This document shows positions 1 to 64,000 of a DNA stretch of 64,000 nt, one piece after another. Origin of the DNA: Nitrospirota bacterium (GTDB taxonomy: Bacteria; Nitrospirota; UBA9217); the NCBI GenBank assembly GCA_963751455.1, contig CAVVUN010000009.1, forward strand, positions 96,001 to 160,000, read 5' to 3'. The notes under the pieces were generated by a model, which saw only the letters and a list, made by a program, of their open reading frames with translations, did not search any database and had not been told where the DNA came from. Within the stretch, counting starts at the first letter, position 1. Every line of letters starts with the position of its first letter. Position numbers and translations under genes: made by a program.

Positions 1-417
1 GGCATCTCGGCGCTCAATGCGAGCGCTTCCCGCCTGGGTGCTCCGCTGATGCACGACTTCGCCTGCATCAGCCTCTCGGACAGGCTTACGCCATGGGACA
101 TGATCGAAAAGCGGCTTGAAGCAGCCGCGGCAGCGGACTTTGTCATTGTCCTCTATAATCCGCGGAGCAAAGGCAGGGCTGGTCACGTAAACAAGGCACG
201 GGAGATTATTCTGAAGCACCGCTCGTCGGCGACTGTTGTCGGCATCGTCAAGGGCGCCATGCGGAATAATGAGACAATCATGGTAACGGATCTGCAAACC
301 ATGAAAGACGACGATATAGATATGCAGACGACTGTTATTATCGGAAATTCGAAAACCTTCGCGTGGAACAACTTTATGATTACGCCCCGTGGATATGACA
401 ACAAATTCAAAATTTGA
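1..417 (+). CDS. cobJ: Precorrin-3B C17-methyltransferase, 3' part (5' end outside the window)
   Basis: Frame open from base 1 (GISALNASASRLGAPLMHDF); motifs ISLSDRLTPW, LYNPRS, DMQTTVIIGNS, MITPRGY. Confidence 0.9.
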   Translation, partial: GISALNASASRLGAPLMHDFACISLSDRLTPWDMIEKRLEAAAAADFVIVLYNPRSKGRAGHVNKAREIILKHRSSATVVGIVKGAMRNNETIMVTDLQTMKDDDIDMQTTVIIGNSKTFAWNNFMITPRGYDNKFKI

Positions 418-1732
418 AATTCAAAATTCAAAATTGAAACCGGCGGCCCTGCTATGGGATGAGTCGTTTCTCTGGGGATTGATGGCGTATAGGGCTTTAA
501 CAGCGAACGGCCTTTTGTTCGATCTTATTCGCTCCGAGGACGTAAGGAACGGCGGCCTGAAAAAGTACAGCCTCCTTTTTGTTCCGGGGGGCTGGGCATC
601 CAACAAGATAAAGGCGCTCGGCGACGCAGGCGTCTCTGAAATAAAGGCATTTGTCCGTGAAGGAGGCGCTTATCTTGGATTTTGCGGAGGGGCAGGCCTT
701 GCGACCATGGACGGCATGGAACTGCTGCCGGTTAAGAGAAGAGCGACGAAAGACCGAGTGCCGAGCTTCAGCGGCCGGATCAGGCTTGATACATGCGACC
801 ATGCTCTCTGGCAGGGGATTTCCGATCCGGTCTTCAATGCCTGGTGGCCTTCGCAGTTTGTTATAGACGAAAGCGTATCCGTGCTTGCCGCCTACGGCTC
901 GGCGCTGCCTGATTCCTTCAGCTCCGATATCAATGTCGGCGATGTTGAAGCGAATGGCAACTGGGCAGAGCTTGAGCGGTTTTACCAGATCAATCTTGAT
1001 CCCAAACGCCTGCTCGGAGAACCCGCGGTCATCGAGGGACGGTTCGGCATGGGCAAAGTTCTTTTATCGCTTGTGCATTTTGACTCGCCGGATGACAAAA
1101 ACGGCGCAATCGCGCTGAAAAACCTGTGGAGATATCTTATCGGGGAGTGCGGGACAGATAATTCAGGATTCAGAATTAATGATAAAAAAAGCGCTGTATC
1201 GTGCATCATGCATGATGTACCAATTTCAGAGCCAATACCGGCAACATCCGGAATTGGGCCTGCTGTTGACGAGTTGATCAATCTGGGAGAACGGAACTTT
1301 CTTTGGTACTGGCGAAATCCGATGCTCCTGCAGTGGAGACGGGGTGTCAGGGGGCTTGAATACTGCACACTTTATATCATGGTAAAAGAGATCTTGCGGC
1401 TATTGTCCCGGGAGGACTTGGAACGCATTGGAAGGGAAAGCGATATAAGCCTCGAACTGGTCATTAAGTTCGTCGATAAGGCGAAAAAGCTGCTGCTCCT
1501 GGAACGCTATGCCATGCAGGGTGCCCATATTACGTATGAACGGTGCGATGTGCCCGAAATCCAGGCACTTCGAGAAGAACTATTTTCCCGTTCAAAGAGC
1601 CACGGAGGAGTCTTTAAAGAGATGATCGGTCACGTTGACCGGCTGCTCTATGCAGCACTATCGGCTACGGGAGGCAAGCGTGTAAATGAAGGGAAAAACA
1701 AAAACCATACGGGTCAATTGCCCGGTATGTAA
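389..1732 (+). CDS. BPL-N / class I glutamine amidotransferase-like domain protein
   Basis: LFVPGG...[15 protein letters not shown] nucleophile elbow; VLLSLVH; start may be ATG 395. Confidence 0.65.
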
Positions 1733-1895
1733 AAAACAGACAACATGGGAAAACAACGCGTTCAGGCCTTTCTGCTCGGAGCGGTGCAGATTGATTGACC
1801 TTGGGAAGTGGGCATCAGAAGACTACCGGATTCCGGGTGAGAAGAAGGATATTCCCGATGGCGGCGATGACGAAAAAAAAGACGAAGAGAGGTAG
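1686..1895 (+). CDS. yacG: DNA gyrase inhibitor YacG
   Basis: CPVC...[17 protein letters not shown] zinc-finger signature. Confidence 0.9.
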
Positions 1896-1970
1896 AAAAT
1901 TTTTTTAAAATAGACTACAATGTACCTCGATTTGGATATTCATGACGTCTTCGGGTAGGAGGCCTGCTGC

Positions 1971-3239
1971 ATGGAGGTAAGGTGTGGAAGCTGCAATAAG
2001 CTCTTCCGTGTATCGGATGACAAAATAACCGGGACCGGCATCAGGTTCGGCTGCACGAAGTGCGGCCAGCATATCAAGATCACACGCGAGGATTTTGAAC
2101 AGTATAAAACCTCTTCAGCGGCTTCGCGGCCGGTCATGCCGCCTCCAGCAAAACCCGTTCAGCCGTCAGTGAAAACGGCTATGCCGGAAGTATCGGATGC
2201 GGGGACCTCCGCTTCAGCTTTGGAGCACGATCTTGGTGCGGCTCTCCCGTCGTTCATGCACGAGGAACCCACGCAGTCTTCCGCTCTCCACGAACCTGTA
2301 GTTCCGTCCGGGCCTGCAGATGCTGGTTTATCCGGCGGTCACGATCTGGGTAAATCGCTGCCGTCATTCCTCAATGAGGTAGACGTTCCAGCACCGGTGG
2401 CTCATGCCGAAGCGCCCAAAATAAAGCCTGCTGAGACCGTTTCGCATCCCGAACGGAAGACCGAACCCGTTGCAAAAACTGCTGAACCAAAGGCGGCCCC
2501 TGCTCCAAAACCGCCTGATGCAGTAAAGACCGAGGCTGCTCCCAAGCCTCAAATTAAACCGGCAAGCCCCGATGTCCGGACCGTTGTCCGGCCCCCGCAG
2601 CCGGCGTCCATCCCATCTGCACCGTCACCTCGAGCTCCGGAAATGAAAGCTCCTGAGCCCATTGCCGGCCCCCCTAAGGCGGCTTCCTCCTCCGGAACAG
2701 GGAAAAAACTGCTGGTTCTTGTTGTTGTACTTATCCTGGTTGCCGGCGCTGGATTCGGAGCGAAATGGTATCTGGATAACCGGGCGCCCCAGGCGCCTGT
2801 TGAAGCACAGAAGAGCACGTTGCTTCCTGACGGCCTGCGTATTGTCAATCCAACAGGTGCAATGGACGGGGTAAGCGGAGATCTTATAATCGCAGGCGTC
2901 GTTGAAAATACGACCGATAAACCAAAACCCGCCTGGTATGTGGTCATCGACGTGTACAATGCCCAGAACGCAATTATCGCGAAGGTCAAGGTGCTGAACG
3001 GCAAGCAGATCCATACGCGCCGCGATTACGATATCCTGTCAAAGCGTGGTGTCAATGTCAAGGAACTCATTCAAAAAAGCCTTCAGGATCAGGGTACGGT
3101 CGTTCCCGCAAACGGTAATGCCGGTTTTGAAATACGCCTGATGGAACCGCCGGTCGGAGTTGCCAGTTTCAACGCCACACTCCAGCCCTTCAATCCCGTT
3201 CAATTATTTAAAGAAATAGCTGAAGAGCAAAAACAGTAA
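1971..3239 (+). CDS. MJ0042-type zinc-ribbon protein with Pro-rich linker, one TM helix and a periplasmic Ig-like domain
   Basis: N-terminal CGSC...CTKC; Pro/Ala-rich middle; LLVLVVVLILVAG; C-terminal GVVEN. Confidence 0.7.
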   Translation: MEVRCGSCNKLFRVSDDKITGTGIRFGCTKCGQHIKITREDFEQYKTSSAASRPVMPPPAKPVQPSVKTAMPEVSDAGTSASALEHDLGAALPSFMHEEPTQSSALHEPVVPSGPADAGLSGGHDLGKSLPSFLNEVDVPAPVAHAEAPKIKPAETVSHPERKTEPVAKTAEPKAAPAPKPPDAVKTEAAPKPQIKPASPDVRTVVRPPQPASIPSAPSPRAPEMKAPEPIAGPPKAASSSGTGKKLLVLVVVLILVAGAGFGAKWYLDNRAPQAPVEAQKSTLLPDGLRIVNPTGAMDGVSGDLIIAGVVENTTDKPKPAWYVVIDVYNAQNAIIAKVKVLNGKQIHTRRDYDILSKRGVNVKELIQKSLQDQGTVVPANGNAGFEIRLMEPPVGVASFNATLQPFNPVQLFKEIAEEQKQ

Positions 3240-3423
3240 TCTACAACGGACAAGCGATCGGTACGCCAGCCTGCTGCGCGGAGAAACGGCCCAGAGCCTC
3301 CGGTCTTATATCCAATTCGGCTACCGTTCGTTCGGACATATAACATGCGTTCGAGCAAAAAATCTGTTGAAAAATACCCATGCTTAATGTATTGTTCTAA
3401 TTCAGTCTTTTAACATTTTCCCC

Positions 3424-3451
3424 TTGACAAATACTGTGGCTGTGCTATAAA
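3424..3451 (+). promoter_or_regulatory. Sigma70-type promoter of metK
   Basis: TTGACA-16 nt-TATAAA with TG extended -10. Confidence 0.6.
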
Positions 3452-3490
3452 TGCAAAATTTTTGAGGTCGAGAGAACGGGAGGAACTCAG

Positions 3491-4654
3491 ATGAGCAGTT
3501 GCAGCAGAAATTATCTTTTTACTTCGGAATCGGTTACCGAGGGGCATCCAGACAAAATAGCCGATCAGATTTCAGATGCGATACTCGACGCCCTGTTAAA
3601 GCAAGACCCGATGAGCCGTGTTGCATGCGAGACGCTTCTGACCACAGGACTTGCCATGGTTGCCGGTGAGATCACCACGAAGGGATATGTTGAGATCCCG
3701 GATATCGTCCGTCAGACCATCAAGGAGATAGGGTATACCCGGGCTAAGTACGGGTTCGATTCCGAAACCTGCGCGGTCATTACCTCGGTGCATTCCCAGT
3801 CGCCCGACATCGCCATGGGCGTGGACACCGGCGGCGCCGGCGACCAGGGCCTCATGTTCGGTTATGCCTGCGACGAGACGCCTGAACTGATGCCTATGAC
3901 CATTATGCTTGCGCACAAACTCACCCGTCGTCTTTCGGAAGTACGCAAGAAGGAGATCCTGCCTTATTTAAGGCCCGACGGCAAGTCCCAAGTGACCATT
4001 GAGTATCGGGACGGCAAACCCTACCGGCTCCATACGATCGTGGTTTCGTCCCAGCACAGCCCCGACGTAACGCTCAAACAACTGCGCAAGGAGATTATCG
4101 AGAAGGTCATTCTTCCGGTGCTTCCGAAGAAACTTCTTGATGAGAAGACCATCATCTACCACATAAATCCCACAGGCAGGTTCGTAACCGGCGGCCCCAT
4201 GGGCGATACGGGCCTTACCGGCCGCAAGATCATCGTCGACACGTACGGCGGCGTGGGGAGCCACGGCGGCGGCTGCTTCTCGGGCAAGGACCCGACGAAG
4301 GTCGACCGTTCAGCCTCCTACATGGCGCGCTATGTCGCGAAGAACATCGTTGCCTCGGGCATCGCCACGGAGTGCGAAGTGCAGCTTGCCTATGCCATCG
4401 GCGTTCCCGATCCGGTCTCGATCCATGTGGATCATTTCGGCACCAGCGAGGTCGATCATGATACACTGGTCAAGATCATCAGAAAGAACTTCGACATGAC
4501 CCCGAAAGGCATTGTGAAGACGCTGAACCTGAGGCGGCCGATTTATAAGAAGACCGCAGCCTACGGCCACTTCGGCAGGACCGAGCCTGAGTTCACCTGG
4601 GAAAAAACGGACAAAGCCGCGAAGCTCAAAAAGGACGCGGGAGTGAAGAAATAG
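3491..4654 (+). CDS. metK: S-adenosylmethionine synthetase
   Basis: [35 protein letters not shown]. Confidence 0.98.
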
Positions 4655-4829
4655 CTGATTGCGCCTTGCACTCGCGCCTGCATAGCCTGTATTCGCGCAA
4701 GCATAAGGCTTAGACCCTTTGTTTACCATCTCGCTAGGTAAGGCTTAGACTCATTGTCGTACCCTCGCACTGGGAAATGCGAGGGGAATCAATGACCGCA
4801 GAGACGGGAATCAAGGACCTCATAAACGT

Positions 4830-4865
4830 ACCCTGCATTCGCGCGGAGCACTCATATGCGCTGGG
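4830..4865. repeat. 36-bp dispersed repeat, copy 1 (copy 2 at 54693-54728)
   Basis: ACCCTGCAyTCGCGCnnnGCACTCATAyGCGCTGGG at both sites. Confidence 0.75.
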
Positions 4866-4936
4866 CACAGGCCGGGCACAGGCGAAATTTGGATTGCCGA
4901 TAGAATCCAGACTATGCGTGATGGTGTGAAAATTAT

Positions 4937-4964
4937 GTAGGGGCAGCCCTGTGTGGCTGCCCTC
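4937..4964. repeat. REP-like palindrome
   Basis: GTAG-GGGCAGCC-ctgtgt-GGCTGCCC. Confidence 0.6.
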
Positions 4965-4985
4965 AACATTGTGTGACTTATACTA

Positions 4986-5063
4986 TTTGGCCGCGAAGAG
5001 CCGGAATTCAAGTGGGAAGCCACTGACAAGGCTGCCGCATTGCGCGCAGACTCAGGAATGTAA
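4986..5063 (+). pseudogene. Orphan 3' fragment of a second, divergent metK
   Basis: Translates FGREEPEFKWEATDKAAALRADSGM*, versus resident Met[26 protein letters not shown]. Confidence 0.8.
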
Positions 5064-5081
5064 TTCAAACATCAACCCAAC

Positions 5082-5166
5082 GCCTTCGAGGGGCGCTGCA
5101 GCAGTCACCGCAAGGTGGGTCTGTCAGGCTCGATGGTGTGGTTCAATAGGTAACAACGGCGCCCAT
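5082..5166 (+). ncRNA. SAH riboswitch
   Basis: CGAGGGGCGCTGCA...CAGGCTCG...AACGGCGCCCA matches the SAH motif and pseudoknot; lies directly upstream of ahcY. Confidence 0.88.
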
Positions 5167-5193
5167 TCATTTAACTTGTGAATGGAGAGCGTT

Positions 5194-6600
5194 ATGACTA
5201 AAGACTACGTCGTTGCCGACATCAATCTGGCCTCGTGGGGCCGCAAAGAAATCGCCATCGCCGAAACTGAAATGCCCGGCCTGATGGCAATCCGTGAGGA
5301 GTTCGCCAAGACCCAGCCGCTGAAAGGCGCACGCATCACCGGCTCGCTGCACATGACCATCCAGACCGCCGTGCTGATCGAGACGCTGAAGGCGCTCGGC
5401 GCCGAGGTCCGCTGGGCTTCATGCAACATATTCTCCACCCAGGACCACGCTGCCGCCGCCATTGCCGTGGGCGGCACGCCGGTGTTCGCGGTGAAGGGCG
5501 AATCGCTGACTGAATACTGGGACTACACCCACCGCATCTTCGAATGGGCGGACGGCGGCTATTCCAACATGATCCTGGACGACGGCGGCGACGCAACACT
5601 GCTGTTGCACCTCGGTGCGCGTGCCGAGAAGGACATTCACGTGCTCGACCGCCCGGACAGCGAGGAGGCCACCGTGCTGTTCGCGTCCATCAAGGCCAAG
5701 CTCGCCAAGGACAAGACCTGGTATTCCACCCGTCTGGAGAAGATCAAGGGCGTCACCGAAGAGACCACCACCGGCGTGCACCGCCTCTACCAGATGCACG
5801 AGCGCGGTGAACTAAAGTTCCCCGCGATCAACGTCAACGACTCCGTCACCAAGTCCAAGTTCGACAACCTCTACGGCTGCCGCGAGTCGCTCGTCGACGG
5901 CATCAAGCGCGCCACCGACGTCATGATCGCCGGCAAGATCGCCGTGATCTGCGGCTACGGCGACGTAGGCAAGGGGTCGGCGCAGGCCATGCGCGCCCTC
6001 TCGGCCCAGGTCTGGGTCACCGAGATCGACCCGATCTGCGCGCTGCAGGCCGCGATGGAAGGCTACCGCGTGGTGACGATGGACTACGCCTGCGACAAGG
6101 CCGACATCTTTGTCACCTGCACCGGCAACGTCCATGTCATCGACCACGACCACATGGCGAAGATGAAGGACCAGGCCATCGTCTGCAACATCGGCCACTT
6201 CGACTCCGAGATCAACGTTGCCTCATTGGAGAAATACCAGTGGGAAGAGATCAAGCCGCAGGTCGACCACATCATCTTCCCGGACAAGAAGCGCATCATC
6301 CTGCTGGCCAAGGGGCGCCTGGTGAACCTCGGCTGCGCCACCGGCCACCCGTCCTACGTGATGTCGTCGTCGTTCGCCAACCAGACCATCGCGCAGATCG
6401 AGCTGTGGACTGAAGCGCAGAAGGGCTCCAACAAGTATCCGATTGGTGTGTATACGCTGCCAAAGCACCTCGATGAGAAGGTCGCCCGCTTGCAGCTGAA
6501 GAAGCTGAACGCGCGACTGTCCGAGCTGACCGACCAGCAGGCCGCTTACATCAACGTGCCGAAGCAAGGCCCGTACAAGTCGGAGCACTACCGCTACTAA
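5194..6600 (+). CDS. ahcY: Adenosylhomocysteinase
   Basis: [38 protein letters not shown]; GGAG SD favours ATG 5194. Confidence 0.98.
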
Positions 6601-6641
6601 GCGGGCTGTTACCAGCGTAACCTTGCGGCGAAGTCAGTAAT

Positions 6642-6723
6642 CAGGAGCCAGGAGAGCCGGAGAGTAGCAAGTTCAGAAGTTTTCTTCTGAATTCTGTATT
6701 CTGGCTGCTGGCTCCTTTTTTTT
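6642..6723 (+). terminator. Long hairpin plus T-tract after ahcY, built from heptamer-like repeats
   Basis: GGAGCCAG...CTGGCTCC followed by a T-run. Confidence 0.65.
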
Positions 6724-6725
6724 AT

Positions 6726-7592
6726 ATGAAAAGCTACCTCAAAATCGTCCTCGCCATGTTCATCTGGAGCACCTGGGGACTGCTGATTCGCTGGATGGCG
6801 CTTCCACCCGTCGTCGTTCTTTTTTACACGTCATTGATCGCCTGCTTTACCGTTCCCATAGCGCTGAAGCTGAAGGGAGATTTCCCGCATGCGATCTTCA
6901 GCATGAATGCATGGTATCTTTTTGCAGGGCTTGCTCTCGCTTCCATCCTGAACAATATTACTTATTTTTATTCCCTCGGGCACACTACGGTGTCGAACGC
7001 GGTCTTTACACACTACACCGCTCCGGTCATCGTAGCCTTCCTCGCACCGCTTCTGATTGCCGAACGCCTTCAACGGGTGACTCTTTTGTCGCTGCCCCTC
7101 GCTGCAGCCGGGATGGTCATGATCGTGCTTGCCGGGGGAGGACTGAACCTGAACAGCACGCATCTGCCCGGCATACTGGCAGGCACCGCATCAGGCCTGG
7201 CTTACGCACTGGTCATCGTATTTTCCCGCAAACTGAGCCAGATGCTCCTTCATCAGAAGGCGATTATCGTGCTTCTCTGGGTAACGACGATCGCGACCGC
7301 CCCTTTTGCGCTGTCCACCGACTACAGCATGAAGCCGGAATCGGCAATGCTGTTGCTGTTGACGGGGATTTTTCATTCCACAACCGCTCCGCTCATGTAC
7401 TTCAGCGCTCTGCGAAAAGTGATGGCGCAGCATGCGGCCATCCTCGGATACATTGAGCCGCTCGCCGCGATTCCGCTTGCGTTCCTGTTCCTCTCCGAGA
7501 AACCGCCTCTTATCGCCGCCTTCGGCGGCGCACTGATCCTGCTCTCCGGCTACCTCGTTGTGCATTTCAGACCTGCCCCCCCGCGCTCCTGA
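6726..7592 (+). CDS. EamA/DMT family transporter
   Basis: About 10 hydrophobic helices, duplicated EamA pattern, GYIEPL. Confidence 0.85.
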   Translation: MKSYLKIVLAMFIWSTWGLLIRWMALPPVVVLFYTSLIACFTVPIALKLKGDFPHAIFSMNAWYLFAGLALASILNNITYFYSLGHTTVSNAVFTHYTAPVIVAFLAPLLIAERLQRVTLLSLPLAAAGMVMIVLAGGGLNLNSTHLPGILAGTASGLAYALVIVFSRKLSQMLLHQKAIIVLLWVTTIATAPFALSTDYSMKPESAMLLLLTGIFHSTTAPLMYFSALRKVMAQHAAILGYIEPLAAIPLAFLFLSEKPPLIAAFGGALILLSGYLVVHFRPAPPRS

Positions 7593-7699
7593 TGCCCGCC
7601 TTGTACCAGAGAGTTCGTCACAGTAATTGATCACAATAAAATGTGCTATACTGGAAAAAATAAAACGATAGGCACTATAACAGATCGAAAGGAGAGACT

Positions 7700-8023
7700 A
7701 TGATAACAATACGTCTTGCATTTGCAGTCATTATTCCGGTGTCAGCAGTCTTTATATTCAGTGCCGCAGCACCAGCCGCGGAGCAGCCCGGGGAAGCGCT
7801 TTTCAAGAAAAATTGCGCTATGTGTCATATGAACGGCGGAAATATCATCAACCCGAAGAAGACGCTTCACAAAAAAGAGCTGGAAGCCAGGAATATAAAA
7901 GCGGCCAATGATATCGTCAAGGCCATGAGAAATCCGGGACCCGGGATGTCGAAGTTCGATGAGAAGACCATACCGGATAAGCAGGCCCGAGAGATTGCCG
8001 ACTATATTTTGAAAACATTTTAG
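7700..8023 (+). CDS. Cytochrome c6-like monoheme cytochrome
   Basis: Signal peptide; GEALFKKNCAMCH; GGN...KTL; PGM axial Met. Confidence 0.85.
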   Translation: MITIRLAFAVIIPVSAVFIFSAAAPAAEQPGEALFKKNCAMCHMNGGNIINPKKTLHKKELEARNIKAANDIVKAMRNPGPGMSKFDEKTIPDKQAREIADYILKTF

Positions 8024-8155
8024 CCACCCACGGTATCTCGCCGGTTATCCCTTTCATAATTATGACCGGGCAATGACCGGCCGTCTCGTCCACCTTGATG
8101 GGCTCCAGTAACAAAAGTGCCCGTTCTCTTAATGAAACCTGTATGGAAATACCCC

Positions 8156-8566
8156 ATGGATGATGCGATGGAAGGCTCAAAAAAGGCGACATCAGGCAAC
8201 CGAAGGGTCTATCTGGCAAATGAAAGGACTTTTCTCGCCTGGATACGAACCAGCATCGGGATCATGGCTTTCGGTTTTGTTGTAGAGCGTTTTGCCCTTT
8301 TCATGAAGCAGTTTTCCTATCTTATCGGGACAGCGGCTGAAACTTCCCACCTGCAAGAAGGCCATTCGTATTCCTGGATATTCGGGATTGTTCTTATCGG
8401 CTTCGGCGTACTTATCGCCGTCCTTTCTTTCATCCGCTATAAAAAAAGAGAGCAGCAAATAGAAGAAAATACGTTCGATACCTCATCGTCTCTTGCCTTG
8501 GTTCTTGTCCTGTCCGTTACGCTTGCCGGAATAGTTTTGATCATTTTTATACTCCGCAGTATTTAG
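8156..8566 (+). CDS. DUF202/YidH family membrane protein
   Basis: LANERTFLAWIRT; start uncertain (8117-8168). Confidence 0.85.
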   Translation: MDDAMEGSKKATSGNRRVYLANERTFLAWIRTSIGIMAFGFVVERFALFMKQFSYLIGTAAETSHLQEGHSYSWIFGIVLIGFGVLIAVLSFIRYKKREQQIEENTFDTSSSLALVLVLSVTLAGIVLIIFILRSI

Positions 8567-8620
8567 CCAGCAGATGATACGGCTCCTTGTCTCCAACCGT
8601 GCTTAAATAATTGCCGACGA

Positions 8621-8649
8621 TTGACAAGCGATATAGTGCGTCATAGACT
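8621..8649 (+). promoter_or_regulatory. Sigma70-type promoter of hydrogenase operon 1
   Basis: TTGACA-17 nt-TAGACT. Confidence 0.6.
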
Positions 8650-8698
8650 AAATATCAAGAACTAAATATGCTCAAATGGACCTTTGAGGAGGTGCTCC

Positions 8699-9778
8699 AT
8701 GGAGGATGACACTCTTTACAAAAGTCTTAAGAAAAGGGGTGTATCGAGAAGGGAATTTATACAATTCTGTGCATCGATGGCCGCTACTCTGGCGCTGCCT
8801 CCTACTTTTGTAGCGACAATAGCAGAGGCCCTTGAGAAAGCCAAGAAGCCTACGGTAGTATGGCTCGAATTTCAAGACTGCTGCGGCGATACTGAATCCA
8901 TGCTGAGAGCATGGAAGCCGAGCATCGGGCAGCTGGTGCTCGATATCATATCCCTCGATTATCATGAGACCATCATGGCGCCGGCCGGCAAACAGGCCGA
9001 GAAATCGCTCTATGACGTGGTTAAAAATCAGAAAGGAAAATATCTCGTCGTTGTGGAGGGTGCGATACCGCGAAAAGACGGGGGGGTATATTGCACGATC
9101 GGAGGCAGAACCGCAGTACAGATTGCAAAAGAAGTGTGCGGCAATGCAGCCGCTTCCCTGGCTGTCGGGTCGTGCGCAGTATGGGGAGGCATCGCATCAC
9201 CGCGTCCCAACCCGACCGGAGCAGTAGGCCTTGAGGATGTTGTGGGCGGCGCGATCGTAAATCTCCCCGGCTGCCCGATGAATGTCGATAATGTTACTGC
9301 CACGATAGTCCACTACCTTACCTTCGGATCGTGGCCGCAGCTCGACAGCCGAAAGCGACCGCTCTTCGCGCACGGTGTCAGGGTCCATGATAAATGCGAA
9401 CGCAGGGCCAATTTCGACGCAGGCCAGTTTGTGAGGCAATGGGGTGATGAAGGCCACCGGAAGGGCTGGTGTCTTTATGAAATGGGCTGCAAAGGTCCTG
9501 AGGCATATTTCAACTGCCCAAGCGTCCGGTGGAACGAACATACCAGCTGGCCTGTTAAAGGCGGTCATGGCTGCATAGCATGCGCAGCGGATCATAACTG
9601 GGATAAAATGTCGCCAATGTATGCGAGGCTGCCCGGTGTTCCGGGATTCGGAATCAATAGTACTGCGGACAAAGTCGGGGCCGGCATAGCAGTAGCTACA
9701 GCTGCCGGGTTAATAGCCCATGGCATCGGAAGGGCTGCAGCGAAAAAGAAAGAACGGGATGAAGGAACGCCGGAGTAG
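8699..9778 (+). CDS. Group 1 [NiFe]-hydrogenase small subunit 1 (Tat signal, C-terminal TM anchor)
   Basis: SRREF Tat motif; QDCCGD, GSCA, PGCP, HDKCERR, CLYEMGCKGP, GCIAC; SD AGGAGG before ATG 8699. Confidence 0.93.
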   Translation: MEDDTLYKSLKKRGVSRREFIQFCASMAATLALPPTFVATIAEALEKAKKPTVVWLEFQDCCGDTESMLRAWKPSIGQLVLDIISLDYHETIMAPAGKQAEKSLYDVVKNQKGKYLVVVEGAIPRKDGGVYCTIGGRTAVQIAKEVCGNAAASLAVGSCAVWGGIASPRPNPTGAVGLEDVVGGAIVNLPGCPMNVDNVTATIVHYLTFGSWPQLDSRKRPLFAHGVRVHDKCERRANFDAGQFVRQWGDEGHRKGWCLYEMGCKGPEAYFNCPSVRWNEHTSWPVKGGHGCIACAADHNWDKMSPMYARLPGVPGFGINSTADKVGAGIAVATAAGLIAHGIGRAAAKKKERDEGTPE

Positions 9779-9866
9779 AGGAATAAAATAGAATTTCAAA
9801 TACTGTATTTGAATATTATATCCGGATTTAGATATTCGAGCTTAGTATTTTCTAAAGGAGGATCTC

Positions 9867-11574
9867 ATGGCAAAGATCGCGATAGATCCGATCACCAGGA
9901 TAGAAGGACACTTGAGGATCGAGGCGCAGGTCGAGGGCGGCAAAGTCGTGGATGCATGGTCGTCGAGCACCATGTTCCGGGGGCTCGAGATCATTGTGAA
10001 GGGGCGCGATCCCCGGGAGGCTTGGCTCTTCGTCCAACGCATCTGAGGGGTCTGAACCACGGTTCACGCCACCGCCTCGGTGAGAGCGGTTGAAAACGCA
10101 TTAAAGATCCAGATACCGGATAACGCGAGAATCATTCGAAACCTGATCACGGGCATTCAGTACGTGCAGGACCATGTTGTGCATTTCTACCATCTGCATG
10201 CGCTCGACTGGGTGGACATCGTAAACTCGCTTAAAGCAGACCCAACGAAAACATCTTCTCTGGCCCAGTCGCTCTCCGATTGGCCGAATTCCTCGGCGAC
10301 CTATTTCAAGGGCGTGCAGCAGAAGGTCAAGGGGCTTGCCGAAAGCGGGCAGCTGGGACTCTTTGCTAACGCCTACTGGGGCCACCCGGCCTACAAACTG
10401 CCGGCGGAAGCAAATCTTATGGCGGTTGCGCATTATCTCGAAGCTCTCGAATGGCAGCGCGATGTCATCAGAATGCAGGCGCTGCTTGGGGCGAAGAATC
10501 CCCATGCCCAGACGTATCTGGTGGGCGGGGTATCCATTCCTGTTGACCCAAGCAGCCAGGAGGCCCTGAACGCGGGAAGCATCGCGTTCATGAACGATAT
10601 ATCGCAGAAGGCTCTCGATTTCGTTCAGAGGGTTTACATCCCTGACCTACTCGCGGTAGCGTCCTTCTATAAGGACTGGGCCTCCTACGGCGGCGGCGTT
10701 GGAAATTATCTCTCGTTCGGCGAGTTCCCTAACGACGGGGAAAGCAACACCGCGAATCTGTGGCTGCCGAGGGGCATTATCAAAGGGAAAAACCTGGCGA
10801 AAGTCGAGCCTGTGGACCAGGCGAAGATCATGGAATACATCACTCATTCCTGGTATGAGTATAAGGAAGGCGACGCCAAATCGAAGCACCCCTGGGACGG
10901 GGAGACTGATTTCAAATATTCCGGACCGAAACCGCCGTATGAATTTTTAAATACGGACAAGAAATACAGCTGGGTGAAGGCACCGCGTTATGAAGAGGCA
11001 CCAATGGAAGTCGGTCCTCTTTCGAGAATGCTGGTAGCGTACGCATCCGGTCATAAGCAGGTTAAGGATGCAGTTGATATGGTCCTGAAGAAACTCGGTG
11101 TCGGTGCCGGAGCGCTCTTCTCCACGCTCGGCAGAGTAGCGGCACGTGGCGTGGAGACGCTGCTTACCGCTCAGATGCTCCCTGTCTGGATAGCACAGCT
11201 TGGCGAGAATATGAAAAAGGGAGAACTGCGGATCCACAACGGAGATAAATGGGACCCCTCGTCTTGGCCGAATGAGGCCAGAGGGTTCGGGTTCCATGAA
11301 GCACCCCGCGGCGCGCTCGGTCACTGGATCGTCATCAAGGACAAGGCGATCGCAAATTACCAGGCGGTCGTACCGAGCACGTGGAACGGATCTCCGCGCG
11401 ACGCAAAAGGCCAGGGGCCCCTGGGAGCAGGCGCTCATCGGCACCCCGGTAGCCGACCCGAACAAACCGGTCGAAATCCTGCGCACGATACATTCGTTCG
11501 ACCCGTGCATGGCGTGCGCGGTCCACGTCGTGGATATGGAAGGAAAGGAAGTGACGAGGGTAAAAGTGGCATGA
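9867..11574 (+). CDS. Group 1 [NiFe]-hydrogenase large subunit 1 with two in-frame TGA codons (UxxU) in the L1 motif and a frameshift near 11413
   Basis: SD AAGGAGG; MAKIAIDPITRIEGH...RGLE...QRI-TGA(10044)-GV-TGA(10053)-TTVH, in frame with ORF 10080; C-terminal SFDPCMACAVH lies in the frame of ORF 11272-11574. Confidence 0.88.
10071..10090 (+). promoter_or_regulatory. Candidate bacterial SECIS hairpin
   Basis: ACCGC-CTC-[GGT]-GAG-A-GCGGT; G-first loop 23 nt after TGA2 and 32 nt after TGA1. Confidence 0.55.
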
Positions 11575-11642
11575 CGGGAAAAAATGCCGACACGAAGCTC
11601 TCTCTTGTCGTGACTTAGAGTCTATTTTAACATGTTCTTTTT

Positions 11643-11714
11643 CGTCATGCCGGACTTGATCCGGCATCCAGAAAGTTATGAAAAGACCGGATTCCAGCTT
11701 TCGCTGGAATGACG
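11643..11714. repeat. REP-like palindromic element between large subunit and cytochrome b genes
   Basis: CGTCAT...ATGACG ends; internal hairpins ATGCCGGA/TCCGGCAT and ATTCCAGC/GCTGGAAT. Confidence 0.7.
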
Positions 11715-11779
11715 TTTTGTTTGCGTGATATAAATATAATTATAATTATACAGTCAGGATAAAGATAAGGAGGTGCCGC

Positions 11780-12445
11780 ATGCCTCAAAATACGAGAATA
11801 CGGGTGTACGCATGGGAATTTCCGGTCCGGTTCACGCACTGGATGAATGCGCTCTGCCTCGTGGCCCTCAGTATCACCGGGTATTACATCGCGTATCCGT
11901 TCATCCATGCTGTGTCGACCAGTCAGAACATCATGGGGTGGATGCGGTTTATTCACTTCGTGTCAGCGTACGTTCTCCTGATGATGATCATCATCAGGAT
12001 CTACTGGATGTTTGCGGGCAACCGCTATGCGAGCTGGAGGGTTTTTATCCCGCTTACAGGGCGTCAGTGGGAGGACATGTGGGCGGGGCTGAAGTTTTAT
12101 CTGTTCATGACGAGAAAGCCTCCCTACGCAGTCGGGCATTCTGCAATGGCGTCGATTACGTATCTGGCAGTCTTCCTCCTGTTCCTCTTCGAAATCGCGT
12201 CCGGCTTTGCGCTTTACTCACAGGGCAACAGGGGGTTCTTTAACGCTGTCCTGGGCGGCTGGCTTCTGGCGTTCATGAACGTGCAGACGATACGGTTGTG
12301 GCACCATCTCGTTATGTATTTTCTTCTGGTCTTCACAATCATCCACGTGTATATCGGCTGGTATCTCGACAGCGCCGAGAAGAACGGGGTCATGGGATCC
12401 ATATTCGGAGGCTATAAGTTCGTCACCGGAAAAGAGTGGGAATAG
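11780..12445 (+). CDS. [NiFe]-hydrogenase b-type cytochrome subunit 1
   Basis: VRFTHW, RFIHF, GH, RLWHH, IIHVY heme His motifs; 4 TM. Confidence 0.92.
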   Translation: MPQNTRIRVYAWEFPVRFTHWMNALCLVALSITGYYIAYPFIHAVSTSQNIMGWMRFIHFVSAYVLLMMIIIRIYWMFAGNRYASWRVFIPLTGRQWEDMWAGLKFYLFMTRKPPYAVGHSAMASITYLAVFLLFLFEIASGFALYSQGNRGFFNAVLGGWLLAFMNVQTIRLWHHLVMYFLLVFTIIHVYIGWYLDSAEKNGVMGSIFGGYKFVTGKEWE

Positions 12446-12516
12446 GGGGGATAATGAATTGCAAATTGCAAAGTTAAAAGTGAAAAGATAATAATCAAAG
12501 AGCTGTACCGCGAGAA

Positions 12517-13068
12517 ATGAAAAAGAATCAAACAAAAAAATCTCAATATGTGACCGTCCTCGGACTCGGCAATATTCTCCTTTCCGATGAAGGCGTGGGT
12601 GTGCATGCCGCATGCATGCTGAGGAAAAAATATTCTTTTACTCCCAAGGTCGAGATCATTGACGGCGGCACAATGGGTCTCGACCTTCTACCGCTTTTTC
12701 AGGACCGAGATCGCATACTGATCATGGATGCAGTAGACTTCGGAAAGCCGCCGGGCCACATCGCAATGGTCGAGGGAGATGCTATCCCATCAGTACTCAA
12801 ATCAAAACTATCCGTCCATCATATCGGCCTCTCCGATCTGCTTCTAGCAGCAAAACTGACGCGTCATACCTCTCTTGAAATTTGTCTCGTGGGCATCCAG
12901 CCGCAATCCTTGGATATCGGTCTCGAATTAACGGAAGGGATCCGCACCGGGATGGACGTTTTAATCAAGAAGGCAGTTCAGAAGTTGACAGAATGGAATA
13001 TCAGCTGTAACGCTCGATCGGCACCTCACGAAGAAAATATCTCCAACCTTCTTCAATTGTCTTTATAA
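12517..13068 (+). CDS. Hydrogenase maturation endopeptidase (HyaD/HybD family) 1
   Basis: GLGNILLSDEGVG, DGGTMG, DAVD, SVHHIG. Confidence 0.92.
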   Translation: MKKNQTKKSQYVTVLGLGNILLSDEGVGVHAACMLRKKYSFTPKVEIIDGGTMGLDLLPLFQDRDRILIMDAVDFGKPPGHIAMVEGDAIPSVLKSKLSVHHIGLSDLLLAAKLTRHTSLEICLVGIQPQSLDIGLELTEGIRTGMDVLIKKAVQKLTEWNISCNARSAPHEENISNLLQLSL

Positions 13069-13244
13069 TAACCCCTTGATTTATAAACCCGCCTTTATCT
13101 GCCTCATTCTGATCAGTTCTGTCATATCAGGTCTAGAATCCTGGCTCCTCATGATCCATGCATATGCGAATTCTTATCGAATTATGGCCATATTCCAAAT
13201 TAAGATACAGTTTAACAATAACAAAAACTGATAAAAATATAAGT

Positions 13245-13273
13245 TTGACAAATAGGCTGCTGTATGCTATTGA
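13245..13273 (+). promoter_or_regulatory. Sigma70-type promoter of hydrogenase operon 2
   Basis: TTGACA-17 nt-TATTGA with TG extension. Confidence 0.45.
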
Positions 13274-13384
13274 TAATCCGGCTGTAACCTTCTGCACCAG
13301 TTAGCAGTGTTCCTGGAAAAATAATAATCTGAACAATAATCGTTTCAGTGTTTTTTCGTCAATTAACCGACAAGGAGGATGCTT

Positions 13385-14494
13385 ATGGGTAAGAAAGACG
13401 AAGTAAGCAGCCAGTTTCTCGATGCGCTCGAGTTCCGGGGCATCAAACGAAGAGATTTTTTAAAGTTTTGTACTGCAACCGCCGCCCTTCTCGGACTTTC
13501 TGAATTCCAGGCCCCTCAAATAGCCGCAGCCCTGGAAAAGGCTGCCAAGAGACAACCTGTTGTCTGGCTTAATTTCGCATCCGATTCAGGATGCACCGAA
13601 GCATTCATCAAGGCAACCTACCCGAATCCAGCCCAAGTCATCCTCGATATCCTGAGCGTTGATTACAACGAAACCATTATGGCCGCGGCCGGCAAACAGG
13701 CGGAAGAAATACTTGCCTCATCAGCGAAGGCCGGCGGCTATATCCTGATCGTAGAAGGTGGCATCCCGACCAAAAAAGGGCACGGCATGATCGGGAACAA
13801 GGAAATGCTCGATGTGCTGAAGGAAATGGCAGCGCCCGCTGTTGCCGTGATCGCAATCGGCAGCTGCGCAACCGATGGAGGCGTGCCGGCCGCGAAGCCG
13901 AATCCCTCGCAGATCATTGGCACCGGCGAGGCGCTCAAGAAGGTCAATATCAGCAAGCCGCTCATCAATCTTGATCTCTGCCCCGTGAATCCGGAATACC
14001 TTGTCGGTGTGGTGGTCAATTATTTGCTTCTCGGGAAGATCCCGGATCTCGATGGCTTCGGAAGGCCGAAGATGTTCTATGGACAGACGATACACGACAA
14101 CTGTGAACGGCGGGCGCACTTCGACGGAGGCAGATTTGTCGATAAATTCGGCACTCAGGAAGAGGCTTTGGGTTATTGCCTGTACAAAATGGGCTGCAAG
14201 GGGCCGATGACCTATTCCGCATGTCCAAAGATCCAATACAATGACCGGACGAGCTGGTGCATCAAGGCCGGCGGGCCGTGCATCGGCTGCGCTGAGCGGG
14301 GATGGACGGACAAGTTTGCAGGGTTCTATGAACCCCTGCCCGGAGTGAAAATACCGGGTCTGGGCGGCGTGGAGGCAGGTGCCGATAAGATAGGGGCAGT
14401 TGCCGCAGCGGCCACGGCCGTCGGCATCGCGATTCATGCAGCAGCAACGGGAACTTCCGGAAGGACCAAAGAAAAAGACGGAGGTAAAAAATAA
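13385..14494 (+). CDS. Group 1 [NiFe]-hydrogenase small subunit 2 (Tat signal, TM anchor)
   Basis: KRRDFLK; ASDSGCTE, GSCA, DLCP, HDNCERR, CLYKMGCKGP, PCIGC. Confidence 0.93.
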   Translation: MGKKDEVSSQFLDALEFRGIKRRDFLKFCTATAALLGLSEFQAPQIAAALEKAAKRQPVVWLNFASDSGCTEAFIKATYPNPAQVILDILSVDYNETIMAAAGKQAEEILASSAKAGGYILIVEGGIPTKKGHGMIGNKEMLDVLKEMAAPAVAVIAIGSCATDGGVPAAKPNPSQIIGTGEALKKVNISKPLINLDLCPVNPEYLVGVVVNYLLLGKIPDLDGFGRPKMFYGQTIHDNCERRAHFDGGRFVDKFGTQEEALGYCLYKMGCKGPMTYSACPKIQYNDRTSWCIKAGGPCIGCAERGWTDKFAGFYEPLPGVKIPGLGGVEAGADKIGAVAAAATAVGIAIHAAATGTSGRTKEKDGGKK

Positions 14495-16086
14495 TGGCCA
14501 GGATAACCATAGACCCGATGACAAGGATCGAAGGACATCTGAGGATCGATGTCGAGATCGAAGGCGGCAAGGTAAAGGACGCATGGACAACCGGTACGCT
14601 GTTCCGGGGCTTCGAGATCATCCTGCAGGGAAGAGACCCGAGGGATGCCTGGCATATAACGCAGCGGATCTGCGGAGTCTGCCCGACGTCGCACGGCCAT
14701 ACCTCCTCCATGAGCATGGATGATGCCTTCAAGGTTAAACCGCCGGACAACGGCCGCATCATAAGAAATATCGTAGAAGGCGCACAGTTCGTACATTCCC
14801 ATATCCTCTGGTTCTATCACCTGAACGCTCTGGACTATGTCGATGTTGTCTCGGCCTTGAAGGCCCAGCCCAAAGAGGCCTCCCTCAAGAAAGTGCAGAA
14901 CAAACTCAAGTCCTTTGTCGAGTCCGGGCAGCTCGGCCCGTTCGCAAACGCATACTGGGGGCACCCTGCATACAAACTGCCGCCTGAGCTCAATCTCCTT
15001 GCTGTCGCCCATTATCTTGAAGCGCTGGAAATGCAGGCAAAGGCCGCCCAGGTGAGCGCGCTCTTCGGCGGAAGGATGCCGATGACGATGACGAGCCCAC
15101 CCGGAGGCGTAACCCATGTGCCTACAGTGGACGATCTCAAAAACTATCTCTTCAGGGTCAAGGAACTGCAGGACTGGATCGACAATGTTTACATCCCGGA
15201 TGTGCTCGCGATTGCGCCCTTCTACCTGAGCTACGCAGGCGTGGGAAAGGGCCACGGCAACTTCCTGTCCTGGGGTGTTTTTGAAGACGCTTCGTTCGAT
15301 CCCAAGAAACGGCTCCTGCCGAGGGGAGCCATATTCGCCGCTGATTTCCCCAAGGTGCATGATGCGAAGCCTGAGGACGTGACAGAGCATACATCCCACA
15401 GCTGGTACAAGGGTGGGAAACCGCTGAATCCGGCCGTGGGCGAGACGGACCCGGATTACACCGGGTACGATTCGAACAAGAAGTATACCTGGGCCAAGGC
15501 GCCCCGGTTCCAGAACAAGCCCATGGAAGTGGGCGCCCTTGCCAGGATGCTCGTGGCATATGCCACAGGACAGCCCACTGCCAAGAAGATGATCGACGAC
15601 ACGCTCGCGAAGATAGGGCATGCCGGGCAGCCGCAGGTGCTTCTGGGTGTGGTCGGCAGAATCGCAGCGCGCGCGCTGGAATGCAAAATGATCGCGGATG
15701 CGATGTACCAATGGGGCATCGACCTTGTAACGAACATAAAGAACGGGAATACAGCGGTCTATAACGATTACAAGATACCCGACAAGGCGCAGGGAATCGG
15801 TCTCTGGGAGGCGCCTCGCGGAGCGCTTGGCCATTGGATCGACGTCGAAGGCAAGAAGATCAAGAACTACCAGTGCGTAGTTCCGACCACGTGGAATGTC
15901 TGCCCCCGAGACGATAACGGGGTGCGCGGACCGATCGAGCAGGCGTTGGTTGGAACTGCCGTTGCCGACGCCAACAAGCCTCTTGAAGTGATGCGGGTAG
16001 TCCATTCCTTCGACCCGTGCCTTGCCTGTACGGTACATGTGATCCATCCCGAGTCGAACCGGATTATGGACTTCAAGGTCTCATGA
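14494..16086 (+). CDS. Group 1 (1a-like) [NiFe]-hydrogenase large subunit 2, all-Cys
   Basis: RIEGH, RICGVCPTSH, SFDPCLACTVH plus cleavable tail. Confidence 0.95.
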   Translation: MARITIDPMTRIEGHLRIDVEIEGGKVKDAWTTGTLFRGFEIILQGRDPRDAWHITQRICGVCPTSHGHTSSMSMDDAFKVKPPDNGRIIRNIVEGAQFVHSHILWFYHLNALDYVDVVSALKAQPKEASLKKVQNKLKSFVESGQLGPFANAYWGHPAYKLPPELNLLAVAHYLEALEMQAKAAQVSALFGGRMPMTMTSPPGGVTHVPTVDDLKNYLFRVKELQDWIDNVYIPDVLAIAPFYLSYAGVGKGHGNFLSWGVFEDASFDPKKRLLPRGAIFAADFPKVHDAKPEDVTEHTSHSWYKGGKPLNPAVGETDPDYTGYDSNKKYTWAKAPRFQNKPMEVGALARMLVAYATGQPTAKKMIDDTLAKIGHAGQPQVLLGVVGRIAARALECKMIADAMYQWGIDLVTNIKNGNTAVYNDYKIPDKAQGIGLWEAPRGALGHWIDVEGKKIKNYQCVVPTTWNVCPRDDNGVRGPIEQALVGTAVADANKPLEVMRVVHSFDPCLACTVHVIHPESNRIMDFKVS

Positions 16087-16099
16087 GAAGGAGGATGCC

Positions 16100-16738
16100 A
16101 TGACAAACCAAATGACAAAAGAGTGGAGCCTTGGCTACATCCTCGATCACTGGCTCAGGGTGGCAGCCATAGCTGTGCTTATTTTTACCGGCCTTTATAT
16201 TCACTGGCCGTTCATTCCGGGCGGGCCAGAAAGCTTCATCATGGCCTCGATGCGGTTCTTCCACTTTGTGGCGGCGTATGCGCTGATCCTGGGGCTCGTT
16301 CTGCGGGTATATATGGCGTTCCGGTCCACGTTCGATCCCGACTGGAAGGACTTTTGCGTAAGCGAAAACCTGAAAAACCTTCCGGACATCATGGGCTACT
16401 ATCTTTTTATAAAGAAGTCGCATAAAGACTACCGGAAGTACAACCCGCTCCAGGCACTATCGTATCTGTTTGTAGCCCTGGTTATCATATTCACGGCCTT
16501 TACCGGGGCGGCTATCTACCACGGAAGGCTGTTTATGGTATTTCCCCAAGACAGTTTCCGGTGGGTGAACTCGATGTTTGGCGGGGAGCCTTATACCAGG
16601 ATATGGCACATTCTGTCCATGTGGTTTTTTATCATCTTCATGCTGATCCATGTCTACATGGCGTTGATGATATCCTGGGTGAATAAAGACAGGACCTTTT
16701 CATCGATTTTCACCGGTTACAAACTGAAAAAAGATTAA
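16100..16738 (+). CDS. [NiFe]-hydrogenase b-type cytochrome subunit 2
   Basis: DHW, RFFHF, YNPLQ, RIWH, IHVY. Confidence 0.9.
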   Translation: MTNQMTKEWSLGYILDHWLRVAAIAVLIFTGLYIHWPFIPGGPESFIMASMRFFHFVAAYALILGLVLRVYMAFRSTFDPDWKDFCVSENLKNLPDIMGYYLFIKKSHKDYRKYNPLQALSYLFVALVIIFTAFTGAAIYHGRLFMVFPQDSFRWVNSMFGGEPYTRIWHILSMWFFIIFMLIHVYMALMISWVNKDRTFSSIFTGYKLKKD

Positions 16739-16740
16739 TT

Positions 16741-17247
16741 ATGATATTGAATGAAGAGTTGCGGGGAGGCGTCTCAGCGCTTCCCCGCAAAGTTTTGATA
16801 CTCGGTGTAGGCAACCTGCTCCTCACGGACGACGGCTTCGGCGTCCATCTGATCAATTCCCTCAAAGAAACGATTTTCCCGGAAAATGTATCCCTGCTCG
16901 AAGCAGGGACGGTCAGCCATCAGTTGGTCCCGCTGCTGCACGAGATGGACCACCTGATCGTTATAGATGCGGTTCAGGCCGGCGATGCGCCTGGTGCGCT
17001 GTTCCGTTTTTCGCCGGAGGATATCCGTTATCAGTCCGAGCAAATGGTCTCCTTGCACCAGATAAGCCTGATTGACGTTTTGCGGATGGCTGAACTTACG
17101 GGTCGAAAGCCGAAGACCGTCATTATCGGTGTCCAGCCGAAAGACGTTTCCTCGTGGTCGCTCGAGTTGACAGACGAACTCAGGGCGGTAATGCCCCGGG
17201 TCAGGGAACTGGTATTTGAAGAACTGAGGAAAATTGAGATCCTGTGA
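16741..17247 (+). CDS. Hydrogenase maturation endopeptidase 2
   Basis: GVGNLLLTDDGFG, IDAV, SLHQ. Confidence 0.92.
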   Translation: MILNEELRGGVSALPRKVLILGVGNLLLTDDGFGVHLINSLKETIFPENVSLLEAGTVSHQLVPLLHEMDHLIVIDAVQAGDAPGALFRFSPEDIRYQSEQMVSLHQISLIDVLRMAELTGRKPKTVIIGVQPKDVSSWSLELTDELRAVMPRVRELVFEELRKIEIL

Positions 17248-17364
17248 CAGTGGAACACAAGGCAAGGGCGGGAATAGTATCCAAAGTCTTGACAGTTCCT
17301 CTCATATGTGCGATATATAAATTCAGGGCCTTACTTCGTTTAACGGTTAGATCGGACTGTTTCA

Positions 17365-17904
17365 ATGTGTCTTGCAATTCCCTCTAGAATTATCAGCATA
17401 AACAATTTATTTGCCACCGTTGACGTTTTCGGCGCCAGGAAAGAAGTGAGCCTCATGCTCATGCCCGAGGAGATCACGATCGGGGACTACGTCCTGGTCC
17501 ATGCCGGTTTTGCAATCCAAAAAGTCGATAAAGAGATCGTCGAAACGGGAAAATCCATGCACGAAACCGCTCTTGCACTCAGTATTCTGGATATCATAGT
17601 GGAAAAATGCAGTGAAGCAGGCGGCCGAACAGTCGATTCCGTAAGGGTCAGGATCGGGAAGGCCGCCGGCGTGCTGCCTGAGGCGCTTCAATTCGCGTTC
17701 GAGGCGGCAAAGACTACCACCGTTGCGGAAAAGGCCGAGTTGATCATAGAGAGTGTACCCGTGGGAGGGTCGTGCAATGATTGTAAAAAAGATTTTTCCG
17801 TTGACGACGTTCCTTATGTATTCGCCTGCCCGCTCTGCGGCTCCAAAGCGTTCGAGATCAAGACAGGACGCGAGATGGAAATCGTTGACATGGAGGTAAA
17901 TTAG
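17365..17904 (+). CDS. HypC-HypA fusion
   Basis: MCLAIP...GDYVLVHAGFAI (HypC) runs in frame into MHE...CNDC...CPLC (HypA, ATG 17557). Confidence 0.88.
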   Translation: MCLAIPSRIISINNLFATVDVFGARKEVSLMLMPEEITIGDYVLVHAGFAIQKVDKEIVETGKSMHETALALSILDIIVEKCSEAGGRTVDSVRVRIGKAAGVLPEALQFAFEAAKTTTVAEKAELIIESVPVGGSCNDCKKDFSVDDVPYVFACPLCGSKAFEIKTGREMEIVDMEVN

Positions 17905-17917
17905 CCCCGAAAATTTC

Positions 17918-18023
17918 ACCGCGAAGACGCTAAGGACGCGAGGAAGTCTCTAAGGGCGGAAAGTATTATCTGCCGTAAAGATAGGTGTCCATGGTTTCCT
18001 CGCGCTCTTCGCGCCCTCGCGGT
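17918..18023. repeat. Inverted-repeat element built from ~9-mer units
   Basis: ACCGCGAAGACGCTAAGGACGCGAGGAA ... TTCCTCGCGCTCTTCGCGCCCTCGCGGT. Confidence 0.7.
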
Positions 18024-18052
18024 TAGTCCCGTTTTGCTCTTTGGAGGTTTTT

Positions 18053-18697
18053 TTGAAAGTTAAAGTTGTAACCCGCATACTCGAAGCGAATGACCGTATC
18101 GCAGATGAGAACCGGAAGCGGTTCAAGGAAGCCGGGGTCTACGTCGTGAATCTTATGGGCGCACCGGGAGCGGGCAAGACCACGCTGCTCGAACGGACGA
18201 TCCGGGAGCTGAAGCCACACACGAGGATCGGCGTAATAGAAGGGGACATTGTCGGGACCGACGACGCTGAACGGATCGGCGCTCTCGATGTTCCCGTGGT
18301 CCAGATCAATACCGGCGGCGCCTGTCATCTCGACGCGAATATGATCAGCGAAGTCCTCAAAGAACTGCCGCTCAAGGAACTCGATATGCTGATCATCGAG
18401 AACGTGGGGAACCTGGTTTGTCCCGCGGAGTTCAAGGTGGGAGAGGATATGAAGATGATGGTCCTTTCCCTGGCTGAAGGACATGACAAGCCGCTAAAAT
18501 ATCCTCTCATGTTTCGCGAGTCATCAGCCCTGGTCCTCAATAAGATAGACCTTCTCCCGTACATGAACACGGACATCGGGAAGGTCAGAAAAGACTCGCT
18601 CGCTCTCAATCCGCAATTAAAAATATTCGAAGTATCCTGTGCCAACGGAGCGGGGATCGATGCGTGGGCCACATGGTTGAGCGGGCTCAAGTCATAG
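18053..18697 (+). CDS. hypB: Hydrogenase nickel incorporation GTPase
   Basis: GAPGAGKT, IEGD, CHLDA, ENVGNLVCP, NKID; GGAGG before TTG. Confidence 0.95.
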   Translation: MKVKVVTRILEANDRIADENRKRFKEAGVYVVNLMGAPGAGKTTLLERTIRELKPHTRIGVIEGDIVGTDDAERIGALDVPVVQINTGGACHLDANMISEVLKELPLKELDMLIIENVGNLVCPAEFKVGEDMKMMVLSLAEGHDKPLKYPLMFRESSALVLNKIDLLPYMNTDIGKVRKDSLALNPQLKIFEVSCANGAGIDAWATWLSGLKS

Positions 18698-21060
18698 TAA
18701 AAGGCATCGTCCAGGGAGTAGGCTTCCGGCCCTTTGTCTTCAATCTGGCGGAATCCCTCGGGCTCAAAGGCTACGTGACGAATACGGGCGCCGGGGTGCT
18801 TATCGAGGTCGAGGGCGAATATCTTCGCTTATTTTTGGAACGCTTGAGCCGTGAGGCGCCTCCGCTTTCCCGGGTTACGGATATTTCAGTTACCCGTCTT
18901 CCCTGTTACGGTTATTCCGATTTTTCGATTCAGGCCAGTATTGATTGCGCTGAAGGCCATCCGTTTACACTCGTCTCTCCCGATGTTTCCGTATGTGATG
19001 ATTGCGTGCGGGAATTCACAGATCCGGCAGACCGGAGATATCTCTATCCCTTCATCAACTGCACGAACTGCGGACCCCGGTTTTCGATTACAAACGCGGT
19101 GCCGTACGATAGGCCGAATACGACAATGGCTTCTTTCGGCATGTGTCCGGATTGCCTTCGTGAATACCATGATCCTCGGGACCGCAGGTTTCACGCCCAG
19201 CCGAATGCCTGCCCGAAATGCGGACCAACAGTCGAATTCAGAGTCCGGGGTGCTGAGCGCCGAGTGAAGGGGACAGATGCAATCAGAGAGACAATAACAC
19301 TGCTGAAACAAGGCGGCATTGTGGCCGTCAAAGGCATTGGTGGTTTTCATATCGCATGCGATGCAGTGAACAACGATGCTGTAAGGATGCTTCGCGAAAG
19401 AAAAAGAAAAAGCAATAAGCCGTTTGCGGTTATGGCGCCTACGGCAGCGGCAGCACAATCTTTCTGCTCGATATCGAAGGAGGAGGAGATGCTTCTTCAA
19501 TCGAACAGGCGGCCGATCGTCCTTCTCAAAAAGCAGGGTGGCGGGTTGTCTGATGACGTAGCACCAAACAATCAGTACGTCGGCGTTATGCTTCCTTATA
19601 CGCCTCTGCATTATCTTCTTTTTCATCATTCTCTCGTTAGGGGGCAACGCGTCGTGGACTCGCATTTCACGGCACTGGTAATGACCAGCGGAAACCTTTC
19701 CGAAGAGCCGATCATCCGGGACAATGACGATGCTCTGAAGAAGCTGGCACATATTGCTGATGGTTTTCTTCTGCATAATCGTGATATCTTTATGCGGGTC
19801 GACGACACGGTCATCCGATTGCGGAGTGAAAATACAGCAGTTTTGTCATCTCAATCCAAAATTTGTTTCATCCGCCGCTCTCGCGGCTATGCCCCCGATC
19901 CGATCGCTCTTCATGACGACGGACCCGAGGTCCTGGGGTGCGGGGCCGACCTTAAGAATACATTCACATTGACCAAAGGAAAATTTGCCATTCCGAGTCA
20001 GCATATCGGCGACATGGAAAATTATGAGACCGTCAGGTTCTACGAAGAGAGCCTTGAGAACCTGAAGGCAGTTTACCGGGCTGATCCGAAGGTGATTATC
20101 CACGATCTGCATCCGGAATACCTGTCCACTAAATGGGCGATAGAATGCGGAGTCAGGAGTGCCGAGTTCGGAGTGAAAACGTATGGTATCCAGCATCACT
20201 ATGCGCACATCGGTTCGGTCATGGCGGAACATGGCCTTAAAGACAAGGTTATCGGGGTCGCTTTGGATGGGACAGGCTATGGTACGGATGGCAATCTCTG
20301 GGGTGGAGAATTTCTTATCGCTGGTATAGACGGGTTTGAGAGGGCAGGACAATTCCAGTATGTGCCTCTTCCTGGCGGTGAAGCAGCAATCAGAGATCCC
20401 TGGAGGACTGCGGTAAGCTATATAGCGGAATCTGAAGGAGCGGGATTATGGGAAAGTTTGGAAATTGCAGGCTTTAAAAGAAAATACGGGAAAGACCTTC
20501 TGGAGAAGGTCATAAAGATTGCCGCATCGAGGGAACTGTCTCCTCTTGCCTCAGGAGCCGGCAGGCTGTTCGATGCTGTTTCAGCGCTCCTCGGTATCTG
20601 CGATAGAAATACATTTGAAGGCGAGGCTGCAATGGCATTGGAATCCTTTACTTGCGACGGCATTGAGGACGAGTATCCGTTTGAGTTGCGAGAAAAAAAA
20701 GAATATACTGTCGTACAATTCAGCACAACATTCAAGGCGATCCTGTCCGATATGGCGGAAACAGTAAGTACTGAAAAGATGTCGACCCGCTTTCATAATA
20801 CTGTGATATCGGCCATACGCAGGACTGTAGGAAAGATAACAGAACAGTCCGGGATTACTGACGTCGCGCTGAGCGGCGGAACGTTCCAGAACAGGTATAT
20901 TTTGAATAAAACGCTGACGGCGCTTTCGTCAGACGGTATGCAGGTTTACACCAACCTGAATGTTCCCTGCAATGACGGAGGCATTTCACTCGGTCAGGCA
21001 TACCTGGTCAGGGAGAGGCTTAAGGAGTGCGGAATTCGAAGTGCGGAGAGCGGAGTTTAG
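18673..21060 (+). CDS. hypF: Carbamoyltransferase HypF
   Basis: GIVQGVGFRP, zinc fingers CTNCGPR and CPKCGP, KGIGGFH, QHHYAH, DGTGYG, NDGGISLGQ. Confidence 0.96.
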   Translation: MVERAQVIVKGIVQGVGFRPFVFNLAESLGLKGYVTNTGAGVLIEVEGEYLRLFLERLSREAPPLSRVTDISVTRLPCYGYSDFSIQASIDCAEGHPFTLVSPDVSVCDDCVREFTDPADRRYLYPFINCTNCGPRFSITNAVPYDRPNTTMASFGMCPDCLREYHDPRDRRFHAQPNACPKCGPTVEFRVRGAERRVKGTDAIRETITLLKQGGIVAVKGIGGFHIACDAVNNDAVRMLRERKRKSNKPFAVMAPTAAAAQSFCSISKEEEMLLQSNRRPIVLLKKQGGGLSDDVAPNNQYVGVMLPYTPLHYLLFHHSLVRGQRVVDSHFTALVMTSGNLSEEPIIRDNDDALKKLAHIADGFLLHNRDIFMRVDDTVIRLRSENTAVLSSQSKICFIRRSRGYAPDPIALHDDGPEVLGCGADLKNTFTLTKGKFAIPSQHIGDMENYETVRFYEESLENLKAVYRADPKVIIHDLHPEYLSTKWAIECGVRSAEFGVKTYGIQHHYAHIGSVMAEHGLKDKVIGVALDGTGYGTDGNLWGGEFLIAGIDGFERAGQFQYVPLPGGEAAIRDPWRTAVSYIAESEGAGLWESLEIAGFKRKYGKDLLEKVIKIAASRELSPLASGAGRLFDAVSALLGICDRNTFEGEAAMALESFTCDGIEDEYPFELREKKEYTVVQFSTTFKAILSDMAETVSTEKMSTRFHNTVISAIRRTVGKITEQSGITDVALSGGTFQNRYILNKTLTALSSDGMQVYTNLNVPCNDGGISLGQAYLVRERLKECGIRSAESGV

Positions 21061-21061
21061 C

Positions 21062-22120
21062 ATGAAACAAATGCTTCAGGAAATGCATACACTGGCCGAG
21101 GGCATCGGCAGGCCGATTAAACTGATGGAGGTCTGCGGAACCCATACGGTCGAAATATTCAGGCATGGGGTGAGGGACGTTATTCCTAAAAGCATCACGC
21201 TTCTCAGCGGTCCTGGATGCCCGGTTTGCGTTACTTCGGTTCGCGATGTTGATGCCGCAATTGCTATTGCAAGCGTCCCGGGCGTCATTTTAACGACGTT
21301 CGGGGACATGATGCGCGTGCCCGGTGGAAAGCAGTCAATGCTCGAAGCCCGTTCGGAAGGCGCGGACATCCGTGTCCTCTATTCGCCGATCGACGCCCTT
21401 TCGCTTGCGCAAAAAGAAAAAAGCCGCGAAGTGGTTTTTTTCGCGACCGGCTTCGAGACAACATCTCCGCTCATCGCGGGGACAATCGCCCATGCCGAAC
21501 AGGCAATGGTTCGAAACTTCTCAATATATACTGCGCACAAACTGGTACCTCCTGCGTTAAAGGCATTGCTGGATTCGCCCGATGTGAAGGTCGACGGTTT
21601 TATCCTTCCCGGCCATGTAAGCACGATTATCGGGAAAAAACCGTACGAATTCGCGGCATCTCAGTATCATATACCTTCAGTGATTACCGGTTTCGAGGCA
21701 GGGGAGATCATAGAAGGAATCCTGATGATTCTCAGGCAGATCGCGCAAAGGCGCGCCGCTGTCGAGATCCAGTATGTAAAAGCGGTAAAGGCAGAGGGGA
21801 ACCCGCGGGCTGTAGAATTGCTGGAAAAATATTTCGAACCGGATGATGCATACTGGCGAGGCATTGGGGTAATTCCGAACAGCGGATTAAAACTGAGGGA
21901 GGCGTATTCCTCATTCGATGCGAACAGGAAATTCAAGCCTCCTGCATCTGACGCTGTCGAACCGGAGCTTTGCTCCTGCGGTGATATCCTGCGGGGCGTG
22001 AAGATACCGACCGAATGTGCCTTATTCGGGACAGGCTGTACCCCCGAGTCTCCGATCGGTCCCTGCATGGTAAGCACAGAAGGAAGCTGCGCCGCATACT
22101 ATAAATACGGACAAAGATAA
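21062..22120 (+). CDS. hypD: Hydrogenase formation protein HypD
   Basis: MEVCGTH, GPGCPVC, GFETT, PGHVS, CMVSTEGSC. Confidence 0.96.
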   Translation: MKQMLQEMHTLAEGIGRPIKLMEVCGTHTVEIFRHGVRDVIPKSITLLSGPGCPVCVTSVRDVDAAIAIASVPGVILTTFGDMMRVPGGKQSMLEARSEGADIRVLYSPIDALSLAQKEKSREVVFFATGFETTSPLIAGTIAHAEQAMVRNFSIYTAHKLVPPALKALLDSPDVKVDGFILPGHVSTIIGKKPYEFAASQYHIPSVITGFEAGEIIEGILMILRQIAQRRAAVEIQYVKAVKAEGNPRAVELLEKYFEPDDAYWRGIGVIPNSGLKLREAYSSFDANRKFKPPASDAVEPELCSCGDILRGVKIPTECALFGTGCTPESPIGPCMVSTEGSCAAYYKYGQR

Positions 22121-22243
22121 AATTCCAATCACAAATCCCAAATAACAACCAAACTTCAAGATCCAACGTTTGAAACGTTTGAAATTTCATAATTGAAATT
22201 TGGAGCTTATTTGTGATTTATTGCTTGTAATTTGGATCTTTAT
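22118..22243. repeat. AT-rich heptamer-periodic inverted-repeat element
   Basis: AAATTCCAATCACAAATCCCAAATAACAA ... TTGGAGCTTATTTGTGATTTATTGCTTGTAATTTGGA. Confidence 0.6.
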
Positions 22244-22262
22244 ATTTCACTTCGAGGTGTTC

Positions 22263-23252
22263 ATGGACAGAATACTCCTGGGTCACGGCAGCGGTGGAAA
22301 GCTCATGCACGAGCTCATTACCCGTCATTTCAGTCCTGCCTTCGGCATCAAGGGGTCCGGTGACTCGGCTGTCTTAGACGTCCCCCCGGGACGGCTTGCT
22401 TATACAACGGATTCCTACGTGGTTACCCCGCTTTTTTTCCCGGGAGGTAATATCGGCGACCTTGCGGTGAACGGCACCGTGAACGACCTCGCAGTTTCCG
22501 GAGCTGAACCGCTCTACCTGACAGCGGGCTTCGTCATCGAAGAAGGTTTTCTCCTGTCAGACCTCAAGACCATTGTTGCCTCCATGGCGTCTGCTGCTTC
22601 AAAGGCCGGTGTCAAGATCGTTGCCGGCGATACCAAGGTTGTGAATAAGGGCAAGGCTGACGGCATATTCATCAATACATCAGGCATTGGCGTTCTTCCC
22701 GACGGCAGGGAGAGTTCCGCCGCGCGGATCAGGAAAGGGGACAAGATCATCATCAGCGGGGAAATAGGCTGCCATGGCGTTGCGGTCATAGCAGAGAGAA
22801 ACGGACTCACCTTCGATCCGGCGATTATGACCGACACCCGCGCCCTCAATGAAGTGGTCCGGAGCATGTATTCAGTGTCGCAGGAAATCCACTTCATGCG
22901 GGACCCTACGCGCGGAGGCCTTGCCACGACCCTGAAGGAAGCAGCTCTCGAATCCGGACTGTGCATGCGAATCCGGGAGAACGCTTTGCCGGTGCCTCCA
23001 GGCGTCAAGGGCGCCTGCAGCCTTCTCGGACTCGATCCGCTGTTTGTTGCGAATGAAGGCATCCTGATCGCCCTTGTTGGTCCAGACGTCGCAGAATCCG
23101 TCCTTTCTGCGATGAAAAGGCATGACCGTCAAGCTGCAATTATCGGAGAGGCAGCTGAAACGCCTTCGGGAATGGTCCTGCTCGAAACGGCGATCGGAGG
23201 CAGCCGTATGATTGACATGCTCCAAGGGGAACAGTTGCCGCGAATATGTTAA
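22263..23252 (+). CDS. hypE: Hydrogenase formation protein HypE
   Basis: HGSGG, TTDSY, GDTKV, RDPTRGG, C-terminal LPRIC. Confidence 0.96.
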   Translation: MDRILLGHGSGGKLMHELITRHFSPAFGIKGSGDSAVLDVPPGRLAYTTDSYVVTPLFFPGGNIGDLAVNGTVNDLAVSGAEPLYLTAGFVIEEGFLLSDLKTIVASMASAASKAGVKIVAGDTKVVNKGKADGIFINTSGIGVLPDGRESSAARIRKGDKIIISGEIGCHGVAVIAERNGLTFDPAIMTDTRALNEVVRSMYSVSQEIHFMRDPTRGGLATTLKEAALESGLCMRIRENALPVPPGVKGACSLLGLDPLFVANEGILIALVGPDVAESVLSAMKRHDRQAAIIGEAAETPSGMVLLETAIGGSRMIDMLQGEQLPRIC

Positions 23253-23471
23253 CTGCTCAGTGTTTTCCGCATTGCTATCCCGAACAGTTCTGCAAGAGAT
23301 CAGTTTCAAACAACCGGATTACCGCTAAAGCGGCGCGGGATCGACACGAGGCGCATATCGCCTTGCCCGCCGCACTATCTCCTTTACATGGTCAACAAAA
23401 TATAGTATCAATACCCGAAGCGCCGTCTCGCGCCCTTCGGGGCTTTCCAATTTCATTTCATTGTTTTGATA

Positions 23472-24788
23472 ATGCAAAAAAACATCCGTCAACAGGTCTT
23501 TTCCCTGGCCCTTCCCGTTGTCCTTTCGAGTCTGCTCCAGCGCTCGGTCGGCATTGTCGATATATTTCTCGTCGGAGGCCTCGGCGCATCGGCCATTGCA
23601 GCCGTCGGCATTGCCCAGGTTCTGGTCTTCGTTGTCATGAGCGTCTCCTGGGGTGTCAATATCGGGGCCACGGTCCTGGTCGCCCAGTTGTGGGGCGCGG
23701 ACCGAAAGGCAGACGCGGCTAAGGCCGCGTACCAGGCCATTCTCCTGGCGCTGATTGCGGCTGCATGTATTACCGCTTTGGGTCTTACATTCGGGAGTAT
23801 GGTGGGGTCTCTTCTCGGCGCATCCGGTGAAGTTCGGCTGATCCTCGGGGACTATACGGAAATACTTTTCACCTTCATAGTTTTTACTATGGGGATCAAC
23901 ATCCTTTCCGGCATAATGCATGGGACTGGCGATACGAGGACCCCACTGTACGCCACCCTGATCGTGAACATCCTTCATGTGGCAGTTGCTTATCCCTTAA
24001 TCTATGGTCATTTAGGCCTTCCCGCTCTCGGTGTAAAGGGCGCCGCAATCGCCATCGCTGTTTCGGAATCCATGGGCGCCGCGTTCCTGTTCATCCGCTC
24101 GGTGCATAAACGCTACATAAGAATAAGCACCTCGATAGAAATGAAATATACTGCCATGACGATCAGGCTGGGATATCCGATCTTTATCGACCGGCTGCTC
24201 CAGAACACGGGTTCTCTGATGTTCGCGAAGGTCATACTGCTGTACGGGACAACAGTATACGCTGCGCACCAGGTCGGCCTTGCAATCGAGGCGTTCTCAT
24301 TCATGCCCGGGTACGGGATTGCCGTTGCCGCCGCTACCATGGTCGGCCAGAACCTGGGAGCGGGGAAACCCGAGGATGCCCGCATCTCGTCATTCGAAGC
24401 AAATCGCCTTGCGGTCATCCTGATGGCGGCCATGGGACTTGTCTTCTTTTTCTTTCCGTATGCGCTTCTCAAGGCGTTTACCGGCGATCAGGAAGTGATT
24501 CAATACGGGATCATGTACATGAAAATAGTGGCCTTTGCGCAGATACCGCTTGCAATTACGATGGTGCTGGGAGGATCGCTTCGGGGCGCAGGAGATACCG
24601 GGTTCATCATGTTTGCGACTATTGCGGGCATGTGGTTCGTGCGGCTGCCTGTCGCTGCAGTGCTTGCATCTGTTTTCAATATGGGTGTCCGCGTCGTCTG
24701 GTCGGTCATGATCCTGGACTGGCTGATCCGCATGTCGATCTTGCTCTGGCGGTATCGCAGGGAGAGGTGGGGCAGGTTGAACATCTAA
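23472..24788 (+). CDS. MATE family efflux transporter
   Basis: About 12 TM; G-GDTRTP, GVKGAA, GQNLGAG. Confidence 0.9.
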   Translation: MQKNIRQQVFSLALPVVLSSLLQRSVGIVDIFLVGGLGASAIAAVGIAQVLVFVVMSVSWGVNIGATVLVAQLWGADRKADAAKAAYQAILLALIAAACITALGLTFGSMVGSLLGASGEVRLILGDYTEILFTFIVFTMGINILSGIMHGTGDTRTPLYATLIVNILHVAVAYPLIYGHLGLPALGVKGAAIAIAVSESMGAAFLFIRSVHKRYIRISTSIEMKYTAMTIRLGYPIFIDRLLQNTGSLMFAKVILLYGTTVYAAHQVGLAIEAFSFMPGYGIAVAAATMVGQNLGAGKPEDARISSFEANRLAVILMAAMGLVFFFFPYALLKAFTGDQEVIQYGIMYMKIVAFAQIPLAITMVLGGSLRGAGDTGFIMFATIAGMWFVRLPVAAVLASVFNMGVRVVWSVMILDWLIRMSILLWRYRRERWGRLNI

Positions 24789-24847
24789 TCACGAAATACG
24801 AAGCATTAAAATTTAACCAAACAACCAATGAACCTGAAAAAAGCAGT

Positions 24848-24982
24848 TGGACACGGATAAAATCTGATCAACACGGATTTATAGGAAGTTACGAACAGTA
24901 ATGGATTCACCCAAAAGGCGAGATGGCTTTTTGCTCTATCACATTGTTTTGATCCGCTGTTTCCGTGTTCATCCGTGTTCAA
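24848..24982. repeat. Inverted-repeat element built from ACACGGAT units
   Basis: GGACACGGATAAAATCTGATCAACACGGAT ... TTCCGTGTTCATCCGTGTTC. Confidence 0.65.
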
Positions 24983-25076
24983 ATGCCGTTTTTAGGATGA
25001 ACAGTTCGGATCTTTAAAATATTTGAAATAAATTTGGATATGAGTTACAATCGAACCACCGCGAAAGGAGGGTCCT

Positions 25077-25253
25077 GTGACTGACATTCCAGGTATGATC
25101 GGCAAGCACGTTGAAGTGATTGCGAATGGGATCCTATACATCGGGGTTTTGATCGAAGTGTCGGATACTGATGTGAACCTGAAGGCGGCCTTCCAATGGA
25201 TAACACTTCCCGTTTCCTCGGTCAGCGTCATCAGGCTCAAAAAAAACGGTTAA
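25077..25253 (+). CDS. Small 58-aa protein, predicted Sm/LSm-like beta barrel (absent from the ORF track)
   Basis: SD AAGGAGG plus GTG; MTDIPGMIGKHVEVIANGILYIGVLIEVSDTDVNLKAAFQWITLPVSSVSVIRLKKNG*. Confidence 0.7.
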   Translation: MTDIPGMIGKHVEVIANGILYIGVLIEVSDTDVNLKAAFQWITLPVSSVSVIRLKKNG

Positions 25254-25262
25254 TGCCGGAAG

Positions 25263-26621
25263 CTATGTCGCCTCGATCCTCAATTTTTTCAGTTTTCGAT
25301 AGAGCGTTGCGAGGTCGATACCGAGTTTATTCGCCGTTGCTTCCTTGTTTCCCTTGTTCTCAGTCAGGCTCCGCTTGATGTAATCGCGCTCGAAGTTATC
25401 GAGAGCCTGGCGCAGGGACGAAGTGGGGACGCCCTCTATGTCCAGCGTCCTGAATTTGTCGGTCAGGTCGTGGATAGTGATTACTTCACCGTCGGCAAGC
25501 ACGACCGCCCGCTCGATCGTGTTCCTGAGTTCCCGGATGTTTCCCGGCCATTCGTAAGCAAGAAGAGCCTGCATCGCTTCATAATCGATATCCTTGATGT
25601 TTTTCCCCGACTCCCTCGCAAACATGTCAAGGTAGTGCCTTATCAACACCGGGATATCATCGCTCCGCTCCCTGAGAGCGGGCATACTGATCTCAATCAC
25701 GTTCAAACGATAATAGAGGTCTTCCCGAAAACGATTTTCTTTTACGCGCTGCATCAGGTTGGCGTTCGTGGCCGCTATGATCCTGACGTCGACAGTGATG
25801 ACCCTCGTGTCTCCGACCGGTGTCAGCTCCTTCATTTGAATCACATTCAGAAGCTTTACCTGGAGAGAGGGCGGCAGTTCGCCTATCTCGTCAAGGAAAA
25901 GCGTGCCGCCGTTTGCCATCGTGATCAGCCCCTTTTTGTCTTCAACCGCCGACGTAAAAGAGCCTTTTTTGTGACCGAACAGTTCGCTTTCGAGCAGGTT
26001 TTCGGGGATTGCGCCGCAATTGATGGAAATAAAGGGCTTGTCCTTGCGCAGGCCGCCTTCATGAATGGCCTGGGCCACCAGGCCCTTGCCTGTTCCGCTG
26101 TCGCCGGTAATCAGGATATTGGTCTTGCTCGGGATCACCTTTTCCATGATCGAAAAAACCTTCTGCATCGGCTCCGAGCTGCCGATTATGTTCTTGAAGG
26201 CCGCCGGACGCTGGCTCAACTCCTGCCGCAGAATCTGGTTTTCCATCTGCAGCTGCCTGCCCTCCAGGATCCTGCGGATTGTCAGCCGGATTTCGTCGTT
26301 AATGAAGGGTTTCGTAATGTAGTCAGAAGCGCCCGCCCTCATGGCTTCGACTGCGGACCCGACTGAGGCGAAGGCGGTCATCATGATTAAGGTGGTTTCG
26401 GGGCTTATCTTTTGCGCTTCTTTCAGGACCTGGAACCCGTCTACTTTTTCCATTTTGATGTCTGTCATGACGATGTCGAAGTTTTCCTGCTTGATGCGCT
26501 CAAGCGCCTGCTCTCCGTTGTAGGCTTCCTTCACAGCATAGCCTTCTTTGGTCAGCAGTATATTGAGCGCCATGCAGATGTCTTTTTCATCGTCGACGAC
26601 CAGAATGTTGGCTTTTTGCAT
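25263..26621 (-). CDS. Sigma54-dependent response regulator (NtrC family)
   Basis: REC domain; GDSGTGKG; GSFTSA (GAFTGA variant); FLDEIG; C-terminal HTH. Confidence 0.95.
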   Translation of the reverse strand: MQKANILVVDDEKDICMALNILLTKEGYAVKEAYNGEQALERIKQENFDIVMTDIKMEKVDGFQVLKEAQKISPETTLIMMTAFASVGSAVEAMRAGASDYITKPFINDEIRLTIRRILEGRQLQMENQILRQELSQRPAAFKNIIGSSEPMQKVFSIMEKVIPSKTNILITGDSGTGKGLVAQAIHEGGLRKDKPFISINCGAIPENLLESELFGHKKGSFTSAVEDKKGLITMANGGTLFLDEIGELPPSLQVKLLNVIQMKELTPVGDTRVITVDVRIIAATNANLMQRVKENRFREDLYYRLNVIEISMPALRERSDDIPVLIRHYLDMFARESGKNIKDIDYEAMQALLAYEWPGNIRELRNTIERAVVLADGEVITIHDLTDKFRTLDIEGVPTSSLRQALDNFERDYIKRSLTENKGNKEATANKLGIDLATLYRKLKKLRIEAT

Positions 26622-26630
26622 GATGAGGCT

Positions 26631-28868
26631 TTACTCCTTCTCTATCGGCAGTAGTATTGTAAAGATGGTTCCCTTGCCCGGTTCGCTTTCCACCGTGATG
26701 TCGCCTTTGAAGCCCCTGACGATATTGTAGCTGAGCGAAAGGCCGAGCCCGGTGCCTTTGCCTACTTCCTTCGTCGTGTAGAAGGGATCGAAGATCTTTT
26801 CAAGGTCCTGTTCCGGTATGCCGATCCCCGTGTCCGCAAACTCTATCAGGATCGAGTCGCGTCCCTGGTCATCCATGTGCCGCCGGGTGGAAACGTTGAG
26901 TTTGCCTCCCTCAGGCATCGCATCGAATGCATTCAGAATAATATTCATGAAGACCTGGGACATCTGTCCCTCGTCCACCATGGTCGTGGGAAGGTCCCGA
27001 TCCAGAGCAACGGAGATAGTGATCGTACTCTTCATGCGTTTATCCAGGCGCATGAGGTCGAGTGTTGAATCCAACACTTCATTCAGTTGCACCGCTTTTA
27101 TGTTCAGGGCGTCAGCGCGTGAAAACGTGGACATCCTTCGCACGATATCGGTGATCCGCTGGATGTGGTTGTTGATGACGTCCAGGCTGCTCTGAGTGAA
27201 TTCATCCTGGGCCATCTCGCGCAGCATCTGCGCGAAAGTAGAGATAGATGTCAGCGGGTTGCCGATCTCGTGGGCCACACCTGCTGCAAGTCTTCCGAGC
27301 GAAGCGAGCTTCTCGGAGTGCATCACTTGCTGTTCGAGCTTCTTTGCCGTGGCCGTACCTTTATCAACCTTGTCTTCGAGCTCGACTGTGTAGAGCTTGA
27401 GCGCTTCCTCGAGCTGAACGCGCTTCGTTACGTCATTGCTGGTTATGAGCACCCCCGGGGTCCGGCCGTTGATCAGCAGGGGGCTGATGTTCATGGCAAG
27501 GTAAAGAGGAGAATCATTGAGGCCGGTTATCCTGTAATCGTTTATCTCGAAGCTGTGGCCCATAAGCGTTTTTTGCAATATTGTTTCAAACGGTATACCC
27601 CGATATGAAGGGAGGCTTTCGGGGAACAGCGAAGCAAGGCGCTTCCCGACGAGATCCTCCTTGGGTTTGCCGAACGTCTGGGCCTGCGAAGAATTTGCGC
27701 TTCTGACGACGAGATCGTGGTCGAGCACCATGAGATTGGTCCTCGTATTTTCGACGATGTTCTCAAGATAATTTTTGGAGATCTCGATCTCTCGCTCGAG
27801 CCGCTCATGATTTTCGAGGTGCCTGGTCCGTTCCTCCGCTTTGATCTTTTTCTTGTTCGTGATGATCATCGCAGCCGAAGCCGCTATCGTTGTGATGAAG
27901 ATGGACATGATCAGCAGCGAGTAGAAGCGCCTGCTTTTCTGCATCAGCGCGATCACCTCCGAGTACGGGGCAGAAACTATGACCAGCCAGGATTTTCTCG
28001 CAATCGGGAGTTTGTAGAACGCCGCAAGTTTGTTTTCTCCGCCGGGTGCTTCATACGAGCCGAAGGTCTCGGCAGCTCCTTCGATCATCCTTTTTTCGGT
28101 ATCAAAGGATTTATGGCACTCGAAACAGGAGCGGTCGGTATGGTAAAGGTTCTTGCCGACCATCTGCGGCTGGTTTGGATGGAAGAGCAAGGTGCCCTCG
28201 CTGTCCATCATCCAGGCATAGCCCCGCGAGCCTGATTTGACCGGCGCGATGAACTTCTGGGTAATGCCGTCAAGCGAAAGCACGGCCAGAACGACTCCGT
28301 TGAATTCCGAAATGTCCGAACCGGGCAGCCGGTCATAGATAGAAGTGGCAATAATGAACTGTTTGGATTCAGGGTGGATGTCCTGCACCGGAAGCAGGTC
28401 GGTCACCATTTTTTCATTCCTCGGCAGCAGCCTGGCTTGCTTGAAAAAATCGGTATCGGACAGATTAACGCCCTCCCGGCCGGGAAAGGCGCTATCGTAA
28501 ACCACTATCCCGTTTTTATTGACCACCCGTATCGTGACGAGGGCCTCGTTCTGGATATTGAAATTGATCATTTCGGCGACCGGACGGCACTGGCTGCCGT
28601 CGTCGACTGATTGAATTTGAGGCATGCGGGAGATGACGGTGATGTCCTTGTATGCATGCTCGATGAAGGATTCGATATTGATTGCGACTTCACGCGCGAG
28701 CAGGAGTTGCTGCTGGTTGAACTGACCCGCCATTTCCTCCTGCAGGGATTGATGGAAGAACTGCCCGAGAATGATGATGAGCGACAGCACAAAGAGCAGC
28801 GACAGGATGTAAAGAGAGGGAATGAAGAGTTCTTTTTTCTTGAGGGCTCCGATAAGGCCTTGAAACAT
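26631..28868 (-). CDS. Sensor histidine kinase: TM, Cache domain with heme-c motif, TM, PAS, HisKA, HATPase
   Basis: CFECH in the periplasmic part; AHEIGNPL; N, G1, F and G2 boxes. Confidence 0.9.
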   Translation of the reverse strand: MFQGLIGALKKKELFIPSLYILSLLFVLSLIIILGQFFHQSLQEEMAGQFNQQQLLLAREVAINIESFIEHAYKDITVISRMPQIQSVDDGSQCRPVAEMINFNIQNEALVTIRVVNKNGIVVYDSAFPGREGVNLSDTDFFKQARLLPRNEKMVTDLLPVQDIHPESKQFIIATSIYDRLPGSDISEFNGVVLAVLSLDGITQKFIAPVKSGSRGYAWMMDSEGTLLFHPNQPQMVGKNLYHTDRSCFECHKSFDTEKRMIEGAAETFGSYEAPGGENKLAAFYKLPIARKSWLVIVSAPYSEVIALMQKSRRFYSLLIMSIFITTIAASAAMIITNKKKIKAEERTRHLENHERLEREIEISKNYLENIVENTRTNLMVLDHDLVVRSANSSQAQTFGKPKEDLVGKRLASLFPESLPSYRGIPFETILQKTLMGHSFEINDYRITGLNDSPLYLAMNISPLLINGRTPGVLITSNDVTKRVQLEEALKLYTVELEDKVDKGTATAKKLEQQVMHSEKLASLGRLAAGVAHEIGNPLTSISTFAQMLREMAQDEFTQSSLDVINNHIQRITDIVRRMSTFSRADALNIKAVQLNEVLDSTLDLMRLDKRMKSTITISVALDRDLPTTMVDEGQMSQVFMNIILNAFDAMPEGGKLNVSTRRHMDDQGRDSILIEFADTGIGIPEQDLEKIFDPFYTTKEVGKGTGLGLSLSYNIVRGFKGDITVESEPGKGTIFTILLPIEKE

Positions 28869-28910
28869 GCGTAATTTTCTTCTAAACCGGCGGAAAAGTC
28901 AAGGAGGAAG

Positions 28911-30752
28911 TCATGAAGCATCATGATTTGCGCGAACGGGACTGGAGGATTGAATCAGGGAAGCGGCCTCGATGTTCCATTTTTTGGTCAGTGGAAGAGT
29001 GAATGTAAAGGTGCTTCCCTGTCCAACAGTGCTTTCCGCCCAGATAGATCCCCCGTGATATTCCACGATCTGGCGGGTAATAGCAAGGCCGAGGCCGGTA
29101 CCCTGGCCGTTATTGGTCAGTACATCGCCTGAACGCCGGAATTTTTCGAAAACCAGCTCCAGGTCGGAGGCGGGTATGCCCACCCCGGTGTCCGATATCG
29201 CGACAACAATTTGAGGCTTCAACGACGGCTCATAGCGTGTTGAGATGTTGATTCTCCCGCCCTGCGGTGTAAACTTTATGGAGTTCGAGAGAATGTTCGT
29301 AATGACCTGGATCAGGCGGTCGCGATCGCCGAAAAAAAGAGGCAAAGACCCGGGCATGGCAATTTTAATGATAATGCTTTTATTGTCCGCCAGAGATTGA
29401 ATGCTCGAAACCGATGTCTGGATGACATCCTCGAAGGAAACCTTCGCGATATGCCACGTAAGCTTGCCTGCTTCAATTTTGGTCAGATCGAGAATATCAT
29501 TGATAAGCCGGGCGAGACGGTCCGTTTCATTGTTGATGATGCCCAGCAGCTTGTCCCGTTTTTCTGACGGCATTTTGGGTTTCATCAAGATAAGTTCCGC
29601 AAAGGCCTTGATGGAGGTGAGGGGTGTTCTGAGTTCGTGCGATACGATGGATATGAAATCCGATTTCACCTGGTCTATCTCTTTCAGCTTTTTATTGACC
29701 GATTCAAGTTCACGGTTCGCTACGGCAAGGTTCTGGTTCGAGGATTGAAGCCGTTCGTATGCCCTTGTCAGGTTGGCGGTTTTTTCGGCGACGCGGAATT
29801 CGAGGTTGCGGTTCAAATCCTCGAGTTCGCTCCGGTTTTTCTTGAGTTGGATGGCCATGCTGTCGAAGCTTCCGGAAAGGACCCCGATCTCGTTGTTCGA
29901 TATGAGGTTGGCCCGCTCCTTCAGGTTGCCTTTTTCAAGCTCCCGGATCACTTTTACAATCCAGCTGAGGGGATTGGATATGCTGTTTGCCAGGAGGATG
30001 CCGATGCCCGCCGCGAGAAGCAGCGTAATTATACTGACGATCGATATGACATTGAAGAGCTGCCTCATGACCGGCTCGGCATTGATGGTACCGCCCAGGC
30101 GCACGGTCAGGTCGCTGCCCACGCGCTGATAAACAAGGGCGCCGAGCGCCAGCAGCGGTGCAATAACGGTAGTAAGGAGAATCGAGAGCACCCTCGTCCT
30201 CGTGTTGATCTGGATCACTTTTGACTCGTCGATCAGCACGTTCCTGGTTTTTTCGGCAAGGACCTGTTTGACGGGGTAGAGAAGCCGTTCGGTCAGGAAA
30301 AAGGAAAATATGGGGAAAATGGAAAGTCCGATCGCCGCATAGATGCCCAGCCGTAAGGTCTCCTTGAGCGGAAGTCCTCCGATGGTTCCCATATAGAGGC
30401 AGTCGAGCAGGGTTACCAACTGGTAACGGACCAGGACGGTCGCTGCATGGACCAGCGGGAGATTCAGTGTCCGGATGCGGGCGGCCGCCATTACATCATC
30501 AGGGGGATCCAGGCGACGTTCCAGATAGAAGGATAGCATTTCAATGGGGCGGCACTCCCATCGGTCGATAAAGTAGAAAGCGGACGCTATGCCGAGCGGG
30601 CTCAGGATGATCATCGTCACATTGATGTAATGAACGAGCTGTAAAGGCTTGAAGTCCATGATTGACAGGACATACGGGACCAAAGTCATGTAGATTACGG
30701 CGATGATCACCAATTCACTGTATACAATTTTTGTCGAAACGTTTAGTCTCAT
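28911..30752 (-). CDS. Multi-TM HAMP sensor histidine kinase
   Basis: About 6 TM; HAMP; SHELRTPL; NSIKFT; GTGLGL. Confidence 0.9.
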   Translation of the reverse strand: MRLNVSTKIVYSELVIIAVIYMTLVPYVLSIMDFKPLQLVHYINVTMIILSPLGIASAFYFIDRWECRPIEMLSFYLERRLDPPDDVMAAARIRTLNLPLVHAATVLVRYQLVTLLDCLYMGTIGGLPLKETLRLGIYAAIGLSIFPIFSFFLTERLLYPVKQVLAEKTRNVLIDESKVIQINTRTRVLSILLTTVIAPLLALGALVYQRVGSDLTVRLGGTINAEPVMRQLFNVISIVSIITLLLAAGIGILLANSISNPLSWIVKVIRELEKGNLKERANLISNNEIGVLSGSFDSMAIQLKKNRSELEDLNRNLEFRVAEKTANLTRAYERLQSSNQNLAVANRELESVNKKLKEIDQVKSDFISIVSHELRTPLTSIKAFAELILMKPKMPSEKRDKLLGIINNETDRLARLINDILDLTKIEAGKLTWHIAKVSFEDVIQTSVSSIQSLADNKSIIIKIAMPGSLPLFFGDRDRLIQVITNILSNSIKFTPQGGRINISTRYEPSLKPQIVVAISDTGVGIPASDLELVFEKFRRSGDVLTNNGQGTGLGLAITRQIVEYHGGSIWAESTVGQGSTFTFTLPLTKKWNIEAASLIQSSSPVRANHDAS

Positions 30753-30787
30753 AGTAAAATTGTTGCCGCGAATGCAGGACCCGGGAA

Positions 30788-31957
30788 TCAGGGGAACAGA
30801 AGCTTCACTGCGGCAGCCCGGAGTCCGTTGGCGTCAAGCCCGCTTTTCAGAAGGAGAGAAGGATCAGCGCAAAGAATTTCCTTGGCTGTGTTCAGGTTTT
30901 CATTGTCGAGTTTCTTTTTGTCAGCATCGGCGAGTCCGGGAATACGAGAGACGGGTGCATCATTTTTCGATGTATACATGACCGCCAGCCGCGATTCTCC
31001 CTGGATTATCGGTAAAAAATAGTAGTATTTGATGCCTGTTTTCCTGATGATCTCGTCCGCCTCGTTTTCTGTAAAAAACCCCGTGTAATCGGTAAAGAGG
31101 GTGGAGAGCAGAACATCCGTAGATATTGTCTGTATCGAGTTGAGGGTAATCTGGTTGAAGAAAATGCCGTATCGTGAAATTCGTATCATGTCCTGAATGA
31201 ATTTATCCCGACGATTCATCGGAAGGAAATGAAAAACATTTATCGCGTTTACCCAGTCAAAAGCGCCGTCCTTGAAACGCGCCAGGTCGGTTACATCGCT
31301 TACCTGAAGCTCTATCTGGTCCTGGAGTCCGGCATCGTTGTTTTTCCGTTTGGCCAGTTCCAGAGTATGCATATTGATGTCGGTCCCGGTTGCGCTGATC
31401 CCCGGACAGGTTTTGGCGGTTTCCCTCAGCACGGAACCGTCGCCGCAGCCCAGGTCCAGAATTGTATGGCCTGTGGATAGCCCGGACCATTTGAAAAATT
31501 CGGCTGCGGACTTTGAAAGATGCGATGCCACCCGCGGGACGTAATCGCGGCTTATCTTGCCCTGGGTAATACTGTCAAGGCCCACCCCTTTCTGGTACGC
31601 TTCCTTTGAATTCTGAACGGCTCTGGTAAAATAACTGAAGAGGTGATGCAGGCCAAGCAGATCAGGTGCAGGTGTGCCCCGGCGTAGAAGGGCTCCTTTC
31701 GGCGTAAGCGTATATCCTTCCTCGGTTTTTGTGAGATACTGATTTGCATGTCCAAATCTCAGCCATCGCTCCACCTTGCTGATATCGTAACCCATCTGGA
31801 CGGAAAGGTGCTGAGCGCTAACGGCCTTTGTTTCCGGTATCCAGTCGAAAAAACCGAGTTCAATACCCTGTACCGTATTAAGCGCGAGCGAACCTTGAAC
31901 GAGCATGTTTAACAGCTCCGAAGCGTATTTTTTTACGTCGCTGGGATCCATCCCCAA
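30788..31957 (-). CDS. Class I SAM-dependent methyltransferase with N-terminal wHTH and C-terminal HhH-like tail
   Basis: ILDLGCGDG; YTLTPKG; tail IPGL...KL...T...IL.AD; start may be ATG 31951. Confidence 0.8.
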   Translation of the reverse strand: MGMDPSDVKKYASELLNMLVQGSLALNTVQGIELGFFDWIPETKAVSAQHLSVQMGYDISKVERWLRFGHANQYLTKTEEGYTLTPKGALLRRGTPAPDLLGLHHLFSYFTRAVQNSKEAYQKGVGLDSITQGKISRDYVPRVASHLSKSAAEFFKWSGLSTGHTILDLGCGDGSVLRETAKTCPGISATGTDINMHTLELAKRKNNDAGLQDQIELQVSDVTDLARFKDGAFDWVNAINVFHFLPMNRRDKFIQDMIRISRYGIFFNQITLNSIQTISTDVLLSTLFTDYTGFFTENEADEIIRKTGIKYYYFLPIIQGESRLAVMYTSKNDAPVSRIPGLADADKKKLDNENLNTAKEILCADPSLLLKSGLDANGLRAAAVKLLFP

Positions 31958-31965
31958 CCTCCCAC

Positions 31966-32643
31966 TTATTCAATGATACCGAGTGCATCGATAACGATCA
32001 GTCCGTAAATCGCCCATATGGTCAGGAGAATAGCCCATACGTAAAAGCTCATCCTCTTCGTGGTCGATTCGTCGGATGTTTTAGACAGCCGCCTGGTCTC
32101 AGCGTCTTTCCAGCGGCTGCGCTGGTAAAAATCCCTGTAGTGGGCATACTGTTCCGGTGCGAGCTCGAAAAGCCTTGCCAGGGGGACACTGTCAGGAGAC
32201 AGCGAGTGCGGGAATTGGAATGATATGTCGATGGCCGGATCGCGAGTCAGAAGGCGGTCCCTTTCAGCGCGATCTACACCCTCTTGGAATTTTTCATAAC
32301 ACGTGATCAGGTTTTCGGCAATGGTCCGGGAGAAGATATGGAATGCTTTTCTTTTTTCAAATTTGGCATTTACAAAGGCGGTTTCGTAAAATTTAGCCGC
32401 CAACGTGTATTGCGCAAGTTTTTGACAGCACAACCCGGAAAGAACCAGCGTGTTTGCGAGACCAGATACCCCGTTGGAAAGTCGATGGGGGGAGAAGGGA
32501 TGACCGCGTACATCGAGAGCCCGAAAGGCATCTTCTGCGCGTTTCAATTCATCAAGCGCTTCTTTGTACCGGCATTGCTGAAAAAGCGCACAGCCGGAAT
32601 CATAAAAACGTTCTGCCGTGCGCTTTGTAGTAGTGATCGGCAT
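31966..32643 (-). CDS. TPR-like protein with C-terminal TM helix
   Basis: Helical repeat pattern (G...F...Y..A); hydrophobic C-terminus. Confidence 0.55.
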   Translation of the reverse strand: MPITTTKRTAERFYDSGCALFQQCRYKEALDELKRAEDAFRALDVRGHPFSPHRLSNGVSGLANTLVLSGLCCQKLAQYTLAAKFYETAFVNAKFEKRKAFHIFSRTIAENLITCYEKFQEGVDRAERDRLLTRDPAIDISFQFPHSLSPDSVPLARLFELAPEQYAHYRDFYQRSRWKDAETRRLSKTSDESTTKRMSFYVWAILLTIWAIYGLIVIDALGIIE

Positions 32644-32652
32644 TTCTGCTGC

Positions 32653-33021
32653 TTAGCCAAGAATATTTTTAATTTTGGTAAGTATTTCCATCGGGCTGAA
32701 GGGTTTTACGATATACTCATCGGCGCCTACTTCTTTCCCGCGCTCCTGCTCGGCCACCTGTCCCTTCGCAGTCAGCATGATGACATACGTGCTCTTAAGG
32801 TCTCCATCTGCTTTTATCGTGCGACACACATCATAGCCGTTGATTTCGGGCATCATGATGTCGAGAAAAAGGATGTCCGGCTTCACCTCTTTCACTTTTT
32901 TGAGCGTTTCTGCCCCGTCCTTCGCCAGCCAGAGCTTATATCCTTCATCTTCAAGGAGGTACGTAAGAGCTTCCCGAATGTTTTCGTTGTCGTCAGCTAT
33001 AAGAATTTTCTTCTGGTTCAT
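32653..33021 (-). CDS. Single-domain response regulator
   Basis: ILIADD, FLDIMMP, MLTA, KPF. Confidence 0.93.
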   Translation of the reverse strand: MNQKKILIADDNENIREALTYLLEDEGYKLWLAKDGAETLKKVKEVKPDILFLDIMMPEINGYDVCRTIKADGDLKSTYVIMLTAKGQVAEQERGKEVGADEYIVKPFSPMEILTKIKNILG

Positions 33022-33322
33022 AATAATACCTGATTCTAATGTATGACAATCTTAAAAAATACTAGCCTTAAATCTTATGTTTGTCAAGGCGTAAAAAACC
33101 GTTTTCTCTTTTTTTTTCAAGCTGTCCGGCGAGTGACGAATAAAACAGGTATATAAATATAAACATTGAAATTACCAGGACGAGAAGGTATCATAAGACC
33201 AATTTTTATTGCAGACCGGAGACGGGAAGACTGCGCACTAGGGTCCCGGACCTGGATCCTTTGTGAACAGACATCCTGTGTACATGGCCCGGGCTCAGAG
33301 GTCAAGGGAAAAGGAGTTCAGA

Positions 33323-34705
33323 GTGGATATCGAAGTCGACTGTGCGGCGGTTTTAAGGAAGGCCATGAGCCGCGGCGGCGATTTTGCTGACGTTTTTATT
33401 GAACGGAGCGCGCCTTTTTCCATTCTGTGCGAAGACGGCAGGATAGAGAAGGTCATTTCCGGCGTTGAGACGGGAGCGGGTGTTCGGCTGATCGTCGGCC
33501 GGCGAACCGCCTACGCATACACGAATGATCTTCGGACCGAGGCCTTGCTCGAGCTCGCCGATGCTGTACGACAAGCGGCTGCAGGAGAAGCGTTGCATGC
33601 CGGCATAAACCTGTCCAGGAAGACACCCCGGGTGGACTTCAGAATACAGAAGGCTCCCGAATCCTTTAGCGTCCAGGATAAGGTCTCAATCGTGCTTCAG
33701 GCGAACAAAATCGCGCGAGCCGATCCGCGTATCAGACAAGCCATGGTCACGTACCGTGAAAACAGGCAGAAAGTCCTGATAGCAAATTCCGAAGGCGCTG
33801 TAGCCGAGGATGAACGCGTTTACCTTACGGCGCTGGTCCACGTGGTGGCTGCCGATGGAAACGTTGTACAGACAGGATACGAGCCGGTGGGCGGACTTGC
33901 CGGGATGGAACTGTTCGATTCCTTTCCTCTTACCAAAGCGGCGGAAACCGCCGTTCGACGGGCGCTCATGATGCTTACAGCACGAAAAGCGCCAGCCGGG
34001 AAAATGCCTGTAGTTCTGTCTTCTGAAGCTGGGGGAACCATGATTCATGAAGCCGTAGGGCACGGGCTGGAGGCCGATCTCGCCCAATCGGGCCTTTCGG
34101 TTTATTCAAACAGGCTGGGAGAGACGATTGCGTCGCCCCTGATTACCGTCGTCGACGATGCGACCCTTGACGGTAAACGGGGGTCGTTCAGGTTCGATGA
34201 CGAAGGCGTTGACGCTGAACGAACTATGCTGGTCGACAGCGGTGTCCTGAAGAATTTCATGTATGACCGTTTGACGGCGATGAAGGACGGAACCTCATCA
34301 ACGGGAAACGGCAGGCGCGAGTCGTACAAACACCGGCCGATACCGAGGATGACGAATACGATGATACTCCCCGGCGAGAGCGATCCGGCAGAAATACTGC
34401 GGAGCACACCGAGCGGTCTTTATGTTACGAAAATGGGCGGTGGCCAGGTGAACACGGTGAACGGTGACTTCGTCTTCGAAGTGAGCGAGGGATACCTCAT
34501 CGAGAACGGCTTTATTGGTGAGCCGGTGCGCGGCGCAACGCTTACCGGGAACGGACCCCGTGTGCTGATGACAATCGATCGGGTGGGACGGGACCTCGGC
34601 TTTTCGATCGGTACCTGCGGCAAAGACGGACAGGGCTCGCCTGTAAGCGATGCCCAACCCACGCTAAGGATACCTGAGATAACCGTGGGAGGAGTAGTTG
34701 CATAA
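33323..34705 (+). CDS. tldD: TldD metalloprotease
   Basis: HEAVGHGLEAD, DDEG, GNGRRES, PRMTNT, CGKDGQ; AAGGAG before GTG 33323. Confidence 0.92.
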   Translation: MDIEVDCAAVLRKAMSRGGDFADVFIERSAPFSILCEDGRIEKVISGVETGAGVRLIVGRRTAYAYTNDLRTEALLELADAVRQAAAGEALHAGINLSRKTPRVDFRIQKAPESFSVQDKVSIVLQANKIARADPRIRQAMVTYRENRQKVLIANSEGAVAEDERVYLTALVHVVAADGNVVQTGYEPVGGLAGMELFDSFPLTKAAETAVRRALMMLTARKAPAGKMPVVLSSEAGGTMIHEAVGHGLEADLAQSGLSVYSNRLGETIASPLITVVDDATLDGKRGSFRFDDEGVDAERTMLVDSGVLKNFMYDRLTAMKDGTSSTGNGRRESYKHRPIPRMTNTMILPGESDPAEILRSTPSGLYVTKMGGGQVNTVNGDFVFEVSEGYLIENGFIGEPVRGATLTGNGPRVLMTIDRVGRDLGFSIGTCGKDGQGSPVSDAQPTLRIPEITVGGVVA

Positions 34706-34729
34706 AAATTGCAGATTGCAAAAAGATTC

Positions 34730-34896
34730 GTAACTACTCAGGTCATTTTTTTATCCGCAGATCACGCAGATTTCGCAGATAAAAACAAAACCTGAATTCT
34801 GGTTTTAAAATCTGCGTCCATCTGCGAAATCTGCGGATAGAAGGCTTTTTCTCAGATTTGTCTTAATGCCGTTCTGAAAAGAAGCTGAATAGTTAC
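34730..34896. mobile_element. 167-bp MITE copy 1 with 8-bp target duplication AAAGATTC
   Basis: TIRs GTAACTACTCAG / CTGAATAGTTAC; AAAGATTC at 34722-34729 and 34897-34904. Confidence 0.9.
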
Positions 34897-34922
34897 AAAG
34901 ATTCAATCTTTTGTGAGGAAAC

Positions 34923-35417
34923 GTGATCATCCGTACAGCCATAATAACCCTCAGCGACAAGGGATCAAAAGGGGAACGAGAGGACGAAAGCGGCAAAGTA
35001 CTCCGGGAAATTGTTACGGACCTCGGCGGATCAGTCGATCACTACGAGATGATACCGGACGAGAAATCGCTGATAGAGCAAACGCTTGTCCGGCTGTCGG
35101 ATTCCGGAACTATAGATCTTATTTTAACCACAGGCGGAACCGGCGTTGCCCCTCGAGACGTAACTCCTGAGGCAACTGCCTCCGTAATCGATCGGGAACT
35201 CCCAGGCATGGCGGAGGCAATGCGCGCCGAGAGCCTTAAAAAGACGCCCCATGCTATGATTTCCCGCGCAATGGCCGGCATCAGGAAACAGACACTGATC
35301 GTAAACCTTCCCGGAAGCCCGAAAGCCGTCCGTGAGAATCTCGGCGTCATACTTCCCGCGCTTCCACATACCATCGAAAAAATCAAAGGCGACCCATCAG
35401 ATTGCGCGCAGAAGTAA
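34923..35417 (+). CDS. mog: Molybdopterin adenylyltransferase (MogA/MoaB family)
   Basis: TLSD, D.SG, TTGGTG, DVTPEA, SRA, NLPGSP. Confidence 0.88.
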   Translation: MIIRTAIITLSDKGSKGEREDESGKVLREIVTDLGGSVDHYEMIPDEKSLIEQTLVRLSDSGTIDLILTTGGTGVAPRDVTPEATASVIDRELPGMAEAMRAESLKKTPHAMISRAMAGIRKQTLIVNLPGSPKAVRENLGVILPALPHTIEKIKGDPSDCAQK

Positions 35418-35472
35418 ACCCGTTAGACGAGGTTCTCTGCCGGGTGGAGTGTGCCTTAATACAACAATCTGC

Positions 35473-35640
35473 GTAACTACTCAGGTCATTTTTTTATCCG
35501 CAGATTACGCAGATTTCGCAGATAAAAACAAAACCAGAATTCCGGCTTTAGAATCTGCGTCAATCTGCGAAATCTGCGGATAGAAGGGCTTTTTCTCAGA
35601 TTTGTCTTAATGCCGTTCTGAAAAGAAGCTGAATAGTTAC
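35473..35640. mobile_element. 168-bp MITE copy 2 with 8-bp target duplication CAATCTGC
   Basis: Near-identical to copy 1; CAATCTGC at 35465-35472 and 35641-35648. Confidence 0.9.
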
Positions 35641-35778
35641 CAATCTGCAAACGTTAAATAACGCAGTTTAATTTTTCTCTGCCGTATGACCTGCTCCTGT
35701 ATCTTATCTATTTTCAAACCTCCTCAACGCCAGTAAACCCGTATATACTATAATAGAGAAGAAGCGGAGGTAAATAAA

Positions 35779-36123
35779 ATGGAACCCCTGAGAAAACTGA
35801 AAGTCCTTGATACTGCCCCCGGCGTTTTCAATGTCTCAAACGCCGTCAGCTATCATCCGGCATCGATTGTAAGCAAGCAGCTCATAAAAAAGGAAACGGG
35901 CTCCGTTACTCTTTTTGCATTTGACGAGGGCCAGGACCTGAGCGAGCATACTGCACCGTATGACGCAATGGTGCATGTGCTCGAAGGAGAAGCGGAGATA
36001 TCTATCTCGCAGAAGAGGTACCTGGTTAAAGCCGGAGAAATGATTATTATGCCTGCCAATCAGCCGCATGCCTTGAAGGCTTTGAAGAAGTTCAAGATGC
36101 TTCTCGTAATGATCAGGTCTTGA
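35779..36123 (+). CDS. Cupin domain protein
   Basis: FAFDEGQDLSEHTAP...VLEGE...MPANQPH. Confidence 0.88.
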   Translation: MEPLRKLKVLDTAPGVFNVSNAVSYHPASIVSKQLIKKETGSVTLFAFDEGQDLSEHTAPYDAMVHVLEGEAEISISQKRYLVKAGEMIIMPANQPHALKALKKFKMLLVMIRS

Positions 36124-36220
36124 AAAAGGCAAGAATAACGGCTGAGCACCGGCAAACGCAAAAGAGGCAGCCCCGCAGCGAGCGGAACTGCCTCTTAACA
36201 TGGAACGGTCAATCTACATT

Positions 36221-36880
36221 TTAATAACCGGCGCTTCCATGTCCGTTAACAGAGCCGCCGGCGCCGCTGCCGCTGCTGTCCGGAACACCTTCCGGAAACT
36301 CTTCAGGAGCTGCGGTTCCACCTGTGTCCTCACCGGACAGATCTTCACTGGGGCCGCCTGCCCCTTCCCCGGACATATCAAGGGACTCATCAACGCCGCC
36401 CGCGCCCATACCTGAGGTCATTGACTCGGCAAGAGCCTGCTTGATGCCACTATGCGCGTCATCCTCGATCGTGCTCAATTTGCCGACCACATCGGTAATA
36501 TTTACTTTAAGACTGCTTGCAACCTGATTCCAGCCTGTTCTGCCCTGTCGCATGGTAACAACACGGTTGATGTTGGCATCCGTTATTCCACCCGGAAGTT
36601 TTTCGACAAATGCTAGTATTGCAGCTATTTCCCCGTACTGCAGGTTTTTGCCGAGCAGTGAGTTGATCCTGTCGGTGCCGACGTTGAAATTATCAGTCAG
36701 CTGCCTGCTGAGAATCTTTTCAGCCTGGGGCAACTTGGCATCTGTGTTGAGCATCGTAATTTCCGCCTTCAATTTATTTTCATCCTTGGATACAGTAGCA
36801 GCTGTTGCAATTCCAGCTGTGGTGATCGAAAGAGCTGCAACTGCTATAAGTAAAAGCATGGTAATCGAAAACTTTTTCAT
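36221..36880 (-). CDS. Secreted hypothetical protein with acidic Gly-rich tail
   Basis: Signal peptide; SD AGGAGG; helical core; low-complexity C-terminus. Confidence 0.7.
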   Translation of the reverse strand: MKKFSITMLLLIAVAALSITTAGIATAATVSKDENKLKAEITMLNTDAKLPQAEKILSRQLTDNFNVGTDRINSLLGKNLQYGEIAAILAFVEKLPGGITDANINRVVTMRQGRTGWNQVASSLKVNITDVVGKLSTIEDDAHSGIKQALAESMTSGMGAGGVDESLDMSGEGAGGPSEDLSGEDTGGTAAPEEFPEGVPDSSGSGAGGSVNGHGSAGY

Positions 36881-37279
36881 GAGAGAAACCTCCTATAGCC
36901 TGACATTGAGTCGATTTTCTAACCGGCATCTGTCCTCTCTTACTTATCGAAGAGACTATTCCGCAAGAAAGGACAATAAAAATATAGCATCGCTATATAG
37001 ATTGTCAAATTCGGCTTCTTGCAGCTGCAATTTGAATCCCCGATTGACGCTTTCTGCAACTTGGGCGTTAAAAACAAGGCGAGTTTGTTAAAGAAATGGT
37101 AAGTGGAATTAAGGGAATGAGGATGATTGCTTTTCGGTCTGTTTACAACGTCCAAAGACAGCGGATGTTACGTTCCAGTAGAAAACGAACAGGAGCCTTG
37201 AGAATTCGGCCCCTGTGGATTCGATCTATTTTTTTGTTTTTAGATAATACGGGTCTGAAGCGTGGCGACTTTTCAGAGA

Positions 37280-37744
37280 TTACAGCATGCCGACAATTCT
37301 CTCATATTCTGCAACAATCTCGTTATATTGATTCCTGATTTCCCCGGAAAAAAGGAAAAATCTGCTTTTTCTGCCGGTAAGCCTCACCTCGGCAGTCAGC
37401 TTATCGCCAGGCGATACAGCCTTCTTGTATTTTGCCGTCTTCTGCACAACATACGGGTTTCCCGATATTCCATCGATGGTGTAAAGGATAAGGGCCGCTG
37501 CAGTAAGACACGCAAATTCATCCTGGGCATATCCGGGATAGGTCGGTGCACCGGGAAAGTGACCTTCGAGATCCGGGTCGTCAGCCGTGATTTCCTTGAG
37601 CCCAGTCATCACTGACTGGCTGCTGCGATCAAAAAAAACGCCGTCGATCTTTCTGAGGGCGGCGCCTCTGTGAGGCAGAATGTCGGTCAATCCGTTTCTG
37701 TTGAAACAAACGAATGATACTGCTGTGTCGCATGACGTACTCAC
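37280..37744 (-). CDS. FabA/FabZ-like hot-dog dehydratase
   Basis: ILPHR...ID; GHFPG.P.YPG...E. Confidence 0.8.
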   Translation of the reverse strand: MSTSCDTAVSFVCFNRNGLTDILPHRGAALRKIDGVFFDRSSQSVMTGLKEITADDPDLEGHFPGAPTYPGYAQDEFACLTAAALILYTIDGISGNPYVVQKTAKYKKAVSPGDKLTAEVRLTGRKSRFFLFSGEIRNQYNEIVAEYERIVGML

Positions 37745-37952
37745 GGTTATCTCCTTACACTATAGAAACGTAATGTTTGTCTGGAAAAAGATGCTAGTGT
37801 AAATATACCGCTCTTGTCAAGAGGTAAAGCCTATCTGTAACATTACGATGCAAAAAATATCCGAATTCAGCAGCAAGTAGCGGATCATAACTATCATGAG
37901 GTATAATCATGTTAAAGATTCCAAAAGCACATTCGTTTGAAAGGAGCTCGAA

Positions 37953-38483
37953 ATGACATCCTATATGGACCGCCTGGTACAGGCAGCCAAGTTGAAGCCC
38001 GAATTGTATGAGGAAGTTGAAGCTGATAAAGGGGCATTTCGTCAGGCAATGGGAGCCGTAATGTTATCGAGTTTAGCAGCGGGTATCGGAGGTCTTGCGA
38101 AGGGAGGGGTGGCCGGAATTTTGGGTGGTTTAATTGTCGCGCTTGCAGGCTGGTTTATATGGGCGTATCTCGTTTATCTCATTGGCGCAAAACTGCTGGC
38201 TCAAAAACAAACGAGTACCGATATGGGTGAAATGCTCCGAACCATCGGCTTTTCGAGTTCTCCGGGCCTGATTAGGATTTTCGGCATCATACCCGGGTTA
38301 ACCGGAATCGTCTTCATTCTGAGCTCTGTCTGGATGTTTGCCGCAATGGTGGTGGCTGTCAGACAGGCTCTGGATTATACGAGCACTATGCGCGCCGTGG
38401 GGGTTTGTCTAATCGGGTGGCTGATTCAGGTTCTGTTCATCGGTGCTTTTCTTTTCATGATCGGGGGCAGGCATGCTATGTGA
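37953..38483 (+). CDS. YIP1-family membrane protein
   Basis: About 5 TM; YEEVEAD; RTIGFSSSPG; AVRQALD. Confidence 0.75.
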   Translation: MTSYMDRLVQAAKLKPELYEEVEADKGAFRQAMGAVMLSSLAAGIGGLAKGGVAGILGGLIVALAGWFIWAYLVYLIGAKLLAQKQTSTDMGEMLRTIGFSSSPGLIRIFGIIPGLTGIVFILSSVWMFAAMVVAVRQALDYTSTMRAVGVCLIGWLIQVLFIGAFLFMIGGRHAM

Positions 38484-38635
38484 TGGCCTCAGCCTTTAGG
38501 TCCATTTATACTGCGACTCTTCAACAGCCCCCTAAGGACAAGAGCTCGCTGCATTTTCCCCTTGCTTGACTGTATATATAATGGTGATAACCTTAAATGG
38601 AAAAGTATCATTGACGGGGAAAGGGGTCTTTCAGT

Positions 38636-39058
38636 ATGTTAATGCGTCATTATCAATGGTACATAAACCATTTGACGGAGCACGTCAGCATGAAGCAATC
38701 CGATGTCGTTTTCGTGGAAAATATTGCTTCCTGGTGCAGAGAGCATGGAGTGCCGGAAAACGACGAGCACAGGCCGATAAAACTCGTGAGCGGAAACGGC
38801 TCCGGCGTTCAGATGCTTATTGCAGAGGAGATCCCCGATGATGTCGTGGAGCAGCGCATCAAGGCAATCCGGATCCGCAGCCAGCTCAAAAACGTTGCAT
38901 ACGACCGTACAGAGCTGCTGAACTCTGAAACGAAGAAGATCGCATATCTTTTCTTGAAGGAATATTCATCGTCTTTCCCGGAACTGGTCTACGACGAGCT
39001 GGCTGCCGACGAATGGGTATTCGAGCAGATGGACCGTATTGGAATGCTCCGTCCCTAA
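38636..39058 (+). CDS. Hypothetical protein
   Basis: 140-aa ORF with normal composition. Confidence 0.6.
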   Translation: MLMRHYQWYINHLTEHVSMKQSDVVFVENIASWCREHGVPENDEHRPIKLVSGNGSGVQMLIAEEIPDDVVEQRIKAIRIRSQLKNVAYDRTELLNSETKKIAYLFLKEYSSSFPELVYDELAADEWVFEQMDRIGMLRP

Positions 39059-39124
39059 CAGTTGCTCAGCGGTCTCAAATAAGGGTGATTGAATAGCGGA
39101 ATGAAAGAAGCGGTCTGTCGGGAT

Positions 39125-39532
39125 TCAGGGGAGAGCGGAACTGACGGGTCGTTTATATTTTATATTAATTTCATATGACAGGCTCGCATGTGTCATGCCT
39201 CCAACGCCGGCCATCTTGTTTTTACCGTGACAAAAAATCTTTCCTTTTGTCGAATTCTTACGCTTTTTAACCATGTCTGCAACGACGGGAGCCAGATCAA
39301 AACCACCTTCAGTGCATTCCTCGCGCATGCAATTGAGGTGAAAATGCGCATAATTGCTTGGCAGGAAATTAAGGGTTCGGGTCATGAGCAGCCTGTTCAA
39401 AGTAGACTGGTAATATGTCATGTGAAATACAATGCTCGAAACACCGGAATAGCGTTCTGAAACAAGGCCGGCGGCCAGTTGATTGCTCCTCGCAATCTCC
39501 TGTTTTTCCTTGTAACTTGGTTTGTATGTCAT
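39125..39532 (-). CDS. Hypothetical protein with possible metal-binding Cys (CMREEC...FC)
   Basis: AAGGA before ATG 39532; the upstream extension in the ORF track looks non-coding. Confidence 0.6.
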   Translation of the reverse strand: MTYKPSYKEKQEIARSNQLAAGLVSERYSGVSSIVFHMTYYQSTLNRLLMTRTLNFLPSNYAHFHLNCMREECTEGGFDLAPVVADMVKKRKNSTKGKIFCHGKNKMAGVGGMTHASLSYEINIKYKRPVSSALP

Positions 39533-40028
39533 AGTCTTCCTTTCGGAACCTGTAAAGGGTGTAAATAAAAAAAGCCACAAAGACACATCTTTGCGGCTTT
39601 TCAATGTAACGCATTTTCCCACTTTTATCGTTAAAAAGCAAGAATTATCTGAGATATAAAAAGCATGTCGTTTTTTACCGGTGGACCGGTCTTTTTCGAT
39701 GTTTTTTATAAAAAGGGAGGCGTGCGATGCTATCAAAAACGCCGATTGTAACAGATTCGAGCAGAAAAGAAGATAGCGACTAAAGAAGATAGAGACTAAA
39801 GAAGACCGGAGAGCGCGAGGTGAGGGAAAAAACTGAAACGCGATCCGCAGCATAGATGTTTTTTAAAACGGATCTTAGACATCTGTTCTTAGACATCTGC
39901 AGCGCAGCTTGTTCCGCTCTATTGTTCAACTAATCGCAATAAACTGATGTTCGTTGTAACCAATTAACATTCATATGCATATAATTATACTACTTTCGAT
40001 CTAGCCTGAAAATACCCTGCCTTTTTGT

Positions 40029-40057
40029 TTGACAACCCCGTAAACTGATGATATAGA
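40029..40057 (+). promoter_or_regulatory. Sigma70-type promoter of the giant protein gene
   Basis: TTGACA-17 nt-TATAGA with TG extension. Confidence 0.55.
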
Positions 40058-40192
40058 AGTATCAAAGACAGATATCTAAATTATCAGATTTCGCCCACCT
40101 CTTTTTTGCATTTCTATCTTCTTTCGCGGTTATTGAACTAAATTGTTTCTCACAATAGCATGGAATTGCATTAATGCGCGGTTCTGTGTGCA

Positions 40193-43100
40193 ATGAAAGT
40201 TGCGACAAGCAACAGCGACATTATTCGTATAATAAATGGTAAACGGGAGGGAAAGATGCGCAACGACACCGGAGCGCTGCGAGCAAGAGGGGAGTTTCTC
40301 GCCACCTGGATGCGGAAAATGAAGGGAATGTGGAAGCTGCTGGCTTTAGCAGTAATAGCCGTGATGTTCACCATGGACAGCATCGCGCTTGCTGAAGGTG
40401 AACTGATCTTTACGGTCGCTGGAGGCTGGATCGGCGACGGCGCGCAGGCAACATCAGCTGCACTGGGAAGTCCTGCCGGCGCAGCCGTTGATGCCGCCGG
40501 AAATATTTATATTGCCGATACGCGAAATAATCGGATCAGGAAAGTCGATACATCCGGCATGATATCCACCATCGCGGGTAACGGAATAATGGGGTATTCC
40601 GGTGACGGCGGGCCGGCGACATCGGCCAGCCTGAATAGCCCGGAGGGTGTTGCAGTAGACGCAGCGGGGAACATCTACATCGCGGACATGAATAACAGCC
40701 GAATCCGAAAGGTCGATCCTGCAGGAGTGATTACAACCTACGCAGGAAACGGCACATCGGGATATTCCGGCGACGGCGGGGCCGCTTCAGCAGCCGCAAT
40801 AAACAGGCCGTGGGGCATAGGCATCGATTCCGCGGGGAATCTATTTATTGCGGATTCGAACAATAACCGGATCCGGAAGGTCGACTCGCTCGGAATCATC
40901 ACTACCGTTGCGGGCAGCGTAAGCTACGGTTTTTCGGGAGACGGCGGACAGGCTATATTCGCAGCGCTTTCGATGCCCCGCGGCGTTGCCGTTGATCCTT
41001 CCGGTGTTATGTTCATTGCGGACTGGAATAACAGCCGGATCAGGAAGGTTGATGCATCTGGTGTCATAACAACGTTCGCGGGAAACGGGATCCGCGCCTA
41101 TTCCGGAGACGGGGGACCTGCTCTCTCGGCAAGTCTATATTATCCCTCCAGTGTAGCAATTGACGCTGCACTGGGTATTGTATATATAGCAGACTCCAAT
41201 AACTATAGCGTCCGGGCCGTGGACCTTGCGTCCGGAACTATCACTACCGCGGCAGGAAACGGGACGACCGGGTTTTCCGGAGACGGAGGTCCTGCTGCCT
41301 CGGCCAATCTTGCTTACCCGACGGGCGTCGCTCTTGATGTCGGTGGCAATCTCTATATCGCGGACTCAAGAAACGCCCGGATACGGAAAGTCAATTCGTC
41401 CAACATTATTACCACAGTCGCCGGAGGATGGCTCGGTGACGGCGGGCCGGCCACAGCGGCAACAATCGGATCTGCGGGAGACGTTGCCGGTGACAGTTCC
41501 GGCAATATCTATATCGCCGAGATTTCGAATGGGGGCCGTATTCGAAAAGTGGACACATCGGGTATTATCACCACGATTGCCGGAAACGGGACCCGCGGGT
41601 ATTCGGGCGACGGTGGACCGGCAGACGCGGCCAGTCTTTATGCGCCGCAGGGAGTTGCCCTGGACCTCTCCGGAAACATATATATTGCCGACACCAGCAA
41701 CAACCGTATCCGGAAAGTTGATGGTGCGACGAGAGTCATAACGACCGTCACCGGCAATGGGACGGCTGCTTTTTCCGGCGACGGCGGCTCTGCCGTATCC
41801 GCAAGCCTTAATCGTCCTGCAGGCGTCGCTGTAGACGCTTCGGGTAACCTCTATATCGCCGACATGAACAACTATCGTATCCGCAAGGTGGATGCTGCGA
41901 CCGGGATCATAACCACGGTCGCCGGAAACGGCAGTTCATCCTATTCGGGGGACGGCGCGTCAGCTACCTCGGCGGGTTTTTACCCTGCCTCGGTGGCCGT
42001 TGACGGGAGCGGCAATATCTATATTCCTGATTATATGAACAACAGGATCCGGAAAGTGGACACGTCCGGGATAATTACGACGTTTGCGGGTAACGGAACA
42101 CGCGGATTTTCCGGCGACGGAGGAGCTGCGACGTCTGCGACACTGAGTTCTCCGCAAGGTGTCTCCGTTGATGGATCGGGGAACATCTTCATAGCTGATA
42201 CAGGGAATTATCGTATACGGGAAGTGGACACCGCAGGAATCATTACGACCGTGGCCGGAAATGGATTGGCGGGATATTCCGGGGACGGGGAAACGGCCGT
42301 TTCGGCAAGCCTCAACAGCCCTCAGGACAGTTACATTGATGCGTACAGCAATATATATATTGCAGACACAGCGAACGGCCGCGTGAGAGTGGTCTGGAGC
42401 GGCCAAACCGTGACATTGCAAGAGGTCGTGGTCGATTCATCAGGAAACCGTCTAGCGGGGGCATACATAACCGTAGTGGGGAACCCGTCTTTATCCGCAT
42501 ACAGCGACGCTAACGGAGTCTTTCAGCTGCCTGTTCCCCAGGGCATCCCGTTCTCGCACAGTATTGCCAAAATGGGATATCGTACTTTGTACACGAGCCC
42601 CCGCATGCTGACGGCATCAAGTCTCACCTATAGACAGAGAGTTCTGTACACCGACAGCGAAGTAGCTGCATGGGGAGTAAATCCGGGATTCAGCGCTATC
42701 CGGGGAAGGGTAATAGATTCATCAACCCATGAAACCATATACAATGCGTCTCTCAGAGCGGTCAGTACTTTAAACCCCGGGTTAACGTATTCCGTAATCT
42801 ACGATGATCTCTGCAGCACGGGCACCGGTACGCGTACCTGTTATTACACTGTGATCAATGTTGCGCCGAATGATCCTGTCATGCTCACGATATCAGCGCA
42901 GGGCTATATCTCCGCAGAGGTAATATATAATCCGCTGTCTGCCGATTCCGTGGGAAGTGCGATCACTTGGCTCACTAAGATCGCGGACAGCTCCAGCTAT
43001 ATCTCTACGCTCACCGGGACATGGACCAGTATTGCATCTACACAGACCGAAACGGTCAACATATCGGTGCGCAGCGGGACCTCGCTGTATACGGCATCCG

Positions 43101-46100
43101 GTGCCGTCTCCGGGCAGATGACCCTGTCGATGAGCCGGTTTCTGACGATATTGTCAGGCACGTATGCTCGATGGGGTTACCGGGTAGCCACTTATGATCT
43201 TGCAGGCTATCACGGAAACCACTACATGATCAGTGACCCGACTTTCAATTCGTCATGGGGCGTATTTACCGGCGATCTCAACGGCGTTTATATCAATAAT
43301 TATGGCGTGCGCAAGGTATATCTGACGAGCATTCGGGGAGTAAGAACGTCCGGTGTGATCGATTTAGTGCTCGACAGCACCTCTAACGGAACTCCGACAT
43401 ATTATAATGATACGGCCATACTTATACGGCACAACAGCAAGAGCGCAACATCGACAGGTTATTACAACGGGACCATCACGAGCGAGGATACCATTGTAGA
43501 GGTTGCCGTGACCGGGGACGGTTTTGCCCTCGCCTCCTACCAGTTGGATCTCGGCTCAGGAAATTCATACCATTATGCCTATACCGATAACACTCAGTCG
43601 CCTGCAAGGGCTTATCGGATAGGGATGGTCGACGGAGCGCTCTTCGGAACAAGGGCAATTGATTTCCTGGTACCGCCAACGACCGGTTCAACCTTCACCG
43701 GCGTGATGGAATCAGTTGATCCTGCGTACAGACCTGTCGCTGAGTATGCCTGGTACCGCAGGGACGTTCAATCTTCAGGGAACGGTTTGAACTCAATAGC
43801 GTACGGCAACAACATGTATGTCGCAGTAGGCGAAGTTGGCGAGATATACACCTCCGGCGACGGGATCACCTGGACCCAGACCATAGCGGGAACGTCCAAC
43901 GCGAACTCGCTTTATGGCGTGGCATACGGAAACAGCACGTTTGTCGCGGTTGGATATGCCGGGACCATACTCACGTCGACCGACGGCATAACCTGGACTC
44001 ACCGGACAGGCACAACGAATACGCTTTACGGCATAACATATGATGACGGGAAGTTCGTGGCTGTCGGCGCTAATGGTGCGATCCTTTCGTCGACAACCGG
44101 TATAGACTGGACCACAGCGGCTTCTACGACCATGTACGATTTGAGAACAATCAGCTTTGGGAATAACATGTTCATGGCTGCTGGCGAAGACGGTGTAGTG
44201 CTTACAGCTGTAGATATTTCAACCTGGATGGTCAGAAACGTCGGCAGAGACGCCGATCTCCGTGATGTAACGTATGGAAACGGCATGTTCACGGCAATCG
44301 GCGAAAAAAGCATTTTCACCTCCTTGGATGGAGGTATAACGTGGACGGAAATTACCCAGACGACAACGGACCAGTACGGCGCCCCCAGGCAGTTCCAGGT
44401 CATGAAAGGAATAGACTTCGCAAATAACACATTCGTCGTTGTGGGGAACAATTACCAGTATGTTTCCCAAGACGGTATAAACTGGGAAGAAATCCGTACC
44501 GGCGGACTTCTCAGGGGAATAGCATACGGCACCATGTTTATCGCAGTGGGGAACAGCGATCTTATAAAGTCCTCGCCTGAAGGAAGAACATGGACGACTC
44601 GTGCAAACTCTGCTGCTAATATACTTTTCGGCATTACCTATGGGAATAACAGATTTGTCGCGGCCGGCCAGTCTGGAGAAATTTTCTCGTCAACGGATGG
44701 AACTGTCTGGACCCAGGCAACTACCGGGATCACGAATAATCTCCAGTCGATCTCATTCGGAAACAATACATTCGTTGCCGTTGGTTGGAATCAATACAAG
44801 CAATGTGCTGCTCTTACCTCAGTCGACGGATCTACCTGGTCCAGTACGAACTTTGGTTCTTCCGTTCCTTGTTATCTCTACGGCGTTTCCTTTGGGAACA
44901 ATAGGTTTGTGGCCGTAGGGTTCGCGGGAATAATATACACCTCTCCTGACGGAACGGAATGGACTGCCGCAGTATCAGGGACTGCCAATAATTTGCAGTC
45001 AGTAAATTTCATCAACAACATCTTTTTGGCAGCAGGGGACAATGGAACCATACTGCGCTCTTCGGACGGTCTGACATGGACCACCGTCAGTTCAGGGTTT
45101 TCATCTACTCTGTATTCCGCGACATGGGGAAATAATACCTACATCATTACGGGTGCAGACAACACCATCCTTACGTCCCCGGATGCGAATACGTGGACGA
45201 GTATCTCATCGGCGGTGGCGCCGGCTGTGCTTTTTACTGTTACCTATGCAAATAATACGTTTATCGGTGGAGGAACGAACGGCGAGATTATTTCTTCTCC
45301 GGACGGGATAACTTGGACAAGAAGCCTGGATGAACTTACGGACAATCGAATACGGGGCATCGCGTATGGAAACAATTCGTTTGTGGCTGTCGGCGATGGG
45401 CACATGATACTGCAGTCCGGCACCGGGACGGCGGGAAATTATAGTATAACAGCTACGGCTGGTATGTACGGAAGCATCACCCCCGCAGGAGCAGTGAGCG
45501 TTCCGGCTGGCGGAAACCAGACGTTCACAATGTTGCCGAACCAGGGTAGCAGTCTGATGGATGTGCAGGTAGATGGCACATCGATCGGGCCGGTGAACAC
45601 GTACACGTTTTACAACGTAATGGCAAACCATACAATATTCGCAGCATTCAGCGCCCCACCAATGTACAGCATCACAGCAGCTCCCGGATTAAACGGCAGC
45701 ATAACGTGCAATCCGGTGACCGTAAATTACGGATCGAGTTCGACCTGCGCCATGACAGCGGATCCCGGGTATCACGTCGCAAGCGTGAGTGTGGGGCCGA
45801 CCGGCGGCGCCCTGAGCTTCGTGGGCGCCGTAGCGTCATACACCATCAACAATGTAACAACTGATATGACCATAGCGGCCGCCTTTGTCCAGAACCAGGT
45901 AACTCCGGGACCGCAATGGCCCATGCAGCGCTTCGATTCAAAACGGACCGGCCATAGCCCGTTCATGGGAGCTTCTGCCCCGGTGATAAAATGGATCAAC
46001 TCTCTGCCGGTCGTCAATACGGCCATAGGTTCTGACGGAACGATTTATGCCGGCGCAACTGATGGTAATGTATACGCGCTCAATCCCGACGGATCAGTAA

Positions 46101-49100
46101 AGTATGTGTATTACGATGTTGGCGTATGCTGCGCCGCGCCTGCCATCGGACCTGACGGAACGATCTACTTCTCAGGCTTTTCCGGCGGAGTCGGAAGGAC
46201 CGTGGCTTTGAACCCCGACTTTACGTTGAAATGGTCGTATTCCTACGGCATCTGCTGCGGTTCGATGACGATCGGACCGAACGGAACCGTATACATCACC
46301 GGCGGCGAAATCCACGCCGTGAACGCAGACGGACAGCTGCTCTGGATATTCAAACCCTCTGATTACGGTGACACAGGCACCATATGTGAAGCGCCGGCGG
46401 TGGGCACCGGGTCAGCCGGGACGTTGTTTGCCGCTACCAGGAATTACCTGTACGCCATAGACCCCGCAACCGGAAGCCGCGTATGGAGCGTCAATATCAA
46501 TCCGGGCGGGGATACCGCAATGCCATGCATAGGTCCGTACGTCTGGACCGGTTTTGTCTACAGCGCAGGAGGACAGTACGTACGGAGATTCTCACAGCAG
46601 GGAACACTGGCCACAGAGTTCTTCCTCGGCTCCGTATTTGCCGACAAATACGTGGCTGAGATCATGCCCGGCCTCGAGCCTCAGTCAGTGATCGCAGTTG
46701 CATACAGCATTCAGCCGGACGGAACGGGTTATACAGGCGGGACCGTTATCGGCCTAAGCTATGATTCCACGGCTAATTCGTATTCTGTGGCCTGGTCTAC
46801 AGCGATCCAGGGAGAACCTCGTTCCCTGGATTCCGTCAGCAGCCCCATCATGGACTCGTCCGGCAGGATTTATCTTCGGACGAGAATTCCAGAGGAGGCC
46901 GGGACTCCCTCGTATATGAATCTTTATTGCATCGACTCCCATGACGGCGCCCTTGTCTGGATGTATGAGACCGCGGTGGAGGCGCCCGACCCGTCAGATC
47001 CGATGGTGGGGATGAGACCCAATCTCTCAATTGATGTGGATGGGACGCTCTACAGCGTGGCTGGAACGCAGCGCACGCTCGGCGCTTTCAACAGCGGCCC
47101 GGTTGCCGTGCTCCCGATTAAGGCAATGGGAAGCCGCTTCGGAACAATCTCACCGTCGGGGACCGTGAGCGTGAATTATGGTGGCAGCCAGACATATTCC
47201 ATAACCCCGTATACCGGATATCATATATCCGATGTCCTGGTCGACGGAGCCTCAGTCGGGGCGGTTACGAGCTATACGTTCAGCAACGTTATGAATTCTC
47301 ATACCATCAGCGTGAGCTTTGCAATGAACACGTATACCATTACGGCGAGCGCAGGTACGAACGGCAGCATTGCACCATCCGGTACTGTGACCGCTTCTTA
47401 TGGAGGCATAGCATTTACTATTACACCGGATACCGGATACCATCCTGTTGTTTCCGGCACATGCAACGGTAGCCTGAGTGAGACAGGACCATACTGGTAC
47501 TCGATCGCCCCTGTCACTGCGGATTGTATTTTGGCTGTCTCTTTTGAAATAAACATATATACGGTTACACCCAGAGTCGAGAATGAAGGACAGACAGGAT
47601 ATCAGTTTGAGCGCATGTGGCCTCAGCTTGAGCAGCCCTGGTATTTCAAGCCCACGGGATTGGCTTCTGATGCGTCTGGCAATATATATATCGCTGATTA
47701 CGGCAGCAGCCGCGTTAAGAAATTTGATTCCAACGGCACTTTTGTGATGGAATGGGGTGGACCGGGAGCGGGAAATGGACAGTTTTCAGGCTTATATGGG
47801 ATTGCGGTAGACAACTTGGGATATGTATATGCGCTTGATTATTCCCGCGCGCAAAAGTTTGATGCCGGAGGCGGCTTCATTACGTCATGGGGTTCCTACG
47901 GGTCCGGTAATGGACAGTTTAATATGCCGCAAGGTCCGGCTATCGACTCCTCTGGGAACATTTATATTGCCGATACTTATAATCATCGTATTCAGAAATT
48001 CGATTCAAACGGCAATTATTTGACCCAGTGGGGTACGCTGGGCACAGGCAACGGAGAATTTGATACACCCCAGGCAATCGCCGTTGATATGCTTGGTTAT
48101 GTTTATGTAGCAGAAGCGGGCAATTTCCGAGTACAAAAATTTCTGTCCGACGGCACTTATGTTGCCCAGTGGGGTTCGTATGGAAACGGCAACGGACAGT
48201 TTACAAATCCGAAACGATTGGCTGTAGACGCTTCGGGATATATATATGTCGGAGATGTAAGCCGGATTCAAAAGTTTGATTCCAATGGAGCGTATCTTGA
48301 TCAATGGGGCTCTTCAGGTTATGGCAACGGTCAGTTCTTAAATATAATGGGATTAGCATTTGGTCCCTCCGGCATTTTATACGCTGCTGATGACCACAGC
48401 GTCCAAAAATTTACTTCGGACGGAATATATCTGGAAAAATGGAGATCTGACGGTACAGGTAATGGGCAGTTTTATAATCCACATAATGTTGCGACTGACA
48501 GATGGGGTAACGTGTATGTTCCCGATGCAGATAATAACCGTATCCAGAAATTTGATTCAAATGGAGAATATCTGATGCAATGGGGTTCAGCAGGTACGGG
48601 AGATGGGCAGTTTAGTCACCCCTCCGCAGTAGCTGTGGACGCCAATGACTTTGTATATGTTGCTGATTTCGGCAACTCTCGAATTCAAAAGTTCGATTCG
48701 AGTGGGATATATCTTACGAAATGGGGTTCGTTCGGCTCCGGGGACGGCCAGTTTTGGTTGGCAGAAGGTCTGGCTGTGGACGCCTCGGGAAATATTTATG
48801 TTGCTGATTCATACAACAATCGAGTTCAGAAATTCGACTCGAGTGGGACTTATCTCACTCAGTGGAGTACTTCCGGTTATCCCGAAGGACTAGCAGTCGA
48901 CTCCTCAGGTCATGTATATGTTTCTGATGCGACCAACCACAGGATTCAAAAGTTCGATTCGAACGGCATCTATTTAACGCAATGGGGTACAGCCGGAACA
49001 GGGGACGGACAGTTTATGAGGCCAAGAGGGCTGGGGCTGGATAACTCGGGGAATGTGTATGTCGCAGATAGTTATGATGACATTTCGAACAAAATCGACC

Positions 49101-51535
49101 GTATCCAGAAGTTCGACCCGTACGGCAATTATCTGACCCAGTGGGGCTCTACAGGATCGGGAAGCGGGCAGTTCGTAGGCGTGCAAGGAGTTGCGGTGGA
49201 CGCCTTGGGCAATGTATTCGTTGCTGATACAGGGAACAACCGAATCCAGAAATTCACTTTCACCGGGAATGCCGGCGGCAACATAAGTCCGTCTACACCC
49301 CAAACGGTAGCATACAATTTAACGACCTCATTCACGGTAACAGCGAATACCGGTTATCATGTCGTTTCGGTCAGCGGGTGCGGAGGCGCCTTATCTAATA
49401 ATGTATATTCGACAGGTCCGGTTACTGCTGATTGCCTGGTCAGCGCCGCTTTTGCGATAAACACATACACCATCACGGCAACAGCGGGACCAAACGGTGC
49501 GGTTGTATGTACACCTTCCATCGTAAACTACGGATCAGGTTCTTTGTGCGCGATAACGCCGGATACCGGATACCACATTGTCGATGTAATGGTTGACGGC
49601 ATATCCATCGGGGCTCAGAACAATTACTCATTCACCAATGTGACGGCGAATCACGCCATTACAGCGGCTTTTGCCATAAACACGTACACCATCACGACAA
49701 CATCGGACCCCAATGGCGCGGTTGTATGTACGCCTTCCATCGTGAACTACGGGTCGGGTTCTTCGTGTACAATCACTCCTGATACCGGATATCATATTGT
49801 CGATGCGATGGTTGACGGGATATCAATAGGAGCGCAGAGCAGTTACTCTTTCACAAATGTGACTGCGGATCATTTTATCTCCGGCGTTTTTGCCATAAAC
49901 ACATACGCCATCACGGCAACAGCAGGACCCAATGGTGCGGTTGTCTGTACGCCTTCAATCGTCAATTACGGGTCCGGTTCATCCTGCATGATCACTCCGG
50001 ATACGGGATATCATGTAGCCAATAGCCTTGTGGACGGAGTATCCGCTGGATTGATCAGCAGTTACACGTTCACGAATGTGACTGCTCCACACACGATCTC
50101 AGCCGGTTTTGCGATAAACACGTACATGATATCAGCAACGACGGGAATGGGCGGCGGGGTGACATGTAATCCCTCGACCGTTAACTACGGGTCAGATTCT
50201 TCATGTATAGTCGCGCCGGATACCGGATATCATATTGTCGATGTGATGGTTGACGGCATATCCATTGGGGCTCCGGGTAGTTACCTATTCACGAATGTGA
50301 CCGCAGATCATTCAATCTCAGCTGCTTTTGCCATAAACACGTACACCATCACCGCAACAGCCGGAATGAACGGGACGATTGTATGCACGCCTTCAATCGT
50401 CAACTACGGGTCCGGTTCTTCGTGCACGAGCACACCGGATATCGGATATCATATTGTCGATGTCCTGGTTGATGGCGTATCAATCGGGGCTTCAAGCAAT
50501 TACACGTTCACGAATGTGACCGCGGATCACTCCATCTCAGCTGCATTTGCTATAAACACGTACAACATCACCGCAACTGCGGGAGCCAACGGCACGCTCG
50601 TGTGTATACCTTCAATCGTCAACTACGGGTCCGGTTCTTCGTGTACGATCACACCGGATATCGGATATCATATTGTCGATGTCTTGGTTGACGGCGTCTC
50701 CATCGGGACTCCGGGTAGCTACCTGTTCATTAATGTGACCGCGGATCACACCATCTCCGCTGTTTTTGCGATAAACACGTACAACGTTACCGCAACTGCG
50801 GGAGCCAACGGTACGCTCGTGTGTTCGCCTTCAATCGTCAACTACGGGTCAGGGTCTTCATGCACGATCACGCCGGATATCGGACACCACATAGTCGACG
50901 TCCTGGTTGACGGCATCTCCATCGGTGCTTCCGGCAATTACACGTTCGCCAATGTGACTGCAGATCACTCTATCTCTGCGAGTTTCGCCATAAACAGGTA
51001 CACTATCAATGTCTCGAAGTCGGGAACCGGAACGGGAACGGTCATAAGTACCCCGGGCGGAATAAGCTGCGGAGCGGATTGTTCTGAAATTTACGATTAC
51101 GGCACAGTGCTGCTGCTCACTCCGCTCGCTGATCCGGATACCGTATTTACAGGCTGGACCGGCGGCTCATGTTCGGGAACAGGACCTTGTACCATCATAG
51201 TGGGATCTGATCAGGCGATCACGGCGAATTTTTCAAGGGCCATCACTGTGACAAGCCCCAACGGCGGTGAGGAGTGGGACCGTGGCACGACGTACGCGAT
51301 AACATGGAATTATGCGGGCAGTTCAGCCGACATGGTCAGTATAGAACTTCTGCAAGACGGACTGGTTCATGGAATCATCGCGAGCGGAGTTCCTATCGGA
51401 AGCAACGGTACAGGTTCATATGCCTGGTCTATACCGAAAAACGAAGCAGGTTCTGATTACACGATCAGGATAACGAGCATGACAACAAGTACGTTCACCG
51501 ATGTGAGCGACGGGATGTTCATCATCATCAAATAG
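40193..51535 (+). CDS. Giant secreted multi-domain surface protein (NHL, BNR-like and PQQ-like propellers, Ig-like/B-repeat units)
   Basis: Signal peptide (true start probably ~40319); SGDGG.A NHL repeats; YGN..FVAVG repeats; LNPDG..KW; WG..G.G.GQF; C-terminal ITVTSPNGGE.W domain. Confidence 0.85.
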   Translation: MKVATSNSDIIRIINGKREGKMRNDTGALRARGEFLATWMRKMKGMWKLLALAVIAVMFTMDSIALAEGELIFTVAGGWIGDGAQATSAALGSPAGAAVDAAGNIYIADTRNNRIRKVDTSGMISTIAGNGIMGYSGDGGPATSASLNSPEGVAVDAAGNIYIADMNNSRIRKVDPAGVITTYAGNGTSGYSGDGGAASAAAINRPWGIGIDSAGNLFIADSNNNRIRKVDSLGIITTVAGSVSYGFSGDGGQAIFAALSMPRGVAVDPSGVMFIADWNNSRIRKVDASGVITTFAGNGIRAYSGDGGPALSASLYYPSSVAIDAALGIVYIADSNNYSVRAVDLASGTITTAAGNGTTGFSGDGGPAASANLAYPTGVALDVGGNLYIADSRNARIRKVNSSNIITTVAGGWLGDGGPATAATIGSAGDVAGDSSGNIYIAEISNGGRIRKVDTSGIITTIAGNGTRGYSGDGGPADAASLYAPQGVALDLSGNIYIADTSNNRIRKVDGATRVITTVTGNGTAAFSGDGGSAVSASLNRPAGVAVDASGNLYIADMNNYRIRKVDAATGIITTVAGNGSSSYSGDGASATSAGFYPASVAVDGSGNIYIPDYMNNRIRKVDTSGIITTFAGNGTRGFSGDGGAATSATLSSPQGVSVDGSGNIFIADTGNYRIREVDTAGIITTVAGNGLAGYSGDGETAVSASLNSPQDSYIDAYSNIYIADTANGRVRVVWSGQTVTLQEVVVDSSGNRLAGAYITVVGNPSLSAYSDANGVFQLPVPQGIPFSHSIAKMGYRTLYTSPRMLTASSLTYRQRVLYTDSEVAAWGVNPGFSAIRGRVIDSSTHETIYNASLRAVSTLNPGLTYSVIYDDLCSTGTGTRTCYYTVINVAPNDPVMLTISAQGYISAEVIYNPLSADSVGSAITWLTKIADSSSYISTLTGTWTSIASTQTETVNISVRSGTSLYTASGAVSGQMTLSMSRFLTILSGTYARWGYRVATYDLAGYHGNHYMISDPTFNSSWGVFTGDLNGVYINNYGVRKVYLTSIRGVRTSGVIDLVLDSTSNGTPTYYNDTAILIRHNSKSATSTGYYNGTITSEDTIVEVAVTGDGFALASYQLDLGSGNSYHYAYTDNTQSPARAYRIGMVDGALFGTRAIDFLVPPTTGSTFTGVMESVDPAYRPVAEYAWYRRDVQSSGNGLNSIAYGNNMYVAVGEVGEIYTSGDGITWTQTIAGTSNANSLYGVAYGNSTFVAVGYAGTILTSTDGITWTHRTGTTNTLYGITYDDGKFVAVGANGAILSSTTGIDWTTAASTTMYDLRTISFGNNMFMAAGEDGVVLTAVDISTWMVRNVGRDADLRDVTYGNGMFTAIGEKSIFTSLDGGITWTEITQTTTDQYGAPRQFQVMKGIDFANNTFVVVGNNYQYVSQDGINWEEIRTGGLLRGIAYGTMFIAVGNSDLIKSSPEGRTWTTRANSAANILFGITYGNNRFVAAGQSGEIFSSTDGTVWTQATTGITNNLQSISFGNNTFVAVGWNQYKQCAALTSVDGSTWSSTNFGSSVPCYLYGVSFGNNRFVAVGFAGIIYTSPDGTEWTAAVSGTANNLQSVNFINNIFLAAGDNGTILRSSDGLTWTTVSSGFSSTLYSATWGNNTYIITGADNTILTSPDANTWTSISSAVAPAVLFTVTYANNTFIGGGTNGEIISSPDGITWTRSLDELTDNRIRGIAYGNNSFVAVGDGHMILQSGTGTAGNYSITATAGMYGSITPAGAVSVPAGGNQTFTMLPNQGSSLMDVQVDGTSIGPVNTYTFYNVMANHTIFAAFSAPPMYSITAAPGLNGSITCNPVTVNYGSSSTCAMTADPGYHVASVSVGPTGGALSFVGAVASYTINNVTTDMTIAAAFVQNQVTPGPQWPMQRFDSKRTGHSPFMGASAPVIKWINSLPVVNTAIGSDGTIYAGATDGNVYALNPDGSVKYVYYDVGVCCAAPAIGPDGTIYFSGFSGGVGRTVALNPDFTLKWSYSYGICCGSMTIGPNGTVYITGGEIHAVNADGQLLWIFKPSDYGDTGTICEAPAVGTGSAGTLFAATRNYLYAIDPATGSRVWSVNINPGGDTAMPCIGPYVWTGFVYSAGGQYVRRFSQQGTLATEFFLGSVFADKYVAEIMPGLEPQSVIAVAYSIQPDGTGYTGGTVIGLSYDSTANSYSVAWSTAIQGEPRSLDSVSSPIMDSSGRIYLRTRIPEEAGTPSYMNLYCIDSHDGALVWMYETAVEAPDPSDPMVGMRPNLSIDVDGTLYSVAGTQRTLGAFNSGPVAVLPIKAMGSRFGTISPSGTVSVNYGGSQTYSITPYTGYHISDVLVDGASVGAVTSYTFSNVMNSHTISVSFAMNTYTITASAGTNGSIAPSGTVTASYGGIAFTITPDTGYHPVVSGTCNGSLSETGPYWYSIAPVTADCILAVSFEINIYTVTPRVENEGQTGYQFERMWPQLEQPWYFKPTGLASDASGNIYIADYGSSRVKKFDSNGTFVMEWGGPGAGNGQFSGLYGIAVDNLGYVYALDYSRAQKFDAGGGFITSWGSYGSGNGQFNMPQGPAIDSSGNIYIADTYNHRIQKFDSNGNYLTQWGTLGTGNGEFDTPQAIAVDMLGYVYVAEAGNFRVQKFLSDGTYVAQWGSYGNGNGQFTNPKRLAVDASGYIYVGDVSRIQKFDSNGAYLDQWGSSGYGNGQFLNIMGLAFGPSGILYAADDHSVQKFTSDGIYLEKWRSDGTGNGQFYNPHNVATDRWGNVYVPDADNNRIQKFDSNGEYLMQWGSAGTGDGQFSHPSAVAVDANDFVYVADFGNSRIQKFDSSGIYLTKWGSFGSGDGQFWLAEGLAVDASGNIYVADSYNNRVQKFDSSGTYLTQWSTSGYPEGLAVDSSGHVYVSDATNHRIQKFDSNGIYLTQWGTAGTGDGQFMRPRGLGLDNSGNVYVADSYDDISNKIDRIQKFDPYGNYLTQWGSTGSGSGQFVGVQGVAVDALGNVFVADTGNNRIQKFTFTGNAGGNISPSTPQTVAYNLTTSFTVTANTGYHVVSVSGCGGALSNNVYSTGPVTADCLVSAAFAINTYTITATAGPNGAVVCTPSIVNYGSGSLCAITPDTGYHIVDVMVDGISIGAQNNYSFTNVTANHAITAAFAINTYTITTTSDPNGAVVCTPSIVNYGSGSSCTITPDTGYHIVDAMVDGISIGAQSSYSFTNVTADHFISGVFAINTYAITATAGPNGAVVCTPSIVNYGSGSSCMITPDTGYHVANSLVDGVSAGLISSYTFTNVTAPHTISAGFAINTYMISATTGMGGGVTCNPSTVNYGSDSSCIVAPDTGYHIVDVMVDGISIGAPGSYLFTNVTADHSISAAFAINTYTITATAGMNGTIVCTPSIVNYGSGSSCTSTPDIGYHIVDVLVDGVSIGASSNYTFTNVTADHSISAAFAINTYNITATAGANGTLVCIPSIVNYGSGSSCTITPDIGYHIVDVLVDGVSIGTPGSYLFINVTADHTISAVFAINTYNVTATAGANGTLVCSPSIVNYGSGSSCTITPDIGHHIVDVLVDGISIGASGNYTFANVTADHSISASFAINRYTINVSKSGTGTGTVISTPGGISCGADCSEIYDYGTVLLLTPLADPDTVFTGWTGGSCSGTGPCTIIVGSDQAITANFSRAITVTSPNGGEEWDRGTTYAITWNYAGSSADMVSIELLQDGLVHGIIASGVPIGSNGTGSYAWSIPKNEAGSDYTIRITSMTTSTFTDVSDGMFIIIK
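49454..50986 (+). repeat. Seven tandem 219-bp (73-aa) coding repeats
   Basis: GCnATAAAC anchors at 49454, 49673, 49892, 50111, 50330, 50549, 50768, 50987. Confidence 0.9.
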
Positions 51536-51559
51536 CGTTTGCTGTCACGATGTTCCGGA

Positions 51560-51589
51560 GGGAGCAGGCATTTGTCTGCTCCCTTTTTT
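51560..51589 (+). terminator. Rho-independent terminator
   Basis: GGGAGCAGGC...GTCTGCTCCC plus T6. Confidence 0.8.
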
Positions 51590-51660
51590 ATTTTTTTAAC
51601 CGGCGTCATTAAAAAGCATGAGCCTCCTGCCTGCGAATTTCTCGGTTTTTTCCGCCTTAC

Positions 51661-51689
51661 TTGACATCCCATTCCCCCGTTGTTAGCCT
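51661..51689 (+). promoter_or_regulatory. Sigma70-type promoter of the GAF/group 3b operon
   Basis: TTGACA-17 nt-TAGCCT; ATG 7 nt downstream. Confidence 0.55.
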
Positions 51690-51695
51690 CAACAT

Positions 51696-52751
51696 ATGGG
51701 CGAATATCAAACAGACCAGTACGATATGTGCGTGGGGGTCGAGGAAGAACGCCATCTCACCGCAACGCTGAATAACCTCGTCAAGAGCATCACGGAAATC
51801 ATGGGAGTAAAGGGCTCTTCCATACGGCTTTTGGACGAAAGAAACGGCTATCTCCAGGTCGTAGCCGCGTATGGCTTAAGCAAGTCCTACCTGGACAAAG
51901 GTCCGCTGCTGCTTTCAGAGAACCCGATCGAACGGGAAATCCTTGCGGGAAAAATTGTGAGCACGCTGGATGTCACGAAGGAGGCCGGGGCCATCTACCG
52001 GGAAGAAGCGGAACGCGAAGGGATCAAGTCGATCATGAATGTTCCGCTTATGGCGGAAGAACGCGCGATCGGAATCGTGAGAGTATATACGGCTGAACCT
52101 CATGAGTTTACCCACGAGGAAACAGAACGCCTGAGGTCCCTGGCGTCCTTCGGGGGGGTGATCGTAGAACGGGCGAAGCTCTGGGACCAGACGCGCGCTC
52201 TTGTCTGCATCGCGAGGTCCATAAGTTCGTCACTGTCGCTTGGCGAGGTCCTTCAACTGATCGTGGAAAACGCAGTCAGTGCCCTCGGCATGAAGGCCTC
52301 GTCCATCCGGCTCCTTGACGAAAGCAGGCGGACTCTCGAAGTGAAGGCTGCGGCGGGTTTGAGCCCTGCGTATCTTGCAAAGGGTCCCATCGAGATCGGA
52401 AAGAGCCCTGTCGACCGGGAGTGCCTTTCGGGGAAATGCATAGCCTCGCCGGACATCAGCAAGGACACCCGGCTTCAATACCCGGAAGAAATAACGAAGG
52501 AAGGCATCGAGGGCATGCTCACGGTCCCGCTCAGCGTCAAGGGCAGGGCAATCGGAGTTCTCCGCATATACACCTCCGCGCCGTATGAATTTTCCTCATC
52601 GGAAATAGAATTCCTGAATGCGCTTGCGTCCTTCGGCGCCATAGCGATAGAGAACGCCCGCCTCTACGGACACGTCAAAACCGAATACGAGGAACTCACA
52701 AAAGATGTCTGGAAATGGTATGACTGGGGGTCCCGGTTCCCGAATATCTGA
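51696..52751 (+). CDS. Tandem GAF-domain protein with no output domain
   Basis: Two repeats of SSIRLLDE...GLS..YL.KGP...VPL...AIG..R.YT. Confidence 0.85.
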   Translation: MGEYQTDQYDMCVGVEEERHLTATLNNLVKSITEIMGVKGSSIRLLDERNGYLQVVAAYGLSKSYLDKGPLLLSENPIEREILAGKIVSTLDVTKEAGAIYREEAEREGIKSIMNVPLMAEERAIGIVRVYTAEPHEFTHEETERLRSLASFGGVIVERAKLWDQTRALVCIARSISSSLSLGEVLQLIVENAVSALGMKASSIRLLDESRRTLEVKAAAGLSPAYLAKGPIEIGKSPVDRECLSGKCIASPDISKDTRLQYPEEITKEGIEGMLTVPLSVKGRAIGVLRIYTSAPYEFSSSEIEFLNALASFGAIAIENARLYGHVKTEYEELTKDVWKWYDWGSRFPNI

Positions 52752-53802
52752 TCTGCTCGTCTCGAAAAAGACATTTTATTCCTGGCTGGACTCGCTCAGG
52801 GGGAGATTTTCCCTTATAGGTCCGGTAAAGGAGGACGGTCTGACAGAATTCAGGCAGATCAATTCATCCGATGAACTGAACATGGGGTATCACTCCACCA
52901 TGCTTTCACCCGGAAAGGCGTATCTCTATAGACCGCGGGAAGAGCTTTTCCGGTTCTCTTTCAAAAAAAGCATTGAAATCAGTGAAGCACCCACAGACCC
53001 GGAACAAAGGGTCCTCATAGGGGTCCACTCCTGCGACACGAACGCGATACTCTACCTGGACAAGGTTTTTCTCGGCGCGTTCCGTGACCCGATCTATGAA
53101 GCTCGGAGAAACAATACGATGATCATCTCGCTCAATTGCGAGCGGGTATCAGGCAACTGCTTCTGCCCCTCGGTAGGAGCCGGGCCCTTTTTAAAATCCG
53201 GGAACGGCTGCGACATGCTTCTTACAGACTTTGGAGACGATTATCTGGTTGAACTGAAGACAGAGCGTGCGCACGGACTTTTCAACGTCGATGATATAAA
53301 ACAGAGCGGGGCCGGAGAGTTCAAGATTAAAGAAGAAAAAGAACGGGCCGCGCTTCAAAAGTTCACGAAGACGATCAACATGGAGGGTCTCGATACCGTC
53401 TTGAAGAAAGGATCCGAGCACCCCGTATGGCGGACCACCGCAGAGGAATTGTGCCTTTCGTGCACGAATTGCGTAATGGTCTGTCCCACCTGCTTCTGCT
53501 ACGATGTCGTGGACGAGACCGCTGTTGACAAAAAATCCGTGCGGAGATACCGGCAATGGGACGCCTGCCAGGACGCGAAGTTCGCTGAAGTTCACGGCGG
53601 CAATTTCAGGGCGAGAAGGACCGCGCGTCTGCGGCAGTTCGTCACGCACAAGCTGGGCCAGACCTTTCAGTTCGGGGTATTCGGGACGGTGGGCTGCGGG
53701 AGATGCATTACCTGGTGCCCGACGGGCATAGATCTTACGGAGATGGCAAAAGAGGTTCAGAAGGGCTATTCAGGAGTGAGTAATAGCGAGCGAATACGAT
53801 GA
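52720..53802 (+). CDS. Group 3b (sulfhydrogenase) beta, Fe-S subunit
   Basis: CLSCTNCVMVCPTCFC; GCGRCITWCP; start approximate. Confidence 0.88.
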   Translation: MTGGPGSRISDLLVSKKTFYSWLDSLRGRFSLIGPVKEDGLTEFRQINSSDELNMGYHSTMLSPGKAYLYRPREELFRFSFKKSIEISEAPTDPEQRVLIGVHSCDTNAILYLDKVFLGAFRDPIYEARRNNTMIISLNCERVSGNCFCPSVGAGPFLKSGNGCDMLLTDFGDDYLVELKTERAHGLFNVDDIKQSGAGEFKIKEEKERAALQKFTKTINMEGLDTVLKKGSEHPVWRTTAEELCLSCTNCVMVCPTCFCYDVVDETAVDKKSVRRYRQWDACQDAKFAEVHGGNFRARRTARLRQFVTHKLGQTFQFGVFGTVGCGRCITWCPTGIDLTEMAKEVQKGYSGVSNSERIR

Positions 53803-54674
53803 TATCTCGAGCGTTAAGAATCGAAGATTCCCCGGAGCTTTCACCGAGGAGCTTCAATCCGCTTAAACCGATAAAGGCAGTCCTGACAGGAATCAAGGAC
53901 GAGGCAGTCGATGTCAAGACATACCGGCTCCAGGTCGGGGTCGACCTTGCGAAGGCCTCGAGCCCCGGACAGTTCAACATGATCGGGTATCCCGGCATAG
54001 GCGAGGCGCCGATTTCGTTCAGCTCGCTGTCCCGGACCAACTACGGCGAGATCGAGCATACCATACGGGCCGTCGGCATGGCGACCCGTTTTGTGGATAA
54101 GATAAAAAAAGGAGGGGAAATTCTTGTCAGAGGCCCATACGGCAGGGGATGGCCGATGAGCGAAGTAAAGGGAAAAGATATTGTCCTTGTGGGCGGCGGA
54201 ATCGGGTTGGCTCCGCTCAGGCCTGTAATCCAGGAAGTAATAAAAAACAGGGCCGATTACGGGAATGTTTTCGTCCTGTTCGGGGCCCGGAACGAAAAAG
54301 GACTGCTTTTCACGGACGAGTACAAAGAATGGCGGAAAGCAATCTCATTCCAGGTAACGGTCGATGAACTGGTCACGAAAAAACTCCTGAAGCATCGGGT
54401 CGGCCTGATCACAGGCCTCGTAAACGAATTGAAATTAAACGTGGACAAGACCATCGCATTCATCTGCGGACCGGAAATGATGATGCGTTTCGTATGCAAG
54501 GGCTTATCGCTGAAGGGTATTCCTGCCGCGGACATGTACGTTTCGCTCGAGAGGCGAATGAAGTGCGGCATAGGACAATGCGGCCACTGCCAGCACGTTG
54601 GTCTCTTCGTGTGCAAGGACGGCCCGGTCTTTTCGTATAAGAACGTGGCGGGGCTGTATGATGGACTGCTTTGA
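53799..54674 (+). CDS. Group 3b gamma, FAD/NAD(P)-binding subunit
   Basis: PGQF, GEAPIS, RGPYG, GGGIGLAP, CGPE, CGIGQCGHC. Confidence 0.92.
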   Translation: MISRALRIEDSPELSPRSFNPLKPIKAVLTGIKDEAVDVKTYRLQVGVDLAKASSPGQFNMIGYPGIGEAPISFSSLSRTNYGEIEHTIRAVGMATRFVDKIKKGGEILVRGPYGRGWPMSEVKGKDIVLVGGGIGLAPLRPVIQEVIKNRADYGNVFVLFGARNEKGLLFTDEYKEWRKAISFQVTVDELVTKKLLKHRVGLITGLVNELKLNVDKTIAFICGPEMMMRFVCKGLSLKGIPAADMYVSLERRMKCGIGQCGHCQHVGLFVCKDGPVFSYKNVAGLYDGLL

Positions 54675-54692
54675 TTGCGGATTGCGGAATGC

Positions 54693-54728
54693 ACCCTGCA
54701 CTCGCGCTATGCACTCATACGCGCTGGG
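54693..54728. repeat. 36-bp dispersed repeat, copy 2, inside a GCGGAwT heptamer tract
   Basis: Matches 4830-4865. Confidence 0.75.
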
Positions 54729-54860
54729 TGTAAACGGATTGCGGAACGGAAAAAACGTATTGGTAGCCGCAGGCTTTAGCCTGCGAGGTAGAGTTGTAGA
54801 ATCCATGCTGATGGGTTAAATAAGACGATCGTTAATCAATTAATTGTAGGGGAACCGGGA

Positions 54861-55652
54861 ATGCATCATAACGGAAGCGGCAATCATAAAGTCCGGCTCG
54901 GCTTCTTCAAATATTCCTGCTGCGCGGGATGCGAGTTCCAGACGTTCTATTTTCAGAGGCATCTTTCCGAGACCCTGGAAGCCTTCGAGATCGTTTTTGC
55001 CCGGATGGTGTCCAGCGGAGGCACTCCGGAAGGGCCGTTCGACGTGGCGCTGATCGAGGGCACGATAACAGAGGCCTGGCAGATCGACGAGCTGAAAAGA
55101 ACGCGCAGGAACAGCAAACTGGTTTTCGCGATCGGGGCCTGCGCGGTAAACGGCGGCATACCCGCGATCAAGACAATGCTGCCGGAACTAGAGGTGGAGG
55201 AGAGCGTGTATGACGACATCTCCACGATCCATTCGATCCGGCCGCATCCCATAGACGTCTACATACCGGTTGACGGATATATCAGAGGCTGCCCTCCGGG
55301 AGAAAGGGACCTGTTCGAGGCGCTTTCTTCCGTGCTGACCGGGAAGGAGCCCGATTTTCTGAAATACGCGGTATGCGTGGAATGCAAGCTGAAAAAAAAT
55401 ATCTGTGTACTCGTTGCCCACAACATGCCGTGCATGGGCCCGGTGACGAATGCGGGGTGCGGCGCGCTCTGCCCGAGCTACAAAAGGCCTTGTTATTCCT
55501 GTTTCGGTTCCATGAAGCAGGCGAATGCGCCTGCCCTTGCGAAACGGTTCATGAAGATCGGCTTGTCGCAGGCCGATATCCGGAGGAAGTTCACGATGTT
55601 TGATTCAAATACGAGCGAATTCAGGAAAGCTGCCGACATGGGTGAGGAGTAA
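54861..55652 (+). CDS. Group 3b delta, small subunit
   Basis: CAGC, GACA, GCPP, VCVEC, CMGP, GCGALCP, CYSC. Confidence 0.92.
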   Translation: MHHNGSGNHKVRLGFFKYSCCAGCEFQTFYFQRHLSETLEAFEIVFARMVSSGGTPEGPFDVALIEGTITEAWQIDELKRTRRNSKLVFAIGACAVNGGIPAIKTMLPELEVEESVYDDISTIHSIRPHPIDVYIPVDGYIRGCPPGERDLFEALSSVLTGKEPDFLKYAVCVECKLKKNICVLVAHNMPCMGPVTNAGCGALCPSYKRPCYSCFGSMKQANAPALAKRFMKIGLSQADIRRKFTMFDSNTSEFRKAADMGEE

Positions 55653-55740
55653 TGAGGCAACCTTCTGAATCGATAAGCAGAACCTGGATCTTGAAACTTC
55701 TATCCGCAGATTTCGCAGATATACGCTGATTTTAAATAAA

Positions 55741-55870
55741 CGGGCTGTTGCCTAAACCACCGTTCACCCTTCGACAGGCTCTGGGCGAACGGTGTAGTCA
55801 TTGAGTATTATAAAATTATCCGTTCGTGCTGAGCCTGTCGAAGCACAAAATCGGTTTGGGCAACAGCCTG
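55741..55870. mobile_element. 130-bp MITE with 18-bp TIRs and TAAA flanks, carrying an internal palindrome
   Basis: CGGGCTGTTGCCTAAACC / GGTTTGGGCAACAGCCTG; internal CTTCGACAGGCTC / GAGCCTGTCGAAG. Confidence 0.75.
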
Positions 55871-55958
55871 TAAAGTTATAACATCTTATTATTAACAGTC
55901 TCATAATAGTGTGTACATCATTTCGAGAATCCCTCCTAACCTCCCTTTTCCAAGGGAG

Positions 55959-57245
55959 TGTGCAACATGCACATGGGTTACATTTTAACCTGTGGACATG
56001 GGTTACACTTTTTTTAACTTAGGTTCCACTTTTCCGAGCTTGACGTCGAGTATGCCGATAGGATGGAAACCGAAGCGAATTTCGTATTTTCCATCGGCAG
56101 TCTCGATAAGGCCGATTCTCGCTCCGGCCAGGAGCTCGGAGATGAAGTAGTAAGTTCTGTTAAACCGGATCTCGCCGTGAAGGCGGATCTTGCGGACCTT
56201 GATGCCATGATCGTACTCAGGTTCGCGGAGTTTTTCCGGGAACCTCCTGGGTGATGGTTCGTAAACGCTCGCGGGTGTCTTTTTATTGAGCGCCTCATGC
56301 GGGCGGTCGTAATTGTACTCGTGCCGGAACTCATCAAACCGGATTTGCTGCCGGTCCATATTGGCCTTAGGCGGCTTGGCGGTGTCCTGTTTCAGGGTCC
56401 GGTGCATCCGCTCGTGGCGCCCGTTCTGCTGGGGCTTGCCGGATTCTATCCGTTCCGGCCTGATACCGAGTTTGATGAGCCATACCGACAATCGGCTGAG
56501 GCCCGTTACCCCGCGTCCGGCAAACGGCGTCCCGTTGTCGGTACGAATCGCTTCCGGCAGGCCGAACTCCCGGAACGCCCACTCGAACCAGGGCTGGGTG
56601 TCCGCATGGCAAGGGGAATAAAGGCCCTTGCACGTAAGCAGGTAACGGCTCATGTTGTCGGTGATGGTCAAGGGATAACACCATCGGCCGTCGCCTGTCT
56701 TGAACTGGCCCTTGTAGTCTGCGCTCCAGACTTTGTTCGGTGCATCGCAGGCCAGGAACGGCTCACTGTATTTCGGCGTTTTCTTGCGCAGCCGCCGGTC
56801 CTTGACAAGGCCGTGTCGTTTAAGCCATTTCTCGGCGGTACAGACAGAGGGCCATTTAATCTGGGGCTCGTCCCGGTTTAAGAGGTCTAACAGCTTCTCG
56901 GGACCCCAGGTCATATGCAGCAGCTTTGCTTCAACCAGACGGTTGATGATTTCCTCATCGGTCTGGTTCGGGTGAACGATTGGAGCTCGGCAGAGCTCTT
57001 TCAGGCCGTCTTGGCCGAGACTGTCGTAACGCTCGGTCCACTTATAAATTGTCTTGCGGCTTACTCCGTAGATCACCGACAGATCGGTGATACTGTAGCC
57101 GTTAAGCCAGTCGGCTATTAGCTTTAAACGCTCTTCCATGGGCTCCGTCTTTCTCCAGGGCATAGGATGATCCTCCTAGCCCTGCAGTTTAACGTGTTAC
57201 CCATGTCCATAGGTTAGTTTGTTACCTATGTTAGCAGGTTGTACC
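55959..57245 (-). mobile_element. IS481-family insertion sequence
   Basis: About 50-bp imperfect TIRs (TGTGCAAC...ACATGGGTTACAC); apparent GAG duplication. Confidence 0.88.
56003..57163 (-). CDS. IS481-family DDE transposase
   Basis: MPW start, HTH, WSADYKG, RTDNG, QQNGRHER. Confidence 0.92.
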   Translation of the reverse strand: MPWRKTEPMEERLKLIADWLNGYSITDLSVIYGVSRKTIYKWTERYDSLGQDGLKELCRAPIVHPNQTDEEIINRLVEAKLLHMTWGPEKLLDLLNRDEPQIKWPSVCTAEKWLKRHGLVKDRRLRKKTPKYSEPFLACDAPNKVWSADYKGQFKTGDGRWCYPLTITDNMSRYLLTCKGLYSPCHADTQPWFEWAFREFGLPEAIRTDNGTPFAGRGVTGLSRLSVWLIKLGIRPERIESGKPQQNGRHERMHRTLKQDTAKPPKANMDRQQIRFDEFRHEYNYDRPHEALNKKTPASVYEPSPRRFPEKLREPEYDHGIKVRKIRLHGEIRFNRTYYFISELLAGARIGLIETADGKYEIRFGFHPIGILDVKLGKVEPKLKKV

Positions 57246-57375
57246 GAGGCATTTCCCCTCTTTCGCAAAGAGGGGTTAGGGGAGATTTTATAAAGACATG
57301 TTCAGATTATTTTGAGACCATTAATAAGTGCGTTTAATCGGAGAAATCTGCGCAATCTGCGGCTAAAGAATTTCA

Positions 57376-58614
57376 ATGAGAGTAAACATCGACTACATAG
57401 CGAGGGTGGAGGGAGAGGGCTCGGTTAAATTCGAGATCCGGGCGGGGAAGCTCACCAGTCTGAAGCTCAATATCTGGGAGCCGCCGCGTTTCTTCGAAGG
57501 TTTTCTGAAAGGCAGAAATTTTGACGAAGCCCCGGACATTACGGCCCGGATCTGCGGCATCTGCCCGGTATCGCATATGGCCACTTCGATCCGCGCAGTC
57601 GAAAAAGCGATCGGGTTTACGCCGAGCGAGGAGATCATCAGGCTGAGGCGGATCATGTCTCTCAGCCAGATCGCTGCGAGCCATATCGTCCACCTGTATG
57701 TGCTCGTATTGCCCGACTATCACCGGCTTCACGCGGTTACCGGCATGCAGAAGGAGATTACCCGGCTTTTAAGGATCAAGGAGGTTCTGAACCGCGTCAC
57801 GGGCGCATTCGGGGGACGGGCCCTTCATCCCGTGGCAATGGTAGTGGGAGGTTTCACGAAGCTGCCGTCAAAAGACACGATCGGGGCGCTTATCGACGGG
57901 CTCGAGACCATCAAGGAAGATGTGCGGGACACACTTACGATGGTTGCTGCCCTGCATTATCCTGCTCTAGAAACCGACTTGGAATTCATTGCACTTTCCG
58001 GGCAGGACGGATACCAGATCAACAAGGGAAGGATAACCTCGAACCTTGGGCTGGATCTCGATGAGGACAATTACAGCACCGCTTTCACAGAAAGTGAAGT
58101 GCCGTACTCCAACGCGAAGAGGACCGTGGTTAAGGGCAGGGGGGGGATGATGGTCGGTGCTTTGGCCAGGCTGAACCTGAATCTCGATAATGTTCACCCG
58201 GAAGCAAAAAAGGCGGCTTCAGAGATCGGTTTTACTCCGCCGGTAAGAAACCCGTATATGAATAATATCGCACAGGCGATTGAGACGATTCATTGTTTGC
58301 ACGAATGTCTGGATCTACTCGGCAAGGTTGAACAGAAGGACTATTTTATAAAACCCGTGGTGCACGAAGGCTTCGGGACAGCGGTAACTGAAGCGCCCCG
58401 GGGGCTCCTCTGCCACCAGTACGGGATTAATCGCCGTGGAGTTGTGGAAAAAGCCAATATTGTAACTCCAACGGCGCACAATTTCATGGGTCTCGAGGAT
58501 AACCTGAGACAACTTATCACCGACAATATCGACCTCCCGCAGCCGGAGCTGTCGCTCAAGTGCGAAATGCTCGTACGAGCGTACGATCCGTGCTTCTCAT
58601 GTTCGGTACACTGA
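57376..58614 (+). CDS. Group 3b alpha, [NiFe] large subunit
   Basis: ARVEGEG, RICGICPVSH, EAPRG, YDPCFSCSVH*. Confidence 0.94.
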   Translation: MRVNIDYIARVEGEGSVKFEIRAGKLTSLKLNIWEPPRFFEGFLKGRNFDEAPDITARICGICPVSHMATSIRAVEKAIGFTPSEEIIRLRRIMSLSQIAASHIVHLYVLVLPDYHRLHAVTGMQKEITRLLRIKEVLNRVTGAFGGRALHPVAMVVGGFTKLPSKDTIGALIDGLETIKEDVRDTLTMVAALHYPALETDLEFIALSGQDGYQINKGRITSNLGLDLDEDNYSTAFTESEVPYSNAKRTVVKGRGGMMVGALARLNLNLDNVHPEAKKAASEIGFTPPVRNPYMNNIAQAIETIHCLHECLDLLGKVEQKDYFIKPVVHEGFGTAVTEAPRGLLCHQYGINRRGVVEKANIVTPTAHNFMGLEDNLRQLITDNIDLPQPELSLKCEMLVRAYDPCFSCSVH

Positions 58615-58966
58615 CAACTACTCTTCTCTTCGTAATGATCCCTTGAGATTTATGCGTAATCGCTCAATTCCGCCCGCAATCAGGATTGAACTTCTTTCCG
58701 TTCCAAAACCGCATTAAACTGTTTCACCGTCATCCCGAATCGGTTGCCATGGGCGCGATTCTCCCGAAAGGCTATTCCGTTTTGGAATATTATTTTCTTT
58801 TTTCAGATAATCCATAAAATGAATATTATCCGATTGCCAAGATTCCAGTATAATCAATCAAATAGGTCAATTTCATTCTTAAAATAATTGACCATGGACG
58901 CGATGTATGCTACTGTATTTTCGAACCGATACTATCTTGTTGAACTTGAATTTACCGAGAATATAA

Positions 58967-59899
58967 ATGACGACTTTCGCGTATAGGATCAAATTCTATC
59001 TTTCCGAACATGACCGCATTAATCAGGAAGGGAAAGAATTCCAATTGCAATCGACGACAAATGGTCAGGATATGGTTTTGAAGGCTGTAGCCAATGCGAA
59101 TATAAAAGATACAAATGAGTTATGTGTCATAGGGACCGGGTTTACATCGCCCGATGAAGCCTATCAATGTGGCATCAAAGTAAAAAATGCTATTCATTTA
59201 ACAGGTGCGGTTTTGAGGATAGGAATTGATGTCGGGAAAGATGACTCTAAGAAGTTGCTGGACTTTACGGTTTATCAATTTAAAGATAAAGTTCGGAATT
59301 GTCTTCATGACGTTCATGGTTTGTTAATATACAAAGATGAGCCTTCGATTTCGTTTATCTCCGTTCACGGCAATGTAACAATCGGTGTCCCGGCTAATAG
59401 GTTTGATGTCGCGTTGAGCAAGGCAATTAATGTTAATATCTCTGAGAAACACCTTCTTGCTCTTGAATTATATAATATGTCTCGCTTTGAGTCTTCCCTA
59501 CGTGCTCGTTTAATAACCCTCGTTACAGCAGTTGAATCATTGATAAAACGTCAGGAAATTGCGCCCGCCATGCTGTGTCACATCGATAAATTAATTCAGT
59601 ATTCTCTAGAATCCGAAGAGTCGCAGCTTTCGGAAGATCAAAAAAGAAGCATTATTAAAAGCCTTGAGGATTTAAAAAAAGAGTCTATAGCCAGATCTTG
59701 CCGGCAATTTGTAAAGCGTCATATGGCTAATGAAGCAAAAGATTTTTTTCACAGCGCTTATGATATCCGCAGCAGAATGCTTCACGACGGTCTCATCCCG
59801 GTTGGTGTTAATTTAGGCCAGTTTGTACCCAAATTAGACAATCTCGTTTCGCAATTGATTGTTAAAGATTTGGATCCTCATCTTATCGCGATTAATTGA
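58967..59899 (+). CDS. HEPN (ApeA-like) domain protein, putative cassette gene
   Basis: LVTAVESL helix; RSRMLH (Rx4H); AT-rich. Confidence 0.7.
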   Translation: MTTFAYRIKFYLSEHDRINQEGKEFQLQSTTNGQDMVLKAVANANIKDTNELCVIGTGFTSPDEAYQCGIKVKNAIHLTGAVLRIGIDVGKDDSKKLLDFTVYQFKDKVRNCLHDVHGLLIYKDEPSISFISVHGNVTIGVPANRFDVALSKAINVNISEKHLLALELYNMSRFESSLRARLITLVTAVESLIKRQEIAPAMLCHIDKLIQYSLESEESQLSEDQKRSIIKSLEDLKKESIARSCRQFVKRHMANEAKDFFHSAYDIRSRMLHDGLIPVGVNLGQFVPKLDNLVSQLIVKDLDPHLIAIN

Positions 59900-59963
59900 G
59901 ACTGCGAATGTCTACTCCGCGTCCAAGTACCTCAGCAGTTTGGTGTGCACAGCGAACCAATGA

Positions 59964-60023
59964 TTTCAACCACCGCGTCCACATCGACTCGCCAAAATGC
60001 GGCGAGTGACGCGTTCGTTAGTC
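59964..60023 (+). repeat. attC-like site 1
   Basis: TTTCAAC ... CGCGTC/GACGCG, CTCGCC/GGCGAG ... GTTAGTC. Confidence 0.65.
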
Positions 60024-60060
60024 TTGAACACAATTTCCATTGAATCAACCGAGGTTCTTT

Positions 60061-60810
60061 ATGTGGAATTATTTATTATATTTAGCCGGAGCTATTGTTG
60101 CTGTATTTAACCATCTTAAAGATTGGGATGCTCACAAAACATTCTGGCGCAGATGGGTTGTTTTAGTATTGATAATCGCAATTGGAATTGGTGGTGTCAT
60201 AAATAATTACTTCACAGATAAAAAAGCAGATAGTCAGCATGAGGCAGACCAAAAAGAAATTGATAAGGCAAAAGCGGTTTTTGGCACGATGTCGCAGGAA
60301 TTGCATGAATTAAAAAAAGAGATTAAGACAACGGGGTTGTACAAAAAGATTGCATCAATGCAGGCAAAGATTGAGGAGAATCAAAAGGCACTTGATTCAA
60401 GGAAAGCGTCACTAATATTTTCATTTGGTGGTCATGGGAAAGAAGCCATACGTTCTATATCTTTGCCGGTAAAGGATAGCAAAGTCCATTTTGATTTTTC
60501 TATCTGGAATGATACAGAAATTAATGCACAAGATGTAATGCTTCAACTGCATATTTGCGATGGTTGTAAATATATTTCAAAACCGGAAGGATTTGCAACG
60601 GGTGTTGGCCTAGCAGATACCGTACTTGTGAATAATCCACGAATAGTATTTGGGCGAGCTAATACAGAACTATTTAGCACAGACATTGAAGTACCGCAAG
60701 GAGTCCAGGCTGTGCAGGTCGGTATGGTTTATCGCTGTAGTAACTGTGTCGTTCCAAAGGCTGGCGAGGTTAATGAGAACGTCGGATTAATAAATTTGAT
60801 TCGTCAATGA
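60061..60810 (+). CDS. Membrane-anchored hypothetical protein (TMs, coiled coil, beta domain)
   Basis: Two N-terminal hydrophobic segments; lies between attC-like sites. Confidence 0.65.
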   Translation: MWNYLLYLAGAIVAVFNHLKDWDAHKTFWRRWVVLVLIIAIGIGGVINNYFTDKKADSQHEADQKEIDKAKAVFGTMSQELHELKKEIKTTGLYKKIASMQAKIEENQKALDSRKASLIFSFGGHGKEAIRSISLPVKDSKVHFDFSIWNDTEINAQDVMLQLHICDGCKYISKPEGFATGVGLADTVLVNNPRIVFGRANTELFSTDIEVPQGVQAVQVGMVYRCSNCVVPKAGEVNENVGLINLIRQ

Positions 60811-60870
60811 TTCTAACCATTCGGCTCGAGAGGGCCGCGAAAAACGCGCCCCTCAGCCGAGCCGTTAACA
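60811..60870 (+). repeat. attC-like site 2
   Basis: TTCTAAC directly after the stop; TCGGCT-C-GAG / CTCAGCCGA with an extrahelical base; GTTAACA. Confidence 0.8.
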
Positions 60871-60880
60871 CGATAAGAAA

Positions 60881-61510
60881 ATGGGAGATGGCGTGATGGA
60901 GTTTGAGACCTCTGATGATTTTAAGGATACGATGAAAAAGTGGATGCGAGACCCAAATGGATGGATCGCAATATGTACAATAATCCTCGTGTTTAGTGGT
61001 TTCTATGCTCTTCATATATCCCGTGATACGGAGAAAAGACAACTTCGTGCCTACGTCTCGCCAGTTTTAAAAAGCGGGGACGTTTTTACAGAGAATGAAT
61101 CTGCCATTGAAATTACAATAGAAAATTTCGGGCAAACGCCGGCCAAAAATTGTAATGAGAATGGTGAAATTAAAATTTTGCCATATCCCTTGCCAAAGGG
61201 GTATGTATTCAAGAACTCTTTCAAACATAACGCAGAAAGTTATTCGAGCATTTACCCAAAAGCTGACAACGCTATTATCGGATGGCTAAAAGCAGACAGA
61301 GCATTTACTAAAACTGAAATTGAAGAAATTACATCTAATAATTCCCATCGTCGTGCTTACGCGTTTGGAACTTTGACGTATGCGGATATTTTTAACGAAT
61401 CTCATTTCACTAACTTCTGCTTCGTTTTGGACCCAAATTTCATCAAAAAAACGAAAGCCAGCATTGAATCTATTTGGATGGTCTGTGACAGGCATACCGA
61501 CTTTGATTAG
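60881..61510 (+). CDS. Membrane-anchored hypothetical protein
   Basis: TM; QLRAYV...EN.GQTPA...G.L.Y.DIF...TNFC. Confidence 0.7.
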   Translation: MGDGVMEFETSDDFKDTMKKWMRDPNGWIAICTIILVFSGFYALHISRDTEKRQLRAYVSPVLKSGDVFTENESAIEITIENFGQTPAKNCNENGEIKILPYPLPKGYVFKNSFKHNAESYSSIYPKADNAIIGWLKADRAFTKTEIEEITSNNSHRRAYAFGTLTYADIFNESHFTNFCFVLDPNFIKKTKASIESIWMVCDRHTDFD

Positions 61511-61538
61511 TGGCGTTCTGTTGGACTTGAGAATATCA

Positions 61539-61594
61539 TTCTAACATGCGCGACTGCGACGCGCCAGGGGCGGCGCGTCAGGCGCGCGATGGCT
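61539..61594 (+). repeat. Degenerate attC-like site 3
   Basis: TTCTAAC plus GC hairpin GACGCGCC/GGCGCGTC; terminal GTT box not intact. Confidence 0.45.
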
Positions 61595-61605
61595 TCTTGA
61601 AAACC

Positions 61606-62577
61606 ATGCGAACTCTCGACGATATTAATTTCATTATGCTCAGTCCGACTCACTTCGAGGAACTGTGCTTTGATCTCCTCATGGAGCTTGGTTTTAGAAA
61701 GCTGATTTGGCGGCAGGGTGGCGCAGACAGTGGAAGAGATATCCAAGGAACACGAGAAGTAATTAGCGGTCTTGTCGAACCATTTGAAGAAACATGGTTC
61801 TTTGAGTGCAAGCGCTACGACGATGGCGTACCGCCAGAAGCACTCAACTCCAAGATCGTCTGGGCTGATGCCGAGCATCCGAAGCACCTTGTATTCCTAA
61901 TCAGTTCGTACATTACAAACAATGCACGCACATGGCTGGACACGATCGCTCGCGACAAGTTTTATCGAGTGCATCTAATCGAAGGCAAGCAGCTTCAACG
62001 CCTTGTCCTTCGGTCGCATAGTCTTTGCACCCGTTACTTCTCTTCGGATGTGCAGCAACTCATGCAACAAGCCCACCGTGCTTGGGTCTTGCATAACTTG
62101 ATCCCTGAACCGTGGCTTTTACGCACCCTTGCCGATACTCAAAATCTCGCCGAGTACGAGCCAGGGCAACTCGCCTTCCTTTGGGCGTCTTTAAAGATTA
62201 GATTTGAAGAACTGAATGCAAACATGGATGACTCTTGGAGTGAGTCGTACGACATCATGTTCAGCATGTTGAAGCAACACGCTAACACAGAAGAACCGGT
62301 TCTAAAGGATTTGGGCGCTTGGTCGCTCATCGATGACCATGAGGGAGTGACTAATTTCGACCTTGCTTACAACAAAGTGTACGCGGCGCAAGTTGCACAT
62401 CTTGCAAACAAAACCGAGTACATCGCTTTATATTCCCTTGTCCGAGACGCAGAGGGAGAAGGCATCGAGGTACTGGTTGACCAAGACAGCAGCCTAACCT
62501 TTCACATAAGACATATTCCACAGGGCGCCAACCTCGCGCTGTCGGCAGCAAAGGATCTACTTTGTTCCAGCCCCTAA
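61606..62577 (+). CDS. Mrr-like restriction endonuclease domain protein
   Basis: FEELCFDLL..LGF, DSGRDI, FECKRY; likely ATG 61606. Confidence 0.78.
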   Translation: MRTLDDINFIMLSPTHFEELCFDLLMELGFRKLIWRQGGADSGRDIQGTREVISGLVEPFEETWFFECKRYDDGVPPEALNSKIVWADAEHPKHLVFLISSYITNNARTWLDTIARDKFYRVHLIEGKQLQRLVLRSHSLCTRYFSSDVQQLMQQAHRAWVLHNLIPEPWLLRTLADTQNLAEYEPGQLAFLWASLKIRFEELNANMDDSWSESYDIMFSMLKQHANTEEPVLKDLGAWSLIDDHEGVTNFDLAYNKVYAAQVAHLANKTEYIALYSLVRDAEGEGIEVLVDQDSSLTFHIRHIPQGANLALSAAKDLLCSSP

Positions 62578-62653
62578 ACAAACTATTCGCTAATCCGGGG
62601 CGCTGTCAAAAGCGGAGTGCTTCTTAAGTCTATGTGTATTTTGGAGAGGAAAT

Positions 62654-63094
62654 ATGGCTGATACAGGTGCACAAAAAAGAGCAGCGGACTGGGTGAGAAA
62701 TAACTGGCTCAAGGAGAAATTTGGCAAACTATTTGAGAAAAGAACATGCAGACTCAACACCGGGTCGGAAGTAGAATTCAACGCAGTAAGTCAAGACGGT
62801 AAGATTGTAGCGTTCATTTCTACTAGCACACCATTAGTACCTAAGGGTTCTGTCGGCAGAGGAAAATTGTCGAAAGTTCGCGCCGATGCCCTTTTCCTCT
62901 CGATGGCAGAAGGGAATTTAGAACGATTGCTGATTTACACTGAACTAGATATGGTGAATCTCGTGGCGGGAGAATATCAAGCCGGAAGGTTGCCAAGGAA
63001 TATAACCGTTTTGCATGCCTCGCTTCCGGATAATCTGCAAATTGAAGTTAGCGCATCGAGAAGGAAAGCATCAGACGAGCTTGCAGGTTCATAA
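62654..63094 (+). CDS. Small PD-(D/E)xK-like fold protein
   Basis: EFNAVSQDGKIVAFISTS resembles a degenerate nuclease core; SD GAGG. Confidence 0.5.
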   Translation: MADTGAQKRAADWVRNNWLKEKFGKLFEKRTCRLNTGSEVEFNAVSQDGKIVAFISTSTPLVPKGSVGRGKLSKVRADALFLSMAEGNLERLLIYTELDMVNLVAGEYQAGRLPRNITVLHASLPDNLQIEVSASRRKASDELAGS

Positions 63095-63139
63095 ATAAAG
63101 ATAGTAGCGCATTGCAAAAGCTTGGTTTTGCTGAATGCG

Positions 63140-63190
63140 TGCCAACCAGAAGATCGAGCCCACGCATCGGGGTTCATCTTCGCGTTAATC
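63140..63190 (+). repeat. attC-like site 4 (short)
   Basis: TGCCAAC; GAAGAT-C-GAGCCC / GGGTTC-ATCTTC; GTTAATC. Confidence 0.65.
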
Positions 63191-63226
63191 CCGAAAAAAC
63201 AACTGTGAGATCCCCGAGGATATTTT

Positions 63227-64000
63227 ATGGAAGTAAAATGCCGTTGTACCGAAATTTACTCACTTAAAGGAATAAATCTTCCGCCCGGTCAAACGGAAAA
63301 GGAATTAATAGCCGATTCGACAAGAGGTTTTCGCGCCGTGCTCACAACGCAGCCCAACTCGTATGCGTTCGAGGGAGATCGAAGTCTTGCTGTGGCGGGT
63401 ATGATGCTTAGAGGTCTGCTGAAGTTAGAACCTGGAAGTGATGAGTTTAAACAGCACATTACAAATAAGATTGATGAATTTCAAACGCGACGCGCAAAGA
63501 AGTTTGAAGCCGGGCCTTTCTTAGTCGTTATTGGAGAAGAAACCTTTTCATCGTTCAAACCATTTTCCTTCGAGGGCAAAGCCGATGACATTCAGGATTT
63601 TATAGATTTCCAGATTTGTTTTGACGGTGCTGACAAGGATGAGATTAAATCGAAATTTCACACGAAAGCTACTGCACTTTTAAATTCTATGGCCGTCATA
63701 ATGGGGTCTGTAGTCGGGATCAAGAAAGTAACAAGCTTTGTTTTCTTTCTCCGAGAGGATGGCAAACCAATCTATTCGTATTCATTTTCTGGATCGGCTC
63801 AAGTTTATACCTCGAAGCCGGTATCCGATGATATCGTACCTTTAATAGACACGTTGTATCATCAGATCGAGGACGATAATACATTACAACGTGTACAGCG
63901 TTTGTTCAGATCCTCATTTGAAACTGAAGAAGATCGCCTTCGTTCATTTCTTGAGGCGTGGATGGCATTCGAGATTTTTGTAAATAAAATATTTGCATCC
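63227..64000 (+). CDS. Partial ORF, probably HEPN/ApeA-like (runs off the window)
   Basis: Open for 258 codons from ATG 63227; ends ...RLRSFLEAWMAFEIFVNKIFAS. Confidence 0.6.
   Translation, partial: MEVKCRCTEIYSLKGINLPPGQTEKELIADSTRGFRAVLTTQPNSYAFEGDRSLAVAGMMLRGLLKLEPGSDEFKQHITNKIDEFQTRRAKKFEAGPFLVVIGEETFSSFKPFSFEGKADDIQDFIDFQICFDGADKDEIKSKFHTKATALLNSMAVIMGSVVGIKKVTSFVFFLREDGKPIYSYSFSGSAQVYTSKPVSDDIVPLIDTLYHQIEDDNTLQRVQRLFRSSFETEEDRLRSFLEAWMAFEIFVNKIFAS

Follow-up and report, generated by a model that had tools for sequence, protein, structure and literature searches.

Within a 64,000-nucleotide stretch of a Nitrospirota genome (hereafter, the window) lies a [NiFe]-hydrogenase large subunit gene in which two TGA codons occupy the positions of the two N-terminal nickel-binding cysteines. 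The locus raises two questions: whether these codons are stops in a dead gene or are recoded and, if they are recoded, which amino acid is inserted. Below, UxxU, CxxU and CxxC denote N-terminal motifs with TGA at both positions, at the second position only and at neither, and the source genome is the genome that contains the window.

A hydrogenase operon with two in-frame TGA codons

The operon, its neighbour and the features discussed in the text are as follows (window coordinates; all on the plus strand).

8699..9778, +, hydrogenase small subunit with a twin-arginine signal and a C-terminal hydrophobic tail (TIGR00391, 429.6 bits)
9855..9861, +, Shine-Dalgarno sequence AAGGAGG (from sequence)
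9867..11574, +, large subunit gene, group 1f-like, ATG at 9867; frameshifted in the present assembly
10044..10046, +, TGA codon 60 in RI∗GV∗TTVH, predicted to encode selenocysteine (Sec); matches Cys76, the terminal Ni ligand in Hyd-1-type enzymes (from alignment)
10053..10055, +, TGA codon 63 in RI∗GV∗TTVH, also predicted to encode Sec; matches Cys79, which bridges Ni and Fe (from alignment)
10071..10090, +, SECIS-like hairpin, apical loop from 10079 (from folding and alignment of relatives)
11412..11421, +, frameshift at a G4C4 run, where the assembly is 2 nt short relative to orthologues and most likely wrong
11500..11517, +, C-terminal motif DPCMAC, both Cys encoded by TGC, ahead of a cleavable tail
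11572..11574, +, TGA acting as the genuine terminator of the large subunit gene
11780..12445, +, b-type cytochrome subunit (TIGR02125, 159.3 bits, above the cut-off)
12517..13068, +, hydrogenase maturation protease (TIGR00072, above the cut-off)
13379..23252, +, second group 1 hydrogenase operon, all-Cys, followed by hypC-hypA (fused), hypB, hypF, hypD and hypE

An initial annotation of this DNA had described a strong Shine-Dalgarno sequence, a start at ATG 9867 and TGA at codons 60 and 63 on the cysteine pair of an RICGVC motif, a description that both the sequence and the alignment bear out. Aligning the large subunit with the Hyd-1-type chain 4C3O maps codon 60 to Cys76, the terminal Ni ligand, and codon 63 to Cys79, the bridging one (PMC13582414). 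The gene was also said to continue in frame for about 450 codons. With both TGAs read through, the frame from ATG 9867 does stay open until about residue 515, but DPCMAC, which uses TGC codons as described, sits in another frame. The small subunit, cytochrome b and protease genes are intact, as had been stated, with open frames that match family profiles.

Several features place the enzyme among group 1 hydrogenases. RIEGH, QDH and APRG motifs align with group 1 structures, and the conserved Glu, Asp and Arg are present together with both Ni-binding motifs. The best PDB match of the large subunit is 3MYR (660 bits), which we take to be a group 1e enzyme, followed by Hyd-5, Hyd-1 and Desulfovibrio enzymes. 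In the small subunit, the proximal cluster motif reads QDCCGDTES, in which the second proximal Cys is replaced by Asp. This Asp, together with a 71%-identical protein inside the clade that its source names 'hydrogenase, group If' (P0103), leads us to classify the large subunit as group 1f-like. Asp or Asn occurs at the proximal position in 37/50 UxxU and 42/44 CxxC relatives scored; the substitution is a group 1f feature that is also found in other subgroups (PMC5364354).

The CCGD sequence of the small subunit (8699-9778) provides an additional Cys adjoining the first ligand. CCGD and CCGN are minority forms among relatives, the others having CAGD, CAGN or CAGC. A short palindromic repeat (11644-11713) separates the large subunit and cytochrome b genes, and its 28-nt left part is present in seven copies in the genome. 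In the second operon, HypC and HypA are fused in a single 179-aa frame (17365-17904); the same fusion occurs at 11 loci of relatives and is thus no assembly artefact. The window also contains a third hydrogenase operon (52705-58614), presumably group 3b-like by its layout, whose large subunit gene is closely preceded by an insertion element of the integrase family (56003-57163, minus strand), and a 3780-aa protein with NHL beta-propeller repeats and C-terminal InlB B-like and Ig-like domains (40193-51535).

Conservation of the double TGA

We identified the double-TGA pattern, searched in degenerate form, in 54 of 401 sampled genomes of the phylum, representing 41 of 162 genera. The reversed pattern, used as a control, was found in 0/401. 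This difference agrees with the earlier argument that two random nonsense mutations at exactly these codons are unlikely. Orthologues with exactly these two TGAs, which the initial annotation had proposed to look for, are present at 74-83% identity in 7 of 60 relatives, and 11 of the 60 carry a paralogue with TGA at the second position only. Four Nitrospirota families have UxxU in 7/7, 4/4, 4/4 and 7/9 of their genomes.

UxxU accounts for 12 of the best 80 genome_contigs loci, including deltaproteobacterial and Anaerolineae (Chloroflexota) records; the closest named records among these 80 are Nitrospirae MAGs (82-83% identity). A metagenome scan matched at least 117 stretches; at least 87 of these are frames for hydrogenases, a figure obtained by subtracting the 21 genome-locus entries from 108 UxxU entries. 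An extra UxxU match in one genome (G330) was discarded as it does not lie within a long frame.

The gene downstream of the TGAs appears to be maintained. All 58 full-length UxxU frames are open through to an all-Cys C-terminal motif, and none of the 58 has a C-terminal U. For the five of 14 window pairs with a computable dS (dS being saturated in the other nine), dN/dS downstream of the TGAs is 0.067-0.086; the relaxed ratio that had been named as a sign against recoding was not seen.

A SECIS-like hairpin downstream of both codons

The hairpin that follows the two codons has eight pairs and a folding energy of -10 kcal/mol. Its loop starts 23 nt beyond UGA63 (+24) and 32 nt beyond UGA60 (+33). 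The bacterial SECIS consensus comprises a loop of 3-9 nt that has G within its first two positions, a stem of 4-16 bp, a distance of 16-37 nt from the UGA and an MFE of -7.5 or below (PMC13188914); the window hairpin falls within these limits for both UGAs. Taken alone it is not significantly stable (z -1.52; 15/200 shuffles fold equally well).

Across the subfamily, we scored distinct sequences for a hairpin of at least five pairs whose loop spans +25, is no longer than 6 nt and has G within its first two positions. Such a hairpin is present in 81/82 UxxU and 24/27 CxxU sequences vs 10/54 CxxC sequences, and G occupies +25 in 109/109 TGA types vs 23/54 Cys types. Covariation is seen in the outer pairs (A-U/U-A/G-C), with 0.73 paired vs 0.65 in shuffled data, a comparison among non-independent kin in which adjacent residues vary alongside.

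Two other selenoprotein genes of the source genome offer a reference for spacing. The FDH-N hairpin has its loop at +24 and the SelD hairpin has its loop G at +34, an arrangement found in 13/31 selD genes and missing in 18/31. Both spacings that decoding from one hairpin would require thus occur in other selenoprotein genes of this organism. We infer that a single hairpin may serve both UGAs, a possibility that Takano et al. also raise for Group 4 hydrogenases (PMC13582414). An alternative hairpin spanning UGA63 was rejected: it lies too near UGA60, and the Val codon that it requires is present in only 60/82 UxxU genes.

Elsewhere in the source genome, a 1120-codon frame (L463; C2:437441-440800, minus strand) contains one in-frame TGA, in YTGCUG, with a hairpin loop at +24. 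Considered at one point as HdrA, it proved to be a protein with YARHG and ankyrin domains and was dropped as a control; it may be an unlisted selenoprotein or a broken gene. Another type of hydrogenase large subunit, at L451 (G442:C63), has an N-terminal CxxU motif (RICGVUPEAH) and a G-loop hairpin. We take this subunit to be group 3c-like from its motif.

Recoding or a dead gene

Could the two TGAs be true stops or sequencing errors in a dead gene, or could UGA be reassigned throughout the genome? The dead-gene explanation draws on the fact that these are in-frame stops within an indel-prone assembly, but the identical two codons recur across dozens of independent assemblies, the frames downstream are open and dN/dS is low. 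Genome-wide reassignment was rejected: UGA is an ordinary stop in the source genome, where RF2 is present and 1059 of 2586 long frames terminate with TGA, as the large subunit gene itself does. We consider these explanations extremely improbable. Recoding rather than nonsense mutation is instead strongly supported by the conservation of the codons, purifying selection downstream, the SECIS-like hairpin and the complete Sec machinery described below. The present copy poses a separate problem, as two bases are absent at 11412-11418 relative to 14/14 orthologues. The resulting frameshift precedes DPCMAC, so that the copy as assembled cannot yield a full-length subunit. The recoded family might then be real and this strain's copy a recent pseudogene that has lost its C-terminal Ni ligands; the 2-nt gap is there in the assembly, and an all-Cys group 1 hydrogenase adjoins. 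The gap, however, falls in a G4C4 run, and fusA, rplA and selD are likewise split in the same assembly. Among 46 genes tested against relatives' proteins, four are frameshifted, the large subunit gene included. P0122, a database protein sharing 96% identity across 335 residues, is in frame through the site as far as DPCMAC. One listed DNA sequencing run (share, 0.05) gave no read piece that settles the frameshift at 11412-11421. Because other conserved genes are split too and P0122 is in frame, the shift at about 11415 is most likely an assembly error, and we regard a pseudogene as very unlikely.

Indel errors split conserved genes such as rplA, fusA and selD across the source genome's assembly, and other apparent pseudogenes of this genome therefore call for caution.

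Selenocysteine or cysteine at the two sites

The initial annotation had called for a search for selA, selB, selC and selD, and all are in the source genome: selA, selB, a TGA-type (Sec-type) selD and a canonical tRNA-Sec. We found selA in 18/20 UxxU, 25/27 CxxU and 23/34 CxxC genomes, the two UxxU genomes without it being 86-89% complete. TGA-type selD is present in 36/36 genomes tested.

The proposed search for a UCA-anticodon tRNA that might carry Cys was also productive. Beside yedF, the source genome encodes a 95-nt tRNA-ReC-like gene with a UCA anticodon and U73 (C13:3947-4041). tRNA-ReC is defined by a length of at least 80 nt, a long variable arm, a UCA or GCA anticodon and U73, and is reported to insert Cys at SECIS-dependent UGAs (PMC13582414); the gene fits this definition. 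As regards the 8/4 acceptor branch expected of tRNA-ReC, its acceptor stem has 8 bp and its T-stem has three pairs plus a T-T (T-A in 5/10 aligned genes). The source genome has no second selB or cysS (one each above the cut-off), and the tRNA gene has yedF rather than selB∗ or cysS∗ as its neighbour. According to published work, adjacent selB∗ and cysS∗ accompany selC∗ in only some Deltaproteobacteria.

We surveyed such tRNAs with two models, for the UCA and GCA types, split at 70 bits; both models contain sequences from the source genome, G048 and G056. Anticodons were checked by eye in 30 of the 37 GCA-type matches of at least 70 bits. Among 20 UxxU genomes, a UCA-type model matched only the source genome; a GCA-type, long-arm U73 tRNA is present in 23/54 UxxU genomes, the single-contig genome G048 included. 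Counting either type, a tRNA-ReC-like gene occurs in 25/54 UxxU vs 12/26 other genomes of the same families, where kin are non-independent and MAGs lose tRNAs. Twelve of these comparison genomes carry CxxU; the tRNA is present in 6/12 of them and in 6/14 of the others.

Both types are found more widely. UCA, U73 tRNA-ReC-like genes (L002, L090-L099 and L414) occur in 11 genomes of the window's family, often beside yedF, and G014 has a degenerate copy. GCA-anticodon, 8/5, long-arm U73 tRNAs (L384-L413) are present in about half of the tested Nitrospirota genomes outside the window's family, with variable arms that bring some to 125-146 nt. In G272 a GCA-type tRNA lies 6 kb from a UxxU hydrogenase.

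The initial annotation had left two outcomes side by side, a di-Sec site or dedicated UGA-to-Cys recoding. A di-Sec site is the best reading of the present data, and a real candidate tRNA exists for the alternative. Since the source genome has this U73, UCA tRNA-ReC-like gene, Cys at one or both sites is a candidate outcome: recoding would depend on SECIS and SelB, with one or both UGAs read as Cys by tRNA-ReC (selC∗), always or when selenium is limited. The enzyme would then have a mixed or an ordinary thiolate site, and the TGAs would act in translational control with no chemical change. The GCA-type tRNAs of other UxxU genomes point the same way, as do Takano et al., who report that tRNA-ReC is enriched among Group 4 genomes of the UXXU type and caution that Cys may be inserted (PMC13582414). 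Against this, tRNA-ReC-like genes are not enriched in the UxxU genomes studied here, 29 of the 54 have no match (a count that tRNA loss from MAGs can inflate), and the source genome lacks a second selB or cysS. Lasting conservation of TGA would, moreover, be easier to explain if the residue were not Cys. The missing enrichment and the 29 genomes without a match lead us to favour Sec at both sites as the likely outcome, with full or partial Cys decoding improbable though well short of negligible.

Motif states among relatives

CxxC, CxxU and UxxU forms are interleaved in the tree, the TGA/TGC alternation that had been proposed as a check on recoding. Some Cys forms lie inside well-supported TGA subclades: the Cys forms L129 and L158 group with L151 and L226, L144 (Cys) falls among CxxU forms, and L122 (CxxU) groups with L208. 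Exchange of TGA and TGC at metal-ligand positions is the usual behaviour of Sec/Cys pairs (PMC13188914). All-Cys database proteins at 79-81% identity, compared as protein sequences only, also interleave with UxxU proteins, which indicates that Se is dispensable for the fold.

Apparent support for a CxxC to CxxU to UxxU order of gain weakened once database proteins were added, and we do not claim it. Among the 150 listed of 221 matches there is no real UxxC form; four apparent ones lie outside long frames and are spurious.

We also identified a second, distant group 1 lineage with the motif RIUGVUPxxH and its own hairpin. It comprises at least 17 distinct metagenome sequences and is also present in genomes G450 and G406, where the gene lies downstream of a CxxCH-motif (cytochrome c-like) gene. 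Loci of this lineage are L189, L202, L240, L243, L245, L259, L453 and L454, with L452 as a CxxU form.

Proposed function and significance

We are fairly confident that this is the gene for the catalytic subunit of a group 1f-like, membrane-bound [NiFe]-hydrogenase of the H2-uptake type, in which both N-terminal Ni-ligand TGAs are read as Sec. SelB bound to the one downstream hairpin would decode both UGAs, and the Ni-Fe site would then hold two selenolates, one terminal and the other bridging, alongside two C-terminal thiolates. Electrons taken from H2 would reach quinone by way of the FeS chain and cytochrome b. As to what selenium contributes, our guess is that, in anoxic habitats, it serves to tune the enzyme's kinetics or its affinity for H2 and not to confer O2 tolerance. 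O2 protection is not an obvious purpose, since C76U and C79U variants of Hyd-1 have a lower apparent KM and poorer O2 tolerance (PMC8020662).

For the family as a whole, we lean toward a widespread natural group of respiratory H2-uptake enzymes with a two-selenolate (terminal and bridging) Ni-Fe site, usual in several Nitrospirota families and found also in Chloroflexota and deltaproteobacteria. It would have at least two origins within Group 1 (TTVH-type and PxxH-type), use one SECIS for both UGAs and be hidden by gene callers that cut off the first 71 residues. The prediction that callers split such genes is matched by 59-aa and 512-aa pieces of this gene in a public collection, and public records of these enzymes consist of 59-aa and 498-aa fragments. 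Among the best 120 database matches, 34 are N-truncated and without the L1 motif, and none carries U. Such fragment records suggest that the H2-uptake capacity of Nitrospirota is likely under-called.

All solved [NiFeSe] hydrogenases among the PDB matches are of the classical type, with one Sec at the C-terminal terminal position. This position is held to be special. Two natural Se ligands on the other motif, with close all-Cys and CxxU relatives as built-in controls, would open the role of selenium at each Ni ligand to direct test, that of a Se bridging Ni and Fe among them. UxxU genes are also a compact natural test of one bacterial SECIS recoding two UGAs three codons apart.

Comparison with known systems

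HysAB, the group 1a [NiFeSe] hydrogenase (1CC1 and 2WPN), shares with the window enzyme the Group 1 fold, a Sec Ni ligand and SelB/SECIS decoding (both predicted for the window enzyme). Its Sec, however, is the C-terminal terminal ligand (C576 position), where the window enzyme has DPCMAC with TGC codons. The canopy Asp is replaced by Ser in HysAB, whereas the window enzyme keeps it as Asp102 (Hyd-1 D118). The HysA model NF045518 gives 353.6 bits against a cut-off of 780 (residues 1-513 scored). Group 1f enzymes have the same small subunit-large subunit-cytochrome b operon and an Asp/Asn ligand at the proximal cluster (PMC5364354). HydDB describes group 1f as 'oxygen-protecting', and its Table 1 gives [NiFeSe] variants for 1a, 3a and 3c but not for 1f (PMC5037454).

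Sec has been placed at the same two positions in E. coli Hyd-1, as single artificial substitutions (Evans et al. 2021). The C76U and C79U variants retain activity (3% and 13% of the native enzyme's rate, respectively); their apparent KM is lower and their O2 tolerance worse, with near inactivation at 10% O2 (PMC8020662). In nature, two Group 1 sequences with N-terminal CXXU were reported by Baltazar et al. 2011 (as cited in PMC13582414). These have a single Sec, at the bridging position, and a terminal N-side Sec, as in UxxU, is outside the scope of that report as cited; we identified 27 distinct CxxU relatives here.

The closest parallel is the Group 4b UXXU hydrogenase described in silico by Takano et al. 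(September 2026), which has the same two N-terminal UGAs, an all-Cys C-terminal motif, a downstream G-loop SECIS, selABCD co-occurrence and a CxxC/CxxU/UxxU mosaic (PMC13582414). Their 47 Group 4 sequences have N-terminal CXXU, UXXC or UXXU, the latter two termed previously unrecognised, and the string 'Nitrospir' is absent from their text (PMC13582414). Group 4 enzymes are energy-converting and encoded in antiporter/FHL-like clusters, whereas the window enzyme is a periplasm-facing Group 1 uptake hydrogenase with a cytochrome b. Sec variants make up about 0.2% of Group 4 sequences (PMC13582414), in contrast to the 54/401 phylum genomes with Group 1 UxxU. The enrichment of tRNA-ReC reported for Group 4 UXXU genomes has no counterpart in the Group 1 UxxU genomes, and UXXC, described for Group 4, has no real Group 1 example among the 150 listed of 221 matches.

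Our literature search, which covered few subscription journals, found no published report of UxxU in Group 1, and the hydrogenase passages of a 2026 review of prokaryotic selenoproteins describe no such family. The initial annotation's 'candidate new seleno-hydrogenase class' is nevertheless an overstatement, because N-terminal UXXU is already in print for Group 4 (PMC13582414). What adds to that work is the occurrence of UxxU in Group 1 and its spread there, most likely as a di-selenocysteine Ni-binding motif.
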